From contig JBKQQG010000101.1 of NCBI GenBank assembly GCA_052144455.1, positions 14,717-78,716 of the forward strand: a DNA stretch of 64,000 nt, in the 5' to 3' direction. A program made the translations under genes and the position numbers. Below, in pieces: positions 1-64,000 of this stretch (positions are counted from its first letter, which is position 1; every line of letters starts with the position of its first letter). The stretch is from Bryobacteraceae bacterium (lineage in GTDB: Bacteria > Acidobacteriota > Terriglobia > Bryobacterales > Bryobacteraceae). Below the pieces are notes generated by a model that was not told the origin of the DNA, did no database searches, and saw nothing but the letters and a program-made list of their open reading frames with translations.

Positions 1-959
1 TGGGCTTCGCTTCGCCGTTTTTCACGAGCGGGCGCTCGTCGATTCTGCCCACCATCGCCAGCCGCGAGGAACTGCATACCGTCAACTCGGTGACCCAGAC
101 CACGCAGTGGTGCACGCTGGTTTTCGGCACGCTGTCCGCCGGCTACAGCGCGGCTCTGTTTGGCCATCAATGGGCCTTCGGCATCAACTCGTTTTCGTTC
201 CTGTTCTCGGCCTGGGCCATCTCGAGACTGCGCGCGCCCAGGGGCACGTTTCGCGCCGAGCGCGCCGCCCTGACCGAGGCCGAGGTGGCGCGGCCCTGGC
301 ACGAGTACGTCGAGGGACTGCGCTATATGCGCCAAGCGCCGCTGATCCTGGGCATCGCGGTGGTCAACCTGGGCTGGGCCACCGGCGGCGGCGCGGCGCA
401 GATTCTGTTCAGCCTCTTCGGCGAGTTGGTGTTCCAGCGCGGCCCGGCGGGCATCGGACAGATTTGGGGCTGCGCCGGGGTGGGGCTGGTGATCGGCGGC
501 ATGGTGGGCCACTGGTTCGGCAAGCGCGCCAGCTTCGCCGCCTACAAGCGGGCTATCGTAGTGGCCTACATCGTCCACGGCGGAGCGTACGTTCTGTTCA
601 GCCAGGCGCAGCCGTACTGGCTGGCGCTGGTCTTCATCGCGTTATCGCGCGCGGCGGTAGCGGTCAGTTCCGTGTTGAACATGTCGCAACTGCTGCGCCA
701 CGTCGCGGACGAATATCGGGGCCGCGTATTCGCGACGCTGGAATCGCTGCAGTGGTCGGTGATGCTAGCGTCAATGACGGTGGCGGGCATCGCCAGCATG
801 CACTACAGCCCGCGGCTGATCGGGCTGTGGTCGGGCATTCTCAGCTCCACCACGGCGCTGGCCTGGGGGCTGCTAAACTGGACCGGACGCCTGCCCGAGC
901 CGGCGCCCGAGGGAGTGGATCCCAACGAGGTGGAAGTACACGGGGAGCCTAGAGCGTAG
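1..959 (+). CDS. MFS transporter, 3' part (5' end lies outside the window)
   Basis: The frame of the 90..959 ORF stays open back to base 3 (GFASPFFTSGRSSILPTIASREELHTVNS...). The product is hydrophobic and multi-TM, resembling the C-terminal half of an EntS/MFS_1-type transporter. Confidence 0.6.
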   Translation, partial: GFASPFFTSGRSSILPTIASREELHTVNSVTQTTQWCTLVFGTLSAGYSAALFGHQWAFGINSFSFLFSAWAISRLRAPRGTFRAERAALTEAEVARPWHEYVEGLRYMRQAPLILGIAVVNLGWATGGGAAQILFSLFGELVFQRGPAGIGQIWGCAGVGLVIGGMVGHWFGKRASFAAYKRAIVVAYIVHGGAYVLFSQAQPYWLALVFIALSRAAVAVSSVLNMSQLLRHVADEYRGRVFATLESLQWSVMLASMTVAGIASMHYSPRLIGLWSGILSSTTALAWGLLNWTGRLPEPAPEGVDPNEVEVHGEPRA

Positions 960-972
960 GGAGGCGATTGCG

Positions 973-1785
973 ATGTCCAAGAATCTGAGCATTTGTGCCG
1001 GCGTCATTGCGGGCCTGGCGGCTTGCGTTTGGGTTGCGGCGGCACAGACCAAAGTCGAACACGTCAATTCGGTGAAGCTGCTGGTGGCCGTGGATCGATC
1101 CAGCCCTTGCCACCTTTCGCTCAGCGCCTCGATCGAGGCCAGCGGGATGGGAACGGTTTGGTACCGCTTCCTGGGTCCGGACGGCGTGACCTTCGATTTC
1201 GGGGCGGAAGGCACGAAGGAGCTGCAATTCGGTCCCTCCTTCGGGGCCGGCAGGGGAGCGAAGATGGCCCACGACATTCGGGGCGAGTTCAAGGTGGAGG
1301 CCGCGATGGTGGGAGCGAATGGCAAGCCTGGGCCAATCACCGTCTCGAACGTCGTCCCGGCGGCCTACACCTGCGGCGGAGGAACCGAAATCGCAACCCC
1401 TCTCCCGGGCGCAGGAGTGCCGGCCGTGAGCCAGGAGGCCAAGCCTGCGGGAAAGGTGACCGCGGTCCGCCTACGCCTGGTTCCCGAGCGTTATTCGGGT
1501 CCCTGCCCGGGCCACGTACAGTTGGTGGGTGAAATCACAACCGATGGACCGGGAACAGCGTGGTACCGCTTCCTGGCCGGGGCGGTGAGCCACTCGCCCG
1601 AGGGGACCTTGAAGTTCGATTCCGCGGGCACCAAGACGGTGACCATCCAAGGGGCCTTCAACAGCGCTCCGCAAGTCCCGCACGCGTCCATGCTGGCGAT
1701 CATGTTGGATTCGGACGGGAAGCACGGGCCGCAGAACGTAACCTCCGGCCCGGTCGATTACAACATCACCTGCGCCGCCAAGTGA
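973..1785 (+). CDS. Secreted or lipoprotein-like hypothetical protein built from two ~105-aa internal repeats
   Basis: N-terminal signal-like segment (MSKNLSICAGVIAGLAACVWVAAAQ). Two repeats each contain G(T)xWYRFLG/A ... FD(F/S)xAxGTK and end in Y(T/N)(I)TC. Confidence 0.6.
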   Translation: MSKNLSICAGVIAGLAACVWVAAAQTKVEHVNSVKLLVAVDRSSPCHLSLSASIEASGMGTVWYRFLGPDGVTFDFGAEGTKELQFGPSFGAGRGAKMAHDIRGEFKVEAAMVGANGKPGPITVSNVVPAAYTCGGGTEIATPLPGAGVPAVSQEAKPAGKVTAVRLRLVPERYSGPCPGHVQLVGEITTDGPGTAWYRFLAGAVSHSPEGTLKFDSAGTKTVTIQGAFNSAPQVPHASMLAIMLDSDGKHGPQNVTSGPVDYNITCAAK

Positions 1786-1839
1786 ATGCGTGCGTGACTG
1801 GCCGCTCACAACATCCCCACCCGGGACGATGAGATCAGG

Positions 1840-2154
1840 GTGAGCCAGTTCTTCGAGAATGCACGCAGCATTTTTGAGGCAGCGGAGTCGGCGTCGCGCG
1901 CTGGCCAGGTCGCCTCAGACCTTACCATCCTGATTGGAACCGAGGGTGGAATACAAATGGTCGCGGATTCCGATTGGCCGCTGGAGCGTCTGCTCGCCCA
2001 CCGCGGTGCGCAAATGGCGTATCGGGTGGGCGAGCGGGACGGAACAGTGCGGCTGGAAGGGCGTTCGGGCCGGCAGACTTGCCGGCTCGAAACCGCCCCC
2101 CGCGTTCGCGAAGCTCTGTGGGGACCCCGGGCGGTGCTGCCGCCCGCGGGTTAG
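1840..2154 (+). CDS. Hypothetical small protein
   Basis: 104-aa ORF with a GTG start and acceptable GC3 codon pattern. I recognised no family. Confidence 0.35.
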   Translation: MSQFFENARSIFEAAESASRAGQVASDLTILIGTEGGIQMVADSDWPLERLLAHRGAQMAYRVGERDGTVRLEGRSGRQTCRLETAPRVREALWGPRAVLPPAG

Positions 2155-3179
2155 GCCAGGCCGGCTTCCCGCAGGAATTTAGCAGACTCCTCGGGCGGGG
2201 TGGGGTTGATGTAAAAACCGGTGCCCCATTCGAATCCCGCCACCCTGGTCAGCTTGGGAATCAGCTCCATGTGCCAGTGATAGTAGGCCAGCTTGGGCTC
2301 CTGCAAGGGCGCGGTGTGGATCATGAGGTTGTAGGCGGGGCGTTCGAGCACCTTGTCGATCTCCCGCATCAGGGTGGGCATCACCCATCCCAGGTTGTGG
2401 AAGGTGGGGATGTCGGAATCCTCGAAGTGCGAGAAGTGCCGGCGGGGGAGCACCCAGATCTCGAAGGGGAAGCGGGCGGCATAAGGGCAAATGACCAGGA
2501 ACTGCTCGGTCTCCAGTACGACGCGGCTGCCAGTGTTGATTTCCTGGCGCAGGATGTCGCAGAAAATGCAGCGCTCCTTCAGGTCGTAGTAACGCTTGGC
2601 GCCCTCCAGTTCCTCCTGCACGCGGCGCGGCACCACCGGCAGGGCGATGAGCTGGGAATGGGAATGCTCGAGCGTGGCGCCGGCCGATTCGCCGTGATTC
2701 TTGAAGGCCAGGATGTAGCGCATGCGCTGGTCCTTCTTGAGGTCCAGGAAGCGGTCGCGGATGGCCCAGAAAATGTCCTCCGCGCGCTTGTCGGCCATGC
2801 CGCCCAGCGTGAGATGGTGCTCGGGAGCCTCGATGACGACCTCGTGCGCGCCAATGCCGTTCATCTTGTCGTAGAGCCCCTCGCCCTGGCGGTCGAAATC
2901 GCCTTCCACGCGCAGGGCCGGGAATTTGTTGGGCACCACGCGCAGGGTCCAGCCAGGCTCGTTGGGCCCGCCGCTTTGGCGATAGGCCAGCACCTCGGGA
3001 GGCGTCTTCTGCTCGTTGCCCGGACAGAACGGGCAGAAGCGGTCGCCTTTCGGGATTACCGGCTGGCGGTTGAAATCGGCCGGGCGGCGGCTGCGGTCGG
3101 TGGCGATGATGACCCAGCGGCCGGTCACCGGATCTTTTCGAAACTCAGGCACAGGGGGCGTCCTCCAGAGAATTGACAA
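2151..3179 (-). CDS. GalT-family HIT nucleotidyltransferase (galactose-1-phosphate uridylyltransferase / ADP-glucose phosphorylase-like)
   Basis: Zn-site-like CPFCPGNE near the N-terminus and an HSHSQLIALP histidine-triad-type active-site motif. 342 aa. Confidence 0.75.
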   Translation of the reverse strand: MSILWRTPPVPEFRKDPVTGRWVIIATDRSRRPADFNRQPVIPKGDRFCPFCPGNEQKTPPEVLAYRQSGGPNEPGWTLRVVPNKFPALRVEGDFDRQGEGLYDKMNGIGAHEVVIEAPEHHLTLGGMADKRAEDIFWAIRDRFLDLKKDQRMRYILAFKNHGESAGATLEHSHSQLIALPVVPRRVQEELEGAKRYYDLKERCIFCDILRQEINTGSRVVLETEQFLVICPYAARFPFEIWVLPRRHFSHFEDSDIPTFHNLGWVMPTLMREIDKVLERPAYNLMIHTAPLQEPKLAYYHWHMELIPKLTRVAGFEWGTGFYINPTPPEESAKFLREAGLA

Positions 3180-3614
3180 TTATAGCGTCTGGATCGGGGC
3201 GAAGGCATCCGGGAAATGGGTGATGGCGGGCGGCTCGCTGAAAACGACGCTCAGCAAGTCGAAACGGACGCGCTCCCAGGGGACTCCGGCGCGGCGGGTG
3301 TAGTGGCGGGCGGCGCGGAGCAGGGCCGTGCGCTTCTCCTGGTCCACGTTGCGGAGCGGAGAGCCGAACTCGTCCGTGGTTCGCGATTTGACCTCGACGA
3401 AGACCAGCGTGCCGCTGTGCCAGGCCACCAGATCGATTTCGCCCGCTCCGGAGGGCGGCCGGTAGTTGCGCGCCACGATCATGAAGCCGCGACGCTCGAG
3501 GTACCGGTGAGCCAGGTCCTCGCCGCGTCGGCCGGTGGCCTGTTCCGCGTTCCAACTCCGCAAGCGGGCGCGGTGGCGGGCGGCGTCGCACAGCCGGTAC
3601 AGCCAGCCGATCAC
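3180..3614 (-). CDS. yraN: YraN family (UPF0102) endonuclease-like protein
   Basis: GEDLAHRYLERRGFMIVARNYR...GEIDLVAW...LVFVEVKSRT matches the YraN signature. Its stop abuts the downstream GalT-like start. Confidence 0.8.
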   Translation of the reverse strand: MIGWLYRLCDAARHRARLRSWNAEQATGRRGEDLAHRYLERRGFMIVARNYRPPSGAGEIDLVAWHSGTLVFVEVKSRTTDEFGSPLRNVDQEKRTALLRAARHYTRRAGVPWERVRFDLLSVVFSEPPAITHFPDAFAPIQTL

Positions 3615-4138
3615 TTCAATACCTCGAATTCGAACTCGAGGACCTTTCCTCGCACCACGTAGCAGCAGTAATGCTCCCAGAAGAGCCGGAAGCGCCGGAA
3701 ACGGTTCACCAGAAACTCCAGCCCTAGCATCCTCCAGAAAGCCAGTAGCTTGACGTGGACGGAAATCTCCCGGAATCTGGCGCGGGAATAGTAGCCAAAC
3801 CCGCCGTGGCGCTCTCCGAAATAGCGGAACGAGAAGCTATTGAGGTGCCAGCGGTGGGTGGGATCGCAGAAGGAACTGAAGTCGGTGTAATGCGGAGTGA
3901 CGATACGGACGCGGCCCCCGGCCCGCACCAGACGATGAAACTCCTCCATGGCGCGGATGACATCGGCCAGGTGCTCGATGACGTGCACCGCCTGGAGGCC
4001 GTCGAAGCTACTGTCGGCGAAGGGGTACGGGAAGCGGTCGAGATCGCAGAGAACGTCGGCGGCGCTGGCCGGGTTGCGGTCGATGCCAATCGCGCCCGGG
4101 GCCTTCTTGATACCGCAGCCGACGTCGAGGGTTCGCAA
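3611..4138 (-). CDS. Class I SAM-dependent methyltransferase
   Basis: Motif I LDVGCG and a Methyltransf_11-like core (DGLQAVHVIEHL, GGRVRIVTP). There is a 4-nt overlap with yraN. Confidence 0.7.
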   Translation of the reverse strand: MRTLDVGCGIKKAPGAIGIDRNPASAADVLCDLDRFPYPFADSSFDGLQAVHVIEHLADVIRAMEEFHRLVRAGGRVRIVTPHYTDFSSFCDPTHRWHLNSFSFRYFGERHGGFGYYSRARFREISVHVKLLAFWRMLGLEFLVNRFRRFRLFWEHYCCYVVRGKVLEFEFEVLK

Positions 4139-4288
4139 ACAAGGCTATCTTAGCAGACGGCCATTGGCCAACAGCGGGGCGAAGCTGACGGGCGGTGCCG
4201 GCCGAGGCGCAGGATGGCGGGTTCGGGTCGTGCCTGGGGAGGCGTTGTGTTCCACTCGCCTCTCACGGAGGCGCCGCTGTTCCCCATT

Positions 4289-4305
4289 GTGCTACACTGT
4301 AGCAC
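4289..4305 (+). promoter_or_regulatory. Perfect 8+1+8 palindrome GTGCTACA-C-TGTAGCAC overlapping an extended -10 (TGcTACACT), directly abutting the vapB ATG. Candidate TA operator plus leaderless promoter.
   Basis: Read directly from the sequence. The hexamer TACACT (4293..4298) is preceded by TGc. The ATG at 4306 lies 8 nt after the hexamer and there is no SD. Confidence 0.5.
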
Positions 4306-4554
4306 ATGAGGAAGACCTCGGTCCGTGAACTCCACATTCACACTTCGGAGCTTGTTCGCGAGGTCGCGGAGGGTGGCGCTATCGTGATCGAACGCCGCGG
4401 CGAACCCGTCGCGGAGCTGCGCCCTATTACCGCTCCGTCGCGAATGCCCGACGCCGAGAAAGCGCGGATTTTCAACTCCATGCGCGAGATCTGGGCTCGC
4501 ATGCCGCAGCTCGCCGACAGCACGAGAAGCATCGAAGAAGATCGCGATCGATAG
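4306..4554 (+). CDS. Type II antitoxin (Phd/YefM / VapB-like)
   Basis: 82 aa. The N-terminus (SVRELHIHTSELVREVAEGGAIVIERRGEPVAELRPI) is typical of prevent-host-death-type antitoxins. It sits 6 nt upstream of a PIN toxin gene. Confidence 0.75.
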   Translation: MRKTSVRELHIHTSELVREVAEGGAIVIERRGEPVAELRPITAPSRMPDAEKARIFNSMREIWARMPQLADSTRSIEEDRDR

Positions 4555-4560
4555 AGCGCC

Positions 4561-4986
4561 GTGTATCTTGACACCTCGTATATCGCCAAGTTCTATTTCA
4601 ACGAACCCGAATCGCCTCGGGTTCGAGAACTTGTGCGGACAGCCGATACGATCCATTCGTCGGTGTGGGCTTTGGCCGAGTTCCACGGGGTGATTCATCG
4701 CCGCCTGCGCGAAGGCTCATTGTCACCCATCGACGCCCGAGCACTGTCCTCCCGTTTCTACGAGCATGTGCAGGAGGGCTTGTGGAAGCTTATACCGATT
4801 TCGGAAGCTCTGCTGCGGAGAACCAGCGCCCTGGTCGTTTCCGCGCCGGCCGGCCTCTTCATACGCACGGCCGATGCGGTGCATCTGACGACCGCACAGG
4901 AGGCCGAAGAACGCGACGTATGGACTAGCGACCGCCACATGCTCGCATCCGCTGCCTACTTCGGGTTGACGGGCCGGTCTGTTTAG
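4561..4986 (+). CDS. vapC: Type II toxin VapC (PIN domain ribonuclease)
   Basis: N-terminal (M)YLDTSYIAKFY with the conserved Asp, and a C-terminal ...D..HL..A......WTSD pattern. 141 aa, with a GTG start. Confidence 0.75.
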   Translation: MYLDTSYIAKFYFNEPESPRVRELVRTADTIHSSVWALAEFHGVIHRRLREGSLSPIDARALSSRFYEHVQEGLWKLIPISEALLRRTSALVVSAPAGLFIRTADAVHLTTAQEAEERDVWTSDRHMLASAAYFGLTGRSV

Positions 4987-5596
4987 TGCCCCCGACCGGC
5001 GGAAAGCCCGGCACGGCTGCGGCGGAGAAATCCGGGCGGGGGGAGTTCGCTGGTGTAGGAGCTCGAAAGTCGCAATGCCGCGAATGGCTGCCGGATGGTG
5101 GTCTCTAACTGGCCGGCGCGCCAGCAGACGCGCTCCAGCAGCAGGTGAAGCAGCCGCCGCTGCTCGGTCGGCGGCTGCTGAGGGAACCCCACGCAGGCCG
5201 CACTGATGAGCTCGTTCTCGTGGATCGCGTCCATGAAGCCGTTCCCCGCTGGTCCCAGTTCTGCAGTCTTGCGCTGCAGCTCAACCTGTTGGGATCGCCA
5301 GGCCGCAGCTTTCTCATCGCAGAACGCCTTGCTGATTCTGGCGTCCGGCTTGTCCAGGTACAATGCCCCGAGGCGCGTGCCGAGCCGGCCGTGTTCCGCC
5401 TGTGCTCTTGCCAACGAATGCTCGCGCGCCCGCTATTCGGCGACATCCGATTGCGACAGCGCGGCGCGCAACCAATCCGTCACGGGCTTAGGGGCGACCG
5501 GATTCCCCAGTTGTTCGACGACGCGCTCGGAGAGCAGTTCCTCGCGCGCGTACGGCGGGGGGCACCTCTGCCGGCAGTCCACCCGGCGCGGCCTGA
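4983..5596 (-). pseudogene. Remnant of a large serine recombinase (C-terminal zinc-ribbon / coiled-coil part only, broken by a stop or frameshift)
   Basis: Minus-strand translation of 5430..5596 gives ...VDCRQRCPPPYAREELLSERVVEQLGNPVAPKPVTDWLRAALSQSDVAE*. A second frame (4983..5414) then gives ...LGALYLDKPDARISKAFCDEKAAAWRSQQVELQ..., the YxDKLDGxI..F..K...W motif of large serine recombinases. No catalytic resolvase domain is present. Confidence 0.6.
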
Positions 5597-5610
5597 CGAT
5601 CTATCCGCGG

Positions 5611-6891
5611 CTAGACGCTGCGATTACCCTTGCCGACATTGCAGTCCGAGCAGAGCGTTCGCAGGTTCTCGAACGTGGTCTTACCTCCGTTGGAGAAGGC
5701 AACATTGTGGTCGACGTGCAATATGCAGCCGAACTCAGTGGCGGGGCTCCGCCCGCAACGCCGGCAACGGAACTGGTCACGCAGAAGCACCCTGAACCGA
5801 AGGTGTTTGCTGGGCTCGCGCCTGTCCTCGGGCTTGACGTTCGCCTGCGCGCGCCTTGTGACGCGAGGACGGGCGCCACCTTGACTTGCAGGTTGCGGTT
5901 TGCCCGTACCGGCGGCACCGGTCGTGGGACTTTCCGTTGGGTCGGTGCGATCGGCCAGCCCGGAAGGATCTTGTTCAGGATCGAGCGCCGGATCGCCATC
6001 GGCTTCCGAGTTCGCGCGCTCCACGAAGGCCTTTAGCGCCTTTCTCCATCCACCATAACGATGGATGTAGGTACTCTTGCCAACAGTCGACGGTGGCCGG
6101 TCCATCTCGGATACGGTCGGCGGTCGACCGTAGTGCGTCCAAACTTCGAGGAGGTTGTGGAACACCTCGTCCTCAGTGTGTCTCCGTCCGTGACTGGCCT
6201 GCTCGATACCCGCCTGTCTGAGCGCTGCTGAGACGCTGCCGAATCTGTGAAGCAACAGGGACTGAGTGATCTCAGAGTTCGCCGCAATATCCGCGCCGGC
6301 GAGGGAAGCCTTGCCCAGTTGCGCGGAGATGGCGCGTACCCGGGCGAGGATTTCTTCGTTGCTCATCGCGCGGCCCGGCTGCGCCTTCATTCGTTCAGTT
6401 GTAGGCGGGCCTACGAATCGGCTGCCGATTTCCGCTACGTCGAGCGCCTCTCGCCAACCACCAAACCGCCGCTTGACACAGGTGGGCGAGTAACGCCCGT
6501 GCGTCGAATAGAACTCGCTTGTGAACGGCTCATTCGGAGACGACTCGGATACTCGCCTCAGGTCCTCGGTAATCGCGGCGTCCGAGTAGTCTGGTAAAGC
6601 GTGGTCAACGCGGGCTCTCCTGGTCGCCTCGCTCCACGATCCGAATCGTCTGCCCACTGCGCAGCTCTTGATGTATCTGGAACTGGAGTCAAAGTCGTTC
6701 GCTGTCAGGCGGCGGTCCGGCAGCAATGCGGCAACACGCCGAATTTCGGCCAGCAGCGCCTCGTCCGACCTGTCTTCCGGCCAAGGGATTTCGAACTTCG
6801 CCATGTGCGTTGGGCCTAACTCATGTTTGGGCCGACCTGGGCAAGACCGGCTGCGGTCGGTCTGAGGCAAGGGCGCCGGTGGCCGACCCAA
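5611..6891 (-). CDS. HNH endonuclease with four N-terminal ~55-aa 'homing endonuclease-associated' type repeats (the start may be the internal MAKFEIPW at 6804)
   Basis: The C-terminus (FRCRRCGRS...HVDHNVAFSNGGKTTFENLRTLCSDCNVGKGN) is an HNH motif. The N-terminal repeats end in RFGSWSEA / RFGGWREAL / RFGSVSAAL / RYGGWRKAL. The linker is Pro/Gly-rich. Confidence 0.75.
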   Translation of the reverse strand: MGRPPAPLPQTDRSRSCPGRPKHELGPTHMAKFEIPWPEDRSDEALLAEIRRVAALLPDRRLTANDFDSSSRYIKSCAVGRRFGSWSEATRRARVDHALPDYSDAAITEDLRRVSESSPNEPFTSEFYSTHGRYSPTCVKRRFGGWREALDVAEIGSRFVGPPTTERMKAQPGRAMSNEEILARVRAISAQLGKASLAGADIAANSEITQSLLLHRFGSVSAALRQAGIEQASHGRRHTEDEVFHNLLEVWTHYGRPPTVSEMDRPPSTVGKSTYIHRYGGWRKALKAFVERANSEADGDPALDPEQDPSGLADRTDPTESPTTGAAGTGKPQPASQGGARPRVTRRAQANVKPEDRREPSKHLRFRVLLRDQFRCRRCGRSPATEFGCILHVDHNVAFSNGGKTTFENLRTLCSDCNVGKGNRSV

Positions 6892-7181
6892 GCAGCAACT
6901 TCCTTGTCCATAACGAGCTCTACCATGGCAAACGACCTCGCTCCCTGTTTTAGGCCAACCGCTGAGCAGGAGAGCCCCGTCGCTCTCAACGGGGACGCGT
7001 TTGCAAAACCGATCAGAGGAAGATCCCCAGTGGCGAGCGACGATTCCCAGTTGCGCTGCTCATGACACCCGGCCCCAGGAAATACCTGGCACCAATCAGA
7101 AAAGATATCACAATCATAAGACGCGCGTGCTGCTACGACTCGCCTTGCCGCGACATCCCGCCGTCCGGGTCAATCGGCAGC

Positions 7182-8525
7182 CTACGCCGCCGTCTGGCAC
7201 AGGGTGCGATCCTGCTGGCGCAGGCACTCCTCGAGGACGCGACAGGCGAAGTCGGCTTGCTGCGTGGTGATGACCAAAGGCGGGCTGAGGCGCAGGGTGC
7301 TCTCGCCGGCGCCCAGGACCAGCAGGCCGCGCTCGAAGGCCATTTGCACCAGTTGGTCGCGCAGGTCGTGGGCGCTCTCGGGGGCGCCCAGGCGGTCCAC
7401 GAATTGGACGCCGATCATCAGTCCCAGCCCGCGCACCTCGCCCACCTGGGGGAAGCGCTGGGGCCACTCGCTCATGCGGCTCATGAGATGCGCACCCACC
7501 CGCGCGGCGTTCCGGATGAGGCCGGCCTCCAGCAGGTCCAGGGTCGCGAGCGCTGCGGCGACCGAGACCGGGTTGCCTCCGAAGGTGGAAGCGTGCGCTC
7601 CAGCAGGCCAGTCCATCAGCTCGGCGCGGGCGATCATGGCGCCCAGGGGCAGGCCGCTCGCGATCCCCTTGGCGGTGGTCAGAATGTCCGGAACGAGGTC
7701 GAAGTGCTGGCAAGCCCACATCTTCCCGGTGCGCCCCATGCCCGACTGCACTTCGTCGGCGATCAGCAGGATGCCGTGAGCCCTCGCCAGGCTCTGCAAT
7801 TGAGCGAAGAACTGCTTGGGGGGAACGATGTAGCCGCCTTCCCCTTGCACGGGTTCGAAGACGATGGCGGCGACCTCCTCGGGAGGCGCCACCGTATGGA
7901 AGAGCCGCTCGATGGCCTCGATGGAAGCGGCGGCGCCCGCCTGGTCGTGCGGAAACGGTACGTGGAACACGCCCGACAAAAGCGGCCCGAAACCGCGGCG
8001 CTGCACCACCTTGCTGGCGGTGAGGGAGAGCGAACCCATGGTTCGCCCGTGGAACCCGCCCAAGAAGGCAATGAACTTGTCGCGCCCCGTGTGGTAGCGG
8101 GCCAACTTGAGGGCGGCCTCGACGGCCTCGGTGCCGGAATTTCCGAAATAAACCCGCCGCGGGACGTCGCCGGGAGCAGCCGCAGCGAGGCGCTCGGCCA
8201 ATTCGACCATGTTCTGGTAGTAGAAGTCGGTGCCCGACATGTGGATCAGCCGGGCCGATTGCCGGCGGATGGCCTGGACGACGCGCGGATGGCAGTGGCC
8301 GGTCGACGCCACGGCGATGCCGGCGTTGAAATCGAGGAAACGGTTGCCGTCCACGTCCTCGACGAGCGCACCCTCTCCGCGCTCGGCCACCAGCGGGTAG
8401 CCCCGCGTATAGGAGGGGGACAGCACCTGGCTGTCCCGCTCGATGATGGCGCGCGCACGCGGACCGGGCAAAGGGGTGATAATGTGGGGCAGACTCGGGC
8501 GGCTGGCTGCACTCCTGGCTGGCAT
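7182..8525 (-). CDS. Class-III PLP aminotransferase (4-aminobutyrate / acetylornithine aminotransferase-like)
   Basis: 447 aa with a GABA-AT-like N-terminus (ITPLPGPRARAIIERD...), ...DGNRFLDFNAGIAVASTGHCHP..., ...LIADEVQSGMGRTGKMWA... and TTAKGIASG (PLP Lys). Confidence 0.8.
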   Translation of the reverse strand: MPARSAASRPSLPHIITPLPGPRARAIIERDSQVLSPSYTRGYPLVAERGEGALVEDVDGNRFLDFNAGIAVASTGHCHPRVVQAIRRQSARLIHMSGTDFYYQNMVELAERLAAAAPGDVPRRVYFGNSGTEAVEAALKLARYHTGRDKFIAFLGGFHGRTMGSLSLTASKVVQRRGFGPLLSGVFHVPFPHDQAGAAASIEAIERLFHTVAPPEEVAAIVFEPVQGEGGYIVPPKQFFAQLQSLARAHGILLIADEVQSGMGRTGKMWACQHFDLVPDILTTAKGIASGLPLGAMIARAELMDWPAGAHASTFGGNPVSVAAALATLDLLEAGLIRNAARVGAHLMSRMSEWPQRFPQVGEVRGLGLMIGVQFVDRLGAPESAHDLRDQLVQMAFERGLLVLGAGESTLRLSPPLVITTQQADFACRVLEECLRQQDRTLCQTAA

Positions 8526-8673
8526 GGAAACCCTCCTGTGGGAAGTCGAACGGACGGAACAACCAGGCAGGAATTAGTCGGAGCCAAACAACCCAGGCCG
8601 GGATGCGGCAGGCAGGCTCACCCTCATACCTCTACTCTAACGCTGTTTGTCCGGATTTCCAAGGGAAAACGGA

Positions 8674-8754
8674 AGGGCGACGGCCGGGCGGCGGCGGGCT
8701 GGTGTGCTGGCCTCGTGAGGGCGACGGCCGGGCGGCGGCGGGCTGCTATGCTGG
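8674..8754. repeat. Two-copy tandem direct repeat, period 44 bp (28-nt perfect core AGGGCGACGGCCGGGCGGCGGCGGGCTG at 8674..8701 and 8718..8745)
   Basis: Read directly. The flanking 9 nt (GTGTGCTGG vs CTATGCTGG) are also similar. The repeat lies just upstream of the YkgJ GTG start. Confidence 0.85.
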
Positions 8755-8758
8755 CAGG

Positions 8759-9166
8759 GTGAAGGAACTGCGCTTCACCTGCCTCCGCGGGTGCACCAAC
8801 TGTTGCCGGCAACGGGGCTTCGTCTACCTTGCCGAGGCGGACTTGCGGCGGGCGGCGGCGTTCCTGGGCCTGAGCCCGCGAGCCTTCGAGCGCGGCTATG
8901 TGTACCGGACGAAGCACCTGCTGCGGCTGCGCAAGCCCCGCGGAGCCCAGTGCCCGTTCCTTCGGGAAGACGGCTGCGGCATACATCCCGCCAAACCGGC
9001 GCAGTGCCGCATGTTTCCGTTGTGGCCGGAATTGCTGGAGGACCGCCGGGAGTGGCGGGAGGTGGCCGGATACTGTCCGGGCATCGGCCGCGGCCCCGGA
9101 GTCTCGGTTGAGCGGATTCTGCACGCCGCGCGAGAAATGCGGAAAAGCTACCCGAGCATGTACTGA
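8759..9166 (+). CDS. YkgJ family cysteine-cluster protein (UPF0153)
   Basis: CLRGCTNCC ... CPFL..DGCGIHPAKPAQCRMFP cysteine pattern. A GTG start was chosen at 8759. The upstream part of ORF 8603.. covers the repeat region and looks non-coding. Confidence 0.65.
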   Translation: MKELRFTCLRGCTNCCRQRGFVYLAEADLRRAAAFLGLSPRAFERGYVYRTKHLLRLRKPRGAQCPFLREDGCGIHPAKPAQCRMFPLWPELLEDRREWREVAGYCPGIGRGPGVSVERILHAAREMRKSYPSMY

Positions 9167-9215
9167 CTGGTGTAATCTGGAGGGTGCTCGAATTCCGTGG
9201 GAGGAAAGAATTGGC

Positions 9216-10811
9216 ATGTTGAAGTGGATCTGCTTGTCATGGATGGTCTTTGCGATGGTGGCCGGCGCCCAGCCGACAATTAATACAGATGGCATTGTCA
9301 ATGCCGCCAGCTCGGCCCCGGTGGGATTGCCGAACTCTTCCATCGCCCAGGGGTCGATATTCTCGATCTATGGCGCCAACATGGGTCCGGTTGGAGGCGT
9401 GCTCGTCTCGGCTTGGCCGCTCCAGAAGAGCCTGGGTGGAGTCACTGTTCAAATCCAGGACGCTTCGGGCGCCCAACTGCTGGCCATACCGCTGTACGTC
9501 GGCGCCGGGCAGATCAATGCCCTCCTGCCTTCAGCGACGGCGGTGGGTACGGCAAACGCGACGGTAACCTATGCCGGCGCGACCAGCGCTCCGGCGCCCT
9601 TTACGGTCGCCCAGAGCAGCTTCGGTTCCTTCTCGCTGACCGCGGCGGGCAGCGGTCCCGGCGCAGTGCAGAACTACGTGCAGAATCCACCCTGGCCGAC
9701 CAACACGATCATCAGCGCGGCCCAGCCGGGCCAGGCAGTGATCCTTTATGGCACCGGGCTGGGACCGGTCACGGGCGACGAGACCATACCGCCAGTGCCG
9801 GTCGACCTGCGCAGCGGGCTCTCCCCGATGACGCTGTGGGTAGGCGGCCAGCAGGCGCCCATCGCCTATGCGGGACGCTCGACCTCCGCCGGCGAGGATC
9901 AGATCAACTTCAATGTGCCCATCAACATCACAGGCTGCTTCGTGCCGGTTGCGCTGCAGATCGGCAACGTGGTGAGCAATACCGTCTCGATCTCCATTTC
10001 GCCATCGGGTGGGGCGTGCCAGGACTCGTCCTTTCCCAACCTGAACCCCGTCGTTATGGAGGCTAACGGTCTGAGGGAGGGCACCCTGCTCCTCCAGCAA
10101 TACACGCTCCACCAGCCGCCCAGTGTCAATGGCGTAAGGCAATCGATCGCCGCCGAGTTCCTGAGCTATGCCTGGCCGTACCCCGTAGTCCTCTCGGGCA
10201 GCGTTGACGTCCACGGCGCCTGCACGGTGTCTGCCGGCGCAGGTATTTCCCTCCCGTTTACCCTCCTGGACGCCGGCTCGCCCGTGACCATGGCGACCCC
10301 GGGTGGGAACAACATGACGCTAATTCAACCGATAGCAACCCCGGTGGGATACTACTCCGGCGGTTCCCAGGGCGCCCTCACGGCGGGCGTGTACACCGTG
10401 AAAGACGCGTCGGGAGGCAAGGATGTGGGCTCCTTCAGCGCCTCGCTCACCCTGCCCGCGCCGATTGTTTTGACCAACCTGAACGACGTTGCCAACGGTA
10501 TAATCCTCGCGAACGGCTTTACCATCACTTGGACCGGCGGCAGCGGAGACGTTTACATCTCCGGCTCGTCCTCCGCGGTGGTGAACCGCAAAGCCGTGAC
10601 AGGATCATTCACATGCCTGGCTAACGCGTCGGACGGATCGTTCACGGTTCCGCTCTATGTGCTGGCGGCGCTCCCGCCCTCGGTGGCCGGTGGGGGGGGA
10701 GGGCTCCAAGTCGACAACTATGCGGTGACGACGACCTTCTCCGCCAGCGGTCTGGATCTTGGCCTGTTCCAGGCAGACTTCACCACGAATGAGTCTTTGA
10801 GCTTCTATTAG
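9216..10811 (+). CDS. Secreted protein with TIGR03437-type (Solibacter-type, IPT/TIG-like) repeats
   Basis: SD GGGAGGA lies upstream of the ATG at 9216, and there is a signal peptide (MLKWICLSWMVFAMVAGAQP). IVNAASSAPV...GSIFSIYGANMGP...GVTVQI...PLYVGAGQINALLPS recurs as QPGQAVILYGTGLGPV...LWVGGQQAPIAYAG...DQINFNVP. Confidence 0.7.
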   Translation: MLKWICLSWMVFAMVAGAQPTINTDGIVNAASSAPVGLPNSSIAQGSIFSIYGANMGPVGGVLVSAWPLQKSLGGVTVQIQDASGAQLLAIPLYVGAGQINALLPSATAVGTANATVTYAGATSAPAPFTVAQSSFGSFSLTAAGSGPGAVQNYVQNPPWPTNTIISAAQPGQAVILYGTGLGPVTGDETIPPVPVDLRSGLSPMTLWVGGQQAPIAYAGRSTSAGEDQINFNVPINITGCFVPVALQIGNVVSNTVSISISPSGGACQDSSFPNLNPVVMEANGLREGTLLLQQYTLHQPPSVNGVRQSIAAEFLSYAWPYPVVLSGSVDVHGACTVSAGAGISLPFTLLDAGSPVTMATPGGNNMTLIQPIATPVGYYSGGSQGALTAGVYTVKDASGGKDVGSFSASLTLPAPIVLTNLNDVANGIILANGFTITWTGGSGDVYISGSSSAVVNRKAVTGSFTCLANASDGSFTVPLYVLAALPPSVAGGGGGLQVDNYAVTTTFSASGLDLGLFQADFTTNESLSFY

Positions 10812-10901
10812 GGCGGTCAGGTTCCTGGCGGGCGGACGGGATTTTGGCGTTCCGGACGGCTTTGTCCGCTGCAAGTGATTGGTTCCAAACGCCACGCTCT
10901 C

Positions 10902-10917
10902 TGGCAAGGCGCTTGCT
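10902..10917 (+). promoter_or_regulatory. Candidate sigma54 (-24/-12) promoter TGGCAAGGCGCTTGCT upstream of flgB
   Basis: Matches TGGCAC-N5-TTGCW with correct GG/GC spacing. It ends only 15 nt before the flgB ATG, which is uncomfortably close. Confidence 0.4.
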
Positions 10918-10932
10918 CCTTGAGGGGCGGCC

Positions 10933-11268
10933 ATGCTGGATCCAATTGCCGGGAGCCTCGAGCATTACATGGACCTGCTGAGCGCCCGGCAGAAGCTGGT
11001 CGCCTCGAATATCGCTAACGCCGACACGCCGGGATACCAGACCAAAGACCTCGACTTTCAAGCCGAGTTCCGGAACCAGCTAGCGGGCGGCAGCCCCAGC
11101 GTCACGGAAGTCACGGGCCTGGAAACCAAGCACGACGGCAACAACGTGAGCCTGGACCGGGAGGCGCGGCTGCTGGCGGAGAACGCCATACGGTTCAGCG
11201 TCGCCTCGAACCTGCTGCGGGCGGAGATCCGCGAGGTGCGCAGCGCCATTAACGGAGGCGGCAGCTAA
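10933..11268 (+). CDS. flgB: Flagellar basal-body rod protein FlgB
   Basis: MLD...LSARQKLVASNIANADTPGYQTKDLDF is the FlgB N-terminal signature. Confidence 0.9.
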   Translation: MLDPIAGSLEHYMDLLSARQKLVASNIANADTPGYQTKDLDFQAEFRNQLAGGSPSVTEVTGLETKHDGNNVSLDREARLLAENAIRFSVASNLLRAEIREVRSAINGGGS

Positions 11269-11705
11269 TGAGCCTGTTCTCGCTGCTTTCGGTGAGCGCC
11301 TCGGGGATGGCCGCGCAACGCGAGCGGGCGGCCCTGCTGGTGGAGAATCTGGCCAACGCCGAGACCACGCGCACACCCGAGGGAGGGCCCTACCGCCGCA
11401 AGGATGCCGTTTTCTCGAGCGAAGCGGCCGACGAGCCCTTCGCCTCGGTATTCCAGACGGAGGTCGGCGCCACCGGGACGGGAGTGACGGTCTCGGACGT
11501 GATCGAGGATACGCGCCCGCCCGAGCAACGCTACCTGCCCGGCCATCCGGATGCCGACGCCAGCGGATATGTGTCGTTTCCGCGGGTCAACCCCGCCGAG
11601 GACATGGTGGACTTGCTGGGAGCGTCGCGCGGCTACCAGGCCAATGTGGCCGCCATGTCGGCGGTGAAGAGCATGATTAACAGCTCAATCGATCTGCTGC
11701 GCTAG
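11268..11705 (+). CDS. flgC: Flagellar basal-body rod protein FlgC
   Basis: SASGMAAQRERAALLVENLANAETTRT..GGPYRRKD, a C-terminal GYQANV and an ATG overlapping the flgB stop. Confidence 0.9.
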   Translation: MSLFSLLSVSASGMAAQRERAALLVENLANAETTRTPEGGPYRRKDAVFSSEAADEPFASVFQTEVGATGTGVTVSDVIEDTRPPEQRYLPGHPDADASGYVSFPRVNPAEDMVDLLGASRGYQANVAAMSAVKSMINSSIDLLR

Positions 11706-11716
11706 GAGCGACGCCT

Positions 11717-12016
11717 ATGTCTAGCCCGATCAGCCCGATTTCCCTGGCCACGCCGAGCCCGATCTCCATCCAGAGCCCCGGAGCGGCCAGCCAGCCCGGC
11801 GCCTTTCAGAACGCGCTCCAGAACGCCATCGGCCAGGTGGAGGACCTGCGCACCACCTCCGATCAAACCGTGCAGCGGTTCCTGAGCGGAGAGAACGAGG
11901 AACTGCACACCACGGTGCTGGCCACGCAACGCGCTGAGTTGGCCTTCGAGATGTTCATGCAGGTCCGCAACAAGGTAGTGCAAGCGTATCAGGAAGTCAT
12001 GCGCATGCAAATGTAA
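11717..12016 (+). CDS. fliE: Flagellar hook-basal body complex protein FliE
   Basis: 99 aa. F.NAL.NAI.QV...Q.......FL.GE...LH.V.....A.L....MQVRNKVVQAYQEVMRMQM is FliE-like. Confidence 0.85.
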   Translation: MSSPISPISLATPSPISIQSPGAASQPGAFQNALQNAIGQVEDLRTTSDQTVQRFLSGENEELHTTVLATQRAELAFEMFMQVRNKVVQAYQEVMRMQM

Positions 12017-12028
12017 TCCGGCCCACTC

Positions 12029-13717
12029 ATGCCTCAGTTCAAAAACCTCCTGGCCAGCCTCGGCATCCGGCAGCGGATCTATATTCTGGCCACCGTTGTG
12101 CTGGTGGCGGGCTCGCTGTATTGGCTGGTGAACTGGAGAAAGGAACAGGACTTCCGGCCACTGTACAGCGGCCTGGCGGCGGAGGACGGCAATGCGGTGC
12201 TTCAGAAGTTGCGGGAGACGGGAACCGATTTCCGCCTGAGCGAAAACGGGACCACGGTGCTGGTGCCCTCGTCGCGGGTGGCGGAACTGCGCTTGCTGAT
12301 GGCCGGCGCGGGCGTGCCCCGCAGCGGCCGGGTAGGCTTCGAGCTGTTCGACAAATCCAACTTCGGAGTCACCGACTTCACCGAGCACATCAACTACCGC
12401 CGGGCCATCGAAGGGGAGCTGGAGCGCTCGGTGATGTCCCTGTCGGATGTCGAGCAGGCGCGGGTGCACGTGACCTTTCCGAAGGACTCGGTGTTCCTGG
12501 AATCGCGGCAGCCAGCCAAGGCCAGCGTGATGGTGAAACTGAGGCCCGGGGCCAAGCTGTCGCCAGCTAACGTACTGGCGGTCTGCCACCTGGTGGCGAG
12601 CGCGGTGGAAGGCCTGGGTCCGGAGGCGGTGTCGGTTCTGGATATGAATGGCAACCTGCTGAGCCGGCCGCGCAGGGCTTCCACCAACGAGGGCGAAGAG
12701 CCTTCCGAGGCCGTGCTGGACTACCGTCACCAGATCGAGAAGGACCTGGTAGCCAAGATCACCTCCACGCTGGATCCGTTGCTGGGAAGCGAGAAGTTCC
12801 GCGCGGGGGCGACGGTAGAGTGCGACTTCACGGGGGGCGAGCAGAGCGAAGAAACCTACGATCCGACGCGCTCGGTGATGGTCAGCGCGCAGAAAACCGA
12901 AGACGTGAGCGGGACCAACCTGGCTTCCGGAGTTCCCGGCACGGCTTCCAGTCTGCCACGGCCCACCTCGCGGCCGGGGTCCTCCGGAGCCGGCACCACG
13001 CGGCGCACAGAGAACATCGCCTACCAGAGCAGCCGGCTGGTGCGGCGCACCCATTTGCCGCAAGGAACGGTCAGGCGGATGTCGCTCTCGGTGCTCCTGG
13101 ACCAGGATAGCCGCTGGGAGGGTAGCGGGGCCAAGGCCAAGCACGTCATCGAGCCGCCGACTCCCGAGAAGGTAAAGGTGATTCGCGACCTAGTGGCGGC
13201 CGCCACGGGGCTCAATCCCGAGCGCGGAGACCAGCTCATAGTGGAGAGCCTGCCCTTCGAGGCGACCTTGTCGAGCGAGCAGCCGGGGCTTATGCCGCCC
13301 AGCGCCGCAGTGCCCGCCGCGCCAGTCTCCTGGCTGGATCAACTGCTGCGGCAGAAGACCTCCGTGCTGATAGGCGTGGTGGCCGGGGTGGTTCTCCTGC
13401 TGGTCCTGATCATTGTGTTCCTGCTCTCGGTGGTGAGGAAGAAACGCCATGCCGTCCAAATGGCGGGCGCCATCGAGGGGGGCAGGGCGGCGCAACTCGA
13501 TTCCGGCGATGCCATCGAGCAACAAATGGAGAACAGACTGGTTGAGCAGGAGGACCAGAAGCGCAGGTTGGATGCGGCGGCGCTGAATTCGCTGAAACTG
13601 CCGCCGGTTACCACCAAGAAGTCCGAGGTGCTGACCAAGCACCTGGTGGAAACGGCCAAGAAAGACCCAACCGCCGCGGCGCAGATCCTGCGCTCCTGGT
13701 TGTACGACGAGAGCTGA
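12029..13717 (+). CDS. fliF: Flagellar M-ring protein FliF
   Basis: 562 aa. N-terminal TM, YscJ/FliF-type domain (LYSGLAAEDGNAVLQKLRETG..., RVAELRLLMAGAGVP), a second TM near residue 450 and a charged C-terminus. Confidence 0.9.
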   Translation: MPQFKNLLASLGIRQRIYILATVVLVAGSLYWLVNWRKEQDFRPLYSGLAAEDGNAVLQKLRETGTDFRLSENGTTVLVPSSRVAELRLLMAGAGVPRSGRVGFELFDKSNFGVTDFTEHINYRRAIEGELERSVMSLSDVEQARVHVTFPKDSVFLESRQPAKASVMVKLRPGAKLSPANVLAVCHLVASAVEGLGPEAVSVLDMNGNLLSRPRRASTNEGEEPSEAVLDYRHQIEKDLVAKITSTLDPLLGSEKFRAGATVECDFTGGEQSEETYDPTRSVMVSAQKTEDVSGTNLASGVPGTASSLPRPTSRPGSSGAGTTRRTENIAYQSSRLVRRTHLPQGTVRRMSLSVLLDQDSRWEGSGAKAKHVIEPPTPEKVKVIRDLVAAATGLNPERGDQLIVESLPFEATLSSEQPGLMPPSAAVPAAPVSWLDQLLRQKTSVLIGVVAGVVLLLVLIIVFLLSVVRKKRHAVQMAGAIEGGRAAQLDSGDAIEQQMENRLVEQEDQKRRLDAAALNSLKLPPVTTKKSEVLTKHLVETAKKDPTAAAQILRSWLYDES

Positions 13718-13781
13718 GGACGGCCCGGGCGACTATAGTTCTGGCCGGGCCAGTCCGATCAGTGGAGTTCGAGGAGACACC

Positions 13782-14414
13782 ATGCGAGCCAGCTCAACCG
13801 CCGCGGCAGACAGAGTCGTCCGGGCCGTGAAAACCGACCCGCGGGCGGGCAAATACCTGACCTTCGAACTGGGGCCCGAGGAGTTTGGCATCCCAGTGCT
13901 CAAAGTGCGGGAGATCATGGGGGTCCAGGACATGACCGCGGCGCACCAGACGCCGGCCTGCGTGAAGGGCGTGATCAACCTGCGCGGGAAGCCGATCCCG
14001 GTGGTGGATCTGAGGCTGAAATTCGGTCTGAACGAAATTCCGCACACGCAACGCACTTGCGTCATCGTGGTCCAGGTGGCCGGGGATGCCGGCCCCATGC
14101 CGATGGGAATCGTCGTGGATGGGGTCTCGGAGGTGCTGAACGTGGCCGCCGGGGACGTGGAGGATACCCGGGATTCCGGACAGGGGGCGACCACTCCCCA
14201 CATCCTGGGAATGGCCAAGGTCAAAGGGAAGGTCATTATCCTTCTGGAAATCGACCAGGTGCTGAGCAGTCAGGACTTGCAGGGCATCGCCCGCCTCGTG
14301 CAATGCGTGGCGGCGCCACCGGGCGCTACGAGACCCGCGGGTGGTCAAACAGCGTGGATTTCGCCCTTCTCGCGCAGGCGGGCGGCCGCGGCCTCGGGAG
14401 AGATGTCGCGCTGA
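13782..14414 (+). CDS. cheW: Chemotaxis coupling protein CheW (with a ~45-aa non-CheW tail overlapping the convergent galT)
   Basis: [30 protein letters not shown]....[25 protein letters not shown] is a CheW-domain signature. The first in-frame stop is at 14412..14414. Confidence 0.8.
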
Positions 14415-15379
14415 GGCATGGCCAGCATCTCATAACCCACCAGAAACTTGCGAACCGTGGCCGAACGCAGCAGCGGCGGGTAGAAGTGCGCGTGGAAATG
14501 CCACTCGGGATGGGCCTGGCCATCGGTGGGCCGCTGATGAAAGCCTAGCGAGTATGGAAAGGACACCTGGAACAGGTTGTCGTAGCGCGCGGTGAGGCGC
14601 TTGAGGATGCCGGCCAGGTCGTCCCGCTCGGTGGCCGTCAATTGGTCAAGCGCGGTCGAATGCCGCACTGGAAGCAGCAAGGTCTCGAACGGCCAGACGG
14701 CCCAAAAGGGAACCAGCGCCACGAAGGAGGCGTTGCGGCAGACGATGCGCTCGGCGGCGGCGCACTCGATGGCCAGGTAGTCGCACAGCAGGCAGGTGTG
14801 CCTGGTGCGCGCGTATTCGGCTTGCGCGTCCTGTTCCTTGCGCGGCTCATTGGGCAGAGTGTGGTTGGCCCAGATCTGGCAGTGCGGATGGGGATTGCTG
14901 CAGCCCATCATGGCGCCGCGATTCTCGAAGATCTGCACGTGATTGATCCAGGGAAGCGCGCCCAATTCTTGGTATTGCCCTATCCAGGTGTCTACCACCT
15001 GGCGCAGGGCGGGCGCCTCCATGCGGGAAACCGTCAGATCGTGACGCGGCGAGAAACAGATGACGCGGCAGATGCCCGGCTCGGACTCGGCCACTAACAG
15101 ACCGCCTTCGCCGGAGCGATCCATTGGAGTGTCGGGCCGCAACGCGGCGAAATCGTTTTCGAAGACGAAGGTCGAGGTGTAATTGGGATTTCGCACTCCG
15201 CCGGCTCGAGGGTTGCCAGGGCAAAGGTAACACTCCGGGTCGTAAACCGGTTGGCTCTGCGCGGCGGCCTTCTCGACTTGCCCTTGCCAGGGACGCTCGG
15301 TGCGGTGCGGAGACACCAGCACCCATTCGCCGGTGAGCGGGTTAAAGCGCCGGTGGGGGGTGCGGCTCCAATCGAGCAT
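14345..15379 (-). CDS. galT: UDP-glucose--hexose-1-phosphate uridylyltransferase (classical GalT)
   Basis: [28 protein letters not shown] and [12 protein letters not shown] (E. coli-type HPH active site). 344 aa. Confidence 0.9.
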
Positions 15380-15409
15380 CCCCCATTATGGCCCGGAAAG
15401 GGGCCGGCG

Positions 15410-16168
15410 TTACAATTCCAGCTTGCCGTGGTAGAGCATGTCCTTCAGGGTGAACTTCACCTTGATGGCGCTGGGGCCCAGGGCGGTCTCGAAGGAGACT
15501 TCCTTGTCGTCGAGGCCGATAGCGGCGGCGCGCGGGAACAGGAAGCTGAACGAGCGGCCCTGGAGAGTGGCGGAGGTCTCGATCCGCGCTGGCGGCAGGG
15601 CGCCCTTGCCCTTGATCCTGAGCGCAGTGGCCGCCTTCATCCGATCCGTGCGCTCGCTATCGGCCCCCGCCATTCCACCCCCGCCAGGGCCGCGATTCGG
15701 GAGTCCGCTCACGGTGACGACGTAGAACTCCTGCGCCCACTCCGCCACCTTCTTCGCATTCTCGGCCGGCCCGGAACGCGGAGCGGCGTCACGCAAGGGA
15801 GCAGCGCTCTCCCAGCGCACCACGACCTTCCCCATAGCGAAAGTCGCGCCACCGGGGCCGTCCCGGCCAGCGGGCCCGCCCATCGCTCCGCCGTCCAAGT
15901 TGGCGCCAGCCGCGCCTTGATGGCTGATGGCGAGAGGTGGACCGCTCGCGCTACCCCTGCTGGGAGCGCCCATGTCCGGAGAGCCCGCTCGGCCCGCGCC
16001 GCCGGCGGAAGGAAGGATGACCTCCTTGGCCCAGGGCGACTTGGTCTGCAGCTTCTGGACCTCTTTGTCCGTCCAGTCGGAAGGTTGCTTATCCTGCCAG
16101 AACTCGCCCGCCAACAGAACGGCGGAACCCGAGATCACGACGATGATGCCCGCAGTGCGTAGTGACAC
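15410..16168 (-). CDS. Membrane-anchored or secreted protein of unknown function, paralog 2 (tandem duplicate of 16281..17045)
   Basis: GTG at 16168 preceded by SD GGAGGAGGA. Single N-terminal TM, then the motif EFWQDKQPSDWTDKEVQKLQTKSPWAKE, a Gly-rich linker and the conserved C-terminus KFTLKDMLYHGKLEL. Confidence 0.7.
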   Translation of the reverse strand: MSLRTAGIIVVISGSAVLLAGEFWQDKQPSDWTDKEVQKLQTKSPWAKEVILPSAGGAGRAGSPDMGAPSRGSASGPPLAISHQGAAGANLDGGAMGGPAGRDGPGGATFAMGKVVVRWESAAPLRDAAPRSGPAENAKKVAEWAQEFYVVTVSGLPNRGPGGGGMAGADSERTDRMKAATALRIKGKGALPPARIETSATLQGRSFSFLFPRAAAIGLDDKEVSFETALGPSAIKVKFTLKDMLYHGKLEL

Positions 16169-16280
16169 GATGTCCTCCTCCGGTAGTAATACCACGGGCG
16201 CGGGACGGCTGGCGAGTTGCTTGCCAACCCCGTAACTCTTGTTCAGTTGGGATGCACTTTTGCCCCGAGAGGGGCCGCCG

Positions 16281-17045
16281 CTACAATTCCAGCTTCCCGT
16301 GGTAGAGCATGTCCTTCAGGGTGAACTTCATCTTGACGGAGTTCGGCCCGAGCTGGGTTTCGAAGGAGAGTTCCTTGTCGTCCAGGCCGATGGCGAAGTC
16401 GCGCGAGAACAGGAAGCTGGTCGCGGGGCCTTCGGGGGTAGTGAAGGTCTCGATGCGCGCGGGCGAGACGGAGTTCTTGCCCTTGATTCGGAGCACGGTG
16501 AGCATCTTCAGGCGCTCGATGCGCTCGGAATCAAGCGTTTCCTGGCCGCCTCCGCCTCCATACCGCGAATTGGAGAGTCCACTGACCGTGACCACGTAGA
16601 ATTCCTTCGACCAATCCGCTATATTCTTCACATCCGCGGGCGCTCCAGCGCGAGCGGCCACGTCGCGCAGCGGCGCGGCGCTATCCCAGCGTATGATCAC
16701 CTTCGGAGCGGCCACGGCCGGGTTATCTGCGCCACCTGCCGCCCTGCCCGCACCCCCGCCCGGGCCGCCCATGCCACCTCCGCCGCCCATGCTACCAGGG
16801 CCGCCCATCCCACCCATGCCACGGGCGCCCCCGCCCAAGCCGCCGCTGTCCCCCCGGTCCATCTGCCCCATATGACTGCCACCCATAGTCAGGATGGCCT
16901 CTTTGGCCCATGGCGACCTGGTTTTCAGTCTTTGGATCTCCTTTTCCGTCCACTCGGAGGGTTGCTTGTCCTGCCAGAACTCGCCCGCCAACAGAACGGC
17001 GGAAGCGGAAATCAGGGCGATCAGGCCCGCACTTCGAAATGACAT
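16281..17045 (-). CDS. Membrane-anchored or secreted protein of unknown function, paralog 1, with a Gly/Met-rich low-complexity linker
   Basis: ATG at 17045 preceded by SD AGGAGGA. Same architecture as 15410..16168. The linker is GGLGGGARGMGGMGGPGSMGGGGGMGGPGGGAG. Confidence 0.7.
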   Translation of the reverse strand: MSFRSAGLIALISASAVLLAGEFWQDKQPSEWTEKEIQRLKTRSPWAKEAILTMGGSHMGQMDRGDSGGLGGGARGMGGMGGPGSMGGGGGMGGPGGGAGRAAGGADNPAVAAPKVIIRWDSAAPLRDVAARAGAPADVKNIADWSKEFYVVTVSGLSNSRYGGGGGQETLDSERIERLKMLTVLRIKGKNSVSPARIETFTTPEGPATSFLFSRDFAIGLDDKELSFETQLGPNSVKMKFTLKDMLYHGKLEL

Positions 17046-17069
17046 ATTAGTTTCCTCCTGCAAACACGG

Positions 17070-19160
17070 TTACGGTAGCAATACCATGGGCGCGCGACGG
17101 AAGGCAAATTTCTTGCCAACCTCGTCCATCACGTTCACCTGGCAGGTGTAGGGGCCGGGGGCAAACTTGGCCAGTGGAATCTGGAAGTGCACGCCCACCA
17201 CATTCCCCTTTTCAGGGGTCTCGGTCAGCCGGAGCGGCTCCGATTGAAATGCCCTCAGCTTCCCGCGGAAGAAACTCACGCTGGCGGAAATCTGAGCGGT
17301 CTTCCGCGTGGGTTCCGCGCCCGGGTCGTAAACCTCGAAGAACACGTACAGGTCCTGGTCCGTGCGATAAACCTTGGTGATGCTGGGGACCAGCTTGTAG
17401 CCGTCCTTGACCAAGGGGTCGTCGGCCAGCAGTTTCTGGTTGCGCTCGGCGGAGCCCACCGCGGCCGAGAGCGGTTCGCGCTGATTGGCCCAAACCACTG
17501 AACTGAGCCGCAGGTACTTCTGCTCGGCCACCACGTCGGGCACGCTGAATTTGGTCTCGAAGGTCCCCATCTTGCCGGTCGCATTCTCGCGGCACAGGAA
17601 CTTGAGAGTGTAATCCCCCGGGGTCAGGGTGAAGCCGCCGCCGTATTCCAGGAAGCGCTTGCCCAGTTGCCCCACGTTCCCGCCTTTGAGTTTCACTTCA
17701 ATGCTATCGCGGACCGTCCCGGCGATTCTGCCGTGGGCATCGCGCACCTGGCCGATGAAATCCAGGACCGTGCTCTCGTTGCCGCCCTTGCGGGCCAATT
17801 CGAGTTCGGAGCCGGGAATCTTCACCGCCAAGGGCACGAAATAGCGGTCGCGCGCCAGGCGGAAGTAATTGAGTTCCAGGGCCAGCGAGAGATCGGTGAG
17901 CGGGTCGCCGAGCAGCAGCGCCTCCTGGAGTTGCCGCTCCTTGTCCGTGGAATTGTAGTCCTTGAACTGCTTGGGGGCGAAGTAGCCCGAACGATAGTCC
18001 AGTTTGGCCTTCAGATGCGAGGCGAGCTGCACCTTGATGCGGCGGTAACGCCCATCCAGGGCGGGGTTGGTCGAGTAGTAGCCGAGGATGTAATAGCTGG
18101 AAAGGCTCTCCTGGGCCTGCCGCATCCCCATCGCCAGGTCGTTGGTATCCAGCAGCGCCTTGCCGCCGGTGTCTTCGGCGAGGGTGAAGAGGGTCTCCTG
18201 GGAATCGTTGAAGGTCGCGCTAAGCTGCCGCTGAGCGGCTCCCGAGAACATCGCGGCGCCTCGGGTGGAGGCTCTCGTGGCGTCGCCGCCCGCGGGCGTG
18301 GCCACCAGGCCGCGAGCGTCGATGGAGTAAAACGAGACGTTCGAGCGCACCGCCGCATTGATCGTAGCTCGCAGTTGCGCCTGGTTTTCAACGCCGGTCT
18401 TGTTGACTCCGCCCGAAAAGTAAACCAGCGCCTTCTTCTCGGGAAGCGAGGCCAGCATCCTGGCGGCGGACTCGAGCGCGGCCAACTTCCGGTCGGTATT
18501 GAAAACGTTGAACTCGGTGTCGTCGGCCGTAAACGCGGCGCCGGTATCCTGAGAGGAGTCGTCGCCGGTATCGCCCAGGGCCGCCAATTCGCTGGCCTCG
18601 CCGATGTGGAAGCCCTTGATGATCCCGATCAGGTTCTCCCGGTCGGCCGTGAAGTCCTGCAAGACCTGCAATTCATTGGCGAAGGTCATGATGGCGACCA
18701 GGTCCGCCGCGGTCATCTGTTTCTGCAGGAACTCAATGGCGGCCTTCTGGGCCCGGATCTGCTCCTGCGGCTCCATCGAGGAGAAATCGAAGAACAGCAC
18801 CATCAGCCGGTGGTCCTGGTAGCGGATCTGACCTGGCTTCGAAGTGGTGATGGCCTGGCGCACCGGGGCCTTGGGAGCAGGCGCGGGGGCACGAGCCTTG
18901 AGGGCGGGAGGGGGCTCCAGCGGTGCCAGCGGCGTGGAGTCCAGCTTCTGGTACTCGAATACCGAGACCTTCTGAGGCTTATCGTCCTCCGTGACGGTGA
19001 AGTCGCTGGCTTTGAGATTGGGAATGGGATGCCCCTCGGAGTCGCGCACCGCCACATTGACGATCACCAGTTCGCTGGTGACGTGGAAGGTGGCTTGCGG
19101 CTGCGACTGTTGTCCGACTGCGGCGAGCGCCGAAAGAACGACTAAGGGAGCGATTCGCAT
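17070..19160 (-). CDS. VWA domain-containing protein, acidobacterial TIGR03436-type
   Basis: Signal peptide, then FHVTSELVIVNVAVRDSEGHPIPNLKASDFTVTEDDKPQKVSVFEY (the hallmark N-terminus of the VWFA-related acidobacterial family). A VWA core (MVLFFDFSSM...) follows. 696 aa. Confidence 0.8.
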   Translation of the reverse strand: MRIAPLVVLSALAAVGQQSQPQATFHVTSELVIVNVAVRDSEGHPIPNLKASDFTVTEDDKPQKVSVFEYQKLDSTPLAPLEPPPALKARAPAPAPKAPVRQAITTSKPGQIRYQDHRLMVLFFDFSSMEPQEQIRAQKAAIEFLQKQMTAADLVAIMTFANELQVLQDFTADRENLIGIIKGFHIGEASELAALGDTGDDSSQDTGAAFTADDTEFNVFNTDRKLAALESAARMLASLPEKKALVYFSGGVNKTGVENQAQLRATINAAVRSNVSFYSIDARGLVATPAGGDATRASTRGAAMFSGAAQRQLSATFNDSQETLFTLAEDTGGKALLDTNDLAMGMRQAQESLSSYYILGYYSTNPALDGRYRRIKVQLASHLKAKLDYRSGYFAPKQFKDYNSTDKERQLQEALLLGDPLTDLSLALELNYFRLARDRYFVPLAVKIPGSELELARKGGNESTVLDFIGQVRDAHGRIAGTVRDSIEVKLKGGNVGQLGKRFLEYGGGFTLTPGDYTLKFLCRENATGKMGTFETKFSVPDVVAEQKYLRLSSVVWANQREPLSAAVGSAERNQKLLADDPLVKDGYKLVPSITKVYRTDQDLYVFFEVYDPGAEPTRKTAQISASVSFFRGKLRAFQSEPLRLTETPEKGNVVGVHFQIPLAKFAPGPYTCQVNVMDEVGKKFAFRRAPMVLLP

Positions 19161-19162
19161 GG

Positions 19163-22100
19163 CTAAAACCGGAAACGCAGATTGACCTTCATGGTCCGCA
19201 TGGCGCCGGTGGAAAGCGGCAATCCGTAGTTGGAAGCGTTCACCGTGGTCGCGAAGCCGGCGACGTTCATGATGTTGAGCGCATTGGTGCTATCCAAGCG
19301 CAAGTCCAGGCTGCGGCGAGTTTCGCCTAACGGGAAGGTTCGGCCCAGGGATAGGTTGGCGACAAAGCTGAAAGGCCCCGGAATCGTATCGCGGCCCGCA
19401 TCGCCATACTGCCCGGCGGGGGGTAGCGCGAAGGCCAGCAGGTTGAACAGGCCGGTTCCGTTGTCCACCGGCAACCCGGTCGCTTCAGCCCGGGAGCTTC
19501 CGGAGACGCCGGTGCCGCTGGCGTCGGACCGGTTGCCCAGAACCGTCGCGGTGGCGGGTGCTCCGGTTTGCGCGGTAATGGAGCCGCTGAGAGTCCAGTT
19601 TCTAACTAGCGTACCCTTCCAGCCCTTGGCAGCAAAGTGGTTCGTGGTTCCACTGCCCGGGCTCGAGATCGTGTAGGAGAGGCTCAGCGAGTGGCGATGA
19701 TCGAAGTTGGAGAGGCCGCGCTCGGCGCTCAGATCGTAAAAGTTCTGGGCAACGACGGCGTTGCCGCCCGCGCCGCTGTAGCTCGAGACATCGTCGATGG
19801 ATTTCGAGAAGGTGTACAGCAGATTGCCGGAAAGTCCGTGGCGGAAGCGCCGGCTCAGGCGCGCCTGGGCGGCATGGTAGATGGAATTCCCATTCGAGCT
19901 GTCGTAAATGAAAGCGCCGGCGTCTTCGATGGGGCGGCGATTCTCGGCCGTGAGCGGGGAACCCGGCGGCGCAACGTTCGGGATTCCCTGGACGTCCAGG
20001 CGCGTGCCCTTGGTGCCCAGGTAGCCCAGTTCCGCCACCAGCGAATGCGGCAGAGTGCGCTGGACGGAGAAGTTCCAGGTCTGGGCGTAGCCAATCCGGT
20101 AGTTGCGGTCCACGGCGTAGGTGTTGGCGATCTCGGTGGCGGAGGTGGTTGGGGCGGCCAAGTTGCATGGAAAGCCGTTCTGCAAGGTGAGCGGGCTCGC
20201 CAGACTGGTGATCAAGTTGCAAGAATTGGAGAACGGCGGCTGCTGAGCCAGTTGGGACGCAATCTGGTTGTAGACGCTGCCGTTGTAGTAGATGCCATAA
20301 CCGGCCCGCACCACCATCTCCTTCTTGGGGAATGGCTTCCAGGCTATGGCCCCGCGGGGCGCGAAATTGTCGCGATCCGGATTGACCAGCCCCTGAGGGA
20401 ACGCGCCGCTGTAGGGGCCGATGGTTCCGGGAGTTACCGGCGCCACGGCGCTGAATCCCGCGGCGACATCCAGGTTCACCATCCGGTCGTATTTCTCGAT
20501 TAGGGGCGTTCGATACTCATAACGCAGCCCGATCAGGATGGTGAGGTTGGGCCGAAGCCGCCAGTCGTCCTGAGCGTAGCCGGTGTAGAGGGATCCCCGG
20601 AAATAGGTGTCGGCGCCCTGGTAACGGATGGTGCTGGTGTTGGGCAGTCCCAGCAGGAAATCGGCGAAATCGACGCCCGTCCCCGCGAGTGGCTGGCCGT
20701 TGGCATCCAGGGCGCTGGTCTCCAGCCCGCTGAAGGTGAACGAACCGCGGCCATTCTGATCGCTCAGGTTGTTGAGTTGCATGCGCTGATACCCGCCGCC
20801 GAAGGTCCAGGTGTTCTTCCCGTGGACCACGATCAGGCTGTCGCTCACGCCTGTGGTTTGGTTGCGCATGAGCGACGAGGCGCCGTCCGAGAGACCTCCG
20901 AAGTTGGTGAAGGAGAGGTTGGGCGGGCCGTAGTCGAGCGGGTTGCTGGAAGTGCCCGCGATGCCCAGTTGGGAGGCCACGTCGGCGCCACTGGCGAAGT
21001 ACGGAACGGTGGTGCTGCGGTTGCGCGAGAAGGTGAAGTGCAAACTGTCGATGACGCCCGTCTTGAGCGTGCGCGTCCAGGAAAGGTCGCTACTGATTCC
21101 GCGCCCGGTCTGCGTATCCTGGAAGCCGTAAAGCTGGGAGGTCTCCGCATCGCGCTGCTGGAGGGCGAAGGAACCCCCGATGCGGTCCTTCTGGGTCAGG
21201 CTATGGAATACGCGCAGACTCAGGTTATCCGTGTTCTGGGGCACGGAATTCACGATCTGGTAGTTCTGCACCTGGCCGGGCTGGTTCGGCAAAGGGATGA
21301 ACGAGAGCAGCCCGGTGGCGATCGGACTGATGCGCGTGGAGGGAATCACGTTGTTCGGGAACGGCGATCCGGTGGTGGGGTCGTAGATGGTTCCCAGCCC
21401 GGTCGCCTGCGAGAAATCGCCCGTGCGCTCCAGTGCGGAGGGCATCGTGGAGGTGGCGTTGTACGGATTGCGGCTGCGGGTGGCGAAATAGCTCGCGAAA
21501 AGGAACGTCTTCGGGCTGTCGACCACCTTGGGAATTCGCAGCGGCCCGCCGCCGGAAAGAGCGATGCGCGCCTGAGCGTAAGAGGGCTTGTTCACTTCCT
21601 GGCCGGTGAGCGAGTAGGGGCGCGCGTCCAGCGCGGAGTTGTCCAACGTGAAGGACAGGTTGCCGTGGAAAGTCTCCCGGCCCCGCCCGGCGCGGTTGCC
21701 GAACACCGTGGATCCCTGCCGATTCTGCCAACCGGCACGCTGGCCCCCACCTGGACCGCCCGGACCGCCCCGCCCGCCGAATCCTCCCGGGGGACCGCCA
21801 AAACCGCCCGGGCCGCCCATCCCTGGCCCGCCCGGACCGCCGCCCATGCCGGGGCCGCCACCCATCCCAGGAGGGCCGCCCATGCCTCCCGGTCCACCCT
21901 GGAAGCCGGGAGGATTTCCCGCCTGCTGGCCTGGAGGCCCACCGGGACCGCCGAATCCGCCCCCCGGTCCCAGAGCCGCCATGTCCGCGTCCTGGCGCGG
22001 TAGTTGCAATCCTCGGCTCAGGCTGCCATTGACCAGGAAGGATGCGTTGGCGTTCTGGCTCTGATCGTCCGGGTTCTGCCCGTCGGACGGCGACGCGGCG

Positions 22101-22618
22101 GCCAGCGCGGCCAGCGCCTCCGCCTGTATCGTCTGGTTCACGCGTAACTGCCGGAACCGGCCACCGGGCCCATTTGGTCCCGCGCCTGGCGGGCCGTTAA
22201 CCTGCGCTGCTTGGGGCGCGACCGGCTTGGCTGCGGCCACCGGGGCCGGGGCCGGCGGCTTCTCTGCAGTAGCTGGCTGGGGTCCGGCTGCCGGAGGCGC
22301 AACCGCATGAGCGGGCGCAGCCTCAAAGGGGCTCATCTTCAGATCCCAAGCCAGCTTCGAGTCGGCGGGCACGTTGACCGTGCGCTGAGACGTCTCGAAC
22401 CCGAAAGCCTCCACTTGAATGGTCCAGGCTCCGGGGCCCAAGTCCTCAAATAGGTAGCGGCCCGATTCATCGGTGCTGGTGACCAGCTTATTGTCGCCCA
22501 GAGTGGCTGTCACGACCGCGCCGGGGACCGGCAGTCCGGCCGAGACAATCGAACCACCCTGTTGGGCGCCGGCCAGCGCACCGGCCGCCAACGCGGCCAG
22601 GGTGAGGAATCGTCGCAT
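19163..22618 (-). CDS. TonB-dependent-receptor-like outer-membrane barrel with an N-terminal carboxypeptidase-regulatory-like domain and long Ala/Pro and Gly/Pro/Met low-complexity inserts
   Basis: The start is taken at MRRFLTLAALAAGALAGAQQ (ATG at 22618; the ORF track start at 22777 lacks a signal peptide). CarboxypepD_reg-like VTATLGDNKLVTSTDESGRYLFEDLGPGAWTIQVEAFGF. The C-terminal barrel ends ...MKVNLRFRF (aromatic terminus). Confidence 0.75.
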   Translation of the reverse strand: MRRFLTLAALAAGALAGAQQGGSIVSAGLPVPGAVVTATLGDNKLVTSTDESGRYLFEDLGPGAWTIQVEAFGFETSQRTVNVPADSKLAWDLKMSPFEAAPAHAVAPPAAGPQPATAEKPPAPAPVAAAKPVAPQAAQVNGPPGAGPNGPGGRFRQLRVNQTIQAEALAALAAASPSDGQNPDDQSQNANASFLVNGSLSRGLQLPRQDADMAALGPGGGFGGPGGPPGQQAGNPPGFQGGPGGMGGPPGMGGGPGMGGGPGGPGMGGPGGFGGPPGGFGGRGGPGGPGGGQRAGWQNRQGSTVFGNRAGRGRETFHGNLSFTLDNSALDARPYSLTGQEVNKPSYAQARIALSGGGPLRIPKVVDSPKTFLFASYFATRSRNPYNATSTMPSALERTGDFSQATGLGTIYDPTTGSPFPNNVIPSTRISPIATGLLSFIPLPNQPGQVQNYQIVNSVPQNTDNLSLRVFHSLTQKDRIGGSFALQQRDAETSQLYGFQDTQTGRGISSDLSWTRTLKTGVIDSLHFTFSRNRSTTVPYFASGADVASQLGIAGTSSNPLDYGPPNLSFTNFGGLSDGASSLMRNQTTGVSDSLIVVHGKNTWTFGGGYQRMQLNNLSDQNGRGSFTFSGLETSALDANGQPLAGTGVDFADFLLGLPNTSTIRYQGADTYFRGSLYTGYAQDDWRLRPNLTILIGLRYEYRTPLIEKYDRMVNLDVAAGFSAVAPVTPGTIGPYSGAFPQGLVNPDRDNFAPRGAIAWKPFPKKEMVVRAGYGIYYNGSVYNQIASQLAQQPPFSNSCNLITSLASPLTLQNGFPCNLAAPTTSATEIANTYAVDRNYRIGYAQTWNFSVQRTLPHSLVAELGYLGTKGTRLDVQGIPNVAPPGSPLTAENRRPIEDAGAFIYDSSNGNSIYHAAQARLSRRFRHGLSGNLLYTFSKSIDDVSSYSGAGGNAVVAQNFYDLSAERGLSNFDHRHSLSLSYTISSPGSGTTNHFAAKGWKGTLVRNWTLSGSITAQTGAPATATVLGNRSDASGTGVSGSSRAEATGLPVDNGTGLFNLLAFALPPAGQYGDAGRDTIPGPFSFVANLSLGRTFPLGETRRSLDLRLDSTNALNIMNVAGFATTVNASNYGLPLSTGAMRTMKVNLRFRF

Positions 22619-22816
22619 CAAGGCAAGCCCCACGCATCCTCCATCTCGGCGATATGTCCTCGACCTAAAGGATGTGCCAGAGAATGTGAAGGTTACCGCT
22701 CTCAATCGATCCGCCGTAAAGAAATATAAGAGAAAGGGAAAGGGGGAAAGACTTGCGATTCCGAGTGCAGAACTCACGGATGGGGCCGATACGGACTATT
22801 GTACAGGAGTCCCCCT

Positions 22817-23062
22817 ATGGTAAATGCAGTAAGCACGACAACCCCGGTCCAGACCGCTCATCAGCCGCCTAAGCCACCCGAGCAGCAGCAACAGGCGAAA
22901 GCGGCCTCCCCGGCGGTGGATACCGTTCAAATCAGCAGTGCCGCTTTGACGGCCCTCGCAGCCAAGCCGCCGGAAGCCACCGAGACCTTCTCGCAGACGC
23001 TCAAGGAGGCTGGCCAGGGCGATCCGAAAGCCATCGCGATGCTCGCCAAGCACAAGGAATAG
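22817..23062 (+). CDS. Small hypothetical protein (81 aa)
   Basis: SD AGGAG lies 7 nt before the ATG at 22817. The N-terminal half is Pro/Gln-rich, followed by DTVQISSAALTALAA. I assigned no confident family. Confidence 0.45.
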   Translation: MVNAVSTTTPVQTAHQPPKPPEQQQQAKAASPAVDTVQISSAALTALAAKPPEATETFSQTLKEAGQGDPKAIAMLAKHKE

Positions 23063-23117
23063 CGCGAAAAAAACCTGCCCGTGGCGAGGTGGCGGCGGCG
23101 GATGATATCGTAGTCGG

Positions 23118-24374
23118 GTGAGACGAACTGCCCGCTATCTGTTCCTCCTCAGCCTCTGTTTGCCTCTCAGCGCGCAGGATCCCGGCTCGGGGGCAGTGCC
23201 GACCGGGCGTTACCGGAATCTGTTCGTCGAGGCCGGCATCCCCGGGAAGGAAGTAAAGAAGAAGATCGGCGCGGCCTTCCAGCAGCTCTTTCACGGCGAT
23301 CCTAAGACCGAAGCGATCTACTACGCGGCCGGGCGAAACGTCAACGGGGACTTGGCCTACATTCTCGACGTGATCAACAACGACGTGCGCAGCGAGGGGA
23401 TGTCGTACGGCATGACGATCGCCGCGCAGCTCGACAAGAAGCCCGAATTCGACGCCCTCTGGAACTGGGCCAAAACCTACATGTATCGCAGCGAGCCCGG
23501 CCACCCGGCGCGCGGCTTCTTCTCCTGGTCGATGAAAGTGGACGGCACGCCGAACGATGAGATGCCTGCCCCCGACGGCGAAGAATACTTCACCATGGCG
23601 CTGTATTTCGCCGCCGGACGGTGGGGCAACGGCAGCGGCATCTACGATTATCGGGCTGAGGCCGACCGGCTGCTCACCAACATGCTGCACCGGGAGGTGA
23701 TCGCCGGACAGACGAAACGCGGCCCCTACGCCAGCGGCAACATGTTCGAGGAAAAGTACAAAATGGTGCGGTTTACGCCGGGGCTGGAACATAACGGATT
23801 CACGGACCCGTCCTACCACCTGCCCGCTTTCTACGAGCTGTGGGCGCGCTGGGCACCGCCCGCCGACCGTTCATTTTGGGCGCAGGCTGCCGCGGCCAGC
23901 CGCGACCTCTTCTGGAAGGTAGCCGATCCCACTACCGGCCTCGCGCCCGACTACGCCAATTTCGACGGCACACCCTACACAGGGCGCTGGAACGCGGGGG
24001 CCGCGAATTTCCGCTACGATGCCTGGCGCACGGCCATGAACTGGTCCGTGGACTGGGCCTGGTGGGCTAAGGACGCTCGCGAGCGGCAACTCAGCGATCG
24101 TTTGCAGGCGTTCTTCGCCAAGCAGGGGATGGCCTCCTATGGAAGCCTGTTCACGCTGGATGGCCGCCCGCTCGATGCCGGACACGCATCCGCCCTGGTA
24201 GCGATGAACGCCGTGGCCAGCCTGGCGGCAACTAACCCGCGCGCGAAGGATTTCGTGAAGGCGTTGTGGGAAACTCCGATTCCGTCGGGGCACGGCCGAT
24301 ATTACGATGGGATGCTTTACCTTCTCGCGATGCTGCATACCAGCGGGGAGTTCCGCGCCTGGGCCCCGAAGTAG
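23118..24374 (+). CDS. Glycoside hydrolase family 8 (Rex8A-like reducing-end xylose-releasing exo-oligoxylanase type)
   Basis: Signal peptide. DLAYILDVINNDVRSEGMSYGMTIAAQLD, FSWSMKVDG, APDGEEYF and YDAWR patterns are typical of GH8. Confidence 0.75.
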   Translation: MRRTARYLFLLSLCLPLSAQDPGSGAVPTGRYRNLFVEAGIPGKEVKKKIGAAFQQLFHGDPKTEAIYYAAGRNVNGDLAYILDVINNDVRSEGMSYGMTIAAQLDKKPEFDALWNWAKTYMYRSEPGHPARGFFSWSMKVDGTPNDEMPAPDGEEYFTMALYFAAGRWGNGSGIYDYRAEADRLLTNMLHREVIAGQTKRGPYASGNMFEEKYKMVRFTPGLEHNGFTDPSYHLPAFYELWARWAPPADRSFWAQAAAASRDLFWKVADPTTGLAPDYANFDGTPYTGRWNAGAANFRYDAWRTAMNWSVDWAWWAKDARERQLSDRLQAFFAKQGMASYGSLFTLDGRPLDAGHASALVAMNAVASLAATNPRAKDFVKALWETPIPSGHGRYYDGMLYLLAMLHTSGEFRAWAPK

Positions 24375-24388
24375 CCCGGTGGCGCCGG

Positions 24389-25870
24389 CTAGGCCCCCCG
24401 CAAGACGCCGCGCGCGATCAGATCGTCCACTTTGGCAATCTCCCCGGAGAGCGGCTGGTCGCCTTCCAGCCTGGGAATGAGTTCCCGCGCCGCTTGGATG
24501 GGGGCGCTCGAGCGCAGGGGCCGCAGGAAATCCAGGGCGCGCGCCGCGGCCAGCGTCTCGATGGCCAGCACCGCGCGCGTGTTCCTCACCACGTCCCTGA
24601 GTTTCAGAGCCGCGGTCATCCCCATGCTGACGAAGTCCTCTTTGTTCCCGCTGGTGGCGATCGAGCCGGGCGAGGCCGGATGGGAGAGCACGCGGTTTTC
24701 CCCCACCAGCGCCGCCGCGGTCACCTGCGCCATCATGAGGCCCGACTCCAAGCCCGCGTGACCCGCCAGGAACGGCGGCAGATCTTCGTTCAGCGCCGGG
24801 TTGACCAGCCGGTCGATGCGCCGCTCGGAAATGCCGGCCAGCGCCGTGAGCGCGATGGCCATATAGTCCAGCGCCAATGCCAGCGGCTGGCCGTGGAAGT
24901 TGCCTCCCGAGAAGATCTCCTCGCCAATCACCAGCGGGTTGTCGGTGGCCGAGTTCAGTTCGATCGAAAAGACCCGCCGCGCCTCGGCCAGCGTGTCGCG
25001 CACCGCGCCGTGTACCTGGGGAGCGCAGCGTAGCGAGTAGGCGTCCTGCACGCGCCTGCAACCGGCGTGCGAGGCGCGGATCTGGCTGCCTTCGAGCAGG
25101 CGCTCGAGGCGCGCGGCGCTGGCCTGCTGGCCGGCGAACGGGCGTGCCTGGTGAATGCGCGCATCGAAGGCCCGCGTCGTGCCTCGCAGCGCGTCCAAAG
25201 TCATCGCACAGGCCAGGTCGGCGGTATCGGCCAGGATCTGGGCCGCGGATAGTTCGAGACAGCCGATGGCCAGCATCGCCGGCGTGCCGTTCAAGAGCGA
25301 AATGCCCTCCTTGGAGGCCAGCGCCAGCGGCTCGAGGCCTGCCTGATCGAGTGCTTCCCTGCCCGGATAGCGAGCCCCGCCGATCTCGGCCTCGCCTTCG
25401 CCCATCAGCACCAGCGCCACGTGCGCCAGCGGCGCCAGGTCCCCGCTCGCCCCCACGCTGCCCCGCGACGGAACCACCGGCGTCACGCCCCGGTTCAGCA
25501 GTTCGCACAACCGCTCGGCAACCACCGGCCGTATGCCCGAGAATCCCTTGGCCAGCACGTTGGCCCGGATCAGCAGCATGGCGCGCACTTCCTCGCGGCC
25601 GAGCGGTTGGCCCACCCCGCAAGCGTGCGACCGCACCACGTTGCGCTGCAACTGCTCGAGATCCGCCGGCGGAATCCGCACGTCCGCCAGCAGGCCCACG
25701 CCGGTATTGACCCCGTAAACCGGCGCATCTCCCGCGGCCAGACGCTCCACCACCGCCCGGGAGCGCAGCATTTTCTCGACCGCCTCCGGCGCCAGCGCCA
25801 CCGGCTCCCCCGCCCCGGCCACCGCCGCCACGTCTTCGATGGTCAGGCGCTCTCCGTTCAGGATGACCAT
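24389..25870 (-). CDS. hutH: Histidine ammonia-lyase
   Basis: MIO-forming GSVGASGDLAPLAH. YGVNTGVG and ...VRSHACGVG (a Ser-His pair at the position used to separate HAL from TAL/PAL). 493 aa. Confidence 0.85.
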   Translation of the reverse strand: MVILNGERLTIEDVAAVAGAGEPVALAPEAVEKMLRSRAVVERLAAGDAPVYGVNTGVGLLADVRIPPADLEQLQRNVVRSHACGVGQPLGREEVRAMLLIRANVLAKGFSGIRPVVAERLCELLNRGVTPVVPSRGSVGASGDLAPLAHVALVLMGEGEAEIGGARYPGREALDQAGLEPLALASKEGISLLNGTPAMLAIGCLELSAAQILADTADLACAMTLDALRGTTRAFDARIHQARPFAGQQASAARLERLLEGSQIRASHAGCRRVQDAYSLRCAPQVHGAVRDTLAEARRVFSIELNSATDNPLVIGEEIFSGGNFHGQPLALALDYMAIALTALAGISERRIDRLVNPALNEDLPPFLAGHAGLESGLMMAQVTAAALVGENRVLSHPASPGSIATSGNKEDFVSMGMTAALKLRDVVRNTRAVLAIETLAAARALDFLRPLRSSAPIQAARELIPRLEGDQPLSGEIAKVDDLIARGVLRGA

Positions 25871-25935
25871 AGTTTGATCCTAACGCGATGGACCGCGGGA
25901 ACAAACCGCCCCGCCAAAGCGTATAATCGGGCAGT

Positions 25936-26904
25936 ATGACTAATCGACTCACTCGTCTCCTGAAGTTCTCAATTTGCGCCGTGCTGCTTGCCGGTACGGC
26001 TCTGGCCGCCGATGCGGATTCGCTCGGCCTGATCCCTTCCAACACCGGCGTCGTGATTGGCATCAACCTCGAGCAGATCCGGGCCAGCAACTTTGGACAG
26101 ATGATGTTCGGGCAAATCGAGGCCCAGGCCAAGGCAAACAACGATCCGACTGCCGCCATGGCGATCGAGTTCGTGCACGGCATCCGCGAAATCCTCGTCG
26201 CCGCGCCATCCGGCGGTCAACAGGGCCGCGGCCTGCTCCTGGTAACCGGGAAGTTCGACACCGCCCCGCTGGTGGGCATCGCGAAGATGGTCGGCCTGAC
26301 GGAATCCACCGTTCAGGGCGTCACTGTGTACACCAAGGAGCAAGACCAGCCGTTCTCCGTGGCCCTGGCCGACCCCGCGCTGATCATCGCGGGCGATTTG
26401 CCCAGCGTGAAGGCCGCCCTAGCCAGCCGGGCGGGGGCTGGAAGCGGCCTGGACCCTGCCGTGGCGGCAAAGCTCCGCGCGGTGCGCGCCAGCCACCACT
26501 TCTGGCTCCTGACCACGGCTCCACTCTCCGACCTCGCCAAGAACGCGCCGCAAGGGGCATTCGGCGGAGCGCTCCAGGGCGATGCGGTCAAGTCCATCCA
26601 ACAGATCAGCGGCGGCTTCACCTTTGGGCCCAAACTGCTGGTCGCCTTCGAGGTGGTCACCCTTACCGAAAAGGACGCCACCGGCATGGCCGAGGGTCTT
26701 AAGATGCTCATCGGCCTGGCGACTTCAGGCGACAGCGCCAAGCAGTTCGCGCCCCTCCTCCAGACCCTGGACCTGAGGGCCGACGGCAACATTATGAAAC
26801 TGTCGCTGGCGATCCCCGAGGAAGACCTGATCAAGCTGGTTCAGTCCGGCATGCAGGGGAATAAAGCGCCGGCCGCGCCGGCCGCGCCGCCCAAGTCCCA
26901 GTAG
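25936..26904 (+). CDS. Secreted protein of unknown function, tandem paralog A
   Basis: Signal peptide (FSICAVLLAGTALAADADSLGLIP). It is collinear in similarity with 26906..27928 (e.g. LIIAGDLPSVKAAL / LIIAGDPQTVRDSL; HFWLLTTAPLSDL / DFSLLTTAPLSNL; ISGGFTFGPKLLVAFE / IRGGITFGPKALIAFE). Confidence 0.65.
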   Translation: MTNRLTRLLKFSICAVLLAGTALAADADSLGLIPSNTGVVIGINLEQIRASNFGQMMFGQIEAQAKANNDPTAAMAIEFVHGIREILVAAPSGGQQGRGLLLVTGKFDTAPLVGIAKMVGLTESTVQGVTVYTKEQDQPFSVALADPALIIAGDLPSVKAALASRAGAGSGLDPAVAAKLRAVRASHHFWLLTTAPLSDLAKNAPQGAFGGALQGDAVKSIQQISGGFTFGPKLLVAFEVVTLTEKDATGMAEGLKMLIGLATSGDSAKQFAPLLQTLDLRADGNIMKLSLAIPEEDLIKLVQSGMQGNKAPAAPAAPPKSQ

Positions 26905-26905
26905 C

Positions 26906-27928
26906 ATGACCAGCCGGGTGGCTCGATTCCTGGCGTACTCTCTGTGTGCCGGGCTGCTCGCGGGTACGGCCCCCGCCGCCGATCCGGAGTGGCTCGGCCT
27001 CGTTCCCGCCAGCGACACCGTCGCTGGCCTCAACGTCGAAAGGCTGAGACCCACCAAGTTTGGCCAGACGGTTTTTTCGAAGTTAGAGGAGTGGGCCAAG
27101 CAGTCGGACGACGTCACGGGTCGCGCGGAGATCGAGATGCTCCAAGAGGTCCGAGAGATCCTCCTCGCCGACCCGGTTCCCGCGCAAGGCGGCCGCTCCT
27201 TTATCCTGCTGATCGGGTCTTTCAAACTGGCCGATCTTCAGACCATCGCCCGTACCTACGGCATGTCCAACGGCACTGTCCGAGACGTTCCTGTATTCTC
27301 CGACGGGACAGGCCTCGCGGTGACCCTGGCCGACAGCTCGCTGATCATCGCCGGAGATCCGCAGACCGTTCGGGACAGCCTCGCGCGGCACGCACCGGCG
27401 AAGCGCCTCGATGCAGCTATGGCCGCTAGGGTTCAGGCGCTGCGCTCAAGCCACGATTTCTCGCTGCTCACCACCGCCCCTCTGTCCAACCTGCCGCCCG
27501 GACCTCCCGGATCCCTCTCGGGCCAACTGCTCCATGGCGGCATGCTAAAGAGCGTCCGCGAGATCCGCGGCGGCATCACCTTTGGGCCCAAAGCGCTCAT
27601 CGCTTTTGAGATCGACGTCCGCGATGGGCAGGACGCCACCGCCCTTGCGAATGCCCTCCGGACGGTACGCCTCGGCCCTGTGATAACCGGCCTGAATCCG
27701 GAGCGGATCCCTCCGCTCTTTCCGGACCTCGAGCTGAGAGCCGAGGGCGACACCGTGAAGATCGGGCTGGCGCTCACGGAGGAGGAGCTAGTGAATGCGT
27801 TTCTGAGTATCGTTGGACCCAGGCGGGCGCCGGCCAACTCCATCGTGGTGATCCAAACGGCGCCCGCGGATTCCGGCTCTGCGCCGTCCTCGGGCGACAC
27901 CGGCGTGGTCACCTTACCGGGGCCGTGA
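26906..27928 (+). CDS. Secreted protein of unknown function, tandem paralog B
   Basis: It starts 1 nt after the stop of paralog A and has the same architecture, with a Ser/Pro-rich C-terminal tail. Confidence 0.65.
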   Translation: MTSRVARFLAYSLCAGLLAGTAPAADPEWLGLVPASDTVAGLNVERLRPTKFGQTVFSKLEEWAKQSDDVTGRAEIEMLQEVREILLADPVPAQGGRSFILLIGSFKLADLQTIARTYGMSNGTVRDVPVFSDGTGLAVTLADSSLIIAGDPQTVRDSLARHAPAKRLDAAMAARVQALRSSHDFSLLTTAPLSNLPPGPPGSLSGQLLHGGMLKSVREIRGGITFGPKALIAFEIDVRDGQDATALANALRTVRLGPVITGLNPERIPPLFPDLELRAEGDTVKIGLALTEEELVNAFLSIVGPRRAPANSIVVIQTAPADSGSAPSSGDTGVVTLPGP

Positions 27929-28049
27929 GTAAAGCCGGGACCGGCGCTTTTCGGCCCTTCTGAGCACCATGTGCTCGAAGAACCGGAGGACCCTGGCCGC
28001 CCCGGGCCGTTCCCTCCGCGAGCCGGCCTTGAGAATCTGCGCAGTTCGC

Positions 28050-29171
28050 TCAGCTTTCCAAAGCAGGCGCGGCCACCCGCGAGATGGCGCGCACCAGTTT
28101 GCGGTAGGGGACGCGGTCCAGAGCGTCGAAGGGGAGCCACTCGCCGTCGCGCCAGCTCGAGTAGTACCAGCGCGCCAGCAGCGCCAGGTGCTCCTGCCGC
28201 TCGCGCGCGGGCAGCTTCCGCGGAGCCAGCCCGGCCACCACCTCGCGCAGCCGGTGATCGAGCGAAACCGTCTTGCCCTCGACCGCCTCGAACCCGAAAC
28301 GCAGAGGCGCTTGCCAGCCACCGCCCAGCACGAACCAGAGTTCGACCGCGCCCGCCGCCACCGACGCCGTCACCGCCACCCCGCACAGGCTCCCGGCCTC
28401 CCACACCAGATCGTCGCGCAGGCGCAGGACCTGCTGAACCTTTTCGAACTGCTTGTGCTGCCGCGCCGCAGCCTCGAAATCCAGTTCCTCGCTCAAGCGG
28501 TCGCGCGAAGCCGCCAGGGGCTCTTCCAGCGAGCGCCCTTCGCTCTCCAGAAATCGCACCAGCCGCTGGACCTCGCTCGCGTACTCGCCGGCGCTCACCG
28601 CTTGCTGGCACGGCCTCAGGCACAGGTTCATCTCCCCGTAGATGCAGCCGGGATGTTCGGGCCTGGGGTCCAGGTCCTCCTGGCAGCGCCGCACCTGGAA
28701 CAGATCCAGCGCCTGGCTCGCGAACTGCTCGGCGGAGGCCCGCGTGCGAAACGGGCCGAAATACAGCGATCGCCCGCCGCCCAGCCGCGCCGTCACCTGG
28801 GTGCGCGGGAACGGATTCGACAGGATGACCTTGAAGTAGTGCGGCGGCCGCAGCATCAGCAGCTTCGGATAGGTCTCCGGAAAATGCCGCACCGCCAGCT
28901 CGTAGAACAGCAGGCTGCTCTCCAGGCGCGAGCCGGTCAGCCAGTATTCCACCTGCCGGGCCACCGCGCGCAGATTCAGAAACTTCGATGGCGCGCCGCG
29001 CTCTCCCAGTAGCCGCTTCAACCGGCGCCGCAGCACGTTCGTCCGCGCCAGGTACGGCGCCCCCTCCCGCAGCCACACCAGCAGCACCGCCGGGCGCTCC
29101 AGAACGCTCTCCAGCGTCGCGTCCAGGTTTACCGTCGAGATTTCCAGCTTGGTCGAGTCCCCGGCGATCAT
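28050..29171 (-). CDS. UvrC-N-terminal-half homolog (UvrC/Cho-like; Cys-rich region plus UVR domain, without the C-terminal endonuclease/HhH half)
   Basis: YFGPFRTRASAEQFASQALDLFQVRRC...GCIYGEMNLCLRPCQQAVSAGEYASEVQRLVRFLE...LDFEAAARQHKQFEKVQ matches the UvrC region after GIY-YIG plus the UVR motif. The start is taken at MIAGD (29171), because upstream codons of ORF 28050..30338 are rich in rare A/T-ending codons. Confidence 0.6.
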   Translation of the reverse strand: MIAGDSTKLEISTVNLDATLESVLERPAVLLVWLREGAPYLARTNVLRRRLKRLLGERGAPSKFLNLRAVARQVEYWLTGSRLESSLLFYELAVRHFPETYPKLLMLRPPHYFKVILSNPFPRTQVTARLGGGRSLYFGPFRTRASAEQFASQALDLFQVRRCQEDLDPRPEHPGCIYGEMNLCLRPCQQAVSAGEYASEVQRLVRFLESEGRSLEEPLAASRDRLSEELDFEAAARQHKQFEKVQQVLRLRDDLVWEAGSLCGVAVTASVAAGAVELWFVLGGGWQAPLRFGFEAVEGKTVSLDHRLREVVAGLAPRKLPARERQEHLALLARWYYSSWRDGEWLPFDALDRVPYRKLVRAISRVAAPALES

Positions 29172-29256
29172 CTCTAGAGAATTGTAGCCGATCCCCGTCT
29201 CCGGGCCGCCTCCGATTCCGGCCTCCAGCCCGCCTCCGATTCCGCGTTTTGGGGGC

Positions 29257-29284
29257 TTGACAAGCCCACCGGCTCGAATAAAAT
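29257..29284 (+). promoter_or_regulatory. Near-consensus sigma70 promoter TTGACA-N16-TAAAAT
   Basis: -35 TTGACA at 29257..29262 and -10 TAAAAT at 29279..29284. It sits in a 375-bp lower-GC intergenic region and faces the TPR gene about 255 nt downstream. Confidence 0.5.
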
Positions 29285-29546
29285 GGGGATACCTGCCGTC
29301 TTTATGGAACCCTTGTGCCAGCACTCGCGAACCGAGGTTATCGCGCGCCGCGACGGTGTCGATTATCTCCGCTGTCTGGATTGCCACCAGATTCTCGAGG
29401 ACGAGGATGTCGAACCAGTCCCCGCCCCCGACGACGAGGAACAGGGCGACTGACCCCCCCGCGCGGGGTCGCGGGCTCCCCCTCGCTTGCAAAACGCCGG
29501 CGTATCTGCTAGAAATCTCTGGAAGCCTGTTTCTCGTTCCGTTGAC

Positions 29547-30167
29547 ATGGCTATGATCTCGCGGCACAAGCCGGCGCCCGTGAAGAAGGCGGCGGATCGC
29601 TCCGCCCCGCCGCAGCCGCCAGGCGAGCCGGCTTCCGCGACGCGCGCCAGTGTGGACCTGCCGCCACCGATCCAGGACGCCAAAACCCAATCCGCCGTAT
29701 TCGATCAGGCCATCCGCCTCTTCCACGGCGCCAGTTACGCCGCCGCTGCCCGCCTGTTCGAGCACGCCGCCACCGGCCCCGTGCGCGAGGTGGCGCACTC
29801 GGCGCGCCTTCATAGGAACATGTGCTGGCGGCGGCTGGCCCGTCCCGACATGTCGGTGCGCACCCCCGATGAGCATTACGATTACGCCATCGCGCTGATC
29901 AACGAACGGCGGCTCGAGCAGGCCGAGCGGCACCTGCTTCTGGCCATCGCCCAGACCCCCAAGGCCACCGACCACCTGTTCTATGCCTTGGCCCTCTGCC
30001 GCGGCTTGGCCGGCGACCTGCAGAGCGCCTGCGTCAATCTCCGGCGCGCCATCGAGCTTCACCCGCGCAATCGTGCCGCCGCCCGGAACGACCCGGACTT
30101 CGCCGAAATCGGCAAGCTTTCCCCGCTCGCCGAACTCCTGTACCCTGAAAGAACGGACTCCGTTTAG
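29547..30167 (+). CDS. TPR-like repeat protein
   Basis: Pro-rich N-terminus, then helical repeats (AIRLFHGASYAAAARLFEHA; YDYAIALINERRLEQAERHLLLAI; LFYALALCRGLAGDLQSACVNLRRAIELHP). The start at 29547 or 29487 is not resolved. Confidence 0.5.
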   Translation: MAMISRHKPAPVKKAADRSAPPQPPGEPASATRASVDLPPPIQDAKTQSAVFDQAIRLFHGASYAAAARLFEHAATGPVREVAHSARLHRNMCWRRLARPDMSVRTPDEHYDYAIALINERRLEQAERHLLLAIAQTPKATDHLFYALALCRGLAGDLQSACVNLRRAIELHPRNRAAARNDPDFAEIGKLSPLAELLYPERTDSV

Positions 30168-30196
30168 CCCCTGCCGGCTGATTCCGGGGACACACG

Positions 30197-31294
30197 ATGA
30201 CCGCCGAAACCGCTCCCGAAACCTCCGCCGCGAACCGGCCCGAGGGGCCGCTCCGCATCGTCGCCATCGGCGGAGGCACCGGGCTTTCCACGCTTTTGCA
30301 GGGCTTGAAGCCTTTCGCCCGTCCGCGCGGCGGCCCAAGCCTGGCGCCCTTGCCCAGCCCCACGATCGACATCACCGCCGTAGTCACTGTCACCGACGAC
30401 GGCGGAAGCTCCGGCCGCCTCCGCCGCGACTTCAAGGTCTTGCCGCCGGGCGACATTCGCAACTGCCTGGTGGCGCTCTCCGAGGACGAGACCCTGCTCT
30501 CCCAGCTCTTCCAGTACCGTTTCTCCGGCGGCCGCGGCCTGAAGGGCCACAGTTTCGGAAACCTCTTCCTGGCCGCGCTCTCCAACGTGACCGGCGATTT
30601 CCCGCAAGCCGTCAAGGTCTCCGCGGAAGTGCTGGCCATTGCCGGCCGCATTTACCCTTCCACCGCGGCCAATGTGGCTCTGGAGGCGCAGCTCGAAGAC
30701 GGCCGCACCGTGCTGGGCGAGACGCGCATCAGCCGCAGCCGTTCCCGCATCCGCTCGATTTCTCTCAGCCGCAAATGCAGTCCGCTCGAGGAAACCCTGG
30801 CCGCCATCGCCGCCGCCGATCTCATCACCCTCGGCCCGGGCTCCCTGTATACCAGCCTGGTCCCCAATTTGCTCGTCGACGGAATCCCGCGGGCCATCGC
30901 GGATTCCCCGGCCGTGAAGGCCTGCTTCGTCAACCTGATGTGGCAGCCGGGCGAAACCATTGGCTTTACGGCGGCCGATCACATCGCCGTTATCGAAGCG
31001 CACGCGGGCCTCAGGCTGCTGGACTACGCCATCCTCAACACCCTCCCGATCAGCCCGGCTCTGTTGCGGAAATACGCCCGGCAGAAAGCCCTCCCGGTGG
31101 AAAACGACTTCGACCGGCTGGTTGAGATGGGCCTGAAAGTCGTGGGCCGCCGCCTGCTCCAGCAGAGCGAGAAAGTGCGCCACGATCCCCCAGCCATCGC
31201 CGCGGTGGCCCTGGAACTGGCCGCCGAGGGCAGGCGCCGCGCCATCACCTCCGGCCCATCCTGCCGCCCGCGGGCCGTCTGCGAGACCCCTTAG
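30197..31294 (+). CDS. yvcK: YvcK / CofD-family gluconeogenesis factor (UPF0052)
   Basis: LRIVAIGGGTGLSTLLQGLK, VTVTDDGGSSGRLRR, PGDIRNCLVAL and ITLGPGSLYTSLVPNLLV are YvcK signatures. Confidence 0.85.
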   Translation: MTAETAPETSAANRPEGPLRIVAIGGGTGLSTLLQGLKPFARPRGGPSLAPLPSPTIDITAVVTVTDDGGSSGRLRRDFKVLPPGDIRNCLVALSEDETLLSQLFQYRFSGGRGLKGHSFGNLFLAALSNVTGDFPQAVKVSAEVLAIAGRIYPSTAANVALEAQLEDGRTVLGETRISRSRSRIRSISLSRKCSPLEETLAAIAAADLITLGPGSLYTSLVPNLLVDGIPRAIADSPAVKACFVNLMWQPGETIGFTAADHIAVIEAHAGLRLLDYAILNTLPISPALLRKYARQKALPVENDFDRLVEMGLKVVGRRLLQQSEKVRHDPPAIAAVALELAAEGRRRAITSGPSCRPRAVCETP

Positions 31295-31300
31295 AACAAC

Positions 31301-32722
31301 ATGCCACCTCCGATCACCGTCGTCATTCTGGCCGCGGGCCTCGGCACCCGCATGAAATCCAAGAAAGCCAAGGTGCTTCACCACGCCGGCGGCGTTCCGA
31401 TCATCGAACATGTCGTCGCCACCGCGCTGGCCGTGGCGCCGCCGGATCGCATTTTCGTGGTGGTGGGACGCCAGGCCGCCGACGTCGAGGCCGCCCTCTC
31501 CGGCTACGGCGTCCGGTTTGTCCAGCAGCCCGAGCAAAGAGGAACCGCGGACGCGCTGCTGGCCTGCCGCGAGGCGCTCGCCGGCTGCCACGGGCCTCTG
31601 CTGGTCCTCTATGGGGACTGCCCATTGTTCACCGTCGGGTCCCTCTGCCAGTTGGTCGAAACCCAGAAGCGCGGCGATGCCGCGGCCACGGTCGTCACCA
31701 CGTTGCTCGAGGACCCCACCGGCTATGGCCGCGTCCTGCGCGACGAAAGTGGCATGGTGCGCGCCATCGTCGAACACAAGGACGCTACTCCCGATCAGCT
31801 CGCCGTGCGCGAAATCAACTCCGGCATCTACTGCTTCCCCAGCGACCTGCTCTGGAACCACCTCGCCGAGATCCAGCCCAACAATGCCGCCCGCGAATGG
31901 TACCTTACCGATATCGTCGCCATCTTCCGCCGCGCCGGCCGCCTCATGCAGCCGCTGCTGCTGGCCGACTCGCTGGAGGTGCTGGGCATCAACACGCGCG
32001 CCGATCTGGCCCTGGCCGACCGCGTCCTCCGCGAGCGCAAAGCGCGCCAGTTGATGCTGGATGGCGTCACCATCGAGAAGCCGGAGACGGTCACCATCGA
32101 CGCCGGCGTCATGGTCGGGGCCGATAGCGTCATTGGCCCCTTCGCGCAGCTTCTGGGCCGCACCGCTATCGGCGAGGACTGCTCCATCGGCGCCTGCTCG
32201 ATCATCCGGGATTCCCAACTGGCGGCGGGCGTCGTCGTGGCGCCCTTCACTATGGTGGACTCCTGCCAGCTCGAGAACGGCGTTCGGGTCGGCCCCTACG
32301 CGCGCCTGCGCATGGGCGCCTACCTCGAGAGCGGAGCGGTGGTCGGCAATTTCGTCGAGGTCAAGAAATCGCGGCTCGGCGCGAAGACCAAGTCCCAGCA
32401 CCTCGCCTACCTAGGCGACTCGACCATCGGGCAGGGCGTCAACGTAGGAGCGGGCACCATCACCTGCAATTACGACGGCGAACGCAAGCACCCCACCACC
32501 ATCGGCGATGGCGCCTTCATCGGAAGCAACTCCACGCTCGTCGCCCCGGTCGAGATTGGGGCGGGCAGCTACGTCGCCGCCGGCTCCGTGATCACCGACC
32601 AGGTTCCGCCCGGCGCGCTAGCCCTGGGCCGCGCCCGCCAGGTAGTCAAAGAGGATTGGGCCAAGAAGCGCAAAGCCCGGAAAAGCGGGGAAGCCCCGGC
32701 TCACAACACCACAATCGGGTGA
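31301..32722 (+). CDS. glmU: Bifunctional UDP-N-acetylglucosamine diphosphorylase / glucosamine-1-phosphate N-acetyltransferase
   Basis: VILAAGLGTRMKS..KVLH, YGDCPL, a left-handed beta-helix hexapeptide C-terminal half and NYDGERKH.T.IGDGAFIGSN. Confidence 0.9.
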   Translation: MPPPITVVILAAGLGTRMKSKKAKVLHHAGGVPIIEHVVATALAVAPPDRIFVVVGRQAADVEAALSGYGVRFVQQPEQRGTADALLACREALAGCHGPLLVLYGDCPLFTVGSLCQLVETQKRGDAAATVVTTLLEDPTGYGRVLRDESGMVRAIVEHKDATPDQLAVREINSGIYCFPSDLLWNHLAEIQPNNAAREWYLTDIVAIFRRAGRLMQPLLLADSLEVLGINTRADLALADRVLRERKARQLMLDGVTIEKPETVTIDAGVMVGADSVIGPFAQLLGRTAIGEDCSIGACSIIRDSQLAAGVVVAPFTMVDSCQLENGVRVGPYARLRMGAYLESGAVVGNFVEVKKSRLGAKTKSQHLAYLGDSTIGQGVNVGAGTITCNYDGERKHPTTIGDGAFIGSNSTLVAPVEIGAGSYVAAGSVITDQVPPGALALGRARQVVKEDWAKKRKARKSGEAPAHNTTIG

Positions 32723-33582
32723 TACAGATTGGGCAGCTTGGCTTCGCCGACGGCCACCAATCGGCCTTCCGGCGAGATCGCTTTCACATACCGCGAACCC
32801 GGCCGCACGCGGAACGGAGAGACGCGGAAATCCCGGCCCTGCCGGATGAACCCGGCCGTGGTCAGGTCCACGATTTCCGATGGGAACTCGGGCAACAGGC
32901 TGGCCGCCGGAATGAGCGCCTCCTCCAGCCGGCCCTCGCCGGCCAGGCTGTCCAGCTCCGCCATGGTGCGCGCCTGCTCGAGCGTGAAGTCGCCCGAACG
33001 CGTGCGCACCAGCGTCTTCACATACGCGCCGCAGCCCACCAAGGCGCCCAAATCGTGCGCTAGCGAGCGCAAGTACGTTCCCGCCGAGCAGCTCACCACG
33101 ATTCGCGCTTCCGCGCCGCCGCACTCCATCAGCTCCAGCGAATGCACGGTCACCTCCACCGGCGCCAGTTCCACCGCGATGTTCCTGCGCGTCAGCCGGT
33201 AGGCGGGCGTGCCACCCACTTTCTTGGCCGAGATGGGCGGAGGCGTCTGCCGAATCGGTCCGCGAAACCGTTCCAACAGCGGTTCCAGTTGCTCGCGGGT
33301 TATGCTGGGCTCGGTGACCGGCGATGTCGGCGTCCCCTGCCGGTCGTAGGTGTCGGTCGCGTTTCCGAAGCGGATCACCGCGTCGTAGGTCTTGTCGTTC
33401 CGTGTGTAGAACTGCGCCAGGCGTGTGGCCCCTTCGATCACCAGGGGCAGCACCCCGGTCGCCAGCGGGTCCAGCGTGCCCAGGTGCCCCACTCGGCGCG
33501 TTCCCGCCAGACGGCGCAGCTTGTTGACCGCGTCGTGAGAGGTCCACCCTTCCGGCTTGTTGACGACGATGATTCCGACCAT
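32701..33582 (-). CDS. truB: tRNA pseudouridine(55) synthase
   Basis: GIIVVNKPEGWTSHD.V.KLRR......VGHLGTLDPLATGVLPL is the TruB catalytic motif. There is a 22-nt convergent overlap with glmU. Confidence 0.9.
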   Translation of the reverse strand: MVGIIVVNKPEGWTSHDAVNKLRRLAGTRRVGHLGTLDPLATGVLPLVIEGATRLAQFYTRNDKTYDAVIRFGNATDTYDRQGTPTSPVTEPSITREQLEPLLERFRGPIRQTPPPISAKKVGGTPAYRLTRRNIAVELAPVEVTVHSLELMECGGAEARIVVSCSAGTYLRSLAHDLGALVGCGAYVKTLVRTRSGDFTLEQARTMAELDSLAGEGRLEEALIPAASLLPEFPSEIVDLTTAGFIRQGRDFRVSPFRVRPGSRYVKAISPEGRLVAVGEAKLPNLYHPIVVL

Positions 33583-33669
33583 TCCCTATCCCCGACAACC
33601 CGCGGGCAAGCTGACACAGGCCCCCTGCAAGCCCTCAACCCGATGACTTGCTATGCCCGCCGACAGGGG

Positions 33670-35556
33670 TCAATTCCCGACGGCGACGTACAGCGTCTGC
33701 TGCCCGGGCACGCCGCCCAGCGCGAACATCAGGGGCGTCGCGTCGTTGGCGGCGATGTTCGGCACCACCACGTTGAACTGGTAGAGTCCGACCGCATCCG
33801 GAGCCAATCCGGCATAGGTCACCTGCGCGGCGACGCCTCCCAGGAAAATCTGAATCGGCGTGGTGAGGGCATTGCCCTGCCCGGTCACTTCCCCAGCCGC
33901 CACAGCCGGAGTCACGCCGCCAAATCCGATCCCGTACAGGACAATCGTGTCCCCAGGTTGGGCTGGTCTCGAGGTAACGCCCGCAATGGCGCCGGACGGC
34001 AGGACGAACGTCGTGAAATCGACGAACAAAGCTCCCGCGTAGGCCTTGCCACCGATCTGGAACGACGGCGGCGCCCACAGCCCCGGTTGCGTGGGGTTCA
34101 CGTTGATCGAGTACGACGCGCTCGCTCCCCCGCCGTTAATTAGAACGACCGGCTGCGGGCCGGTACCGACGTTGGACGGCACCTGCGCGTTCACTTGGGT
34201 CGGGCTGATGTAGGCGACATAGGCAGGTTGGCCGCCGATCGTCACGAAGGTCCCGTCCAGCGATGTGGGGGCATTCGCTCCCTTGAAGTCGGACGCCTTC
34301 CACTGGCGGGTATCCTGCGCCAGGCTGGAGCCATAAATCTCGATCCAGCTTCCCGGTGCGGTCGAGGTGAACGCTCCGAATCCCGACGCGCCGATCACCG
34401 TGCCCGGCTGCAGCGACGGAATCCCGGAAGTGTCGGGGGTCAGCTTTCTCACCACGTTGTTTTCGCAATCCGCGACATACAGATTGCCCGCCGAGTCCAA
34501 AGCCACGCTGGTGGGGCCATTCAGTCCGGCGCTGGTGGCTGGGCCCCCGTCCCCGCTGTAGCCGAACCTGCCGTTGCCGGCCACCGTCATGATGATGCCG
34601 CCCGGGGTCACCACACGAACCCGGTTGTTCAGGGAATCCGCGATGTAAAGATTGCCCACGGAATCCAGCGCCAGGCCGTCGGGATAGAAGAGTTCGGCCT
34701 GCGTAGCCGGGCCGCCATCCCCGGAAAACCCGCCCTGCCCGCCGATGCCGGCAATGGTCGTAATGATGCCTCCGGTTACCTTGCGAACAACGTGGTTGAT
34801 GGAGTCGGCGATGTACAGGTTGCCGGATGCATCCACAATGACGGCCCGCGGTCCCTGGAGTTGGGCGCTGGTGGCTGGCCCGCCATCCCCGAAATAACCG
34901 CTCATGGTGTTCCCGGCTAGCGTGGTGATCGTGCCGGTGGCCGAAACTTCGCGAATCACGTTGTTATTGGAGTCGGCGATGTAAAGGTTGCCCGCAGAAT
35001 CCAACGCCAACCCCATGGGGAGGTTCAATTGGGCGCTGGTGGCTGCCGCGCCATCGCCGCTAAAGCCGCCGCCGGCGGAATTACTGCCGGCCACGGTGGC
35101 GATAGTTCCACCCACGGCGAACTTGCGCACCACCTGATTGGCGGAGTCGGAAACATAGACGTTGCCGGAGCTGTCAACCGCCACGGCCGCGTCGTAGCTG
35201 AGTTCTGCGTTGATCGCAGTGCTTCCGTCCCCTGTATAACCTTTCGTCCCGTCACCGGCGATCGTCGTGATTGTCCCGTTAGACGACGCCACCATCCGGA
35301 CGCGCAGGTTGACTTCGTCCGCGATATAGACGTTGCCGGACTTGTCTACCGCGATGCCCCAAGGACTTGAAAGCTCGGCGCTGGCGGCCGCGCCTCCGTC
35401 CCCCGCAAAGCCGTTGGTCCCGTTGCCGGCCACCCTCGCGATGGTGTACCTAAAGTCCGTCTGGGCGTGGCTCCACGCCGGCAGCAATAGCGCTGCCGCA
35501 CAGAAGCAACCGATCCTCCGCTTGAACCCGCGCCCGCGCTTCCCGTTTGCTCTCAT
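33670..35556 (-). CDS. Secreted NHL-repeat protein with a C-terminal TIGR03437-type domain
   Basis: About six repeats of the form L..P.G(I/L)A(V/L)D..GN(L/V)YIAD..N..(V/I)R. The C-terminal 200 aa are like 9216..10811 (APGSWIEIYGSSLA, TFVTIGGQPAYVAYISPTQVNAQVPS, QPGDTIVLYGIGFG, YAGLAPDAVGLYQFNVVVP). Confidence 0.75.
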   Translation of the reverse strand: MRANGKRGRGFKRRIGCFCAAALLLPAWSHAQTDFRYTIARVAGNGTNGFAGDGGAAASAELSSPWGIAVDKSGNVYIADEVNLRVRMVASSNGTITTIAGDGTKGYTGDGSTAINAELSYDAAVAVDSSGNVYVSDSANQVVRKFAVGGTIATVAGSNSAGGGFSGDGAAATSAQLNLPMGLALDSAGNLYIADSNNNVIREVSATGTITTLAGNTMSGYFGDGGPATSAQLQGPRAVIVDASGNLYIADSINHVVRKVTGGIITTIAGIGGQGGFSGDGGPATQAELFYPDGLALDSVGNLYIADSLNNRVRVVTPGGIIMTVAGNGRFGYSGDGGPATSAGLNGPTSVALDSAGNLYVADCENNVVRKLTPDTSGIPSLQPGTVIGASGFGAFTSTAPGSWIEIYGSSLAQDTRQWKASDFKGANAPTSLDGTFVTIGGQPAYVAYISPTQVNAQVPSNVGTGPQPVVLINGGGASASYSINVNPTQPGLWAPPSFQIGGKAYAGALFVDFTTFVLPSGAIAGVTSRPAQPGDTIVLYGIGFGGVTPAVAAGEVTGQGNALTTPIQIFLGGVAAQVTYAGLAPDAVGLYQFNVVVPNIAANDATPLMFALGGVPGQQTLYVAVGN

Positions 35557-35803
35557 CGATTCCTTCCGTGGTTAGGCCGAAAAATGTAGACGCGCCCGGC
35601 GGGCTTCCGAGTTACCAATATCCCGCCGGTTTCGGCAGACCTTCACATTCCCCGGCTGCGACCGAGCTGCCACTTCTGGTGGTCTTTCATTCTACCACCG
35701 GGCTACCGCCGCATGACGATCCGACCGCGCCCGGCCTTTCGTGCACTCGCGGGCCGGACCGCCGCGGCTTGAAGTGCCCGCCAGCCGATGGTAGGGTCTA
35801 AGA

Positions 35804-37099
35804 ATGCGCAGACGGGATCTGGTGGGTGGGGTGGTGGCTGCCGCGACCGGCGCCGCGGGCTTTGTCGCTGGGCGCAGCCTCAGGCCGGAGATGCGCCGTG
35901 TGGATTGGAAGCCGCTGGCCCTGCGCTATCCCCTCGCTGCTCCGCGGATCGATCCCGAAGCCTACTTCACCGAGGAGTTGTGCCGCCGCGAACTGGACGT
36001 CCCCGCCCTGGCCCCGCGATCCGGCTGCCAGGTAATGGCCTACTACTTCCCGGCCTGGCATCCCAGTCCCTACATGCAACGCCACTATGGCCAGGACTGG
36101 ACGGAGTTCGAACTGGTCCGGAAAGCCCAGCCTCTGTTCCCCGGCCACCAACAGCCCAAACAGCCCCTTTGGGGCTACTTCAACGAGGCCGACCCCGCCT
36201 GGAGCGAAAGGGAGATCGCCGCCGCCGCCGAGCATGGCATCCACGGCTGGATGATCGACTGGTATTGGCACAACGGCGTCATGTTCTACCACGAACAGCT
36301 TGAAAACGGGTTCCTGGCTGCGCCCAACCGCGGCCGGTTGCAATTCGCGCTCATGTGGGCCAACCACGACTGGCGCGCCGTTTACCCGGCCCGCTCGCCC
36401 GAGGAAGCCTCCACTCTGCTCCCCCAGAGCCATTCTGAGCAGGACTGCCTGCGCGTGGCCGACTACTGCATCGAACATTACTTCCGGCAGCCCAACTACT
36501 GGCGGTTGAACGGCCTGCCGGTCTTCGGCATCTTCGATCTGGACCACCTGGCCCGCCAACTCGGCGGCCCGGAGGCGCTCAAACGAACCTTGGACGCCAT
36601 GCGCGAGCGGGTGGCCCGGGCGGGTCTGGGCGGCCTGCACATCCAGTCCAACAATGTGCACGGTCACCTGGAGGGGCGCTTTCGGGAAGTGGGTGTGGAC
36701 AGCGCCACGTTCTACCACACCTTCGGCTGGAGCTACGGAGGCCGCGCCCCTGGAGGCCTGAGCCCTTACGGCGACGGGGCCATCAATTCCATCCGGCAGT
36801 GGAGGAAGATGCGCGACCGCTGCGACATGCCCTTTTTTCCCGATTGTCCGGTCGGCTGGGACGACAGCCCCCGGTTCGGCGCATCCGCCCACATGGTGGT
36901 CGAGCGCTCGCCCGACCAGTACGAGATCCTGCTTCGCGCGGCCCGCCAATTCATGGAGGGCCAGTCGCAGCGCGTCATCTTTCTTTCTTCCTGGAACGAA
37001 TGGAGCGAGGATCACATGCTGCTGCCTGACACCATCTACGGCTACAGCTACCTGGAGGCCGTCCGCCGCGCGTGCGCCGTGGACTCCGCCGGCGCTTGA
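35804..37099 (+). CDS. GH99-like / WbsX-family domain protein with a Tat-type signal
   Basis: MRRRDLVGGVVAAATGAAGF (RR motif). YYFPAWHPSPY...W.EF..V..A.PLFPGH.QP..PLWGYFNE.DP and HGIHGWMIDWYW resemble the WbsX/GH99-like family. Confidence 0.55.
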   Translation: MRRRDLVGGVVAAATGAAGFVAGRSLRPEMRRVDWKPLALRYPLAAPRIDPEAYFTEELCRRELDVPALAPRSGCQVMAYYFPAWHPSPYMQRHYGQDWTEFELVRKAQPLFPGHQQPKQPLWGYFNEADPAWSEREIAAAAEHGIHGWMIDWYWHNGVMFYHEQLENGFLAAPNRGRLQFALMWANHDWRAVYPARSPEEASTLLPQSHSEQDCLRVADYCIEHYFRQPNYWRLNGLPVFGIFDLDHLARQLGGPEALKRTLDAMRERVARAGLGGLHIQSNNVHGHLEGRFREVGVDSATFYHTFGWSYGGRAPGGLSPYGDGAINSIRQWRKMRDRCDMPFFPDCPVGWDDSPRFGASAHMVVERSPDQYEILLRAARQFMEGQSQRVIFLSSWNEWSEDHMLLPDTIYGYSYLEAVRRACAVDSAGA

Positions 37100-37150
37100 C
37101 GGCTTTGTCCCGATCTCCCCTACCCTCTTAGAACCACTGGGTTTACAGAA

Positions 37151-37180
37151 TTGACATCGGAGCTTCGAGTCCGCTACAGT
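37151..37180 (+). promoter_or_regulatory. Sigma70 promoter TTGACA-N18-TACAGT for the isc operon
   Basis: -35 at 37151..37156 and -10 at 37175..37180. The predicted TSS near 37187 favours the iscR start at 37206 over the ORF-track start at 37179. Confidence 0.5.
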
Positions 37181-37205
37181 GGATATGGGACTGGTTTGGT
37201 CCGAT

Positions 37206-37646
37206 ATGCTGAAGCTGACCAAAAAGGCCGACTACGGTCTCATCGCCTTGCGCCATCTGGCCATGGCCCGGCCCAGCCGCAGCGCCAGCGCCAAGGAGAT
37301 CGCCGACGCCTACGGCATCCCGCTTCCCCTGCTCGCCAAGGTTCTACAAACACTGGCCCGGGAGGGCCTGCTCACGGCCGTCCTGGGCACCAACGGCGGC
37401 TACAAACTGGCCCGCGATCCGGCCACCATCAGCGCTTTGGAGGTCATTCGTATCCTCGACGGGCCCATTATCCTCACCTCCTGTTTCACCCACGAAGGCT
37501 GTGGCCAATCCGGCAAATGCGGGGTGAAGGAACCGCTCCGCCGAATCCATGAGGGCATCCTCCGGCTGCTCGAGAGCATCACTATCTCAGCCATGAGCGA
37601 GGAGGCCCCCGAGACCCTCAAAATGTCCGTCCTGGAGAAGGTATGA
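37206..37646 (+). CDS. iscR: Rrf2-family transcriptional regulator IscR
   Basis: [19 protein letters not shown] and an Rrf2 wHTH. A Cys cluster ([14 protein letters not shown]) is consistent with a [2Fe-2S] ligand set. It is the first gene of the isc operon. Confidence 0.8.
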
Positions 37647-38857
37647 AGACGCCGATTTACATGGATTACCACGCCACCACCCCCGTCGACCCGCGGGTGC
37701 TCGACGCCATGCTGCCCTATTTCCAGGAGAAGTTCGGCAACGCCGCCAGCCGCAACCACTCCTTCGGCTGGGACGCCGAGCAGGCGGTGGAGAAGGGCCG
37801 CCGGCAGATCGCCGAGCTGATCGGAGCGACCCCCAAGGAAATTGTTTTCACTAGCGGGGCCACGGAGTCCAACAACCTGGCCATTAAGGGCGCGGCCGAG
37901 ATGTACGCCGAGCGCGGCAACCACATCATCACGGTGGCCACCGAGCACAAAGCCGTGCTCGATACCTGCAAGCGCCTGGCCAAGCACGGATTGGACGTCA
38001 CCTTTCTGCCCGTCCAGCGCGACGGACTGCTCGACCTCGACGCCCTGCGCGCCGCCATCACCGATCGGACCATCCTGATCAGCGTCATGCACGCCAACAA
38101 CGAAATCGGCGTGTTGCAGCCCGTGCGCGAGATCGGCCGGATCGCCCGGGAACGCGGCGTACTGTTCCACACCGATGCAACCCAATCGGTGGGCAAGGTC
38201 CCGGTCAGCGTCAACGACGACAACATCGACCTGCTGAGCCTGAGCGGACACAAGATCTACGGTCCCAAGGGCATCGGAGCCCTCTACGTCCGCCGCAAGA
38301 ACCCTCGCGTGCAGCTTACCGCGCAGATGGATGGCGGCGGTCACGAGCGCGGCATGCGTTCGGGCACGCTTAATGTTCCCGGCATCGTGGGCCTGGGCGA
38401 AGCCTGCGCCATCTGCCAACTGGAAATGGCCGGGGAATCCGCCCGCCTGGCCGGATTGCGCGACCGGCTCAAAGACCGCCTTTTCGCCGAGTTGGACGAA
38501 ATCTACGTCAACGGCAGTATGTCGAGCCGCCTGCCCAACAACCTCAACGTCAGTTTCGCCTACGTGGAAGGGGAATCCCTGCTCATGGGCATCCACGACG
38601 TGGCCGTCTCGAGTGGCTCGGCCTGCACTTCGGCCACGCTCGAACCCAGCTACGTCCTGCGCGCGCTAGGCGTCAGCGAGGATCTGGCCCACACCTCGAT
38701 CCGCTTCGGCCTGGGCCGCTTCAACACCCAGGAGGAAGTCGACTACGTCGCCGGGCGCGTCATCGAGGTGGTCGGGAAGCTGCGCGAGCTTTCACCGCTC
38801 TATGAGATGGCCAAAGAGGGCGTGGACCTCAAGCAGGTCCGCTGGAGCAAGGACTGA
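37643..38857 (+). CDS. iscS: Cysteine desulfurase IscS
   Basis: [31 protein letters not shown] (PLP Lys) and SSGSACTS (catalytic Cys loop). Confidence 0.9.
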
Positions 38858-38859
38858 TC

Positions 38860-39249
38860 ATGGCTTACTCGGAAAAAGTCCTGGACCATTACGCCAACCC
38901 GCGCAACGTCGGATCGCTGGACCGCAGCGACCCCCGAGTAGGCACCGGCATGGTGGGCGCGCCCGAGTGCGGCGATGTGATGAAGCTCCAGATCAAGGTC
39001 AACGAAGAGACTGGCGTGATTGAAGACGCCAAGTTCAAGACCTTCGGCTGCGGCAGCGCCATCGCCAGCTCCTCGCTAGCCACCGAGTGGGTGAAGGGCA
39101 AGACCATCGACCAGGCCCTCGAGATCCGCAATGTGGATATCGTCAACGAGCTGAGTCTGCCCCCGGTCAAGATCCACTGCTCGGTGCTGGCCGAAGACGC
39201 CATCAAGTCGGCAATCGAGGATTACAGGAAGAAGCAGAACCATGATTAA
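38860..39249 (+). CDS. iscU: Fe-S cluster assembly scaffold IscU
   Basis: YSEKVLDHYANPRNVG, GAPECGDVMKL, FKTFGCGSAIASSS and LPPVKIHCSVLAEDA. Confidence 0.95.
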   Translation: MAYSEKVLDHYANPRNVGSLDRSDPRVGTGMVGAPECGDVMKLQIKVNEETGVIEDAKFKTFGCGSAIASSSLATEWVKGKTIDQALEIRNVDIVNELSLPPVKIHCSVLAEDAIKSAIEDYRKKQNHD

Positions 39250-39565
39250 CGTGACACCCAAGGCCGTTCAGAAGATCAAGGACGCCTTCGCCAAGAACGG
39301 CGTCAGCGAGGGCGGACTCCGCCTGGGCGTCCAGGGTGGCGGCTGCTCCGGGCTTTCCTACCTGTTCCGCCTCGAGACCAGGCAGCGCGACAAGGACAAC
39401 GTCTACGAGTTCGACGGCGTCAAGGTATTCGTCGACCCCAAGAGCCTGCTGTACCTGGACGGCATGACGCTCGATTACCGGGAATCCCTGATCCACTCCG
39501 GCTTCGTCTTCGAGAATCCGAACGCGAAGAAGAGTTGCGGTTGCGGAACCTCGTTCACCGCCTGA
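39242..39565 (+). CDS. iscA: Fe-S cluster insertion protein (IscA/HesB family)
   Basis: [15 protein letters not shown] and the C-terminal CGCGTSF motif. Confidence 0.9.
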
Positions 39566-40092
39566 TGGACGCTCCCGACTACTTCCACTTTTTCGGCCTC
39601 GACCCCCGGCTCACCCTCGATCTGGCGGACCTGGAGACCAGGTTCTACCGCCTCAGCCGGAAACTGCATCCCGACCGTCACGCACAGGCCGCCCCGGCCG
39701 AGCGCGAACGCTCGCTCGAGGCTTCCGCGATCCTGAACGACGCCTACCGCACGCTGCGCGATCCGGTGGCCCGCGCCGAGTACCTGCTCAAGCGCCAGGG
39801 CTTCAAACCAACCAAGGAAGTGCCCGCGGAACTGCTCGACGAAGTCTTCGAGTTAAACTTGGCGCTGGAGGAGCTGCGCGCCGGCGACGCCTCGGTTCGC
39901 CCTCGTCTTCAGGCCGCGCGCGGCCGTTTCCGGGCTTTGCTCGCGGAGTCCGATGCCGCCCTCCAGCGCCTCTTCGCGGATTACGACCAGGCCCCCGGCC
40001 CCGCCACGCTGGGCCCTATCCGCGCCGCTCTCAATCGCCGCAAGTACATCTTCAACCTGGTCCAGCAGGTGGAAAGCGAATCGTCCTCCTGA
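39565..40092 (+). CDS. hscB: Fe-S protein assembly co-chaperone HscB
   Basis: J-domain ([33 protein letters not shown]). The ATG overlaps the iscA stop. Confidence 0.8.
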
Positions 40093-41942
40093 TGTCCTCT
40101 GTTTTCCAGATCGATTTCGGCGCCAGCCAGCCCGATCCGGTGGTCGGCATCGACCTCGGCACCACCAACAGCCTGGTCGCCTATATGGACCTCACCGGTC
40201 CCCAGGTCATTCCCGGCCAGGATGGCGATCACCTGGTACCCAGCGTCGTGCATGCCGGAGACGGCGCTCCGCTGGTGGGCAACGCTGCGCGGCAGATGCT
40301 CATCGACGACCCTCAGCGTACCGTCTACTCCGTCAAGCGCCTGATGGGACGCGGCCTCGCCGACGTCGAGAAGGAAGCCGGACTTTTTCCCTTCCGCTTC
40401 GCCGAGGGCAGCGAATCCGTCCTGCGGCTGCGCCTGGGCGACCGCACTTTCACCCCGCCCGAAATCTCCGCATTCATCCTGCAGCAGCTCAACCGCAACG
40501 CGGAAGCTTTCCTGGGCCGGGCGGTCACGCGCGCCGTGATAACCGTCCCCGCCTATTTCAACGACGCCCAACGGCAGGCCACCAAGGATGCCGGTCGCAT
40601 CGCCGGCCTGCACGTGCTGCGCCTGGTCAACGAGCCCACCGCCGCCTCTCTGGCCTACGGCCTCGACAAGCGACAGAACGGCATCGTGGCCGTCTACGAT
40701 CTGGGCGGCGGAACCTTCGACATCTCGATCCTCAAGATCCGCGACGGCATCTTCGAAGTGCTGGCCACCAACGGCGACACGCGCCTGGGCGGCGACGACA
40801 TCGACAACCATCTCTTGCGCATCGCCCTCGAGGATATCCACTCGGAATGGGGGCTGGATCTCGCGCACAACGGCAGCGCGGTGCAACTGCTGCGCCGCGC
40901 CGTCATCGAGGCCAAGGAACGGCTCTCCTTCGTCCCGCGCACCACCATCCAGCTCGATTACCAGGGCCGGAGTTACCGGCGCGAGCTCACGCGCGAACAG
41001 TTCGAGGCTCTGGTCCGCGGCATTGTGGACCGCACCCTGGGTCCCTGCCGCCATTGCCTCCAAGACGCCGGCGTGGCCGTCGAACAAATCGACGAAGTGG
41101 TGCTGGTGGGCGGCTCGACCCGCATTCCGCTGGTGCGCCAGGCCGTCGAGAACCTTTTCCGCGCCCGTCCGCACACCGAACTCAACCCGGAGGAAGTGGT
41201 CGCCCTCGGCGCGGCGGTACAGGCCGGCATCCTCACCGGCGACGTTCAGGACAAGCTGCTGCTCGACGTAACCCCGCTCTCCCTCGGCATCGAGACCATG
41301 GGCGGCATCGCCTCCAAGATCATTCATCGCAACTCGACCATTCCGGCGAGCTCGACCGAGGTCTTCACCACCGCCGTGGACGGCCAGCGCAACGTCCTCA
41401 TCCACGTCGTCCAGGGCGAGCGCGAATTAGTGAAGGACTGCCGCAGCCTGGCGCGCTTCGACCTCCAGGGCATCGATCCGCTACCCGCCGGCGCCCCCCG
41501 CATTGAGGTCCGATTCCTGATTGACGCGAACGGCATCCTCAGCGTCACCGCCCGCGACCAGCGCACCGGAAAGGAGCACTCCGTCGAGGTCAAGCCTTCC
41601 TACGGCCTCACCGACGACCAGGTCGAGGCCATGATCCGCGACTCGATCGAGCGCGCCGAGGAGGATTTCGGCGAGCGGCAGGTACGCGAGGCCCGCCTGG
41701 AGGCCGACACCATCCTGGCCGCCGTCGAGAAGGCCCGCGCCGGCGGCGCCTGGCTCGAGATGACCCAGCAGGAGACCGCTGCCATCGAGCAGGCCCTCAA
41801 CGAACTGCTGACGGTCTATCACTCGACGGACCACGCTCTCATCCGCGCTCACATCGAGAAGCTCAACCAGGCCACGCTCCACCTGGCCGAGATCATGATG
41901 AACACCGCCGTCCGCGACGCGCTCAAGGGGACCAGGATCTGA
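40092..41942 (+). CDS. hscA: Fe-S protein assembly chaperone HscA (Hsp70 family)
   Basis: [44 protein letters not shown] and [11 protein letters not shown]. It lies in the isc operon context. Confidence 0.9.
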
Positions 41943-42157
41943 TGCGCGCCGTCACTTGGGACGATGCCGAACAAATCGCCCTGGCCCTGCTCGCCAAGTT
42001 CCCCGCGCAGGACCCCCTCCGCATCCGTTTCACCGACCTCCGCAACTGGGTCATCCACCTTGATGGCTTCGCCGACGATCCTGCCGCCTCCTCCGAAAGC
42101 GCTCTCGAGTCCATCCAGATGGCCTGGTGGGAGGAGTGGAAGGAAGCCCAAGCCTGA
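41942..42157 (+). CDS. iscX: Fe-S assembly protein IscX
   Basis: 71 aa. W.D.E.IA..L...FP..DPL.IRFTDLRNWV..L..F.DDP matches IscX (YfhJ). Confidence 0.8.
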   Translation: MRAVTWDDAEQIALALLAKFPAQDPLRIRFTDLRNWVIHLDGFADDPAASSESALESIQMAWWEEWKEAQA

Positions 42158-42167
42158 ACGGCTGGCG

Positions 42168-42194
42168 TTTGAGGTGCCAATTTGGCGCCTCAAA
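42168..42194. terminator. 27-nt palindrome TTTGAGGTGCCAATTTGGCGCCTCAAA between convergent iscX and the ORF6N gene. Candidate bidirectional hairpin.
   Basis: Arms of 12-13 nt with one G.U-compatible mismatch, 11 nt after the iscX stop and 13 nt after the ORF6N stop. The flanking T/A runs are short, so this is not a textbook intrinsic terminator. Confidence 0.45.
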
Positions 42195-42206
42195 CTGGTT
42201 GAGCGA

Positions 42207-42758
42207 TCAGCGCTGGGTGTCGACGGCGAATCCGATGCGCTGCTTCGGCTTTGCGGGACGCTCCATCAGGCGCTTGAGGGTCTCAAAGATCATCTGGATT
42301 TCTTCGTCGTGTTGCCTGTACTTCCGCGCCAAGGCTCCAATCTTCCGCGACAGTACCACATGAGCCTCCATGACCTCGCGCAGCTTGACGAAGGTTCGCA
42401 TGATGGCGACGTTGACCCGCGCCGCGCGTGCGCTATGCAGCACTGACGACAGCATCGCGACGCCCTCCTGTGTAAAAGCGTACGGCAGGTAGCGGGGGCC
42501 GCCGCGTCCCACCTTTGAGGTGCCAGATTGGCACCTCAAAGCCAGCAGTTCCTCCCCAGTCAGCCGTATCGTGAAATCCCCCGGAAACCGTTCGGGGTTG
42601 CGCTTGACAGCTCGATTCAACGCCTTGGTTTCCACCTGGTAGAGGCCGGCGAGGTCGCTATCGAGCATGACCTTGCGCCCGCGGAGAAAGTAGATCCTGT
42701 GGGCGATGAACTCCATCGCGGACCGGCTGGCTAGGACGAGCGATTGCTTTCTGGGCAT
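42207..42758 (-). CDS. ORF6N (KilA-N-like DNA-binding) domain protein
   Basis: IYFLRGRKVMLDSDLAGLYQVETKALNRAVKRNPERFPGDFTIRLTGEE...RYLPYAFTQEGVAMLSSVL is the ORF6N signature. The start is either 42758 or the internal MEF at 42716. Confidence 0.75.
   Translation of the reverse strand: MPRKQSLVLASRSAMEFIAHRIYFLRGRKVMLDSDLAGLYQVETKALNRAVKRNPERFPGDFTIRLTGEELLALRCQSGTSKVGRGGPRYLPYAFTQEGVAMLSSVLHSARAARVNVAIMRTFVKLREVMEAHVVLSRKIGALARKYRQHDEEIQMIFETLKRLMERPAKPKQRIGFAVDTQR
42514..42540. repeat. Second copy of the 27-nt palindrome (TTTGAGGTGCCAGATTGGCACCTCAAA; perfect 12-bp arms, 3-nt loop), inside the ORF6N coding sequence
   Basis: Read directly. It differs from the 42168..42194 copy at 3 of 27 positions (central AAT vs AGA, and one arm base C vs A, the same base that makes the mismatch in the first copy). 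Confidence 0.85.
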
Positions 42759-42974
42759 GGAGATCCGCCGTGCTTTTCAAGGGAAGCATAACAGAAACCG
42801 GCGCGGGTCGGCGCGACACACGCCGCACCCCGCCGCCGCGCCCCCAGCCGCACCAACTCCTCCTCCGCGCTTCCGCCCGCGCGAACTCCGCCACCGCGCC
42901 ATGCTATACTGTGATGGTTTGCAGGAGCTGTGCATCGCCAACCTGCCGGATCGAATCACCCAGGGAAGTCAACC

Positions 42975-43169
42975 ATGCCGAAGTTGAAGTCGCACCGTGG
43001 CGCGGCCAAGCGCTTTAAGAAGACCGGGACGGGAAAGGTGGTTCGCCATCATGCTTTTTCGCGTCACATCCTGACGTCCAAGGCGCGCAGCCGAAAGCGC
43101 AAACTCCGCCAGGGCGTCGTCGCCGACGCGACCAATCAGCCGGCCCTGAAACGGATGCTTCCCAATTGA
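42975..43169 (+). CDS. rpmI: 50S ribosomal protein L35
   Basis: [36 protein letters not shown]. Confidence 0.95.
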
Positions 43170-43262
43170 ATCCAGCGAGCGCGGACGGAGTGCGGGGCAC
43201 GTACCCGTTGCGCCTCGGTGGGATAGGGCTTCAGCCCCGTCCCGCAACCTAAGGAGGTAAAC

Positions 43263-43622
43263 GTGCCGAGAGTCAAACGAGGTCCCAAGCGCAAAGCCTA
43301 CCGCCAGAAGACGCTCAAAGCCGCTTCTGGCTTTTTCCTCACCAAGAGCAAGCTGAACCGGTCCGCCCAGGAAGCCGTCGAAAAGGCGCTCAAGTACGCC
43401 TACGTCGGCCGGCGCCAGAAGAAGCGCGACTTCCGGGCGCTGTGGATCGTCCGTATCGGGGCGGGCTGCCGCCAGGCCGGCCTGTCCTATAGCAAGTTCA
43501 TCGCTGGCCTGAAGAAGGCCGGCATCGACCTCAACCGGAAGGTCCTGGCCCAGATCGCGGCCGACGACGAAACCTCCTTCCGCCTGCTGGTCGAGAAGGC
43601 CAAGGCCGCGCTGGCCGGGTAG
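43263..43622 (+). CDS. rplT: 50S ribosomal protein L20
   Basis: (M)[24 protein letters not shown]...[30 protein letters not shown] lies upstream and the start is GTG. Confidence 0.95.
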
Positions 43623-43626
43623 ACCC

Positions 43627-43893
43627 ATGGAACTCCTGCGCGACGACGATGTGGATTCGCTGGGCGCCCTGGAAGACCGAATCCTCCAAGCCATAAACCT
43701 GGTGGCGCGCCTGCGCCGCGAAAAGGATGCGGCCGTGGCCGAGAGGGATGCCGCCCTGCGCCAGGCCGACTCCGCTCGCGGCCAGCTCGCCGGCCTCACC
43801 GCGGAATTGGACGCGCTGCGCGCCGAGCGCGGCCAGGTGCGTAGCCGCATCGAGAAACTGCTGGGCCAGATCGACTCTCTGAGCGCCGGCTGA
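43627..43893 (+). CDS. ZapB-like coiled-coil protein
   Basis: 88-aa all-helical heptad-like sequence (LEDRILQAINLVARLRREKD...), immediately upstream of zapA. Confidence 0.45.
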   Translation: MELLRDDDVDSLGALEDRILQAINLVARLRREKDAAVAERDAALRQADSARGQLAGLTAELDALRAERGQVRSRIEKLLGQIDSLSAG

Positions 43894-43906
43894 CGGAATA
43901 CCGCCC

Positions 43907-44200
43907 GTGGGCGACAAGCAGACTATCCAGGTCACGATCTTCCACCAGACCTACGCGCTGCGCGCGGCCGGCGATGAGCGCGAAACCCAGGAGCTTGCCG
44001 ATAGCGTCGATCAGCTCATGGCCGCCATCGCCGCCAAGAGCCCCAGCGCCGATTCCCTGCGCGTCGCCGTGCTGGCCTGCCTGCATCTGGCGGACCGCCT
44101 CCGCACCCTGGAGAGCGAACTCGCCCGCCTCCACCAGCGGGTTGGCGAAAAGTCCGAGCGTTTCCGCTCGCTCCTCGACCGGGCCATCGAAGGGCATTGA
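43907..44200 (+). CDS. zapA: Cell division protein ZapA
   Basis: IQVTIFHQTYALRAAGDERETQELADSVDQLM..I...........RVAVLACLHLADRL is the ZapA pattern. The start is GTG. Confidence 0.7.
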   Translation: MGDKQTIQVTIFHQTYALRAAGDERETQELADSVDQLMAAIAAKSPSADSLRVAVLACLHLADRLRTLESELARLHQRVGEKSERFRSLLDRAIEGH

Positions 44201-44252
44201 GCCGCTGACGCCGACCCCTCCGCTCCCTGCGCCCCACCCCGCGGCGAGCGTC

Positions 44253-46499
44253 TCAGAACGCCCGGTCCTGCTTCTTCAAGTTGCCGAACGACCCCAGGTT
44301 GGCCACCGAAAACGACAGCCGGAATACGTTGTCGTCGCGCGTGCCGGCGTTGATGCGCTGCACCTGCACGCTGAATCCGCAGCAATCCGTGTTGTAGTTC
44401 ACCTGGGCCGTCGCGGTGCGCAAAATGCCGTACTCGAAATCGTAATTCGCGCGCACCACCCCGTTCCATCCCCGCCGGTTCTCGTTGCCGATACTGAATC
44501 GCCCGTCGAACTGGTTCGAACTCGGGCTGAGCAGCGGAACATCCCGTATGGTGTTGTGGCCCACGTAGAACGCATACTGCCCGAAGCGCGCGTCGATCCC
44601 CAGCGCGTTGTTCACGATCGTGCCCCGCAACGGATCGTAGTCCGACCGCCACTCCACGCTCCACCCCGGCCTGGGATTCATGCGCAGCACCGAGTCCACC
44701 GGCGAGGAGTGCCGGTAGCCGTCCAGAAATGCGTAGGGGGTCATATCGATCGCGCTCAGCACCACGTTGCGCTGCCCCGGCACGATAGCCCCGCCGAAGG
44801 TCGGATCGAAGAAACGGTCGTAGCTGAGCCGCCAGTTCAGGATCTCTTCCACCGAGTCGCCCCGTTTCCGGTACAGCCGGTTGGTGAGCGAGAAGTCCAC
44901 TTCGTTGGTATCCGAATACAACTCAGTGCTGTCGAACCGGACCAGCTCGCCGAAATCGTTCACTCCCGTCACGTAGCGATAGGTGGCCCGGGTCTCGATC
45001 ACATGCTTGAGCTTGCCATGGTACACACGTTCCAGCGAGGGCGCCAGCAGGTCCACATTGACCTCCCGCGCGCTGCGGATCGCGTTCTCGCCCGAGATCT
45101 GCCCGTTCTGCTCGGTCTCGTCGTAGTACGTTTCCCGGATGGCGAAGCTCGGCAGCAAGCTGAAACCCTTCCAGTGGAAAGCCGACATCACTCGCGGATA
45201 CAGGTCCAGCCGGTCCACGAACTGCCGCGTTTGAAACGTCAGTTGGGTGCGGTGCAGCAGCCCGGCGCTCGAATCCCAGCTAATCCACAACGGGAACTTG
45301 CGCCAGATGCGGTGGTCCCGGCTCGTGAAATCCACCTCGGGCAGCTTGCGAATGATCACCGTGTCCCCGGGCGCGATGCTCTGGAAGTTCTCGTTGCGCT
45401 GCAAGACCACAGCCAATCCGTAGCTCGACCAGTCCTTCTCGACGAACCCCGTCGAGTGCACCTCGGCCGAGATCACCTCGTCGTAGGATTGCGTGAAGCT
45501 CTGGCGGAACAGGAACGAACTCAAATAGTTTGCCTCCACGCGCGCATACCACCCATCACCCAGATCCGAGCGCCCCTGCACGTAGGCCATCAACCCGCCT
45601 TGCTTCTCGCGGTCGTTGATGCCATACACGATGGCGTCGAAATCCGTGCCCTGCCGCGGCTTCCCGCGCAGCTCCACGTGATGCGCGATCCCCCGCTCGC
45701 TGAAGTACTGCGCCCGGTAGAGCATGTCGTAGCTTCGGTTGATCGCCCAGTACGCCCCAAAGCCCAGAACCTTGCCAAACTGCGAGCTGTTGCCGATATT
45801 AGGCGTCAGCAGCCCGCTCCGCCGCGGAAGCCTCTTCAAGGAATGGTAGAAGTACGGGGTGTAGAACAGCGGCAACTTCCGTATCCAGAACACGCTCCGA
45901 TAGGCCAGCGCGCGATCGTCCGGGATAATGTCGAACAGCGGCCCCTTCATCACCCACCAGGGCTTCGCTCCCATGCAGTTGGTGATCCAGCCGTTGTGCA
46001 GGTAATACCGGTCCCCCACCCGCTCGGCCCACTCGCCCTCGAAATGAAAAGGATTCTGCGTCGGCAGGATTCCGCGCCGGACCACCATCTTCACCGGCGA
46101 AATGCCGCGCACATTGTAAAACTTCCCTTTCAGTTGGACCACGTTGTAGTCCGCCTTGTCGCACCACAGCTCGTCGCCGCCGTCGAAGTGCTGAAGGTAG
46201 ACATGACCTCGCGCCTCGGCATCCCCCGTGTCGTCGTTGTAGTCGATCTCGTCGGCCTTCAGCAGCAGTTCGTGGTTCTCGACGTAGGCGTCGCCCCGCA
46301 GATGGTACCAGGATCCGTCCTGCTCCTGGTCCACCGCGTCGATCATCGTCTCCCCTTCGGGAAGGTTATGGGGCGAGGCCAGGCGCGTCCGCTTCTCGGG
46401 CGCCTGCGCCGCCGCCGTGGCCGCCGTCAGCAGGCAAACCAGCGCCCCCCACCAAAAAACTTCGTGACAAATTCGCCCAATTATGTTACTAAGACTCAT
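44253..46499 (-). CDS. lptD: LPS-assembly protein LptD
   Basis: Signal peptide, an OstA-like N-terminal domain (LRGDAYVENHELLLKADEIDYNDDTGDAEARGHVYL) and a large C-terminal beta-barrel ending ...KKQDRAF. Confidence 0.7.
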   Translation of the reverse strand: MSLSNIIGRICHEVFWWGALVCLLTAATAAAQAPEKRTRLASPHNLPEGETMIDAVDQEQDGSWYHLRGDAYVENHELLLKADEIDYNDDTGDAEARGHVYLQHFDGGDELWCDKADYNVVQLKGKFYNVRGISPVKMVVRRGILPTQNPFHFEGEWAERVGDRYYLHNGWITNCMGAKPWWVMKGPLFDIIPDDRALAYRSVFWIRKLPLFYTPYFYHSLKRLPRRSGLLTPNIGNSSQFGKVLGFGAYWAINRSYDMLYRAQYFSERGIAHHVELRGKPRQGTDFDAIVYGINDREKQGGLMAYVQGRSDLGDGWYARVEANYLSSFLFRQSFTQSYDEVISAEVHSTGFVEKDWSSYGLAVVLQRNENFQSIAPGDTVIIRKLPEVDFTSRDHRIWRKFPLWISWDSSAGLLHRTQLTFQTRQFVDRLDLYPRVMSAFHWKGFSLLPSFAIRETYYDETEQNGQISGENAIRSAREVNVDLLAPSLERVYHGKLKHVIETRATYRYVTGVNDFGELVRFDSTELYSDTNEVDFSLTNRLYRKRGDSVEEILNWRLSYDRFFDPTFGGAIVPGQRNVVLSAIDMTPYAFLDGYRHSSPVDSVLRMNPRPGWSVEWRSDYDPLRGTIVNNALGIDARFGQYAFYVGHNTIRDVPLLSPSSNQFDGRFSIGNENRRGWNGVVRANYDFEYGILRTATAQVNYNTDCCGFSVQVQRINAGTRDDNVFRLSFSVANLGSFGNLKKQDRAF

Positions 46500-46601
46500 G
46501 ATGGGATTTGCGCTGCGATTTGTGTCGGCACTCCGAAACGTTCATCCTAGCACGGACTGGACCGCCGGCCCGAACTCGCCGCGCCCTGGAGCCCGCAACC
46601 T

Positions 46602-47444
46602 GTGAACTGTCCGTATTGCGGCCGGTCGAATTCGGAGCAGGATCACCGCTGTGGCCACTGCGGCCGCCGGATACAGAACTCGCCCGCCCGATCCTCGAAC
46701 CGGCGTTCCTCGGCCGTTCTCGCAATCCAACCCGTATCGGATCCGGCGATGCCCCCCGAACCGCCCCCTCCTCCGCCTTCCAACCGTCCGCCCCACCAGC
46801 CCTCGCTGTTTCCGGGCGAGCGCGCCAACGTCATCCCCTTCGACTCCTACTCGAACGGCGTGGCCGCCCGCGAGCATCTGAACCGCGCCCGCCGCCAGTC
46901 GCAGGCCGCGGCAGCTTCCACCGCAGCCTCGGCCGCCGCCCGCGCCGGCCAGCAGGATCTGGACTTCCGTCCTCGCCCCCAGCGGCCTCTCACCGTCTAC
47001 GAGGAGGCCCCCGTCGCCTCCACCCGCGTGCGCGTGAAGGCGGCGCTGCTGGATGCCCTGCTGTGCCTCCTGGGGGCTGCTATCGCGGCCCTGGTGTCTC
47101 GTCTCCTTTGCGGCGCCTTCCAGATCACCCACCGGACCAGTTTCTTCTTCGCCGGCGCCTTCGCCGCCATGCTCATCGCCTATCACCTGTTCTGTTGCCT
47201 CCTCGGCCGCGAGACCGTGGGCAGGTCCTGCCTGCATCTCCAGCTCCTCACCTTCGACGGTTCCCCGCCCGATTGGCGCCTTCGCCTGTTCCGGTTCTCC
47301 GCCGCCGGCCTCGCTCTCGGCGCCGTGGGTCTCGGCTTGATCTGGGCGCTGATGGACGAGGAGGGGCTGACCTGGCACGACCACATGTCCAAGACCTTCC
47401 CCACCGTCCAGGATCCCCACCCGGGCTCCTTCCGCAGAAAATAG
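46602..47444 (+). CDS. RDD-family membrane protein with an N-terminal zinc ribbon
   Basis: MNCPYCGRSNSEQDHRCGHCGRR, a Pro-rich linker and an RDD-type TM domain (RVKAALLDALLCLLG....LTWHDHMSKT). Confidence 0.65.
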   Translation: MNCPYCGRSNSEQDHRCGHCGRRIQNSPARSSNRRSSAVLAIQPVSDPAMPPEPPPPPPSNRPPHQPSLFPGERANVIPFDSYSNGVAAREHLNRARRQSQAAAASTAASAAARAGQQDLDFRPRPQRPLTVYEEAPVASTRVRVKAALLDALLCLLGAAIAALVSRLLCGAFQITHRTSFFFAGAFAAMLIAYHLFCCLLGRETVGRSCLHLQLLTFDGSPPDWRLRLFRFSAAGLALGAVGLGLIWALMDEEGLTWHDHMSKTFPTVQDPHPGSFRRK

Positions 47445-47497
47445 CCGGCCGCCGCCTCGCGCCCCGCCGATGTGCTCCAATGGAATCAGTCTGCTCT

Positions 47498-48892
47498 ATG
47501 AATATCCAATTCGACGACCTCAACCTTCGTGCCGGAATGGTGGGGGAAGCTCATGGGCTTACCCCTGCCGAGATCCGGCAGCATTCCCCGCGAGCCCTGG
47601 AGGCCCTCCGCGGCTTCCAGAAGATCAGTGAGGCTGGCGGCCAGGGCTTCCCGCATCTTCCGTTTCAGGCCCAATCCGCCCGGGAAATCCTCCGTTTCGC
47701 CAAGCAGGTCCGCGGTTCCTTCGACACGCTTTGCCTGGTGGGCATCGGCGGCAGCGCCTTGGGCGCCTGGGCTCTCGACTGCGGCCTGCGGGGTCCGCAC
47801 CCGGTCCAGCCGGCCTTCTCTCCCCGCCATCCCAGGCTGGTCGTCCTGGACAACGTCGACCCGGCCTTCACCGCCGCGGCCCTGGATTCGATGAATCCCA
47901 AGAAGACCTTCACGGTCGTCATCGCCAAGTCCGGCTCCACCGCCGAGACCGTGGCTTCCTTCCTGATCGTCCGCGACTGGATGACCGCCAAACTCGGCCG
48001 CAAAGCGCGCCACCGCATCGCCGCCGTGACCACCGCCGGCTCGGGCGACCTCCACGCGCTCGCCCAGGCCGAGGGATACCCCGAGTTTGCAATTCCCAAG
48101 AACGTCGGCGGCCGTTTCAGCGTGCTGAGCCCGGTCGGCATGCTTCCCGCCGCGCTCATCGGTCTCGACATCCGGGGCATCCTCAAGGGCGCCGCCGCCG
48201 CCACGCACGATTCCTGGCGGCCCGATCTCGACAAGAATCTGGCCTTGCGCGGCGCGCTGTTCCACTACCTCGTCTCGACCCTCAAGAACAAGTCCATCCA
48301 GGTCGCGTTTCCCTACTCCAACCACCTCTGGGGCACGGCTTTCTGGTTTCGGCAGCTCTGGGCGGAATCCCTCGGCAAGGCCAAGTCCAGGCAGGGCGCG
48401 GAGATCCATGTGGGTCAGACGCCCGTGGCAGCCTTGGGCGCCACCGACCAACACTCCCAGGTTCAGCTCTACGTCGAAGGTCCCAACGACAAGGTGTTCA
48501 CCTTCTGGGCGGTCGAAAAACCCGCCAGCTCCGGCAAGATCCCCAAGGCCGGCCTGAACCTGGAGGCCTTCGACTACCTGGGCGGCCAGACTCTGGCCAA
48601 GCTCATCGATGTCGAGCGCCGCTCCACCGCAGCCGCGCTCACCGAGACCGGCCGGCCCAACTGCACCTTCACCCTCCGCAAACTGGACCCCGAGCACCTG
48701 GGCGCTTTCTTGCAACTCCTGGAATTCCAGACCGCCTTCATGGGCGAGTTGCTCGATATCAACGCCTTCGACCAGGCCGGCGTCGAACTCGGCAAGCACT
48801 TCACCTACGGCCTCATGGGTCGCCAGGGTTTCGACGCTTACCGCGAGCGATTTCAGAACTACGAGAACCGCCGCAAGTCGGCGGCAGGGTAG
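47498..48892 (+). CDS. pgi: Glucose-6-phosphate isomerase
   Basis: LVGIGGSALGA, VIAKSGSTAET, GGRFSVLSPVG, and Q.S..QLY.EG and E..GK patterns. The start is 47498 (or 47480). The upstream part of ORF 46508.. overlaps the RDD gene and is rejected. Confidence 0.85.
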   Translation: MNIQFDDLNLRAGMVGEAHGLTPAEIRQHSPRALEALRGFQKISEAGGQGFPHLPFQAQSAREILRFAKQVRGSFDTLCLVGIGGSALGAWALDCGLRGPHPVQPAFSPRHPRLVVLDNVDPAFTAAALDSMNPKKTFTVVIAKSGSTAETVASFLIVRDWMTAKLGRKARHRIAAVTTAGSGDLHALAQAEGYPEFAIPKNVGGRFSVLSPVGMLPAALIGLDIRGILKGAAAATHDSWRPDLDKNLALRGALFHYLVSTLKNKSIQVAFPYSNHLWGTAFWFRQLWAESLGKAKSRQGAEIHVGQTPVAALGATDQHSQVQLYVEGPNDKVFTFWAVEKPASSGKIPKAGLNLEAFDYLGGQTLAKLIDVERRSTAAALTETGRPNCTFTLRKLDPEHLGAFLQLLEFQTAFMGELLDINAFDQAGVELGKHFTYGLMGRQGFDAYRERFQNYENRRKSAAG

Positions 48893-48948
48893 GTCGCAGC
48901 GCGCTCCCCAGGCGCAACTTCCCCCTGCGTCTTTTCGCTCAGCCGGCC

Positions 48949-48982
48949 GGGAGGAGAGGTTCAGATCTCCAGCTCCCTTTTT
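48949..48982 (+). terminator. Candidate intrinsic terminator after pgi (GGGAGGAGAGGTTCAGATCTCCAGCTCCC + TTTTT)
   Basis: Imperfect hairpin (GGGAG/CTCCC outer, GAGA/TCTC inner) followed by T5, 57 nt after the pgi stop. Confidence 0.45.
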
Positions 48983-49114
48983 CTGCCTGAATCGATGCAT
49001 TCGCGCCGGTTGCCGTCAGCCCGGTTTGCCGCATCTCCTGGGGCGGTAGCGCAATTTCACCCAGTTGCACTCGGATATTACCAGCTAAGCCGTTTGTTAT
49101 TAACAGATTGAGTT

Positions 49115-49130
49115 TGGCAACCCGTATGCA
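49115..49130 (+). promoter_or_regulatory. Candidate sigma54 (-24/-12) promoter TGGCAACCCGTATGCA upstream of the hydrogenase operon
   Basis: GG and GC are at the canonical spacing (TGGCA-N8-TGCA). It lies in the lowest-GC stretch of a 319-bp intergenic region, about 80 nt upstream of the first hydrogenase gene. Confidence 0.4.
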
Positions 49131-49211
49131 CCCGAATACTCCGGAACCAAGTTAGCTGAAGGTGTGCCAAACCCCCCTTTCCGCGCCGCCTGGCTCCAGA
49201 GATAACTAGCG

Positions 49212-50351
49212 ATGGACACAACGCTGCCTCCCGTCGGCTCCCAGTCCGTGATTGATTTCGCGGCCCTGTCCGCCCTGATCTCCGCGCTCCGGCGGCGGGA
49301 CTACCAAGTGATTGGCCCCACCGTGCGCGACGGAGCGATTACCTGCGATGTGATCGAGAAGGCCGGGGACCTCCCGGCCGGCTGGGGCGATGAGCAGGAG
49401 TCCGGCCACTATCGCCTGAAGAAGCGCGAGGACTCCGCCGTGTTTGGCTACACCGTGGGGCCGCAGGGCTGGAAACGCTACCTGCACCCGCCCGAGCTGC
49501 CCATTTTCGAGGGGCGCCGCGACGGGGAGGCGTTCACCATCCTGCGCAATGCGCCCCGCCCTCCGCAGTACGCCTTCCTCGGGGTGCGCGCCTGCGAGCT
49601 GGCGGCCATTGGCATCCAGGATCGCGTCCTGCTCGGCGACCGTTACCGCGACCCCGCCTACCACGCCCGCCGCGAGGGCGCCTTCATCGTGGCCGTGAAC
49701 TGCACCCAGGCGGGGGGAACCTGTTTCTGCGCCTCCATGCGCACCGGCCCGCGCGTTCAGGCCGGCTTCGACCTGGCTCTCACCGAGATGCTCGGCCCCG
49801 AAGGGCAAAGCTTCGTGGTCGAGGTGGGCACCAAGCTGGGTGCGGCGGTTCTGGGGGAAGTCGAGCGCCGCAAAGCCCGGAAGGAGGAGTTGAAGGCCGC
49901 CCAGTCGGCCGTCGAGAGCGCCGCCTCCCAGATGGGCCGGTCGCTCGATACCGAGGGCGTCCGCGACCTGCTCTTCGACAATTTCGACCACCCCCGCTGG
50001 GACAAAGTGGCCGCCCGCTGCCTGAGCTGCGCCAATTGCACCCTGGTCTGCCCCACCTGCTTCTGCACCACCATCGAGGATATTACCGACATCACCGGCG
50101 ACCACGCCGAGCGCGAACGCAAGTGGGATTCCTGCTTCACCGACGGTTTCTCGTATATCCACGGCGGCAGCGTCCGGCTTTCCGTGAAGTCGCGCTACCG
50201 CCAGTGGCTCACTCACAAGTTCGCCGCCTGGGTCGATCAATTCGGAACCTCCGGCTGCGTAGGCTGCGGGCGCTGCATCGCCTGGTGCCCGGCCAGAATC
50301 GACGTCACCGAGGAAATCAAGGCCATTCGGGGAGCGCCCAGCCCCGCATAG
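49212..50351 (+). CDS. [NiFe]-hydrogenase group 3b-type beta subunit (AsrA-like 4Fe-4S protein)
   Basis: RACELAAI, VNCTQAGGTCFCASM, CLSCANCTLVCPTCFC and CVGCGRCIAWCP cluster motifs, as in AsrA/HydB. It is the first gene of the operon. Confidence 0.75.
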   Translation: MDTTLPPVGSQSVIDFAALSALISALRRRDYQVIGPTVRDGAITCDVIEKAGDLPAGWGDEQESGHYRLKKREDSAVFGYTVGPQGWKRYLHPPELPIFEGRRDGEAFTILRNAPRPPQYAFLGVRACELAAIGIQDRVLLGDRYRDPAYHARREGAFIVAVNCTQAGGTCFCASMRTGPRVQAGFDLALTEMLGPEGQSFVVEVGTKLGAAVLGEVERRKARKEELKAAQSAVESAASQMGRSLDTEGVRDLLFDNFDHPRWDKVAARCLSCANCTLVCPTCFCTTIEDITDITGDHAERERKWDSCFTDGFSYIHGGSVRLSVKSRYRQWLTHKFAAWVDQFGTSGCVGCGRCIAWCPARIDVTEEIKAIRGAPSPA

Positions 50352-50371
50352 CCGGCAAGGAGAACCACCCC

Positions 50372-50848
50372 ATGGAAACCAAAACGCTGATCGACATTCT
50401 TCGGGACCATCCGTTCATGGAGGGTCTGAAGCCGAACCACATCCAGAAACTGGCCGAGGTGGCCCTGGAGGTGCAGATATCGCGCGACCAGGTCGTCTTC
50501 CGGGAAGGAGACGAGAGCAGCCTGTTCTATCTCCTGGTCTCCGGCAAGGTGGCGCTGGAAGTCTCCGCTCCCGGCCGGATCGTCCGCATACAGACCCTGG
50601 GCGAGGGCGACGAGATGGGCTGGTCCTCGCTGCTGGGCCAGGGCGGTAAGACTTTCCAGGCGCGCGCGCTCGAGCCGGTCCGCGCCATCGCCTTCGACGG
50701 CCCACGCCTGCGCCAGGTCTGGGAGCAGGACCCCGCCTTCGGCTATCAATTCCTGATGCGCATTCTCAAGGTGGTCGCGCAACGCCTGCAAGCCACGCGC
50801 CTGCAACTGATCGACCTGTACGCGCCACGGGGGGTCAAACTCGTATGA
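50372..50848 (+). CDS. Stand-alone cyclic-nucleotide-binding (CNB/CAP effector) domain protein, no output domain
   Basis: SD AAGGAGA lies upstream. F..L....I..LA.......I.RDQVVFREGDESSLFYLLVSGKVALEV.....R.V.IQTLGEGDEMGWSSL is the CNB beta-roll pattern. 158 aa with no HTH. Confidence 0.75.
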   Translation: METKTLIDILRDHPFMEGLKPNHIQKLAEVALEVQISRDQVVFREGDESSLFYLLVSGKVALEVSAPGRIVRIQTLGEGDEMGWSSLLGQGGKTFQARALEPVRAIAFDGPRLRQVWEQDPAFGYQFLMRILKVVAQRLQATRLQLIDLYAPRGVKLV

Positions 50849-51699
50849 GTGTGGTTGCCGCCGTCGCCGCTCCCGCGCTGCCGCCCAATCTGGTTCCCAT
50901 GCGCGTCTCCAGCCTCGTCAAGGAGACGCACGACACCTTCACCCTGACTCTCGAATCCCCGCCCGACGAGGGCCTCGGCCGCTTCTCTCCCGGCCAATTC
51001 ACCATGCTGTACGTGTTTGGAGTCGGAGAGCTGCCTATTTCCATCTCCGGCGATCCCGACGAGAGCAGCCGCCTGGTTTACACCGTGCGCTCGGTCGGCA
51101 AGGCCACCAACGCGCTGGTGAACTGCCAGCCCGGCCAGTGGGTGGGAGTGCGCGGCCCTTTCGGCACCTCCTGGCCGCTCGAGCAGGCCCGCGGCAACGA
51201 TGTGTTGATCGTCGCCGGCGGCATCGGCCTGGCGCCGCTGCGCCCCGCCATCCATCACATGCTGCGCCATCGCGACGATTACGTCCGCCTGATGCTCCTC
51301 TACGGCGCCCGCAGTCCCAAGGATTTGCTCTATCGCAAGCAGCTCAACGAGTGGGGCCGCTTGCCCGATACCCAGGTCCTGTCCACGGTCGACTATGGCG
51401 GGGTGAACTGGCGTGGATATGTAGGCGTCGTCACCACGCTGTTCCGCTACGTCCGTCTGCACCCCGGCCGGACCACCGCCATGATCTGCGGACCCGAGAT
51501 CATGATGCGCTACGTCATCCGGGAACTGGAGAAGCGCGGCCTGCCCGAGTCCGACATCTACCTCTCCATGGAACGCAACATGAAATGCGCGGTGGGCTTT
51601 TGCGGCCACTGCCAGCTCGGCCCCTATTTCGTTTGCAAGGACGGCCCCATCTTCCCCTACACCCAGATGCGGCCCTGGCTGGAGAAGCATGAGCTCTGA
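50845..51699 (+). CDS. Hydrogenase gamma subunit (AsrB-like FAD/NAD(P)-binding oxidoreductase with a C-terminal 2Fe-2S site)
   Basis: FNR-like fold (PGQFTMLYVFGVGELPISISG; VLIVAGGIGLAPLRP; MICGPEIMM) and C-terminal CAVGFCGHCQLG. The ATG overlaps the upstream stop. Confidence 0.8.
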   Translation: MSVVAAVAAPALPPNLVPMRVSSLVKETHDTFTLTLESPPDEGLGRFSPGQFTMLYVFGVGELPISISGDPDESSRLVYTVRSVGKATNALVNCQPGQWVGVRGPFGTSWPLEQARGNDVLIVAGGIGLAPLRPAIHHMLRHRDDYVRLMLLYGARSPKDLLYRKQLNEWGRLPDTQVLSTVDYGGVNWRGYVGVVTTLFRYVRLHPGRTTAMICGPEIMMRYVIRELEKRGLPESDIYLSMERNMKCAVGFCGHCQLGPYFVCKDGPIFPYTQMRPWLEKHEL

Positions 51700-52477
51700 C
51701 AAGAAAACCAAACCCCGGGTGGCCGTGTTCAAGTTCGCATCCTGCGACGGCTGCCAGTTGAGCCTGTTGGATGCCGAGGACGAACTGCTCGCAGTCGCCG
51801 GAGCCATTGAGATCGCCTTCTTTCCGGAGGCTTCCCGGACCATGCTCAAGGGCCCCTACGACATCGGGCTGGTGGAAGGCTCCATCACCACGCACCACGA
51901 TGCCGAGCGCATCCAGCAGGTCCGCCGCCAGTGTACGGTGCTGGTGACCATTGGCGCATGCGCCACCGCCGGCGGCGTCCAGGCGCTCCGCAATTGGGCC
52001 GACAGCCAGGAGTACGTCCGCACCGTCTATTCCCAGCCCGATTTTATCCAGACCCTCAAGATGTCCACCCCCATTGCGGAACATGTGCCGGTGGATTTCG
52101 AGCTGCGCGGCTGCCCCATCAACAAAAAGCACCTCATCGAGCTGATCGCGGCCATGCTCATTGGCCGCAAGCCCAACATCCCCACTCACAGCCTGTGCAT
52201 GAAGTGCAAGCGCAGCGGCAACGTCTGCATCGCCATCGCCCGCGGCGTCCCCTGCCTGGGTCCGGTGACCCAGAGCGGCTGCGGCGCCCTCTGTCCGCGC
52301 TTCGGACGCGGCTGTTATGGTTGTTATGGCCCCATGGAGAGCGCCAATACCGCCGCCATGACCACGCAGTTGCGCCTGCTGGGGCAAAGCGACGAGGAAA
52401 TCGCCCGCGCCTTCCGCAGTTTCAACGCCTGGAGCTGGCAATTCCGCCAGGCCAGCGAGGAGGCCGAACGAGCCTGA
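51689..52477 (+). CDS. [NiFe]-hydrogenase small (delta) subunit, group 3 type
   Basis: KFASCDGCQLSLLD, GACATAGGV, GCPI and a C-terminal Cys-rich cluster region (CMKCKRSGNVCIA...CLGPVTQSGCGALCP..GRGCYGCYGP). Confidence 0.85.
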   Translation: MSSDKKTKPRVAVFKFASCDGCQLSLLDAEDELLAVAGAIEIAFFPEASRTMLKGPYDIGLVEGSITTHHDAERIQQVRRQCTVLVTIGACATAGGVQALRNWADSQEYVRTVYSQPDFIQTLKMSTPIAEHVPVDFELRGCPINKKHLIELIAAMLIGRKPNIPTHSLCMKCKRSGNVCIAIARGVPCLGPVTQSGCGALCPRFGRGCYGCYGPMESANTAAMTTQLRLLGQSDEEIARAFRSFNAWSWQFRQASEEAERA

Positions 52478-52959
52478 TGGCGCCGCTGCTCATCATCGGC
52501 TGCGGCAATCCGCTGCGCGGCGACGACGCCGTTGCCTGGCGCGCCGCGGAGCGCCTGGCCGAGTCCCTGTGCGATACCGGCGCCCTGGTTCGCATCGGTC
52601 ATCAACTGACCCCCGAATTGGCCGAGGCTATTAGTCAGGCCCGGCAGGTGATCTTTCTCGACGCGGATTGCGGCCGCCGTCCGGGGGAAGTCGCCTTGCG
52701 CGCCCTCGAGCCCGCCAGTTCCCTCGCCGAGCTGTTCACCCATCAATTGACCCCGGAGCGCCTGCTGGCCCTGGCCAAGCGCCTGTACGGCAGGTGCCCC
52801 GAAGCGGTTCTGATCTCGGTAGGGGCCGGCTCGTTCGAGTTCGGCGCGGCGCTCTCGCCGCAGGTGGAAGCGGCCCTGCCCGCGCTTTTGGAGAAGATTT
52901 ATACGGAAGGAACCTGCAATGAAAAAACTGAAGAATGCCGGCGGAGATTCCGCCCATGA
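52477..52959 (+). CDS. Hydrogenase maturation endopeptidase, copy 1
   Basis: [18 protein letters not shown]...HQLTPE...VIFLDAD matches the HyaD/HoxW/HycI protease pattern. The ATG overlaps the small-subunit stop. Confidence 0.75.
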
Positions 52960-55672
52960 CATCTTGAAGCCCAGAAAACACCCGCTGGACATTTTCTTCG
53001 AGCCGGAGTCGGTAGCCCTGATCGGCGCCACCGAAAACCCGGGCAGCGTCGGGCGCACCGTGCTGTGGAATCTGATCAGTACGCCGTTCGGCGGAACCGT
53101 GTACCCGGTGAACCCCAAGCGCCCCAGCGTCCTGGGCATCCGCGCCTACCCCAGCATCGCCGCGGTCCCCGAGAAGGTCGACCTGGCGGTGGTCGTCACC
53201 CCGGCCAAAACCATTCCGGGCATTATCCGCGAGTGCGTGGACGCCGGCGTGGGCGCGGCCGTCGTCATTTCGGCCGGCTTCAAGGAGACCGGCCCCGAGG
53301 GCCTGCGTTACGAGCAGGATTTGGTCGCCGAAGCCAGGCGCGGCAACATGCGCATCATCGGCCCGAACTGCCTGGGCGTCATGAGCCCCCGCACCGGACT
53401 CAACGCCACCTTCGCCCGTGGCATGGCGCTGCCCGGCAACGTCGGATTCATCAGCCAGAGCGGCGCACTGTGCACCGCCATTTTGGACTGGAGCTTGCGG
53501 GAGCAGGTCGGCTTCAGCTCGTTCCTCTCCATCGGCGCCATGTCGGACGTGGGCTGGGGCGACCTCATCGACTACCTGGGCAACGACCCCCACACGCGCA
53601 GCATCCTGCTCTACATGGAGACCATCGGCGACGCCCGCGCGTTCCTCTCCGCGGCCCGCGAAGTGGCGCTCTCCAAACCCATTCTGGTCATCAAGCCCGG
53701 CCGCAGCGAAGCTGCCGCCAAGGCCGCCGCCTCTCACACCGGCTCCCTCACCGGCAGCGACGAGGTGCTGGATGCCGCCTTCCGTCGCAGCGGCGTGCTG
53801 CGAGTGAACAACATCTCCGAGCTGTTCTACCTGGCCGAAGTGCTGGCCAAGCAGCCCCGCCCGTCCGGCCCGCGTCTGTCCATCGTGGCCAACGCCGGCG
53901 GCCCGGCCGTCCTCGCTACCGACGCTCTGGTCATGAGCGGCTGCGAGGTCCCCGAACTCTCCAAGGAAACCTTCGACGCGCTCAATGCGTTCCTGCCCGC
54001 CGCGTGGAGCCGCAACAACCCCATCGATATCCTCGGCGACGCCGGCCCCGACCGCTACGCCAAGGCGCTCGAGATCGCCGCCAAGGACCCCAACGCCGAC
54101 GGCCTGCTGGTCATCCTGACTCCACAGGCCATGACCGATCCCACCAAGACCGCCGAGCAACTCCGGCCCTACGCCCAAATCGAGGGCAAGCCGGTGCTCG
54201 CCAGTTGGATGGGCGGCGCCGAGGTCGCCGCCGGCGAGGAGGTCCTGAACCGCGCGGGAATTCCGACCTTCCCCTATCCCGACACAGCCTCCCGCATCTT
54301 CAACTACATGTGGCGCTTCAGCGACAACCTGCGTGGCCTCTACGAGACTCCCATGGCCGCCGCCACCGAGGAAGCCGAAGCCGATCGCGCCCGCGCCGAC
54401 GCCATCATCCAGACCGCGCGCCATGCCGGCCGCACCATCCTCACCGAGTTCGAGTCCAAGCAACTCCTGGCCACCTACGGCATTCCCATCGTCGAGACCC
54501 GCATTGCAACCAGCGAGGACGATGCCGTAAAGAGCGCCGCCGAGATCGGCTATCCCATCGTCCTGAAGCTGTACTCCGAGACCATCACCCACAAGACCGA
54601 CGTGGGCGGCGTGCAGCTCAACCTGCGCGACGAAGCCGCCGTCCGCGCGGCCTACAAAGCCATCCAGGCCTCGGTCGCCGCCAAGGTCGGCAGCCAGCAT
54701 TTCCAGGGCGTCACCGTGCAGCCCATGATCAAGCTGTTCGGCTACGAACTCATCATTGGCTCCAGCATCGACCCGCAGTTCGGCCCCGTGCTGCTGTTCG
54801 GCATGGGCGGCCAGCTCGTCGAAGTCTTCAAGGACCGCGCCCTGGCCTTGCCCCCGCTCAACTCCACCCTGGCCCGCAGCATGATGCAGGCCACCAAAAT
54901 CTACACCGCGCTCAAGGGCGTTCGCGGCCGCAAGTCCATCGACCTGGCCGAGCTCGATCAATTGCTGGTGCGCTTCAGCCAGCTCGTGGTCGAGCAGCCG
55001 TGGATCAAGGAGATCGACATCAACCCGCTGCTTGCTTCCCCAGAGCGCCTGATCGCCCTGGATGCCCGCGTGGTGGTGCATGGCCTGGACGTTCCCCAGG
55101 AGAAATTGCCGCGCCTGGCCATCCGTCCCTACCCCACCCGCTACGTGGCCCCTTGGACCGCCAAGGACGGCACCGACGTCCTGATCCGTCCCATTCGTCC
55201 CGAGGACGAGCCGCAGCTAGTCAAGTTCCATGAGACGCTCTCCGAGCGCTCCGTTTACCAGCGCTACCTGCACCTGATGAAGCTCAGCCAGCGCGTGACC
55301 CACGAGCGCCTGACCCGCATCTGCTTCATCGATTACGATCGCGAGATGGCGCTGGTCGCCGAGCACAAGGACCCCGCCAGCGGCGAGAGCCGGGTGATCG
55401 CCGTCGCCCGTCTCAAGAAGGCCCACGGCATTGACGAGGCCGAGTTCGCCATAATCGTTACCGACGATTACCAGGGCCGCGGCTTGGGCTCCGAGCTGTT
55501 GCGGCGTTTGCTGGCGTTGGCCAAGGATGAGAAGGTGGGGCGCATCGTCGGGGACGTACTGCCCGATAACCTGGCGATGCAGCACGTTTGCGAGAAGGCG
55601 GGTTTCCAATTGAGGCGCTCGATCGACGACCCGGTGGTCAAGGTCGAGCTGGACCTGGCAGTTTTGGTGTAA
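52919..55672 (+). CDS. Fused ADP-forming acetyl-CoA synthetase (alpha+beta) / GNAT acetyltransferase (Pat-like), 917 aa
   Basis: CoA-binding ([15 protein letters not shown]), ligase-CoA domain with [12 protein letters not shown]-grasp (E.ESK.LL..YGIP...., [17 protein letters not shown]) and a C-terminal GNAT ([18 protein letters not shown]). Confidence 0.85.
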
Positions 55673-55749
55673 TCCGGCGGTCCGTGGCTCGCCTGCCTCC
55701 TTTTACGGTCTGCGAGCCGCGGGCTTCCCAGTTTCGGGAGGTTTGACCG

Positions 55750-57048
<1,299 letters not shown>

Positions 57049-57063
57049 CCCCCGGCCATTCCC

Positions 57064-57510
57064 GTGCCCTGCCTGATCGTCGCCTGCGGCAACGCGGACC
57101 GGGGCGACGACGCCGCCGGCCCGCTGGTCGCCGATCATCTGCGCGCCCTGGGAATCCCGGTCGAAAAGCGCACCGGCGAGGGCCTGGACCTTCTGGAATC
57201 CTGGAGCGGCGCCGAACGCGTCATAATAGTAGATGCAGTCGTTACAGGGGCTCCGGCGGGGACCATTTCCGTCTGGGACGCGCATCGCGCTCCGGTCGCC
57301 CGCGACCTTTTCCGCGCCTCCACGCACGCCTTCGGAGTGGCCGAAGCCGTGGATCTCGGGCGCGCGCTCGACCGGCTCCCCAAGTCGCTTACGATCTACG
57401 GAATCGAGGCCGCCCAGTTCGAGCATGGTTCGCCGCCCTCGCCGCCGGTTCTCGCCGCTGTTGAAAAACTCGCCTCTCGAATTGCGAAGTCGCTGAAACT
57501 GGAAACATGA
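57064..57510 (+). CDS. Hydrogenase maturation endopeptidase, copy 2
   Basis: LIVACGNADRGDDAAGPLVA....VIIVDAV....G........H.FG pattern. The start is GTG and the gene directly follows the large subunit. Confidence 0.75.
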   Translation: MPCLIVACGNADRGDDAAGPLVADHLRALGIPVEKRTGEGLDLLESWSGAERVIIVDAVVTGAPAGTISVWDAHRAPVARDLFRASTHAFGVAEAVDLGRALDRLPKSLTIYGIEAAQFEHGSPPSPPVLAAVEKLASRIAKSLKLET

Positions 57511-59675
57511 TGGTCGCGGCAACTAGCCTCGAACGCCTCCGCGTCGCCCTCTACGGCGCCGTGCAAGGCGTCGGCTTCCGCCCTTTCGTTTACCGCCTCG
57601 CCACTGAAATGGGATTGCCGGGCAGCGTGCTCAACTCCAGCGCCGGTCTGGTCGTCGAAGTCGAAGGCAGTCGCCCGGATCTCGACGCCTTCCTGGTTCG
57701 CCTCGAACGCGAGAAGCCCGCCGCCGCCCTGGTTCTAGCCCGCGAGACCAGCCTGCTCGCTCCCGCCGGCTATACCCGCTTCGAAATCCTGGAAAGCGAC
57801 CAGGCCGCCGAGAAGACCACCAGCATCCTGCCCGACCTAGCCACCTGTCCACAGTGCCTGGCCGAGTTGTTCGACCCCGCCAATCGCCGCTTCCGCTATC
57901 CGTTCACCAACTGCACCCAGTGCGGCCCGCGCTACTCGATTGTTCTCGATATCCCCTATGACCGCCCGCGCACCACCATGCGCGGCTTCGAGCTGTGCCC
58001 CGATTGTGCTCGCGAGTATGCCGATCCTGCCGATCGCCGCTTCCACGCGCAGCCCAACGCCTGTCCGCGCTGTGGCCCCAAGCTGTCGATGGACCTCGGC
58101 GAAGTGGCCCAGGCCCTGCGCGCGGGCCGCATCGTCGCCCTGAAAGGAATCGGCGGCTTTCAGTTGCTGGTCGATGCCGCCAACCAGGACGCCGTCGCTC
58201 GTCTGCGCCGCCTCAAGCATCGCGAAGAGAAGCCCTTCGCGCTGATGATGCCCAGCCTCGAAATGGTGCGCGACTATTGCCGCGTTTCCCCCGACGAAGC
58301 GGCCGTGTTGCAGTCGCCGGCCGCTCCGGTGGTGCTGCTCGCTCCGCTCGCCAATCCGCGCCTGGCCCCCAATGTCGCGCACAATTCGCCCTGGCTCGGG
58401 GTGATGCTCCCCTACTCGCCTCTTCACCATCTTCTGATGCGCGAGTTCCCGTCCCCGATGGTCGCCACCAGCGGCAACCTCAGCGACGAGCCGATCGCCA
58501 TCGACAACGACGAAGCGCTCCAGCGCCTCTCCGGCATCGCCGACCTCTTCCTGCTGCACGACCGCCCCATCGCGCGCCCCTGCGACGATTCCGTGGTGCG
58601 CGTCGCGCGCGGCCGCGAGAGCGTCCTGCGCCGGGCACGCGGCTATGCGCCTCTGCCCGTCCGCGCGGCGCGCGAATTGCCTCCCGTGCTGGCCGTCGGC
58701 GCGCATCTCAAGAACGCCGTCGCCATCGCCGTCGGCCGCCAGGTCTTCTTGAGCCAGCATGTGGGCGACCTCGACACCTTGGAATCGCGCGCCGCCTTCG
58801 AGAGAGCGATTGCCGACCTCTGCCGCCTGTACCGTTTCCAGCCCGAAATGGTGGCCTGCGACCTGCACCCCGACTACGCCTCCACCCGCTGGGCGCTCGC
58901 CTCCGGACTGCCGCTCGTCAAGGTGCAGCACCACCACGCCCACGTCGCCGCCTGCGCCGCCGAAAACGATGTCGCCCCTCCCTATCTCGGCGTGGCCTGG
59001 GATGGCACGGGCTACGGACTCGACGGCGCCATCTGGGGCGGGGAGTTTTTCTACGTCGAGGGCGGGCGCTTCGAGCGCATCGCGCATCTGCGCCCCTTCC
59101 GCCTGCCCGGTGGAGAGGCCGCCATTCGCGAAGGCTGGCGCGCGGCATCGAGTCTGCTCTTCGAAACCGCGGGTCCCGGCGCCATCCCCGATCCCCGCAT
59201 CCGCCGCATGTTGGAGCGCGGCCTCAATGCGCCGCCGACCACCAGCGTCGGCCGCCTCTTCGACGCCGTTTCCTCCATCGCCGGCATCGCCCAACAGAGC
59301 CGCTTCGAAGGGCAAGCCGCCATGCTGCTCGAGCGCTCCATCGACGGCCTGGATACCGCCGATTGCTATCCGCTGCCGGATGGCGATTGGGCGCCGCTCA
59401 TCGCCGCCCTGCGCGGAGACGTCAAGACCGGTATCCCCCGCAGCGTCGTCGCCGCCCGTTTCCACAACGCGCTCGCGCACTGGATTCTGGCCGTGGCCCA
59501 GCGCTCCGGCCTGCGTCAAATCGTCCTCAGCGGCGGCGTATTTCAGAACAGCTATTTGGTGGAGCGCGCCGCGGCGTTGCTCGAACAGCGCGGCTGCCGC
59601 GCCTACACGCATCAGCGCGTCCCACCCAACGACGGCGGTATCGCCCTCGGTCAAGCCGTGCTGGCAGGAGGTTAA
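57507..59675 (+). CDS. hypF: Carbamoyltransferase HypF
   Basis: Acylphosphatase-like VQGVGFRPFVYRLA, two Zn-finger pairs (CPQC...CTQCGPRYS; CPDC...CPRCGP), a YrdC-like domain (KGIGGFQLL, KHREEKPFALM) and a Kae1-like C-terminus. Confidence 0.9.
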   Translation: MMVAATSLERLRVALYGAVQGVGFRPFVYRLATEMGLPGSVLNSSAGLVVEVEGSRPDLDAFLVRLEREKPAAALVLARETSLLAPAGYTRFEILESDQAAEKTTSILPDLATCPQCLAELFDPANRRFRYPFTNCTQCGPRYSIVLDIPYDRPRTTMRGFELCPDCAREYADPADRRFHAQPNACPRCGPKLSMDLGEVAQALRAGRIVALKGIGGFQLLVDAANQDAVARLRRLKHREEKPFALMMPSLEMVRDYCRVSPDEAAVLQSPAAPVVLLAPLANPRLAPNVAHNSPWLGVMLPYSPLHHLLMREFPSPMVATSGNLSDEPIAIDNDEALQRLSGIADLFLLHDRPIARPCDDSVVRVARGRESVLRRARGYAPLPVRAARELPPVLAVGAHLKNAVAIAVGRQVFLSQHVGDLDTLESRAAFERAIADLCRLYRFQPEMVACDLHPDYASTRWALASGLPLVKVQHHHAHVAACAAENDVAPPYLGVAWDGTGYGLDGAIWGGEFFYVEGGRFERIAHLRPFRLPGGEAAIREGWRAASSLLFETAGPGAIPDPRIRRMLERGLNAPPTTSVGRLFDAVSSIAGIAQQSRFEGQAAMLLERSIDGLDTADCYPLPDGDWAPLIAALRGDVKTGIPRSVVAARFHNALAHWILAVAQRSGLRQIVLSGGVFQNSYLVERAAALLEQRGCRAYTHQRVPPNDGGIALGQAVLAGG

Positions 59676-59677
59676 CC

Positions 59678-59935
59678 ATGTGTCTGGCCGTACCCGGTAA
59701 AATCGTCGACATCCTCGCGGACCCCGACCCCGCCCTGCGCCGCGCCAGCGTCGACTTCGGCGGCGTCCGCAAAGAGGTCTCGCTGGCCTTCACGCCCGAG
59801 GCCGTCATCGGCGACTACGTCCTGGTCCACGTCGGCTTCGCCCTCAACGTGGTCGACCCTGCCGAAGCTCAGAAGATCCTCGAGTACCTCAAGCAGATGG
59901 ACGATCTCGCCGAACTCCAGGAGGGCCCCGCGTGA
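59678..59935 (+). CDS. hypC: Hydrogenase assembly chaperone HypC
   Basis: [11 protein letters not shown]-terminus (essential Cys2). 85 aa. Confidence 0.9.
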
Positions 59936-61032
59936 AGTTCCTCGACGAGTACCGCGAAGGCGCTCCTGTCGCCCTGCTCGCGCGCGAGATCCGGCGCATC
60001 ATCCACCATCCCTGGACCATCATGGAGATCTGTGGCGGCCAGACCCACACTATTCTCAAGAGCGGCCTCGAGGATCTGCTGCCGCCCCAGGTCACCCTGG
60101 TTCACGGCCCCGGCTGCCCGGTTTGCGTGACCCCCATCGAGCTGATCGACAAAGCGGTCGAGATCGCCGCGCGTCCCGAAGCCATCCTGTGCTCCTTTGG
60201 CGATATGTTGCGCGTCCCCGGTTCCACGCGCAGCCTGCTGGACTCGAAGGCCGCCGGCGGCGACGTCCGCATCGTCTATTCGCCGCTGGACGCCCTGAAG
60301 GTCGCGCGCGCGAATCCCCAGCGCCAGGTGGTGTTCTTCGCCGTGGGCTTCGAGACCACCGCGCCCGCCAACGCCATGTCCGTCTGGCAGGCCGCCCAGC
60401 AGGGGCTTGAGAATTTCTCGCTGCTGGTGGCGCACGTGCTCGTCCCGCCCGCCATCGAGGCCATTCTAAGCGCCCCCCACTGCCGCGTCCAGGCCTTTCT
60501 CGCGCCCGGCCATGTCTGTACGGTCATGGGCTATCACGAGTACGAACCCCTGGCCCAGCGCTACCACGTGCCCATCGTCGTCACCGGTTTCGAGCCGCTG
60601 GATCTGCTGGAGGGTATCCGCCTGGCGGTCGCGCAATTGGAAGACGGCCGCGCCGTGGTCGAGAACCAGTACAGCCGTGCCGTCACCCGCGCCGGCAACC
60701 AGCCCGCCCAGCAGCGCGTCGCCGAGATCTTCGAAGTCGCCAACCGCCAGTGGCGCGGCATCGGCGAGATTCCATTGAGCGGCCTGCGCCTGCGCGAGCC
60801 CTATCGCCGCTTCGACGCCGAAGAGCGCTTCGGATTGCGCGCCGCCGGCGCACGCGAGTCCGCCGATTGCATCAGCGGCCTGGTTCTGCAAGGTCTCAAG
60901 AAGCCCGTCGAGTGCCCGGCCTTCGGCGTCCAATGCACGCCCGAGCGGCCCCTGGGCGCCCCTATGGTCTCCTCCGAGGGCGCCTGCGCCGCCTACTACC
61001 ACTTTGGGAGACGCCCACATGCTGGAGCTTAA
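59932..61032 (+). CDS. hypD: Hydrogenase formation protein HypD
   Basis: [36 protein letters not shown] and PGHV motifs. Confidence 0.9.
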
Positions 61033-62065
61033 TTTCACCTGCCCGGTCCCCCTCCCCGCCGGCGACCGCATTCTGCTGGCCCATGGCGGTGGCGGCACGC
61101 TCATGAATCAGTTAATCGAGCGCGTCTTCCTCCCCGCCTTCTCGAATCCCGCGCTCGAAGCCCGCCACGACGGCGCGATTCTGAACGTCGGAGGCGCGCG
61201 CCTGGCCTTCACCACCGATTCCTATGTCGTGCAGCCGCTCGTTTTCCCCGGCGGCAATATCGGCGACCTGGCCGTCAACGGCACGGTCAACGACCTAGCC
61301 ATGTGCGGAGCCCGTCCGCTCTATCTCAGCACCGGCTTCATTCTCGAGGAAGGGCTGCCCATCGAAACCCTGCGCCTGGTCGTCGAATCCATGCGCTTGG
61401 CGACCGCGAGCGCCGGAGTCTCGCTGGTCACCGGCGACACCAAGGTTGTCGACAAAGGCAAGGCCGACGGCATCTTCATCAACACCGCCGGCATCGGCGT
61501 GCTCGATCATGCGCTCGCTATAGGACCGCAGTCGGTTTGCCCCGGCGACGCCGTGATCGTCAGCGGCGACCTCGGCGCGCACGGCATCGCCATCCTCTCC
61601 GTGCGCGAAGGCCTCGAATTCGACGCCCCCATCGTGAGCGACACCGCTCCGCTCTGGGCGCCGGTCGAAGCGCTGCTCGCCGCAGGCCTCGAGATCCACT
61701 GCCTGCGCGATCTCACGCGCGGCGGCCTGGCTTCCACGCTCAATGAAATCGCCACCGCACGCGGTGTTGGCATTCGCATTCGGGAGGCCAGCCTCCCGGT
61801 CGAGGAAGTAGTGCGCGGAGCCTGCGAGATCCTGGGCCTCGACCCGCTCTACGTCGCCAACGAAGGCCGATTCGCTATCTTCCTCCCCGCCGCCCAGGCC
61901 GCCCAAGCCCTCGGAATCCTCTCCGCCTTCCCGGTCTGCAGCCGCGCCGCCCTGGCCGGCGAAGTCTCCGCCGCCGACCCCGGCCTCGTCGTCCTCGCCA
62001 GCCGAATCGGAGGCAACCGCGTCGTGGACATGCTGAGCGGAGAGCAACTGCCCAGGATTTGCTGA
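61019..62065 (+). CDS. hypE: Hydrogenase expression/formation protein HypE
   Basis: AIR-synthase-like fold ([20 protein letters not shown]) and C-terminal ...LPRIC (the carbamoylated/cyanated Cys). Confidence 0.9.
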
Positions 62066-62066
62066 G

Positions 62067-62393
62067 CTACGCGCCCGCCGCCGGTTCCACCACCGCCGCC
62101 ATCGACCCCTTGGACTCCGCCATCCGCCAGTCCGGCCCGTAGCTTTGGATCTGGTCGCGCGCGAATTCCGCCTGCGGCAGCTCGCAGGTGATCACCATGG
62201 TCCGGCCCGTCGAATCCACCTCGACCGCATGCCGGAAAGCATCCACCGTGGACATCAGGAACAGACTCTGCAGCATCTCGATGACGTAGTCGTAGGTGTG
62301 TACGTTGTCGTCCAGCAGCACGACCTGGTACAGAGGAACCAGTTCGTCCCGGTTCACGACTTGCGCTTCCGGATCAATCTGCGTGCCAGCCAT
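62067..62393 (-). CDS. clpS: ATP-dependent Clp protease adaptor ClpS
   Basis: PLYQVVLLDDNVHTYDYVIEMLQSLF......A...A.EVD..G...V is the ClpS core. The start is taken at MAGTQ (62393); the longer ORF to 62750 overlaps the next gene. Confidence 0.85.
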   Translation of the reverse strand: MAGTQIDPEAQVVNRDELVPLYQVVLLDDNVHTYDYVIEMLQSLFLMSTVDAFRHAVEVDSTGRTMVITCELPQAEFARDQIQSYGPDWRMAESKGSMAAVVEPAAGA

Positions 62394-62398
62394 GCTCG

Positions 62399-63559
62399 CT
62401 ACGTTTTCTCCAGAGTCCGGTAAGTGCTCGCCACGTTTTCCTTGACGCCGTCGGAGAGAACTTGGGTCGGCGTTGTGCCCGGCGCTACCCCGGCGTAGCG
62501 CAGCAGCGAATCCGAGACGAACTCCCCGTATCCTCCGAGCTGGAGCGACATCAGCGTGGCCGGAGTTATGGTCCGCTGCAACTCCTCGACGCCACGCCGC
62601 TCGCGCTTGCCCGTCTCGATCGCGGCCACCAGTTCTTCGATGTAGCCCGTCATCTGCCCCATCCTGGCCCGCCCATGCTGCACCGCCCCGTGGCCGCCAA
62701 CGATGTGCTCGAACTCGAACTCGCCCACCGAATTCAGCGTGCGCGCCCACTCCCGCGGGTAGCCGTCGCCCACGTAAGGCAGGAATCCGTGCGCCAGGTC
62801 GCCGCTCGCGATCGTCTTCTTCTGCGGGCAGAACACCACAATGTCGCCCGCCGTGTGCCCCCGCCCTCGGAACGCCAGGTGCAGATCGTGCGCCTTGTCG
62901 TGCAGCACCAGGTTGTCCTGAAAGGTGATGTCCGGCAGTTCGATCGAGTAGTCCCGCATCTCGCTCATGAAGGCCCGCGTCTGCGAGATCCGGCGTTCGT
63001 AGTACGCCTTCTCTTCCGGCGTCTTCGCCGCCGCCAGTTTTGCCCGGTTGTCCTCGATGGCTTTCGGCATCCTCTCCAACATGCCCTTCAGATTGCCCGG
63101 GTCCAGCTCCGCGATCAACTTCCGGGTCACCGTGCTGGATACGATCTCGGCCTGCGGCGCAATCCGCCTGTACTCCGGGTTGCCCAGCACGTGGTCCGTG
63201 TGGAAATGCGTGTTCACCACGTAACGTATGGGTTTGACCGTGACCTCGCGTCGAATCTGCGCGACCAGCGCCGCCACCGCCGAAGGACTCGAGTGCGTAT
63301 CCACAATCATCAGGTCGTTCGCATTCTCGAAGATCGCGGCGTTGCAGTTGATCGGGGCCGCCGGGTGAGCCACCGCGGCAAAAACGCCCTCCGCCACCTT
63401 CTCGATGTCGAACCAGACGGCGCTTTCCGTAACCGATTGTGCACGCGCCTGCGCGGCCCGCAGCACCGCCTGTTGCAGAACGGACGCTCCCAGAAAACTC
63501 GCGCCCAGCGTCTGCGCAAAAAAGTCCCGCCTGGAATGCAGATGCATCGCAACCTCCAA
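62399..63559 (-). CDS. MBL-fold metallo-hydrolase with a Tat signal
   Basis: SRRDFFAQTLGASFLGASVL twin-arginine motif, and NTHFHTDHVLGN (HxHxDH). Confidence 0.75.
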   Translation of the reverse strand: MEVAMHLHSRRDFFAQTLGASFLGASVLQQAVLRAAQARAQSVTESAVWFDIEKVAEGVFAAVAHPAAPINCNAAIFENANDLMIVDTHSSPSAVAALVAQIRREVTVKPIRYVVNTHFHTDHVLGNPEYRRIAPQAEIVSSTVTRKLIAELDPGNLKGMLERMPKAIEDNRAKLAAAKTPEEKAYYERRISQTRAFMSEMRDYSIELPDITFQDNLVLHDKAHDLHLAFRGRGHTAGDIVVFCPQKKTIASGDLAHGFLPYVGDGYPREWARTLNSVGEFEFEHIVGGHGAVQHGRARMGQMTGYIEELVAAIETGKRERRGVEELQRTITPATLMSLQLGGYGEFVSDSLLRYAGVAPGTTPTQVLSDGVKENVASTYRTLEKT

Positions 63560-63590
63560 TGTTTCGATCCTACAGCATTCCGGAGCGGGA

Positions 63591-64000
63591 CTAGAAGCTC
63601 CGCACGCCGAGCGCCAGCAGGTCGTCCACCCGCATGGTCTCCTTGGTCACGAACGGCTCCCCGTATTTCGCGCCGATGAGGTTGCCGTAGAAGCGCGCGA
63701 TGGCGCCCAACCGCTCGCGGATCTCCGTCTCGCCCGGGAACAGGTCCGAGCCGTCCCCTCCCCCGTATTGCGATTGGTAGCTCATCAGCGCCGCCATACG
63801 CCGGTCGAACTGCGCCGATATATCCACCACGAACGAAGGCGTCACGTTGGCGTACAGCGACGAGTACACCACTTTGAATGGCCGGTGCGGCGCCGTGGAT
63901 TCGTCGAGCTTCTTCAATCCGGCCAGGAAGCAGGCCTCGTACCCAATCTCTCCCGCGCGGTAATGGTCCGGGTGGCGCGCTTCCCAATATGGCAAAATCA
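63591..64000 (-). CDS. PIG-L/LmbE family deacetylase (BshB1-like), 3' part. The gene continues past the window end.
   Basis: ...YWEARHPDHYRAGEIGYEACFLAGL...FKVVYSSLY... is typical of LmbE-like N-acetylglucosaminyl deacetylases. The frame is open to base 64000. Confidence 0.6.
   Translation of the reverse strand, partial: ILPYWEARHPDHYRAGEIGYEACFLAGLKKLDESTAPHRPFKVVYSSLYANVTPSFVVDISAQFDRRMAALMSYQSQYGGGDGSDLFPGETEIRERLGAIARFYGNLIGAKYGEPFVTKETMRVDDLLALGVRSF

Follow-up and report, generated by a model that had tools for sequence, protein, structure and literature searches.

A putative two-gene module of a plug-less outer-membrane barrel and a VWA-like protein in the Terriglobia, adjoined in one Bryobacteraceae lineage by paralogs of an unnamed exported family

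Few soil bacteria are as abundant as the Acidobacteria, whose genomes are rich in "TonB-dependent receptors" and VWA proteins, two expanded groups to which, to our knowledge, nobody has assigned a role. A locus in a Bryobacteraceae bacterium raises the question of whether such genes, when closely spaced, belong to one machine. In the window (the whole 64,000-nucleotide stretch of contig JBKQQG010000101.1 that was analysed), a barrel gene, a TIGR03436 VWA-like gene and two paralogous genes follow one another on one strand, with galT directly behind them (Table 1), and a preliminary description made from the letters of the sequence read the four as a trans-envelope capture or adhesion system. 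The reading developed here, to which we give about an even chance, is that the locus is a composite of a conserved barrel-VWA module and unrelated exported paralogs, with no four-part machine.

The coordinates, junctions, Shine-Dalgarno sites, motifs and domain calls of that description were all re-derived. The spacers, as read from the sequence, are 2 nt between the barrel and VWA genes, 24 nt between the VWA gene and paralog 1, 112 nt between paralogs 1 and 2 and 30 nt between paralog 2 and galT, and Shine-Dalgarno sites (AGGAGG and GGAGGAGG) stand 6-8 nt ahead of both paralog starts. No terminator-like site was seen on the minus strand between the barrel gene and galT. The barrel gene, the VWA gene, both paralogs and galT are probably carried on one transcript, with read-through into galT; such a single five-gene transcript would be, at this locus, an accident of local gene order.

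Table 1. Positions of the genes and smaller features discussed, numbered from the first letter of the window.
Feature	Position	Strand	Remarks
Barrel gene	19163-22618	minus	ORF read from sequence, 1151 aa
TIGR03436 VWA-like gene	17070-19160	minus	696 aa, predicted to be secreted; start 2 nt past barrel stop
Paralog 1	16281-17045	minus	ATG start, 254 aa
Paralog 2	15410-16168	minus	GTG start, 252 aa
galT (galactose-1-phosphate uridylyltransferase)	14345-15379	minus	NF008724, E 4e-162
Barrel aa 96-314, plug-replacing region	21677-22333	minus	alignment and composition
Degenerate first MIDAS motif FFDFSSM	18774-18794	minus	D-x-S-S-M where D-x-S-x-S is expected
Relic of VWA-gene 3' end	16181-16229	minus	upstream of paralog 2; DNA alignment with 17070-17110
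GH8 gene	23118-24374		upstream of barrel

Comparison of gene order across the class indicates that the barrel and the VWA gene are a real and conserved two-gene module, coupled both physically and evolutionarily. The coupling of a VWA protein to an outer-membrane barrel had been proposed from the window, and it recurs well beyond it: a co-directional barrel gene lies directly upstream of the VWA orthologue at all 45 informative loci (27/27 in Bryobacteraceae and 18/18 in other families of the class), with tight junctions, the spacer being between -1 and 11 nt in 19 of the 22 that could be measured. The full-length 696-aa VWA type is present in 113 of 201 genomes of the class at 38-85% identity, and its adjacency to a barrel reaches VWA identities of about 38% and at least eight families. 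The genes upstream of the barrel differ by locus; a TIGR03435-family gene is found immediately upstream at 8 of the 30 loci examined, and neither a TIGR03435 nor a BlaR-type gene is found there in the window or at most Bryobacteraceae loci. galT and GH8 adjoin the module solely within this genus-level clade. A literature search found no paper describing this barrel-VWA pair, which appears to be undescribed in the literature found.

The barrel protein has an Oar-type architecture, consisting of a signal peptide, a CarboxypepD_reg domain (PF13620, E 3.7e-11, 43.7 bits against a cut-off of 32.3, aa 26-95), a low-complexity region at the position of the plug and an OMP_b-brl_4 domain (Pfam PF25183, E 3e-181, aa 315-1143). 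The match to TonB_dep_Rec (PF00593) is weak (E 0.001, 19.4 bits against a cut-off of 27), and a sequence search against the PDB returned nothing. The Plug model (PF07715) does not match this barrel at E <= 0.1 with the full protein or at E <= 0.01 in a six-frame search of the genome; that same six-frame search found PF07715 at 15 other places, among them nine other long ORFs (at least 896 aa) that match a barrel model. The N-termini of three distant VWA-paired barrels gave no Plug match either. Such a miss is not peculiar to this barrel, however, as some five further long barrels in the genome also go unmatched. Simple regular expressions for plug motifs proved too strict as a control, and the PF07715 genome search was used instead, together with an alignment in which two plug-bearing barrels of the same genome served as controls.

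In this alignment, the TonB-box, LPLNGR and EF.V..FGR..G.IN segments are missing from 13 of 13 VWA-paired barrels and present in both controls. A TonB-box-like strand follows the CarboxypepD_reg domain in the controls, whereas the window barrel and its orthologues have, as judged by alignment, an Ala/Pro/Lys-rich tract in that place. The replacing region of the window barrel runs from an Ala/Pro-rich tract through a short conserved remnant, FLVNGS, to a Gly/Pro/Met tract in which these three residues make up as much as 95% of a 40-aa segment. The Gly/Pro/Met tract is found in all 15 VWA-paired barrels of Bryobacteraceae, and the alignment shows a conserved plug remnant, LL[IV]NGS. The alignment indicates that the VWA-paired barrel is without the TonB box and most of the plug, and it could be that the remnant and the low-complexity region still fold as a small plug. 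The earlier label of a TonB-type barrel needs correcting where it is taken to mean a canonical TonB-type receptor, since PF07715 goes unmatched and low-complexity sequence stands in for the TonB box and for much the greater part of the plug. These observations advise caution in labelling VWA-paired barrels as importers.

The VWA-like protein is a clear member of TIGR03436 (acidobact_VWFA), whose model it covers almost completely (E 1.8e-83, 280.7 bits against a cut-off of 81.25, aa 24-396, model positions 2-324 of 324); the match to VWA_2 (PF13519), at 22.8 bits, is under the gathering cut-off of 27. Its leader is of the Sec type, ending in A-x-A ahead of QQ, with no conserved lipobox Cys, and Pfam gives no SusD/RagB match. 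The MIDAS positions are presumed ones, placed by the TIGR03436 consensus. On that placement, each of the 29 orthologues has D-x-[ST]-[SG]-M as its first motif (D-F-S-S-M in the window protein), retains the Thr (FNTD) and carries Ser or Gly where the later Asp is expected, which indicates that the metal site of the 696-aa type is degenerate. This subfamily differs from TIGR03436 at large in its extra C-terminus, of about 300 further conserved residues beyond the family match, in its uniformly degenerate MIDAS and in its strict pairing with a plug-less barrel. Neither the protein by itself nor a profile of 14 sequences brought up a relative in the PDB, and a full-text literature search found no paper mentioning TIGR03436. 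One VWA subfamily that is always paired with a barrel subfamily devoid of plug and TonB box makes a concrete, testable unit.

In the proposed explanation, the barrel would be translationally coupled to the VWA gene, and the VWA protein, after export by Sec, would engage its cognate barrel, which would be unable to act as a TonB-energised importer. The barrel may instead be a dedicated outer-membrane partner for docking or translocation that holds or exposes the VWA protein at the surface, or it may be closed by that protein; in Bryobacteraceae a disordered Gly/Pro/Met tract would occupy the former place of the plug. As a best guess, the barrel would serve to dock or export its VWA partner. It is possible, though on the doubtful side, that there is a new TonB-independent, two-partner-like system of the Terriglobia, in which the VWA protein is either secreted or displayed by the barrel or acts as its gate, with the Gly/Pro/Met tract as a flexible gate in place of the folded plug in Bryobacteraceae, and that the SPWAK-motif proteins constitute a new exported fold throughout the class.

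Several known systems offer partial parallels. In LptD/LptE, a separately encoded protein sits in an outer-membrane barrel; this is an analogy for the barrel and VWA protein with no homology claimed, and LptE is a lipoprotein, whereas the VWA protein lacks a lipobox. In the SusC/SusD systems of Bacteroidota, too, the gene of a large barrel bearing a CarboxypepD_reg-type extension precedes that of a partner on the same transcript (a presumed one here), but the partner in this case is no SusD/RagB lipoprotein and the barrel is without plug and TonB box. In Myxococcus, the VWA adhesin CglB is coupled to the outer-membrane barrels of the Glt platform (PMC9946355). This is again a VWA-domain protein held at outer-membrane barrels, likened by analogy with no claim of homology, and CglB differs in being a lipoprotein. 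Oar of Myxococcus xanthus, which gives its name to the Oar subclass of TonB-dependent transporters, is needed for secretion of the protease PopC, a process that requires both its Plug domain and its TonB box (PMC6434023). Oar has the same succession of CarboxypepD_reg extension and large barrel, and provides a precedent for a barrel that moves a protein outward and does not import a nutrient; the likeness is one of architecture and not of sequence comparison, and Oar retains the Plug and TonB box that the window barrel lacks. PopC, for its part, is no VWA protein, and PMC6434023 does not describe it as encoded beside oar.

Aligned from end to end, the two paralogs show 55% identity (E 2e-87) and have in common the N-terminal motif quoted in the preliminary description (FW..K.PS.WT.KE...L..SPWAK) and the C-terminal KFTLKDMLYHGKLEL. 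Paralog 1 consists of a signal peptide, the SPWAK motif, a disordered Gly/Met loop at about aa 58-107 and an alpha/beta C-terminal part ending in GKLEL, while the loop of paralog 2 is more diverged and Met-poor. At the DNA level the identity of the pair is a mosaic: it reaches 93% over the 5' motif and 92% towards the 3' end but falls to about 40% within the loop. An AlphaFold2 model of paralog 1 has a pTM of 0.71 and a pLDDT of 76.8, which exceeds 90 in the core and stays under 50 in the loop, and the fold model for the family is confident (pLDDT 91.6). Together with a linker-less sister subfamily, which is homologous (hhalign probability 99.7%, E 1e-26), the model indicates that the Gly loop is an insertion within one folded domain. 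The Gly-rich linker first noted is disordered, as had been said, but it sits inside the domain and is no tether between an anchor and a domain. The single N-terminal transmembrane segment given to each paralog also reads differently, as a signal peptide: the conserved mature part begins 2-3 residues past a conserved Ala (the leader being judged by eye), and 86 of 246 relatives have twin-arginine-like leaders of the form [ST]RRxFL (regular expression [STAGN]?RR.[hydrophobic]2), while the leaders of the two window paralogs have one Arg each (MSFRSAG and VSLRTAG). The paralog N-terminus is better read as a cleavable leader of the Sec/Tat type than as a membrane anchor.

That the paralogs fall outside any named family was borne out, and no well-characterised family was found behind their domain in Pfam, NCBIfam, PDB sequences or PDB structures. 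Neither paralog matches a Pfam or NCBIfam family at E <= 0.1, 40 family members gave scattered low-complexity matches only at E <= 1, and a sequence search against the PDB returned only low-complexity noise. A Foldseek search of the PDB with both models reached a best E of 1.4e-2 and TM scores of at most 0.29, with a generic resemblance to Ig-like, CopC or NEAT sandwiches, and a Foldseek search of viral models found nothing. A suspected link to GWxTD (TIGR04514) was dropped, there being no NCBIfam match in the 40 members; a relationship to TIGR03435 was also rejected, the hhalign probability being 0.1-0.3% for both paralog subfamilies. Each paralog is predicted to be an exported alpha/beta protein of about 200 aa with a Trp-rich N-terminal motif and one half that resembles an Ig-like sandwich. 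A role as soluble binding or structural proteins, in the periplasm or outside the cell, is the likeliest for the paralogs, which would be neither enzymes nor anchored partners. Their family, which appears to be unnamed, has thousands of exported members, and its confidently modelled fold has no known relative.

This acidobacterial family comprises 4013 representatives (clusters) at E <= 1e-3, nearly all of them single-domain proteins of 230-300 aa, and is present in 113 of 201 genomes of the class, often in multiple copies and in tandem. Its genes usually stand singly or in tandem arrays, and their contexts are unrelated, with neighbours that include GT2, YdjC, MacB/FtsX, PadR and aldolase genes, and gene clustering over 60 loci found lineage-specific synteny only, with unrelated functions. 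Among these 60 loci elsewhere in the class, a VWA-type gene lies within 8 kb at two and a barrel gene at 11, which is about chance level given some 30 of each per genome (about 30 barrel-like and 32 VWA-like ORFs in the window genome). Conversely, a paralog-family gene is downstream of the VWA orthologue at 0 of 29 loci in other genera of the family Bryobacteraceae. The phyletic patterns also disagree: in one genus the paralog family is in 14/14 genomes and this VWA type in 0/14, and in one family of the class the figures are 2/28 and 22/28.

These distributions bear most directly on the four-gene system of the preliminary description, in which inner-membrane-anchored paralogs would reach the VWA protein and the barrel by their Gly-rich linkers. 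The close spacing and the absence of terminator-like sites are what such a system would look like, the order barrel-VWA-paralog-galT is retained in close relatives, the barrel and paralog 1 each contain a rare Gly/Met/Pro tract, and there is one independent VWA-paralog-VWA arrangement in another family (locus L052). The gene-neighbourhood comparison nevertheless separates the paralogs from the VWA gene (0/29 and 2/60, with discordant phyletic patterns), a lack of synteny among relatives that the preliminary description had itself named as a refutation, the leaders look cleavable and a third of them Tat-like, the Gly loop is an insertion and no tether, and the barrels found near paralogs in other lineages are ordinary ones, none of which has the Gly/Pro/Met tract. 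We regard the four-gene system as clearly improbable; close gene spacing by itself was misleading here, as only two of the four genes travel together.

Two further explanations concern the module itself. The barrel might be a TonB-dependent importer of the usual kind whose plug has diverged strongly, and the VWA protein a SusD-like capture partner, possibly for a galactose-containing polymer. With the barrel first and the partner second, as in susC-susD, the CarboxypepD_reg extension, the weak PF00593 match, the LL[IV]NGS remnant and the nearby GH8 (upstream) and galT (downstream) genes, this idea has some appeal, but it is unlikely in view of the absence, from every aligned VWA-paired barrel, of a TonB box and of much the greater part of the plug, the unmatched Plug model, a VWA protein with neither a lipobox nor a SusD/RagB match, and the fact that galT and GH8 are not beside the module outside the genus-level clade. 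The alternative that the adjacency is merely inherited gene order with no joint mechanism would draw on the heavy expansion of both families in acidobacteria, evident in the ORF counts of this genome, and on the many VWA paralogs, the majority, that have no adjoining barrel. It is highly improbable, since the same order, strand and spacers of a few nt recur at 45/45 loci in at least eight families and the paired barrels have a common derived loss of the plug.

In the composite reading, how the paralogs came to lie beside the module can be traced in the local sequence. They adjoin it only in genus-level relatives with the same flanks (galT, cheW and fliF), a confinement that points to a single event. 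Upstream of paralog 2 there is a relic of the VWA gene's 3' end, about 50 nt long, reading ..VVLLPEE where the VWA C-terminus reads ..PMVLLP and stops, and this relic marks a tandem-duplication boundary. The same relic accompanies the paralog-2 orthologue of a relative (P0007), on a contig that has the tandem pair; G149 and the contigs carrying P0008 have a single copy, and the flanks are identical in kind. One paralog copy would have come between the module and galT in the genus-level lineage, and would then have been duplicated as a unit that took in the final ~50 nt of the neighbouring VWA gene.

As a separate observation, a Gly/Met/Pro tract is found in only 4 of about 5244 coding-like ORFs of this genome, and two of its carriers are the window barrel and paralog 1. 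This shared rare tract could hint at a functional tie that synteny misses.

The locus comprises five co-directional minus-strand genes, encoding an Oar-type outer-membrane barrel, a TIGR03436-type VWA-like protein, two tandem SPWAK-motif proteins (paralogs 1 and 2) and GalT, with successive spacers from barrel to galT of 2, 24, 112 and 30 nt. Both paralog starts are preceded by AGGAGG-type sites, and the two products share 55% identity across their whole length. The barrel matches CarboxypepD_reg (E 3.7e-11) and OMP_b-brl_4 (E 3e-181, residues 315-1143), while the VWA protein matches TIGR03436 (E 1.8e-83) and scores 22.8 bits against Pfam VWA_2, under the cut-off of 27. Neither paralog matches any Pfam or NCBIfam model. 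The genes, junctions and domains listed in the preliminary description are thus confirmed. Named relatives come from Bryobacteraceae and Bryobacterales genomes in peat/fen metagenome assemblies. No terminator-like sites were found between the genes, which makes read-through into galT likely.

Features of the locus and of the loci compared with it (window positions unless a contig is named)
Feature	Position	Strand	Remarks
cheW-like ORF	13782-14414	plus	overlaps galT 3' end by ~70 nt
galT	14345-15379	minus	E 4e-162
Paralog 2	15410-16168	minus	GTG start
Relic upstream of paralog 2	16181-16229		49 nt
Paralog 1	16281-17045	minus	ATG start
Gly/Met/Pro-rich tract, paralog 1	16725-16874		
VWA-like protein	17070-19160	minus	696 aa
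Barrel protein	19163-22618	minus	1151 aa
Gly/Met/Pro-rich tract, barrel	21677-22333		
Small ORF upstream of barrel	within 22619-24374	plus	81-87 aa; no family match
GH8 glycoside hydrolase upstream of barrel	23118-24374		E 1.7e-24
Other Gly/Met/Pro-rich tract locus	C19:16361-19315		source genome
Other Gly/Met/Pro-rich tract locus	C44:88632-91001		source genome
VWA-like ORF cluster	C29:139000-160200	both	source genome
Barrel within that cluster	C29:144931-148677		source genome
Repeated unit in L052 (G113:C2:1272000-1289000)	2856-13755		other family of the class

At the downstream end, galT is convergent with the cheW-like ORF that it overlaps; cheW is called as a 163-174-aa gene in relatives, where the two do not overlap. 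Upstream of the barrel, the order of the small ORF and the GH8 gene is retained in one close relative (L129), and is not seen beside the barrel-VWA module in other genera.

The physical coupling of barrel and VWA protein is strongly supported, and extends further than the preliminary description suspected. Full-length orthologues of the VWA protein occur in 24 of the 30 other genera of the family (45-76% identity, 1-5 copies per genome) and in 113 of 201 genomes of the class, with identity down to ~38%. All 27 family loci with sufficient flank have a co-oriented barrel ORF directly before the VWA gene (two further loci, cut by contig ends, were left out), as do all 18 loci taken from other families, which number at least eight. 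Among the 22 junctions with a placeable start, 19 have a spacer of -1 to 11 nt, and 2 nt is the commonest value. The VWA leaders are Sec-type, ending in A-x-A followed by QQ, with no conserved lipobox. Every one of the 29 orthologues has D-x-[ST]-[SG]-M as its first MIDAS motif and Ser or Gly in place of the later MIDAS Asp, while the Thr is retained. Neither a single sequence nor a 14-sequence profile detected a PDB relative of the VWA protein, and no paper was found on TIGR03436 or on the pair.

Of 30 loci, 8 have a TIGR03435-family gene preceding the barrel, most of them outside Bryobacteraceae. In the source genome, contig C29 carries five or more long TIGR03436-like VWA ORFs around one barrel, and on contigs C51 and C103 VWA-like ORFs are directly upstream of a barrel, the reverse of the window order. 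In three distant loci (L159, L166 and L168), a small protein adjoining the barrel weakly matches the NCBIfam 'NOV5WD8W family nitrogen cycling protein' (E 1e-7 to 2e-5, far under the cut-off); its gene is on the barrel strand in L159 and L166, and on the opposite strand in L168.

The paired barrels are further distinguished by the region preceding the barrel domain. When the whole genome was searched in six frames with PF07715 (Plug), 15 places matched, among them nine of the remaining long (>= 896 aa) barrel-model ORFs, and none was in the window's barrel; the first 500 residues of three distant barrels paired with a VWA gene gave no Plug match either. An HMM miss alone is weak evidence, as about five other long barrels of the source genome also lack a Plug match. 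Stronger evidence comes from an alignment in which 13 VWA-paired barrels are set against two from the source genome that bear a plug. In the paired barrels, the TonB-box strand and LPLNGR segment have given way to an Ala/Pro/Lys-rich tract, a short LL[IV]NGS remnant is all that survives, and the segment up to the FHG-like barrel start is either ~9 residues or a long Gly/Pro/Met tract (15 of 15 family-type barrels, ~7 of 18 elsewhere). This alignment indicates that the VWA-paired barrels have lost the plug. The comparisons show that the pair is conserved and tightly coupled: the barrel is of Oar type and plug-less, and the VWA-like protein is exported by Sec and has a degenerate metal site.

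In the source genome, only 4 of the ~5244 coding-like ORFs contain a Gly/Met/Pro-rich tract (in 40 aa, 16 or more Gly and 4 or more Met). They encode paralog 1, a GspD-like secretin and two Oar-type barrels, one of them the window's. All four are exported proteins, and three are outer-membrane channel proteins.

Given the absence of a TonB box, we infer that the paired barrel cannot act as a TonB-energised importer. A plug-less barrel of the 22-strand class requires closure or a passenger, and the invariably adjacent VWA protein would be the obvious candidate; the barrel may dock, expose or export its partner, or the partner may close the barrel. LptD/LptE is a known parallel. Oar-dependent PopC secretion is another, although Oar needs its own plug and TonB box (PMC6434023), and a further one is CglB, a VWA adhesin that is reported to be held by outer-membrane barrels (PMC9946355).

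The preliminary description had placed the paralogs with the pair, as membrane-anchored components of a four-gene trans-envelope capture or adhesion system. Gene neighborhoods do not support that grouping. For 60 paralog-family loci from many genera, 8 kb was fetched per side and searched with profiles built from the ~32 VWA-like and ~30 barrel-like ORFs of the source genome. A VWA-type gene was within 8 kb in two of the 60, one being the same-genus orthologue and the other a PadR-VWA-paralog-PadR-VWA arrangement in another family. Barrels were as close in 11 of 60, approximately the chance expectation for ~30 copies per 5 Mb, and none of these except that of the same-genus orthologue (L033) has the Gly/Pro/Met tract. 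The remaining neighbors are lineage-specific and unrelated (GT2 glycosyltransferase, YdjC, MacB/FtsX permeases, PadR, HpcH aldolase), and distant members lie between housekeeping genes (e.g. rpsT, panB) or beside hisS. Conversely, in 29 VWA-orthologue loci from other genera of the family, neither galT nor a member of the paralog family is found downstream. Phyletic patterns are also discordant: in genus g25 the paralog family is present in 14 of 14 genomes and this VWA type in none, while in family f10 the corresponding counts are 2 and 22 of 28.

The order barrel-VWA-paralog-galT is confined to close relatives with the same flanks (cheW, fliF, GH8, hutH), and is thus a single inherited arrangement and not a recurrent association. 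One paralog copy is present in a genome of the same genus (G149) and on the contigs carrying P0008, and a tandem pair on the contig carrying P0007. An unrelated exported protein family was thus inserted, and duplicated, downstream of the pair in one lineage. The sole independent VWA-paralog adjacency found, L052, has the order MacB/FtsX permease, PadR, VWA (572 aa), paralog, PadR, VWA (566 aa), MacB/FtsX permease, and its VWA genes are of another subfamily (~26% identity).

The paralogs themselves belong to a large family. A word-indexed search returned 121 clusters, all "hypothetical", in which the named members are from Bryobacterales or Acidobacteria. With a 40-member profile, 4013 representatives of 50% clusters were detected at E <= 1e-3, of which 845 reached E <= 1e-30; almost all are single-domain proteins of 230-300 aa. 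The family is present in 113 of 201 sampled genomes of the class, many with 2-9 matches, and tandem copies are common. The earlier failure to name it is borne out, as the 40 members matched no curated family even at E <= 1.

The conserved order is a leader, FW.DK.PS.WT.KE...LL..SPWAK, a Gly-rich stretch (median 67 aa; 49% Gly, 8% Pro, 7.6% Met), VRW.SA.P.R.A, and an alpha/beta part terminating in F.FPR...LDDKEV.F...KF.LKDM.Y.GKLEL at the extreme C-terminus. In the alignment an Ala is conserved after the leader, 2-3 residues ahead of the FW motif, and a regular expression found [ST]RRxFL-like twin-arginine motifs in the leaders of 86 of 246 members. Both features lead us to read the leader as a cleavable Sec or Tat signal peptide, instead of the single N-terminal membrane anchor proposed initially. 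A third relative in the source genome, a linker-less 204-aa protein on contig C49, is the representative of a sister subfamily with at least 189 clusters. Its homology to the window-type subfamily is full-length (hhalign probability 99.7%, E 1e-26), which shows the Gly-rich stretch to be an insertion inside one domain.

AlphaFold2 models of paralog 1 (pLDDT 76.8, pTM 0.71; core > 90, loop < 50) and of the linker-less relative (pLDDT 91.6, pTM 0.83) were graded confident. Foldseek searches against PDB and viral models gave nothing at E <= 1e-3; the C-terminal strands have only a weak likeness to generic Ig-like, CopC or NEAT sandwiches. No Cys, His or acidic pair is conserved across alignments of both subfamilies, where Trp, Pro, Phe, Arg and Lys make up most of the conserved positions. 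Along with expansion by tandem duplication, this tentatively suggests soluble periplasmic or secreted proteins with a binding or structural role.

The origin of the second copy can be traced in the DNA. The relic upstream of paralog 2 aligns with the final codons of the VWA gene, its frame reading VVLLPEE where the VWA protein terminates in PMVLLP, and the duplication unit evidently started within the 3' end of that gene. The same relic accompanies the paralog-2 orthologue P0007, which makes the duplication older than the split between these genomes. DNA identity between the paralogs (15410-17110) is mosaic, at 93% in the 5' motif, 92% in the last 60 nt of the 3' end and ~40% in the loop; this pattern, with synonymous sites conserved at the ends, suggests gene conversion there.

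Follow-up and report, generated by a model that had tools for sequence, protein, structure and literature searches.

A group 3b [NiFe]-hydrogenase operon of a Bryobacteraceae bacterium with a putative nested hox remnant and a probably bifunctional acyl-CoA synthetase/acetyltransferase

Here, we describe a locus from a 64-kb stretch of DNA (the window) of a Bryobacteraceae bacterium (Acidobacteriota), a soil acidobacterium, which is best explained as one chromosomal operon for a cytosolic NAD(P)-linked group 3b [NiFe]-hydrogenase, a CRP-like sensor-domain protein (CNB), the maturation protease endopeptidase 2 and HypFCDE (Table 1). Judged by gene order across related loci, the only true insertion is a second protease gene (endopeptidase 1) and a gene for a 917-residue acyl-CoA synthetase/acetyltransferase (ACS/GNAT), placed between the small and large subunit genes. 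We favor, with reasonable though far from full confidence, a reading in which this insertion descends from a nested hox module and the ACS/GNAT protein is bifunctional and made together with the hydrogenase.

Table 1. Features of the hydrogenase locus, in window coordinates
Feature	Position	Strand	Basis
Conserved upstream motif AATTTCACCCAG (consensus AT[TA]TCACCCA)	49053..49064	+	alignment of upstream regions
Sigma-54-type -24/-12 element TGGCAACCCGTATGCA	49115..49130	+	TGGCA-N7-TGCA match
hyhB-like beta subunit (AsrA/ShyB-like, 4Fe-4S dicluster)	49212..50351	+	Fer4_22 = PF17179, 7.7e-33; best NCBIfam ShyB/HydB
CNB gene, 158 aa, stand-alone CRP/FNR-type sensor domain	50372..50848	+	PF00027 only
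hyhG-like gamma subunit (AsrB-like FAD/NAD(P)-binding, [2Fe-2S]; DHODB Fe-S)	50845..51699	+	PF00175, PF10418, PF00970; PRK08345 2.6e-59
hyhS small (delta) subunit	51689..52477	+	Oxidored_q6 PF01058; best matches ShyD/HydD
Endopeptidase 1, putative HoxW-type maturation protease	52477..52959	+	TIGR00072, 94 bits
ACS/GNAT, 917 aa	52919..55672	+	Pfam CoA_binding, Succ_CoA_lig, Ligase_CoA_2, ATP-grasp_5, GNAT
Predicted structured intergenic RNA, ACS/GNAT to large subunit gene	55678..55749	+	predicted fold
hyhL large (alpha) subunit, group 3b	55750..57048	+	PDB 5yxy and 9nez, 1e-69; best NCBIfam ShyA/HydA
Endopeptidase 2, cognate 3b maturation protease	57064..57510	+	TIGR00072, 101 bits
hypF	57507..59675	+	Acylphosphatase, zf-HYPF, Sua5, HypF_C domains
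hypC	59678..59935	+	PF01455, 4e-26
hypD	59932..61032	+	PF01924, 7.9e-152
hypE	61004..62065	+	AIRS, AIRS_C; start TTG 61004 or ATG 61019

ORF calls, Pfam and NCBIfam confirmed the twelve forward-strand genes and the domain content proposed in an earlier, sequence-only reading of this DNA, with the start of hypC placed at the ATG at 59678 and not at 59672. The tight spacing described there is also real: from the beta subunit gene onward, successive junctions are a 20-nt gap, overlaps of 4, 11, 1 and 41 nt and a single 77-nt gap before the large subunit gene, followed, from endopeptidase 2 to hypE, by a 15-nt gap, a 4-nt overlap, a 2-nt gap, a 4-nt overlap and an overlap of 14 to 29 nt. No forward-strand terminator-like or sigma-70-like sites were found within the operon. 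As had been noted for the locus, hypA and hypB are missing, and no HypA or HypB/UreG signature occurs anywhere in the window, nor does a second [NiFe] large subunit.

Transcription is probably driven by a sigma-54-type promoter. The -24/-12 element lies 82 nt ahead of the beta ATG, and nowhere else in the window, on either strand, is TGGCA-N7-TGCA matched. The same element precedes the beta gene in 11 related Bryobacterales-type loci, whereas among about 68 other 3b loci no more than one has it. Some 50 nt upstream of the -24 element, the aligned upstream regions of Bryobacterales-type loci share a conserved block (the first entry in Table 1), which we consider a candidate activator-binding site; no sigma-54 activator or enhancer-binding protein is encoded in the window. 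The RNA between the ACS/GNAT and large subunit genes is predicted to fold strongly (minimum free energy -40.3 kcal/mol, z -3.4, none of 200 shuffles folding as well), with its second hairpin pairing with the GGGAGG ribosome-binding site. Only the closest relative shares the sequence of this RNA; in other relatives its place is taken by different GC-rich palindromes.

Sequence similarity and subunit make-up place the hydrogenase in group 3b, as previously assigned. The closest solved relatives of the large subunit are the sulfhydrogenase alpha subunits of Thermococcus kodakarensis and Pyrococcus furiosus (1e-69), compared to 1e-45 for Mvh (3c) and 1e-36 for 3a and 3d enzymes, and Shy/Hyd models are the best match for each of the beta, gamma and small subunits. 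The large subunit carries RICGIC (residues 61-66) and DPCISCATH (412-420), with CxxC motifs at 63/66 and 414/417, and ends in a 12-residue C-terminal extension. The locus thereby resembles P. furiosus sulfhydrogenases I and II (HydBGDA, ShyBCDA), the T. kodakarensis cytosolic hydrogenase and Mycobacterium smegmatis Hyh, which share the AsrA-like beta, AsrB-like gamma, small and large subunits and a large-subunit extension cleaved by a dedicated protease. In contrast to these enzymes, bacterial operons of the window's clade add a CNB-domain gene between beta and gamma, and the window locus further holds a putative HoxW-type protease and ACS/GNAT between the small and large genes, as well as hypFCDE in the same operon.

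The CNB gene had been regarded as interrupting the operon, a view that did not survive comparison. Of 73 related loci, which together cover more than a dozen phyla, 71 have the gene placed between beta and gamma, so that beta-CNB-gamma-small-large-protease is the norm, and CNB-bearing 3b loci span Acidobacteriota, Ignavibacteriota, Bacteroidota, Chloroflexota, Planctomycetota, Zixibacteria, Binatia, Nitrospinota and others. Nor is the placement new: Frankia synton-4 (Francci3_4499) and Rhodococcus equi 103S (WP_013415449.1) have a small cyclic-nucleotide-binding-domain gene between two diaphorase genes (PMC11879354, PMC13332983), although these clusters are without ACS/GNAT, the second protease and the hyp genes. 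Bacterial 3b operons carry CNB as their regular fifth gene. The CNB product has a long C-helix and no DNA-binding domain, evolves under constraint (dN/dS 0.11-0.23), and its AF2 model (pLDDT 83) matches M. tuberculosis CRP and GlxR best among PDB structures (TM 0.72). The Bryobacterales-clade protein is a distinct subtype, with GWSSLL...K.FQARA as opposed to GWSWLxPPYRWHFDARA; the canonical phosphate-binding Arg-Ser/Thr is Lys-Thr in the window's clade, and the same positions, where model confidence is lowest, align in most relatives to Trp-His with an Arg just before.

What does stand out is the presence of ACS/GNAT inside a hydrogenase operon, an unusual feature that the locus comparison upheld as conserved. 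The layout with endopeptidase 1 plus ACS/GNAT between the small and large genes is confined to one Bryobacterales clade. We found no earlier description in the literature of an ACS/GNAT gene within such an operon or of a hox module nested within a 3b operon. Between their small and large genes, three loci (L088, L087, L095) hold hoxE-F-U-Y-H, endopeptidase 1 and ACS/GNAT; one (L089) holds hoxE, endopeptidase 1 and ACS/GNAT; the window and L084, L001, L098 and L165 hold endopeptidase 1 and ACS/GNAT; and L004, L085, L086, L090-L093 and L137 hold ACS/GNAT only. In neighbor-joining trees without support values, endopeptidase 1 falls outside the 3b proteases and joins those encoded after HoxH, along with protease-like genes that precede ACS/GNAT, whereas endopeptidase 2, found after the large subunit in nearly all related loci, forms a clade of its own. 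Endopeptidase 1 thus groups as does the protease after hoxH in group 3d hoxEFUYH-hoxW operons, and close relatives carry complete hoxEFUYH, or hoxE, directly upstream of it at the same place; unlike those operons, the window retains the protease alone, with no HoxH or other hox structural gene across its 64 kb. Given this grouping and the relatives' hox genes, the most plausible reading of the insertion is that it is what remains of a group 3d hox operon once nested here, with endopeptidase 1 as the HoxW-type protease left from it. The origin of the insertion is a point that the sequence-only reading had missed. Endopeptidase 1 is under purifying selection (dN/dS 0.26-0.34, near that of endopeptidase 2) so it may be more than a relic and still act on a Hox enzyme whose genes lie elsewhere in the genome.

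While gene content, distribution and constraint come directly from the comparison, the order of events is what we infer. The clade ancestor would have held hoxEFUYH-hoxW-ACS/GNAT at this spot, and the module would then have been pared down lineage by lineage, with the hox structural genes lost, the protease often lost and ACS/GNAT never. The insertion states are interleaved across the neighbor-joining ACS/GNAT tree, which implies repeated losses, though secondary insertion of hox genes into the locus may be an alternative.

The ACS/GNAT protein is an ADP-forming acyl-CoA synthetase (domain order 1-2-5-4-3) fused to a C-terminal GNAT domain, and probably combines ATP formation from acetyl-CoA with protein acetylation. 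It shares the fused order, the swinging-loop motif SHTGSL(T/A)GS and a second histidine in the ATP-grasp lid with the ADP-forming enzymes Nmar_0206 (8wzu), Nmar_1309, P. horikoshii PH0766 (2csu) and Ca. Korarchaeum ACD1 (4xyl), which, in contrast, have no GNAT domain. H273 and H558 align with the catalytic H256 and H535 of the 4-hydroxybutyrate-CoA ligase Nmar_0206 (1.8e-145), the roles of both histidines being taken from PMC11494057. As both are kept, the earlier suggestion of a fermentative route from acetyl-CoA to acetate plus ATP gains support; acetyl-CoA-producing enzymes such as PFOR or PFL are not encoded in the window.

The same protein might instead be an ordinary type I (Pat/PatZ-like) lysine acetyltransferase whose synthetase part only senses acetyl-CoA, without making ATP, and which would owe its retention in the operon to a regulatory role, acetylating the hydrogenase, Hyp or other redox proteins, or Acs. 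Like Salmonella enterica Pat and E. coli PatZ (PDB 9it0), whose genes lie outside hydrogenase operons, it has CoA-binding, ligase-CoA, ATP-grasp and GNAT domains, aligning with PatZ at full length (7.7e-158 over residues 23-914); E842, QGRGLG (852-857) and K893 match the catalytic E809, P-loop and K860 of PatZ, whose R754 is also conserved. In all characterized type I/II GNATs the synthetase-like domain is an allosteric acetyl-CoA sensor (PMC8556138 and the PatZ structure paper), and that of PatZ is reported inactive (PMC8556138). Yet such inactivity is attributed to loss of the catalytic histidine. PatZ has lost the one in the swinging loop through a 4-residue deletion (NTTAG versus SHTGSLTG), whereas the window protein retains H273 and H558, and 85 of 87 close orthologues preserve the loop. 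In the synthetase part, moreover, an active ligase (489 bits, 681 residues) and PatZ match the protein about equally well, and a GNAT-less ADP-forming synthetase directly follows a deltaproteobacterial 3b operon (L081); we hold a purely regulatory protein to be unlikely, if worth keeping in mind. Far less credible is the proposal that CNB and GNAT are the two parts of a split cNMP-regulated lysine acetyltransferase of the mycobacterial kind, controlling the hydrogenase through cyclic-nucleotide-dependent acetylation. One operon does encode both domain types, and both show mycobacterial resemblances, the GNAT domain to Pat (4ava 1e-11; NF058543 3.7e-21) and the CNB model to cAMP-bound M. tuberculosis CRP, but about 70 3b loci have CNB without any ACS/GNAT gene, so the two are no co-occurring pair. 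CNB is coupled to the diaphorase genes rather than to ACS/GNAT, and the altered phosphate-binding residues described above speak against the proposal as well.

It is also conceivable, if rather improbable, that ACS/GNAT and endopeptidase 1 have no functional link to the hydrogenase and are passengers of the hox-nesting rearrangement, persisting only through dependence on the operon promoter. The range of insertion states marks a rearrangement-prone region, and most 3b operons function without the gene. Among 80 related 3b loci from reference genomes, only 5 contain an ACS/GNAT-type gene. Orthologues of at most 70% identity lie in heterogeneous, non-hydrogenase contexts with unrelated neighbors, so ACS/GNAT is not intrinsically a hydrogenase partner. 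Against this, every insertion variant retains ACS/GNAT, although the five hox genes have gone and often the protease with them, its constraint (dN/dS 0.09-0.19) is on par with that of the structural genes, and 16 of 17 orthologues of at least 73% identity are embedded in a 3b operon. Linkage to hydrogenase or hyp genes moreover recurs in at least five architectures and three phylum-level backgrounds, including large-ACS/GNAT-protease-hypFCDE (L008, L164), ACS/GNAT-hypFCDE adjoining another hydrogenase (L166), ACS/GNAT 3.5 kb downstream of a 3b operon (L026), the GNAT-less synthetase of L081, and hoxH-adhE-DUF29-hoxW-like-ACS/GNAT on a contig of 37% GC (L132).

The bacterial group 3b enzyme has been tied to fermentative H2 evolution in hypoxia (Hyh literature). 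Under our preferred reading of a bifunctional protein made with the hydrogenase, ACS/GNAT would be co-produced with it when oxygen is scarce. The synthetase half would convert acetyl-CoA, ADP and Pi to acetate, ATP and CoA via phospho-His558 and phospho-His273, while the hydrogenase would re-oxidize NAD(P)H, giving H2. At high acetyl-CoA, the GNAT half would acetylate a lysine of a target protein. Both the ligase direction (toward ATP) and the choice of GNAT target are guesses; if the protein behaves like Pat, it would acetylate the AMP-forming acetyl-CoA synthetase and thereby avert a futile acetate cycle.

The operon is made up of twelve + strand genes whose domain content, as established by ORF calling, Pfam, NCBIfam and inspection of the translations, is that originally assigned to them, and its closest public relatives are found in Bryobacteraceae and Bryobacterales metagenome-assembled genomes, an exact look-up of the large subunit having given no match. 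Neighboring genes overlap by 1-41 nt or are separated by 2-20 nt, with a 77-nt gap 5' of the large subunit gene as the sole exception, and a scan of the + strand inside the operon found no sigma-70-like promoter and no intrinsic-terminator-like site; this predicted architecture is consistent with one transcript for the whole operon. For the 77-nt spacer, RNA folding predicts a pair of stable hairpins (-40.3 kcal/mol, z -3.4); the second one pairs with the GGGAGG ribosome-binding site, and relatives carry GC-rich palindromes, different ones, at the same position; the hairpins may constitute a processing, stability or translation-control element. The window has a G+C content of 65%, and the operon is surrounded by chromosomal housekeeping genes, namely an isc Fe-S biogenesis operon, rplT, lptD, an RDD protein gene and pgi on its 5' side, and clpS and a metallo-beta-lactamase-fold gene on the opposite strand on its 3' side. 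Between the isc-type operon and the Fe-S-rich hydrogenase operon downstream of it the distance is 7 kb. As noted in the sequence-only reading, hypA and hypB are missing, a motif scan having returned no HypA or HypB/UreG signature within the 64-kb window, and no second [NiFe] large subunit either.

Coordinates and gene content of features in the window and in related loci (L-numbers) of other genomes and metagenomes
Feature	Locus	Coordinates	Content
isc-type operon	window	37179-41942	Rrf2/IscR, IscS, IscU, two small ORFs (39242-39565 and another), DnaJ-domain HscB-like, HscA
Upstream conserved block	window	49053-49064	AT[TA]TCACCCA
Sigma-54-type element	window	49115-49130	TGGCA-N7-TGCA
Hydrogenase operon	window	49212-62065	beta, CNB, gamma, small, endopeptidase 1, ACS/GNAT, large, endopeptidase 2, hypF, hypC, hypD, hypE
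CNB gene	window	50372-50848	stand-alone cNMP-binding-type domain protein
ACS/GNAT gene	window	52919-55672	ADP-forming acyl-CoA synthetase/GNAT fusion
Spacer hairpins	window	55678-55749	before the large subunit gene
hypC start	window	59678	ATG
Small-large interval	L088	363-8494	hoxE-hoxF-hoxU-hoxY-hoxH-endopeptidase 1-ACS/GNAT, complete
Small-large interval	L087		hoxH-endopeptidase 1-ACS/GNAT visible, contig-truncated; placed in hoxEFUYH class
Small-large interval	L095	3-3529	as L087
Small-large interval	L089		hoxE-endopeptidase 1-ACS/GNAT (1.15-Mb Bryobacteraceae contig)
Small-large interval	window, L084, L001/L005, L098, L165		endopeptidase 1-ACS/GNAT
Small-large interval	L004, L085, L086, L090-L093, L137		ACS/GNAT alone
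Split ACS/GNAT gene	L001/L005	7158-9910	called as two genes, 603 + 314 aa; frame changes near 8640-8830 (tblastn)
hoxEFUYH operon past 3b operon	L002/L003	14608-21305	pyruvate:ferredoxin oxidoreductase gene directly after it in L002
hoxEFUYH operon past 3b operon	L045	11775-17130	
hypFCDE operon with ACS/GNAT	L166	1-16373	ACS/GNAT (73% identity) first gene; divergent cluster of gamma-like, small, large (called in two pieces), histidine kinases, response regulators, HoxW-type protease
Synthetase after 3b operon	L081	3653-5812	719-aa ADP-forming acyl-CoA synthetase, no GNAT; swinging loop SHTGALAGS
hoxH-associated cluster	L132	1-8745	hoxH-adhE-DUF29-HoxW-like protease-ACS/GNAT (65% identity)

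The assignment of the enzyme to group 3b holds, on the basis of PDB and NCBIfam similarity and of subunit make-up. The large subunit carries the nickel motifs RICGIC (residues 61-66) and DPCISCATH (residues 412-420), with nickel-binding Cys 63/66 and 414/417 and with His420 followed by a 12-residue tail for proteolytic maturation. Its PDB matches to the 3b alpha subunits of T. kodakarensis and P. furiosus reached ~1e-69, compared with 1e-45 for Mvh (3c), 3e-36 for Frh (3a) and 1e-35 for the NAD-reducing hydrogenase (3d), and ShyA/HydA were its best NCBIfam matches, as Shy/Hyd models were the top match for each of the beta, gamma and small subunits. The heterotetramer gene set of AsrA-like beta, AsrB-like gamma, small and large subunits is complete, and NAD(P)-coupled reversible H2 activity can be predicted for the enzyme. 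Hydrogenases of group 3b rank with the most widespread ones in soil bacteria and are thought to aid the survival of hypoxia by aerobes via fermentative H2 release.

The only match in the window to the motif TGGCA-N7-TGCA lies 82 nt upstream of the beta start and presents a sigma-54-type element with GG at -24, GC at -12 and correct spacing, conserved among orthologous loci. Such an element is kept in 11 Bryobacterales-type loci and is essentially absent from ~68 other 3b loci, and a second block, ~50 nt further upstream, is likewise conserved only in Bryobacterales-type loci. No enhancer-binding protein (GAFTGA) encoded in the window was found by motif scan; the promoter sequence suggests sigma-54-dependent control by an activator encoded outside the window.

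To place the gene order in a wider context, one genome per species was scanned with a large-subunit alignment, yielding 80 loci of 60-90% identity from many phyla, whose gene content was read by tblastn with the twelve window proteins. Of the 73 loci with both a beta and a gamma gene, 71 have a CNB gene between the two, which makes beta-CNB-gamma the standard order and refutes the idea that the CNB gene interrupts the operon. This half of the earlier interpretation is ordinary, and published work already mentions the gene briefly in Frankia (Francci3_4499) and in Rhodococcus equi (WP_013415449.1) (PMC11879354, PMC13332983). The window's CNB protein, whose gene shares 4 nt with the start of gamma, has 158 aa, ends past the C-helix and matches PF00027 at 3.8e-14; all 120 homologues among the matches listed are ~158 aa long with PF00027 only. 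An AlphaFold (AF2) model (pLDDT 83) shows a CRP-type beta-roll with a 30-residue C-helix, superposing best in Foldseek on M. tuberculosis CRP and C. glutamicum GlxR (TM 0.72), and the helix-turn-helix DNA-binding domain of CRP/FNR transcription factors is absent by Pfam and in the model.

Hand alignment to E. coli CRP revealed an atypical phosphate-binding cassette in which the Glu is kept, the canonical Arg-Ser/Thr is Lys-Thr in the Bryobacterales clade, and the same positions in most relatives align to Trp-His with an Arg just before. AlphaFold confidence is lowest in the cassette loop. Two subtypes can be told apart among the window's protein and those of L004-L083, a widespread one with GWSWLxPPYRWHFDARA and a conserved DGKCL, and a Bryobacterales one with GWSSLL....K.FQARA that is shorter by one residue after PGR. 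Judged by its genomic distribution, the CNB protein is a conserved, so far uncharacterized companion of the diaphorase module, near-universal in bacterial 3b operons.

The ACS/GNAT gene presents a different picture. In a second survey, the 917-aa protein served as query against metagenomes. Of the 17 orthologues with at least 73% identity, 16 were located inside a 3b operon and the 17th had a protease upstream and hypC/hypD downstream, and none of the 63 orthologues with at most 70% identity had 3b genes within 6 kb. This half of the earlier interpretation has stood up as a real, clade-wide and seemingly undescribed feature: our literature search returned nothing relevant on an ACS/GNAT gene in hydrogenase operons, nor on hoxW with an acetyltransferase. 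Within the embedded clade, four different gene contents occur between the small and large subunit genes, and in L088, and in L087 and L095 as far as their truncated contigs reach, the operons are nested, with a group 3d hoxEFUYH set (complete in L088) and its protease inside the 3b operon. The four states are interleaved in the ACS/GNAT protein tree; read most simply, hoxEFUYH-hoxW-ACS/GNAT lay between hyhS and hyhL in an ancestor, and repeated losses then removed hox genes and the protease, a polarity that we can only infer, since the trees lack support values. A nesting rearrangement is plausible, given that 3b and 3d operons often stand in tandem elsewhere in the Acidobacteriota, as in L002 and L045, where the hoxEFUYH operon begins 0.5-3 kb past the 3b operon. 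In a Bryobacterales MAG of 5.4 Mb (L001/L005), the split ACS/GNAT gene represents either a pseudogene or an error of long-read assembly.

Nesting of the hox operon is a clear case of operon remodeling, and it accounts for the puzzling second protease. Endopeptidase 1 matches TIGR00072 (94 bits, NCBIfam), and in a neighbor-joining protease tree, which has no support values, it clusters with the protease following HoxH in the separate group 3d operon of L045 and with protease-like genes preceding ACS/GNAT genes elsewhere, set apart from the proteases following 3b large subunits. On this similarity, endopeptidase 1 is a putative HoxW-type maturation protease, and no HoxH substrate for it is encoded in the 64-kb window. 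It is dispensable in several lineages. Decay into a pseudogene was ruled out, because its dN/dS (0.26-0.34) is similar to that of endopeptidase 2 (0.22-0.40).

Over its whole length the ACS/GNAT protein can be aligned with E. coli PatZ (7.7e-158), which together with its Pfam domains gives it the architecture of a type I GNAT (Pat/PatZ), and over 680 residues with Nmar_0206, an active 4-hydroxybutyrate-CoA ligase (1.8e-145). According to reviews, type I/II GNATs have a synthetase-like domain that is inactive for want of the catalytic histidine (PMC8556138), and in our alignment the swinging loop of PatZ has a 4-residue deletion and no histidine. Unlike Pat/PatZ, the window protein keeps H273 in an intact SHTGSLTGS swinging loop and H558 in ITHKTDVGG of the ATP-grasp lid, and so lacks the marks of a dead domain; as in an ADP-forming synthetase, these residues align with H256 and H535 of Nmar_0206, which are phosphoryl carriers (PMC11494057). 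Among 87 close orthologues, 85 retain the swinging loop. Like PatZ, the GNAT half retains E842 (= E809), the P-loop QGRGLG (852-857), K893 (= K860) and the counterpart of R754.

To sample more diverse fusions, we searched 1.84 billion cluster representatives and examined the best 150 matches (P0361-P0510), among which 84 were ACS/GNAT fusions. By alignment, His is present at position 273 in 60 of the 84 and both histidines in 50, so that histidine-retaining fusions are, as far as residues can tell, a large class. Much of the family may therefore depart from the inactive sensor domain of the textbooks, a picture that comes from enterobacterial Pat. We found no paper on histidine-retaining ADP-forming synthetase/GNAT fusions. 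Ligase activity (acyl-CoA + ADP + Pi <-> acid + ATP + CoA) is predicted for the protein, and acetylation of AMP-forming acyl-CoA synthetases is a candidate activity by analogy with Pat/PatZ; the window contains neither an Acs nor a sirtuin gene.

Three other readings of the gene have to be set beside a bifunctional enzyme. ACS/GNAT could be an acetyltransferase whose synthetase half serves as a sensor only, as its PatZ-like architecture and intact GNAT residues would allow; the retained histidines are what this reading has to accommodate. A split cNMP/GNAT switch, with the CNB and GNAT genes as the same two modules that are fused in mycobacterial Pat, draws on the presence of both in one operon and was rejected on co-occurrence across loci, ACS/GNAT-like genes being found in 5 of the 80 genome loci, at differing positions. 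The same scattered occurrence would suit a gene that merely hitch-hikes in the operon, as would the surroundings of orthologues outside hydrogenase loci, which are heterogeneous and offer no shared operon partner, the largest neighbor cluster being a HoxW-like protease (8 loci). To be weighed with these is the dN/dS of ACS/GNAT, 0.09-0.19 versus four relatives and in the same range as the structural genes, together with its recurrence near hydrogenase genes. L164 and L008 occupy the chromosomal site seen in the window, after lptD, RDD and pgi, and have the order large-ACS/GNAT-protease-hypFCDE there; in L166 ACS/GNAT-hypFCDE stands opposite another hydrogenase cluster with kinases; in L026 ACS/GNAT lies 3.5 kb downstream of the 3b operon; in L081 a synthetase directly follows a deltaproteobacterial 3b operon; and in L132, a cyanobacterium-like contig of 37% G+C, ACS/GNAT shares a cluster with hoxH.

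Several details of these loci deserve mention. L166 also has a gene for a sigma-54 activator, 3 kb downstream. L132, where adhE encodes a bifunctional aldehyde/alcohol dehydrogenase and the contig also bears pentapeptide genes, looks like a fermentation cluster of a cyanobacterium-like organism, and the related contig L133 has a CYP38-like gene. A pyruvate:ferredoxin oxidoreductase between hoxH and the protease of L132, as found beside hoxH in L002, was considered and rejected, the genes there being adhE and DUF29. A protease-like gene also precedes ACS/GNAT in L133, L138/L146 and L143, with no hydrogenase gene near.

The insertion of ACS/GNAT now has an evolutionary explanation and a sharper functional hypothesis. 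In the mechanism that we favor for the window's operon, induction would come with oxygen or redox limitation, by analogy with mycobacterial Hyh; the hydrogenase would vent NAD(P)H in the form of H2, while ATP would be gained from acetyl-CoA by the synthetase half and a target such as AMP-forming Acs would be acetylated by the GNAT half. We further propose, tentatively and as a rather unlikely outcome, that the histidine-keeping fusions in general, comprising most sampled relatives and the window's protein, are truly bifunctional, gaining ATP from acetyl-CoA while acetylating and switching off AMP-forming acetyl-CoA synthetase or another target, and that in Bryobacterales this enzyme is hard-wired into an H2-evolving hydrogenase operon. 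A clade of abundant peat and soil Acidobacteria keeps an enzyme with predicted acetyl-CoA-converting and acetylating activities in its 3b operon, which points to a link of H2 evolution with substrate-level ATP formation or acetyl-CoA sensing. If the wider proposal is true, it would overturn the general claim of a catalytically dead synthetase domain in type I GNATs, and nominally aerobic soil Acidobacteria would gain a compact hypoxia module yielding acetate, ATP and H2.
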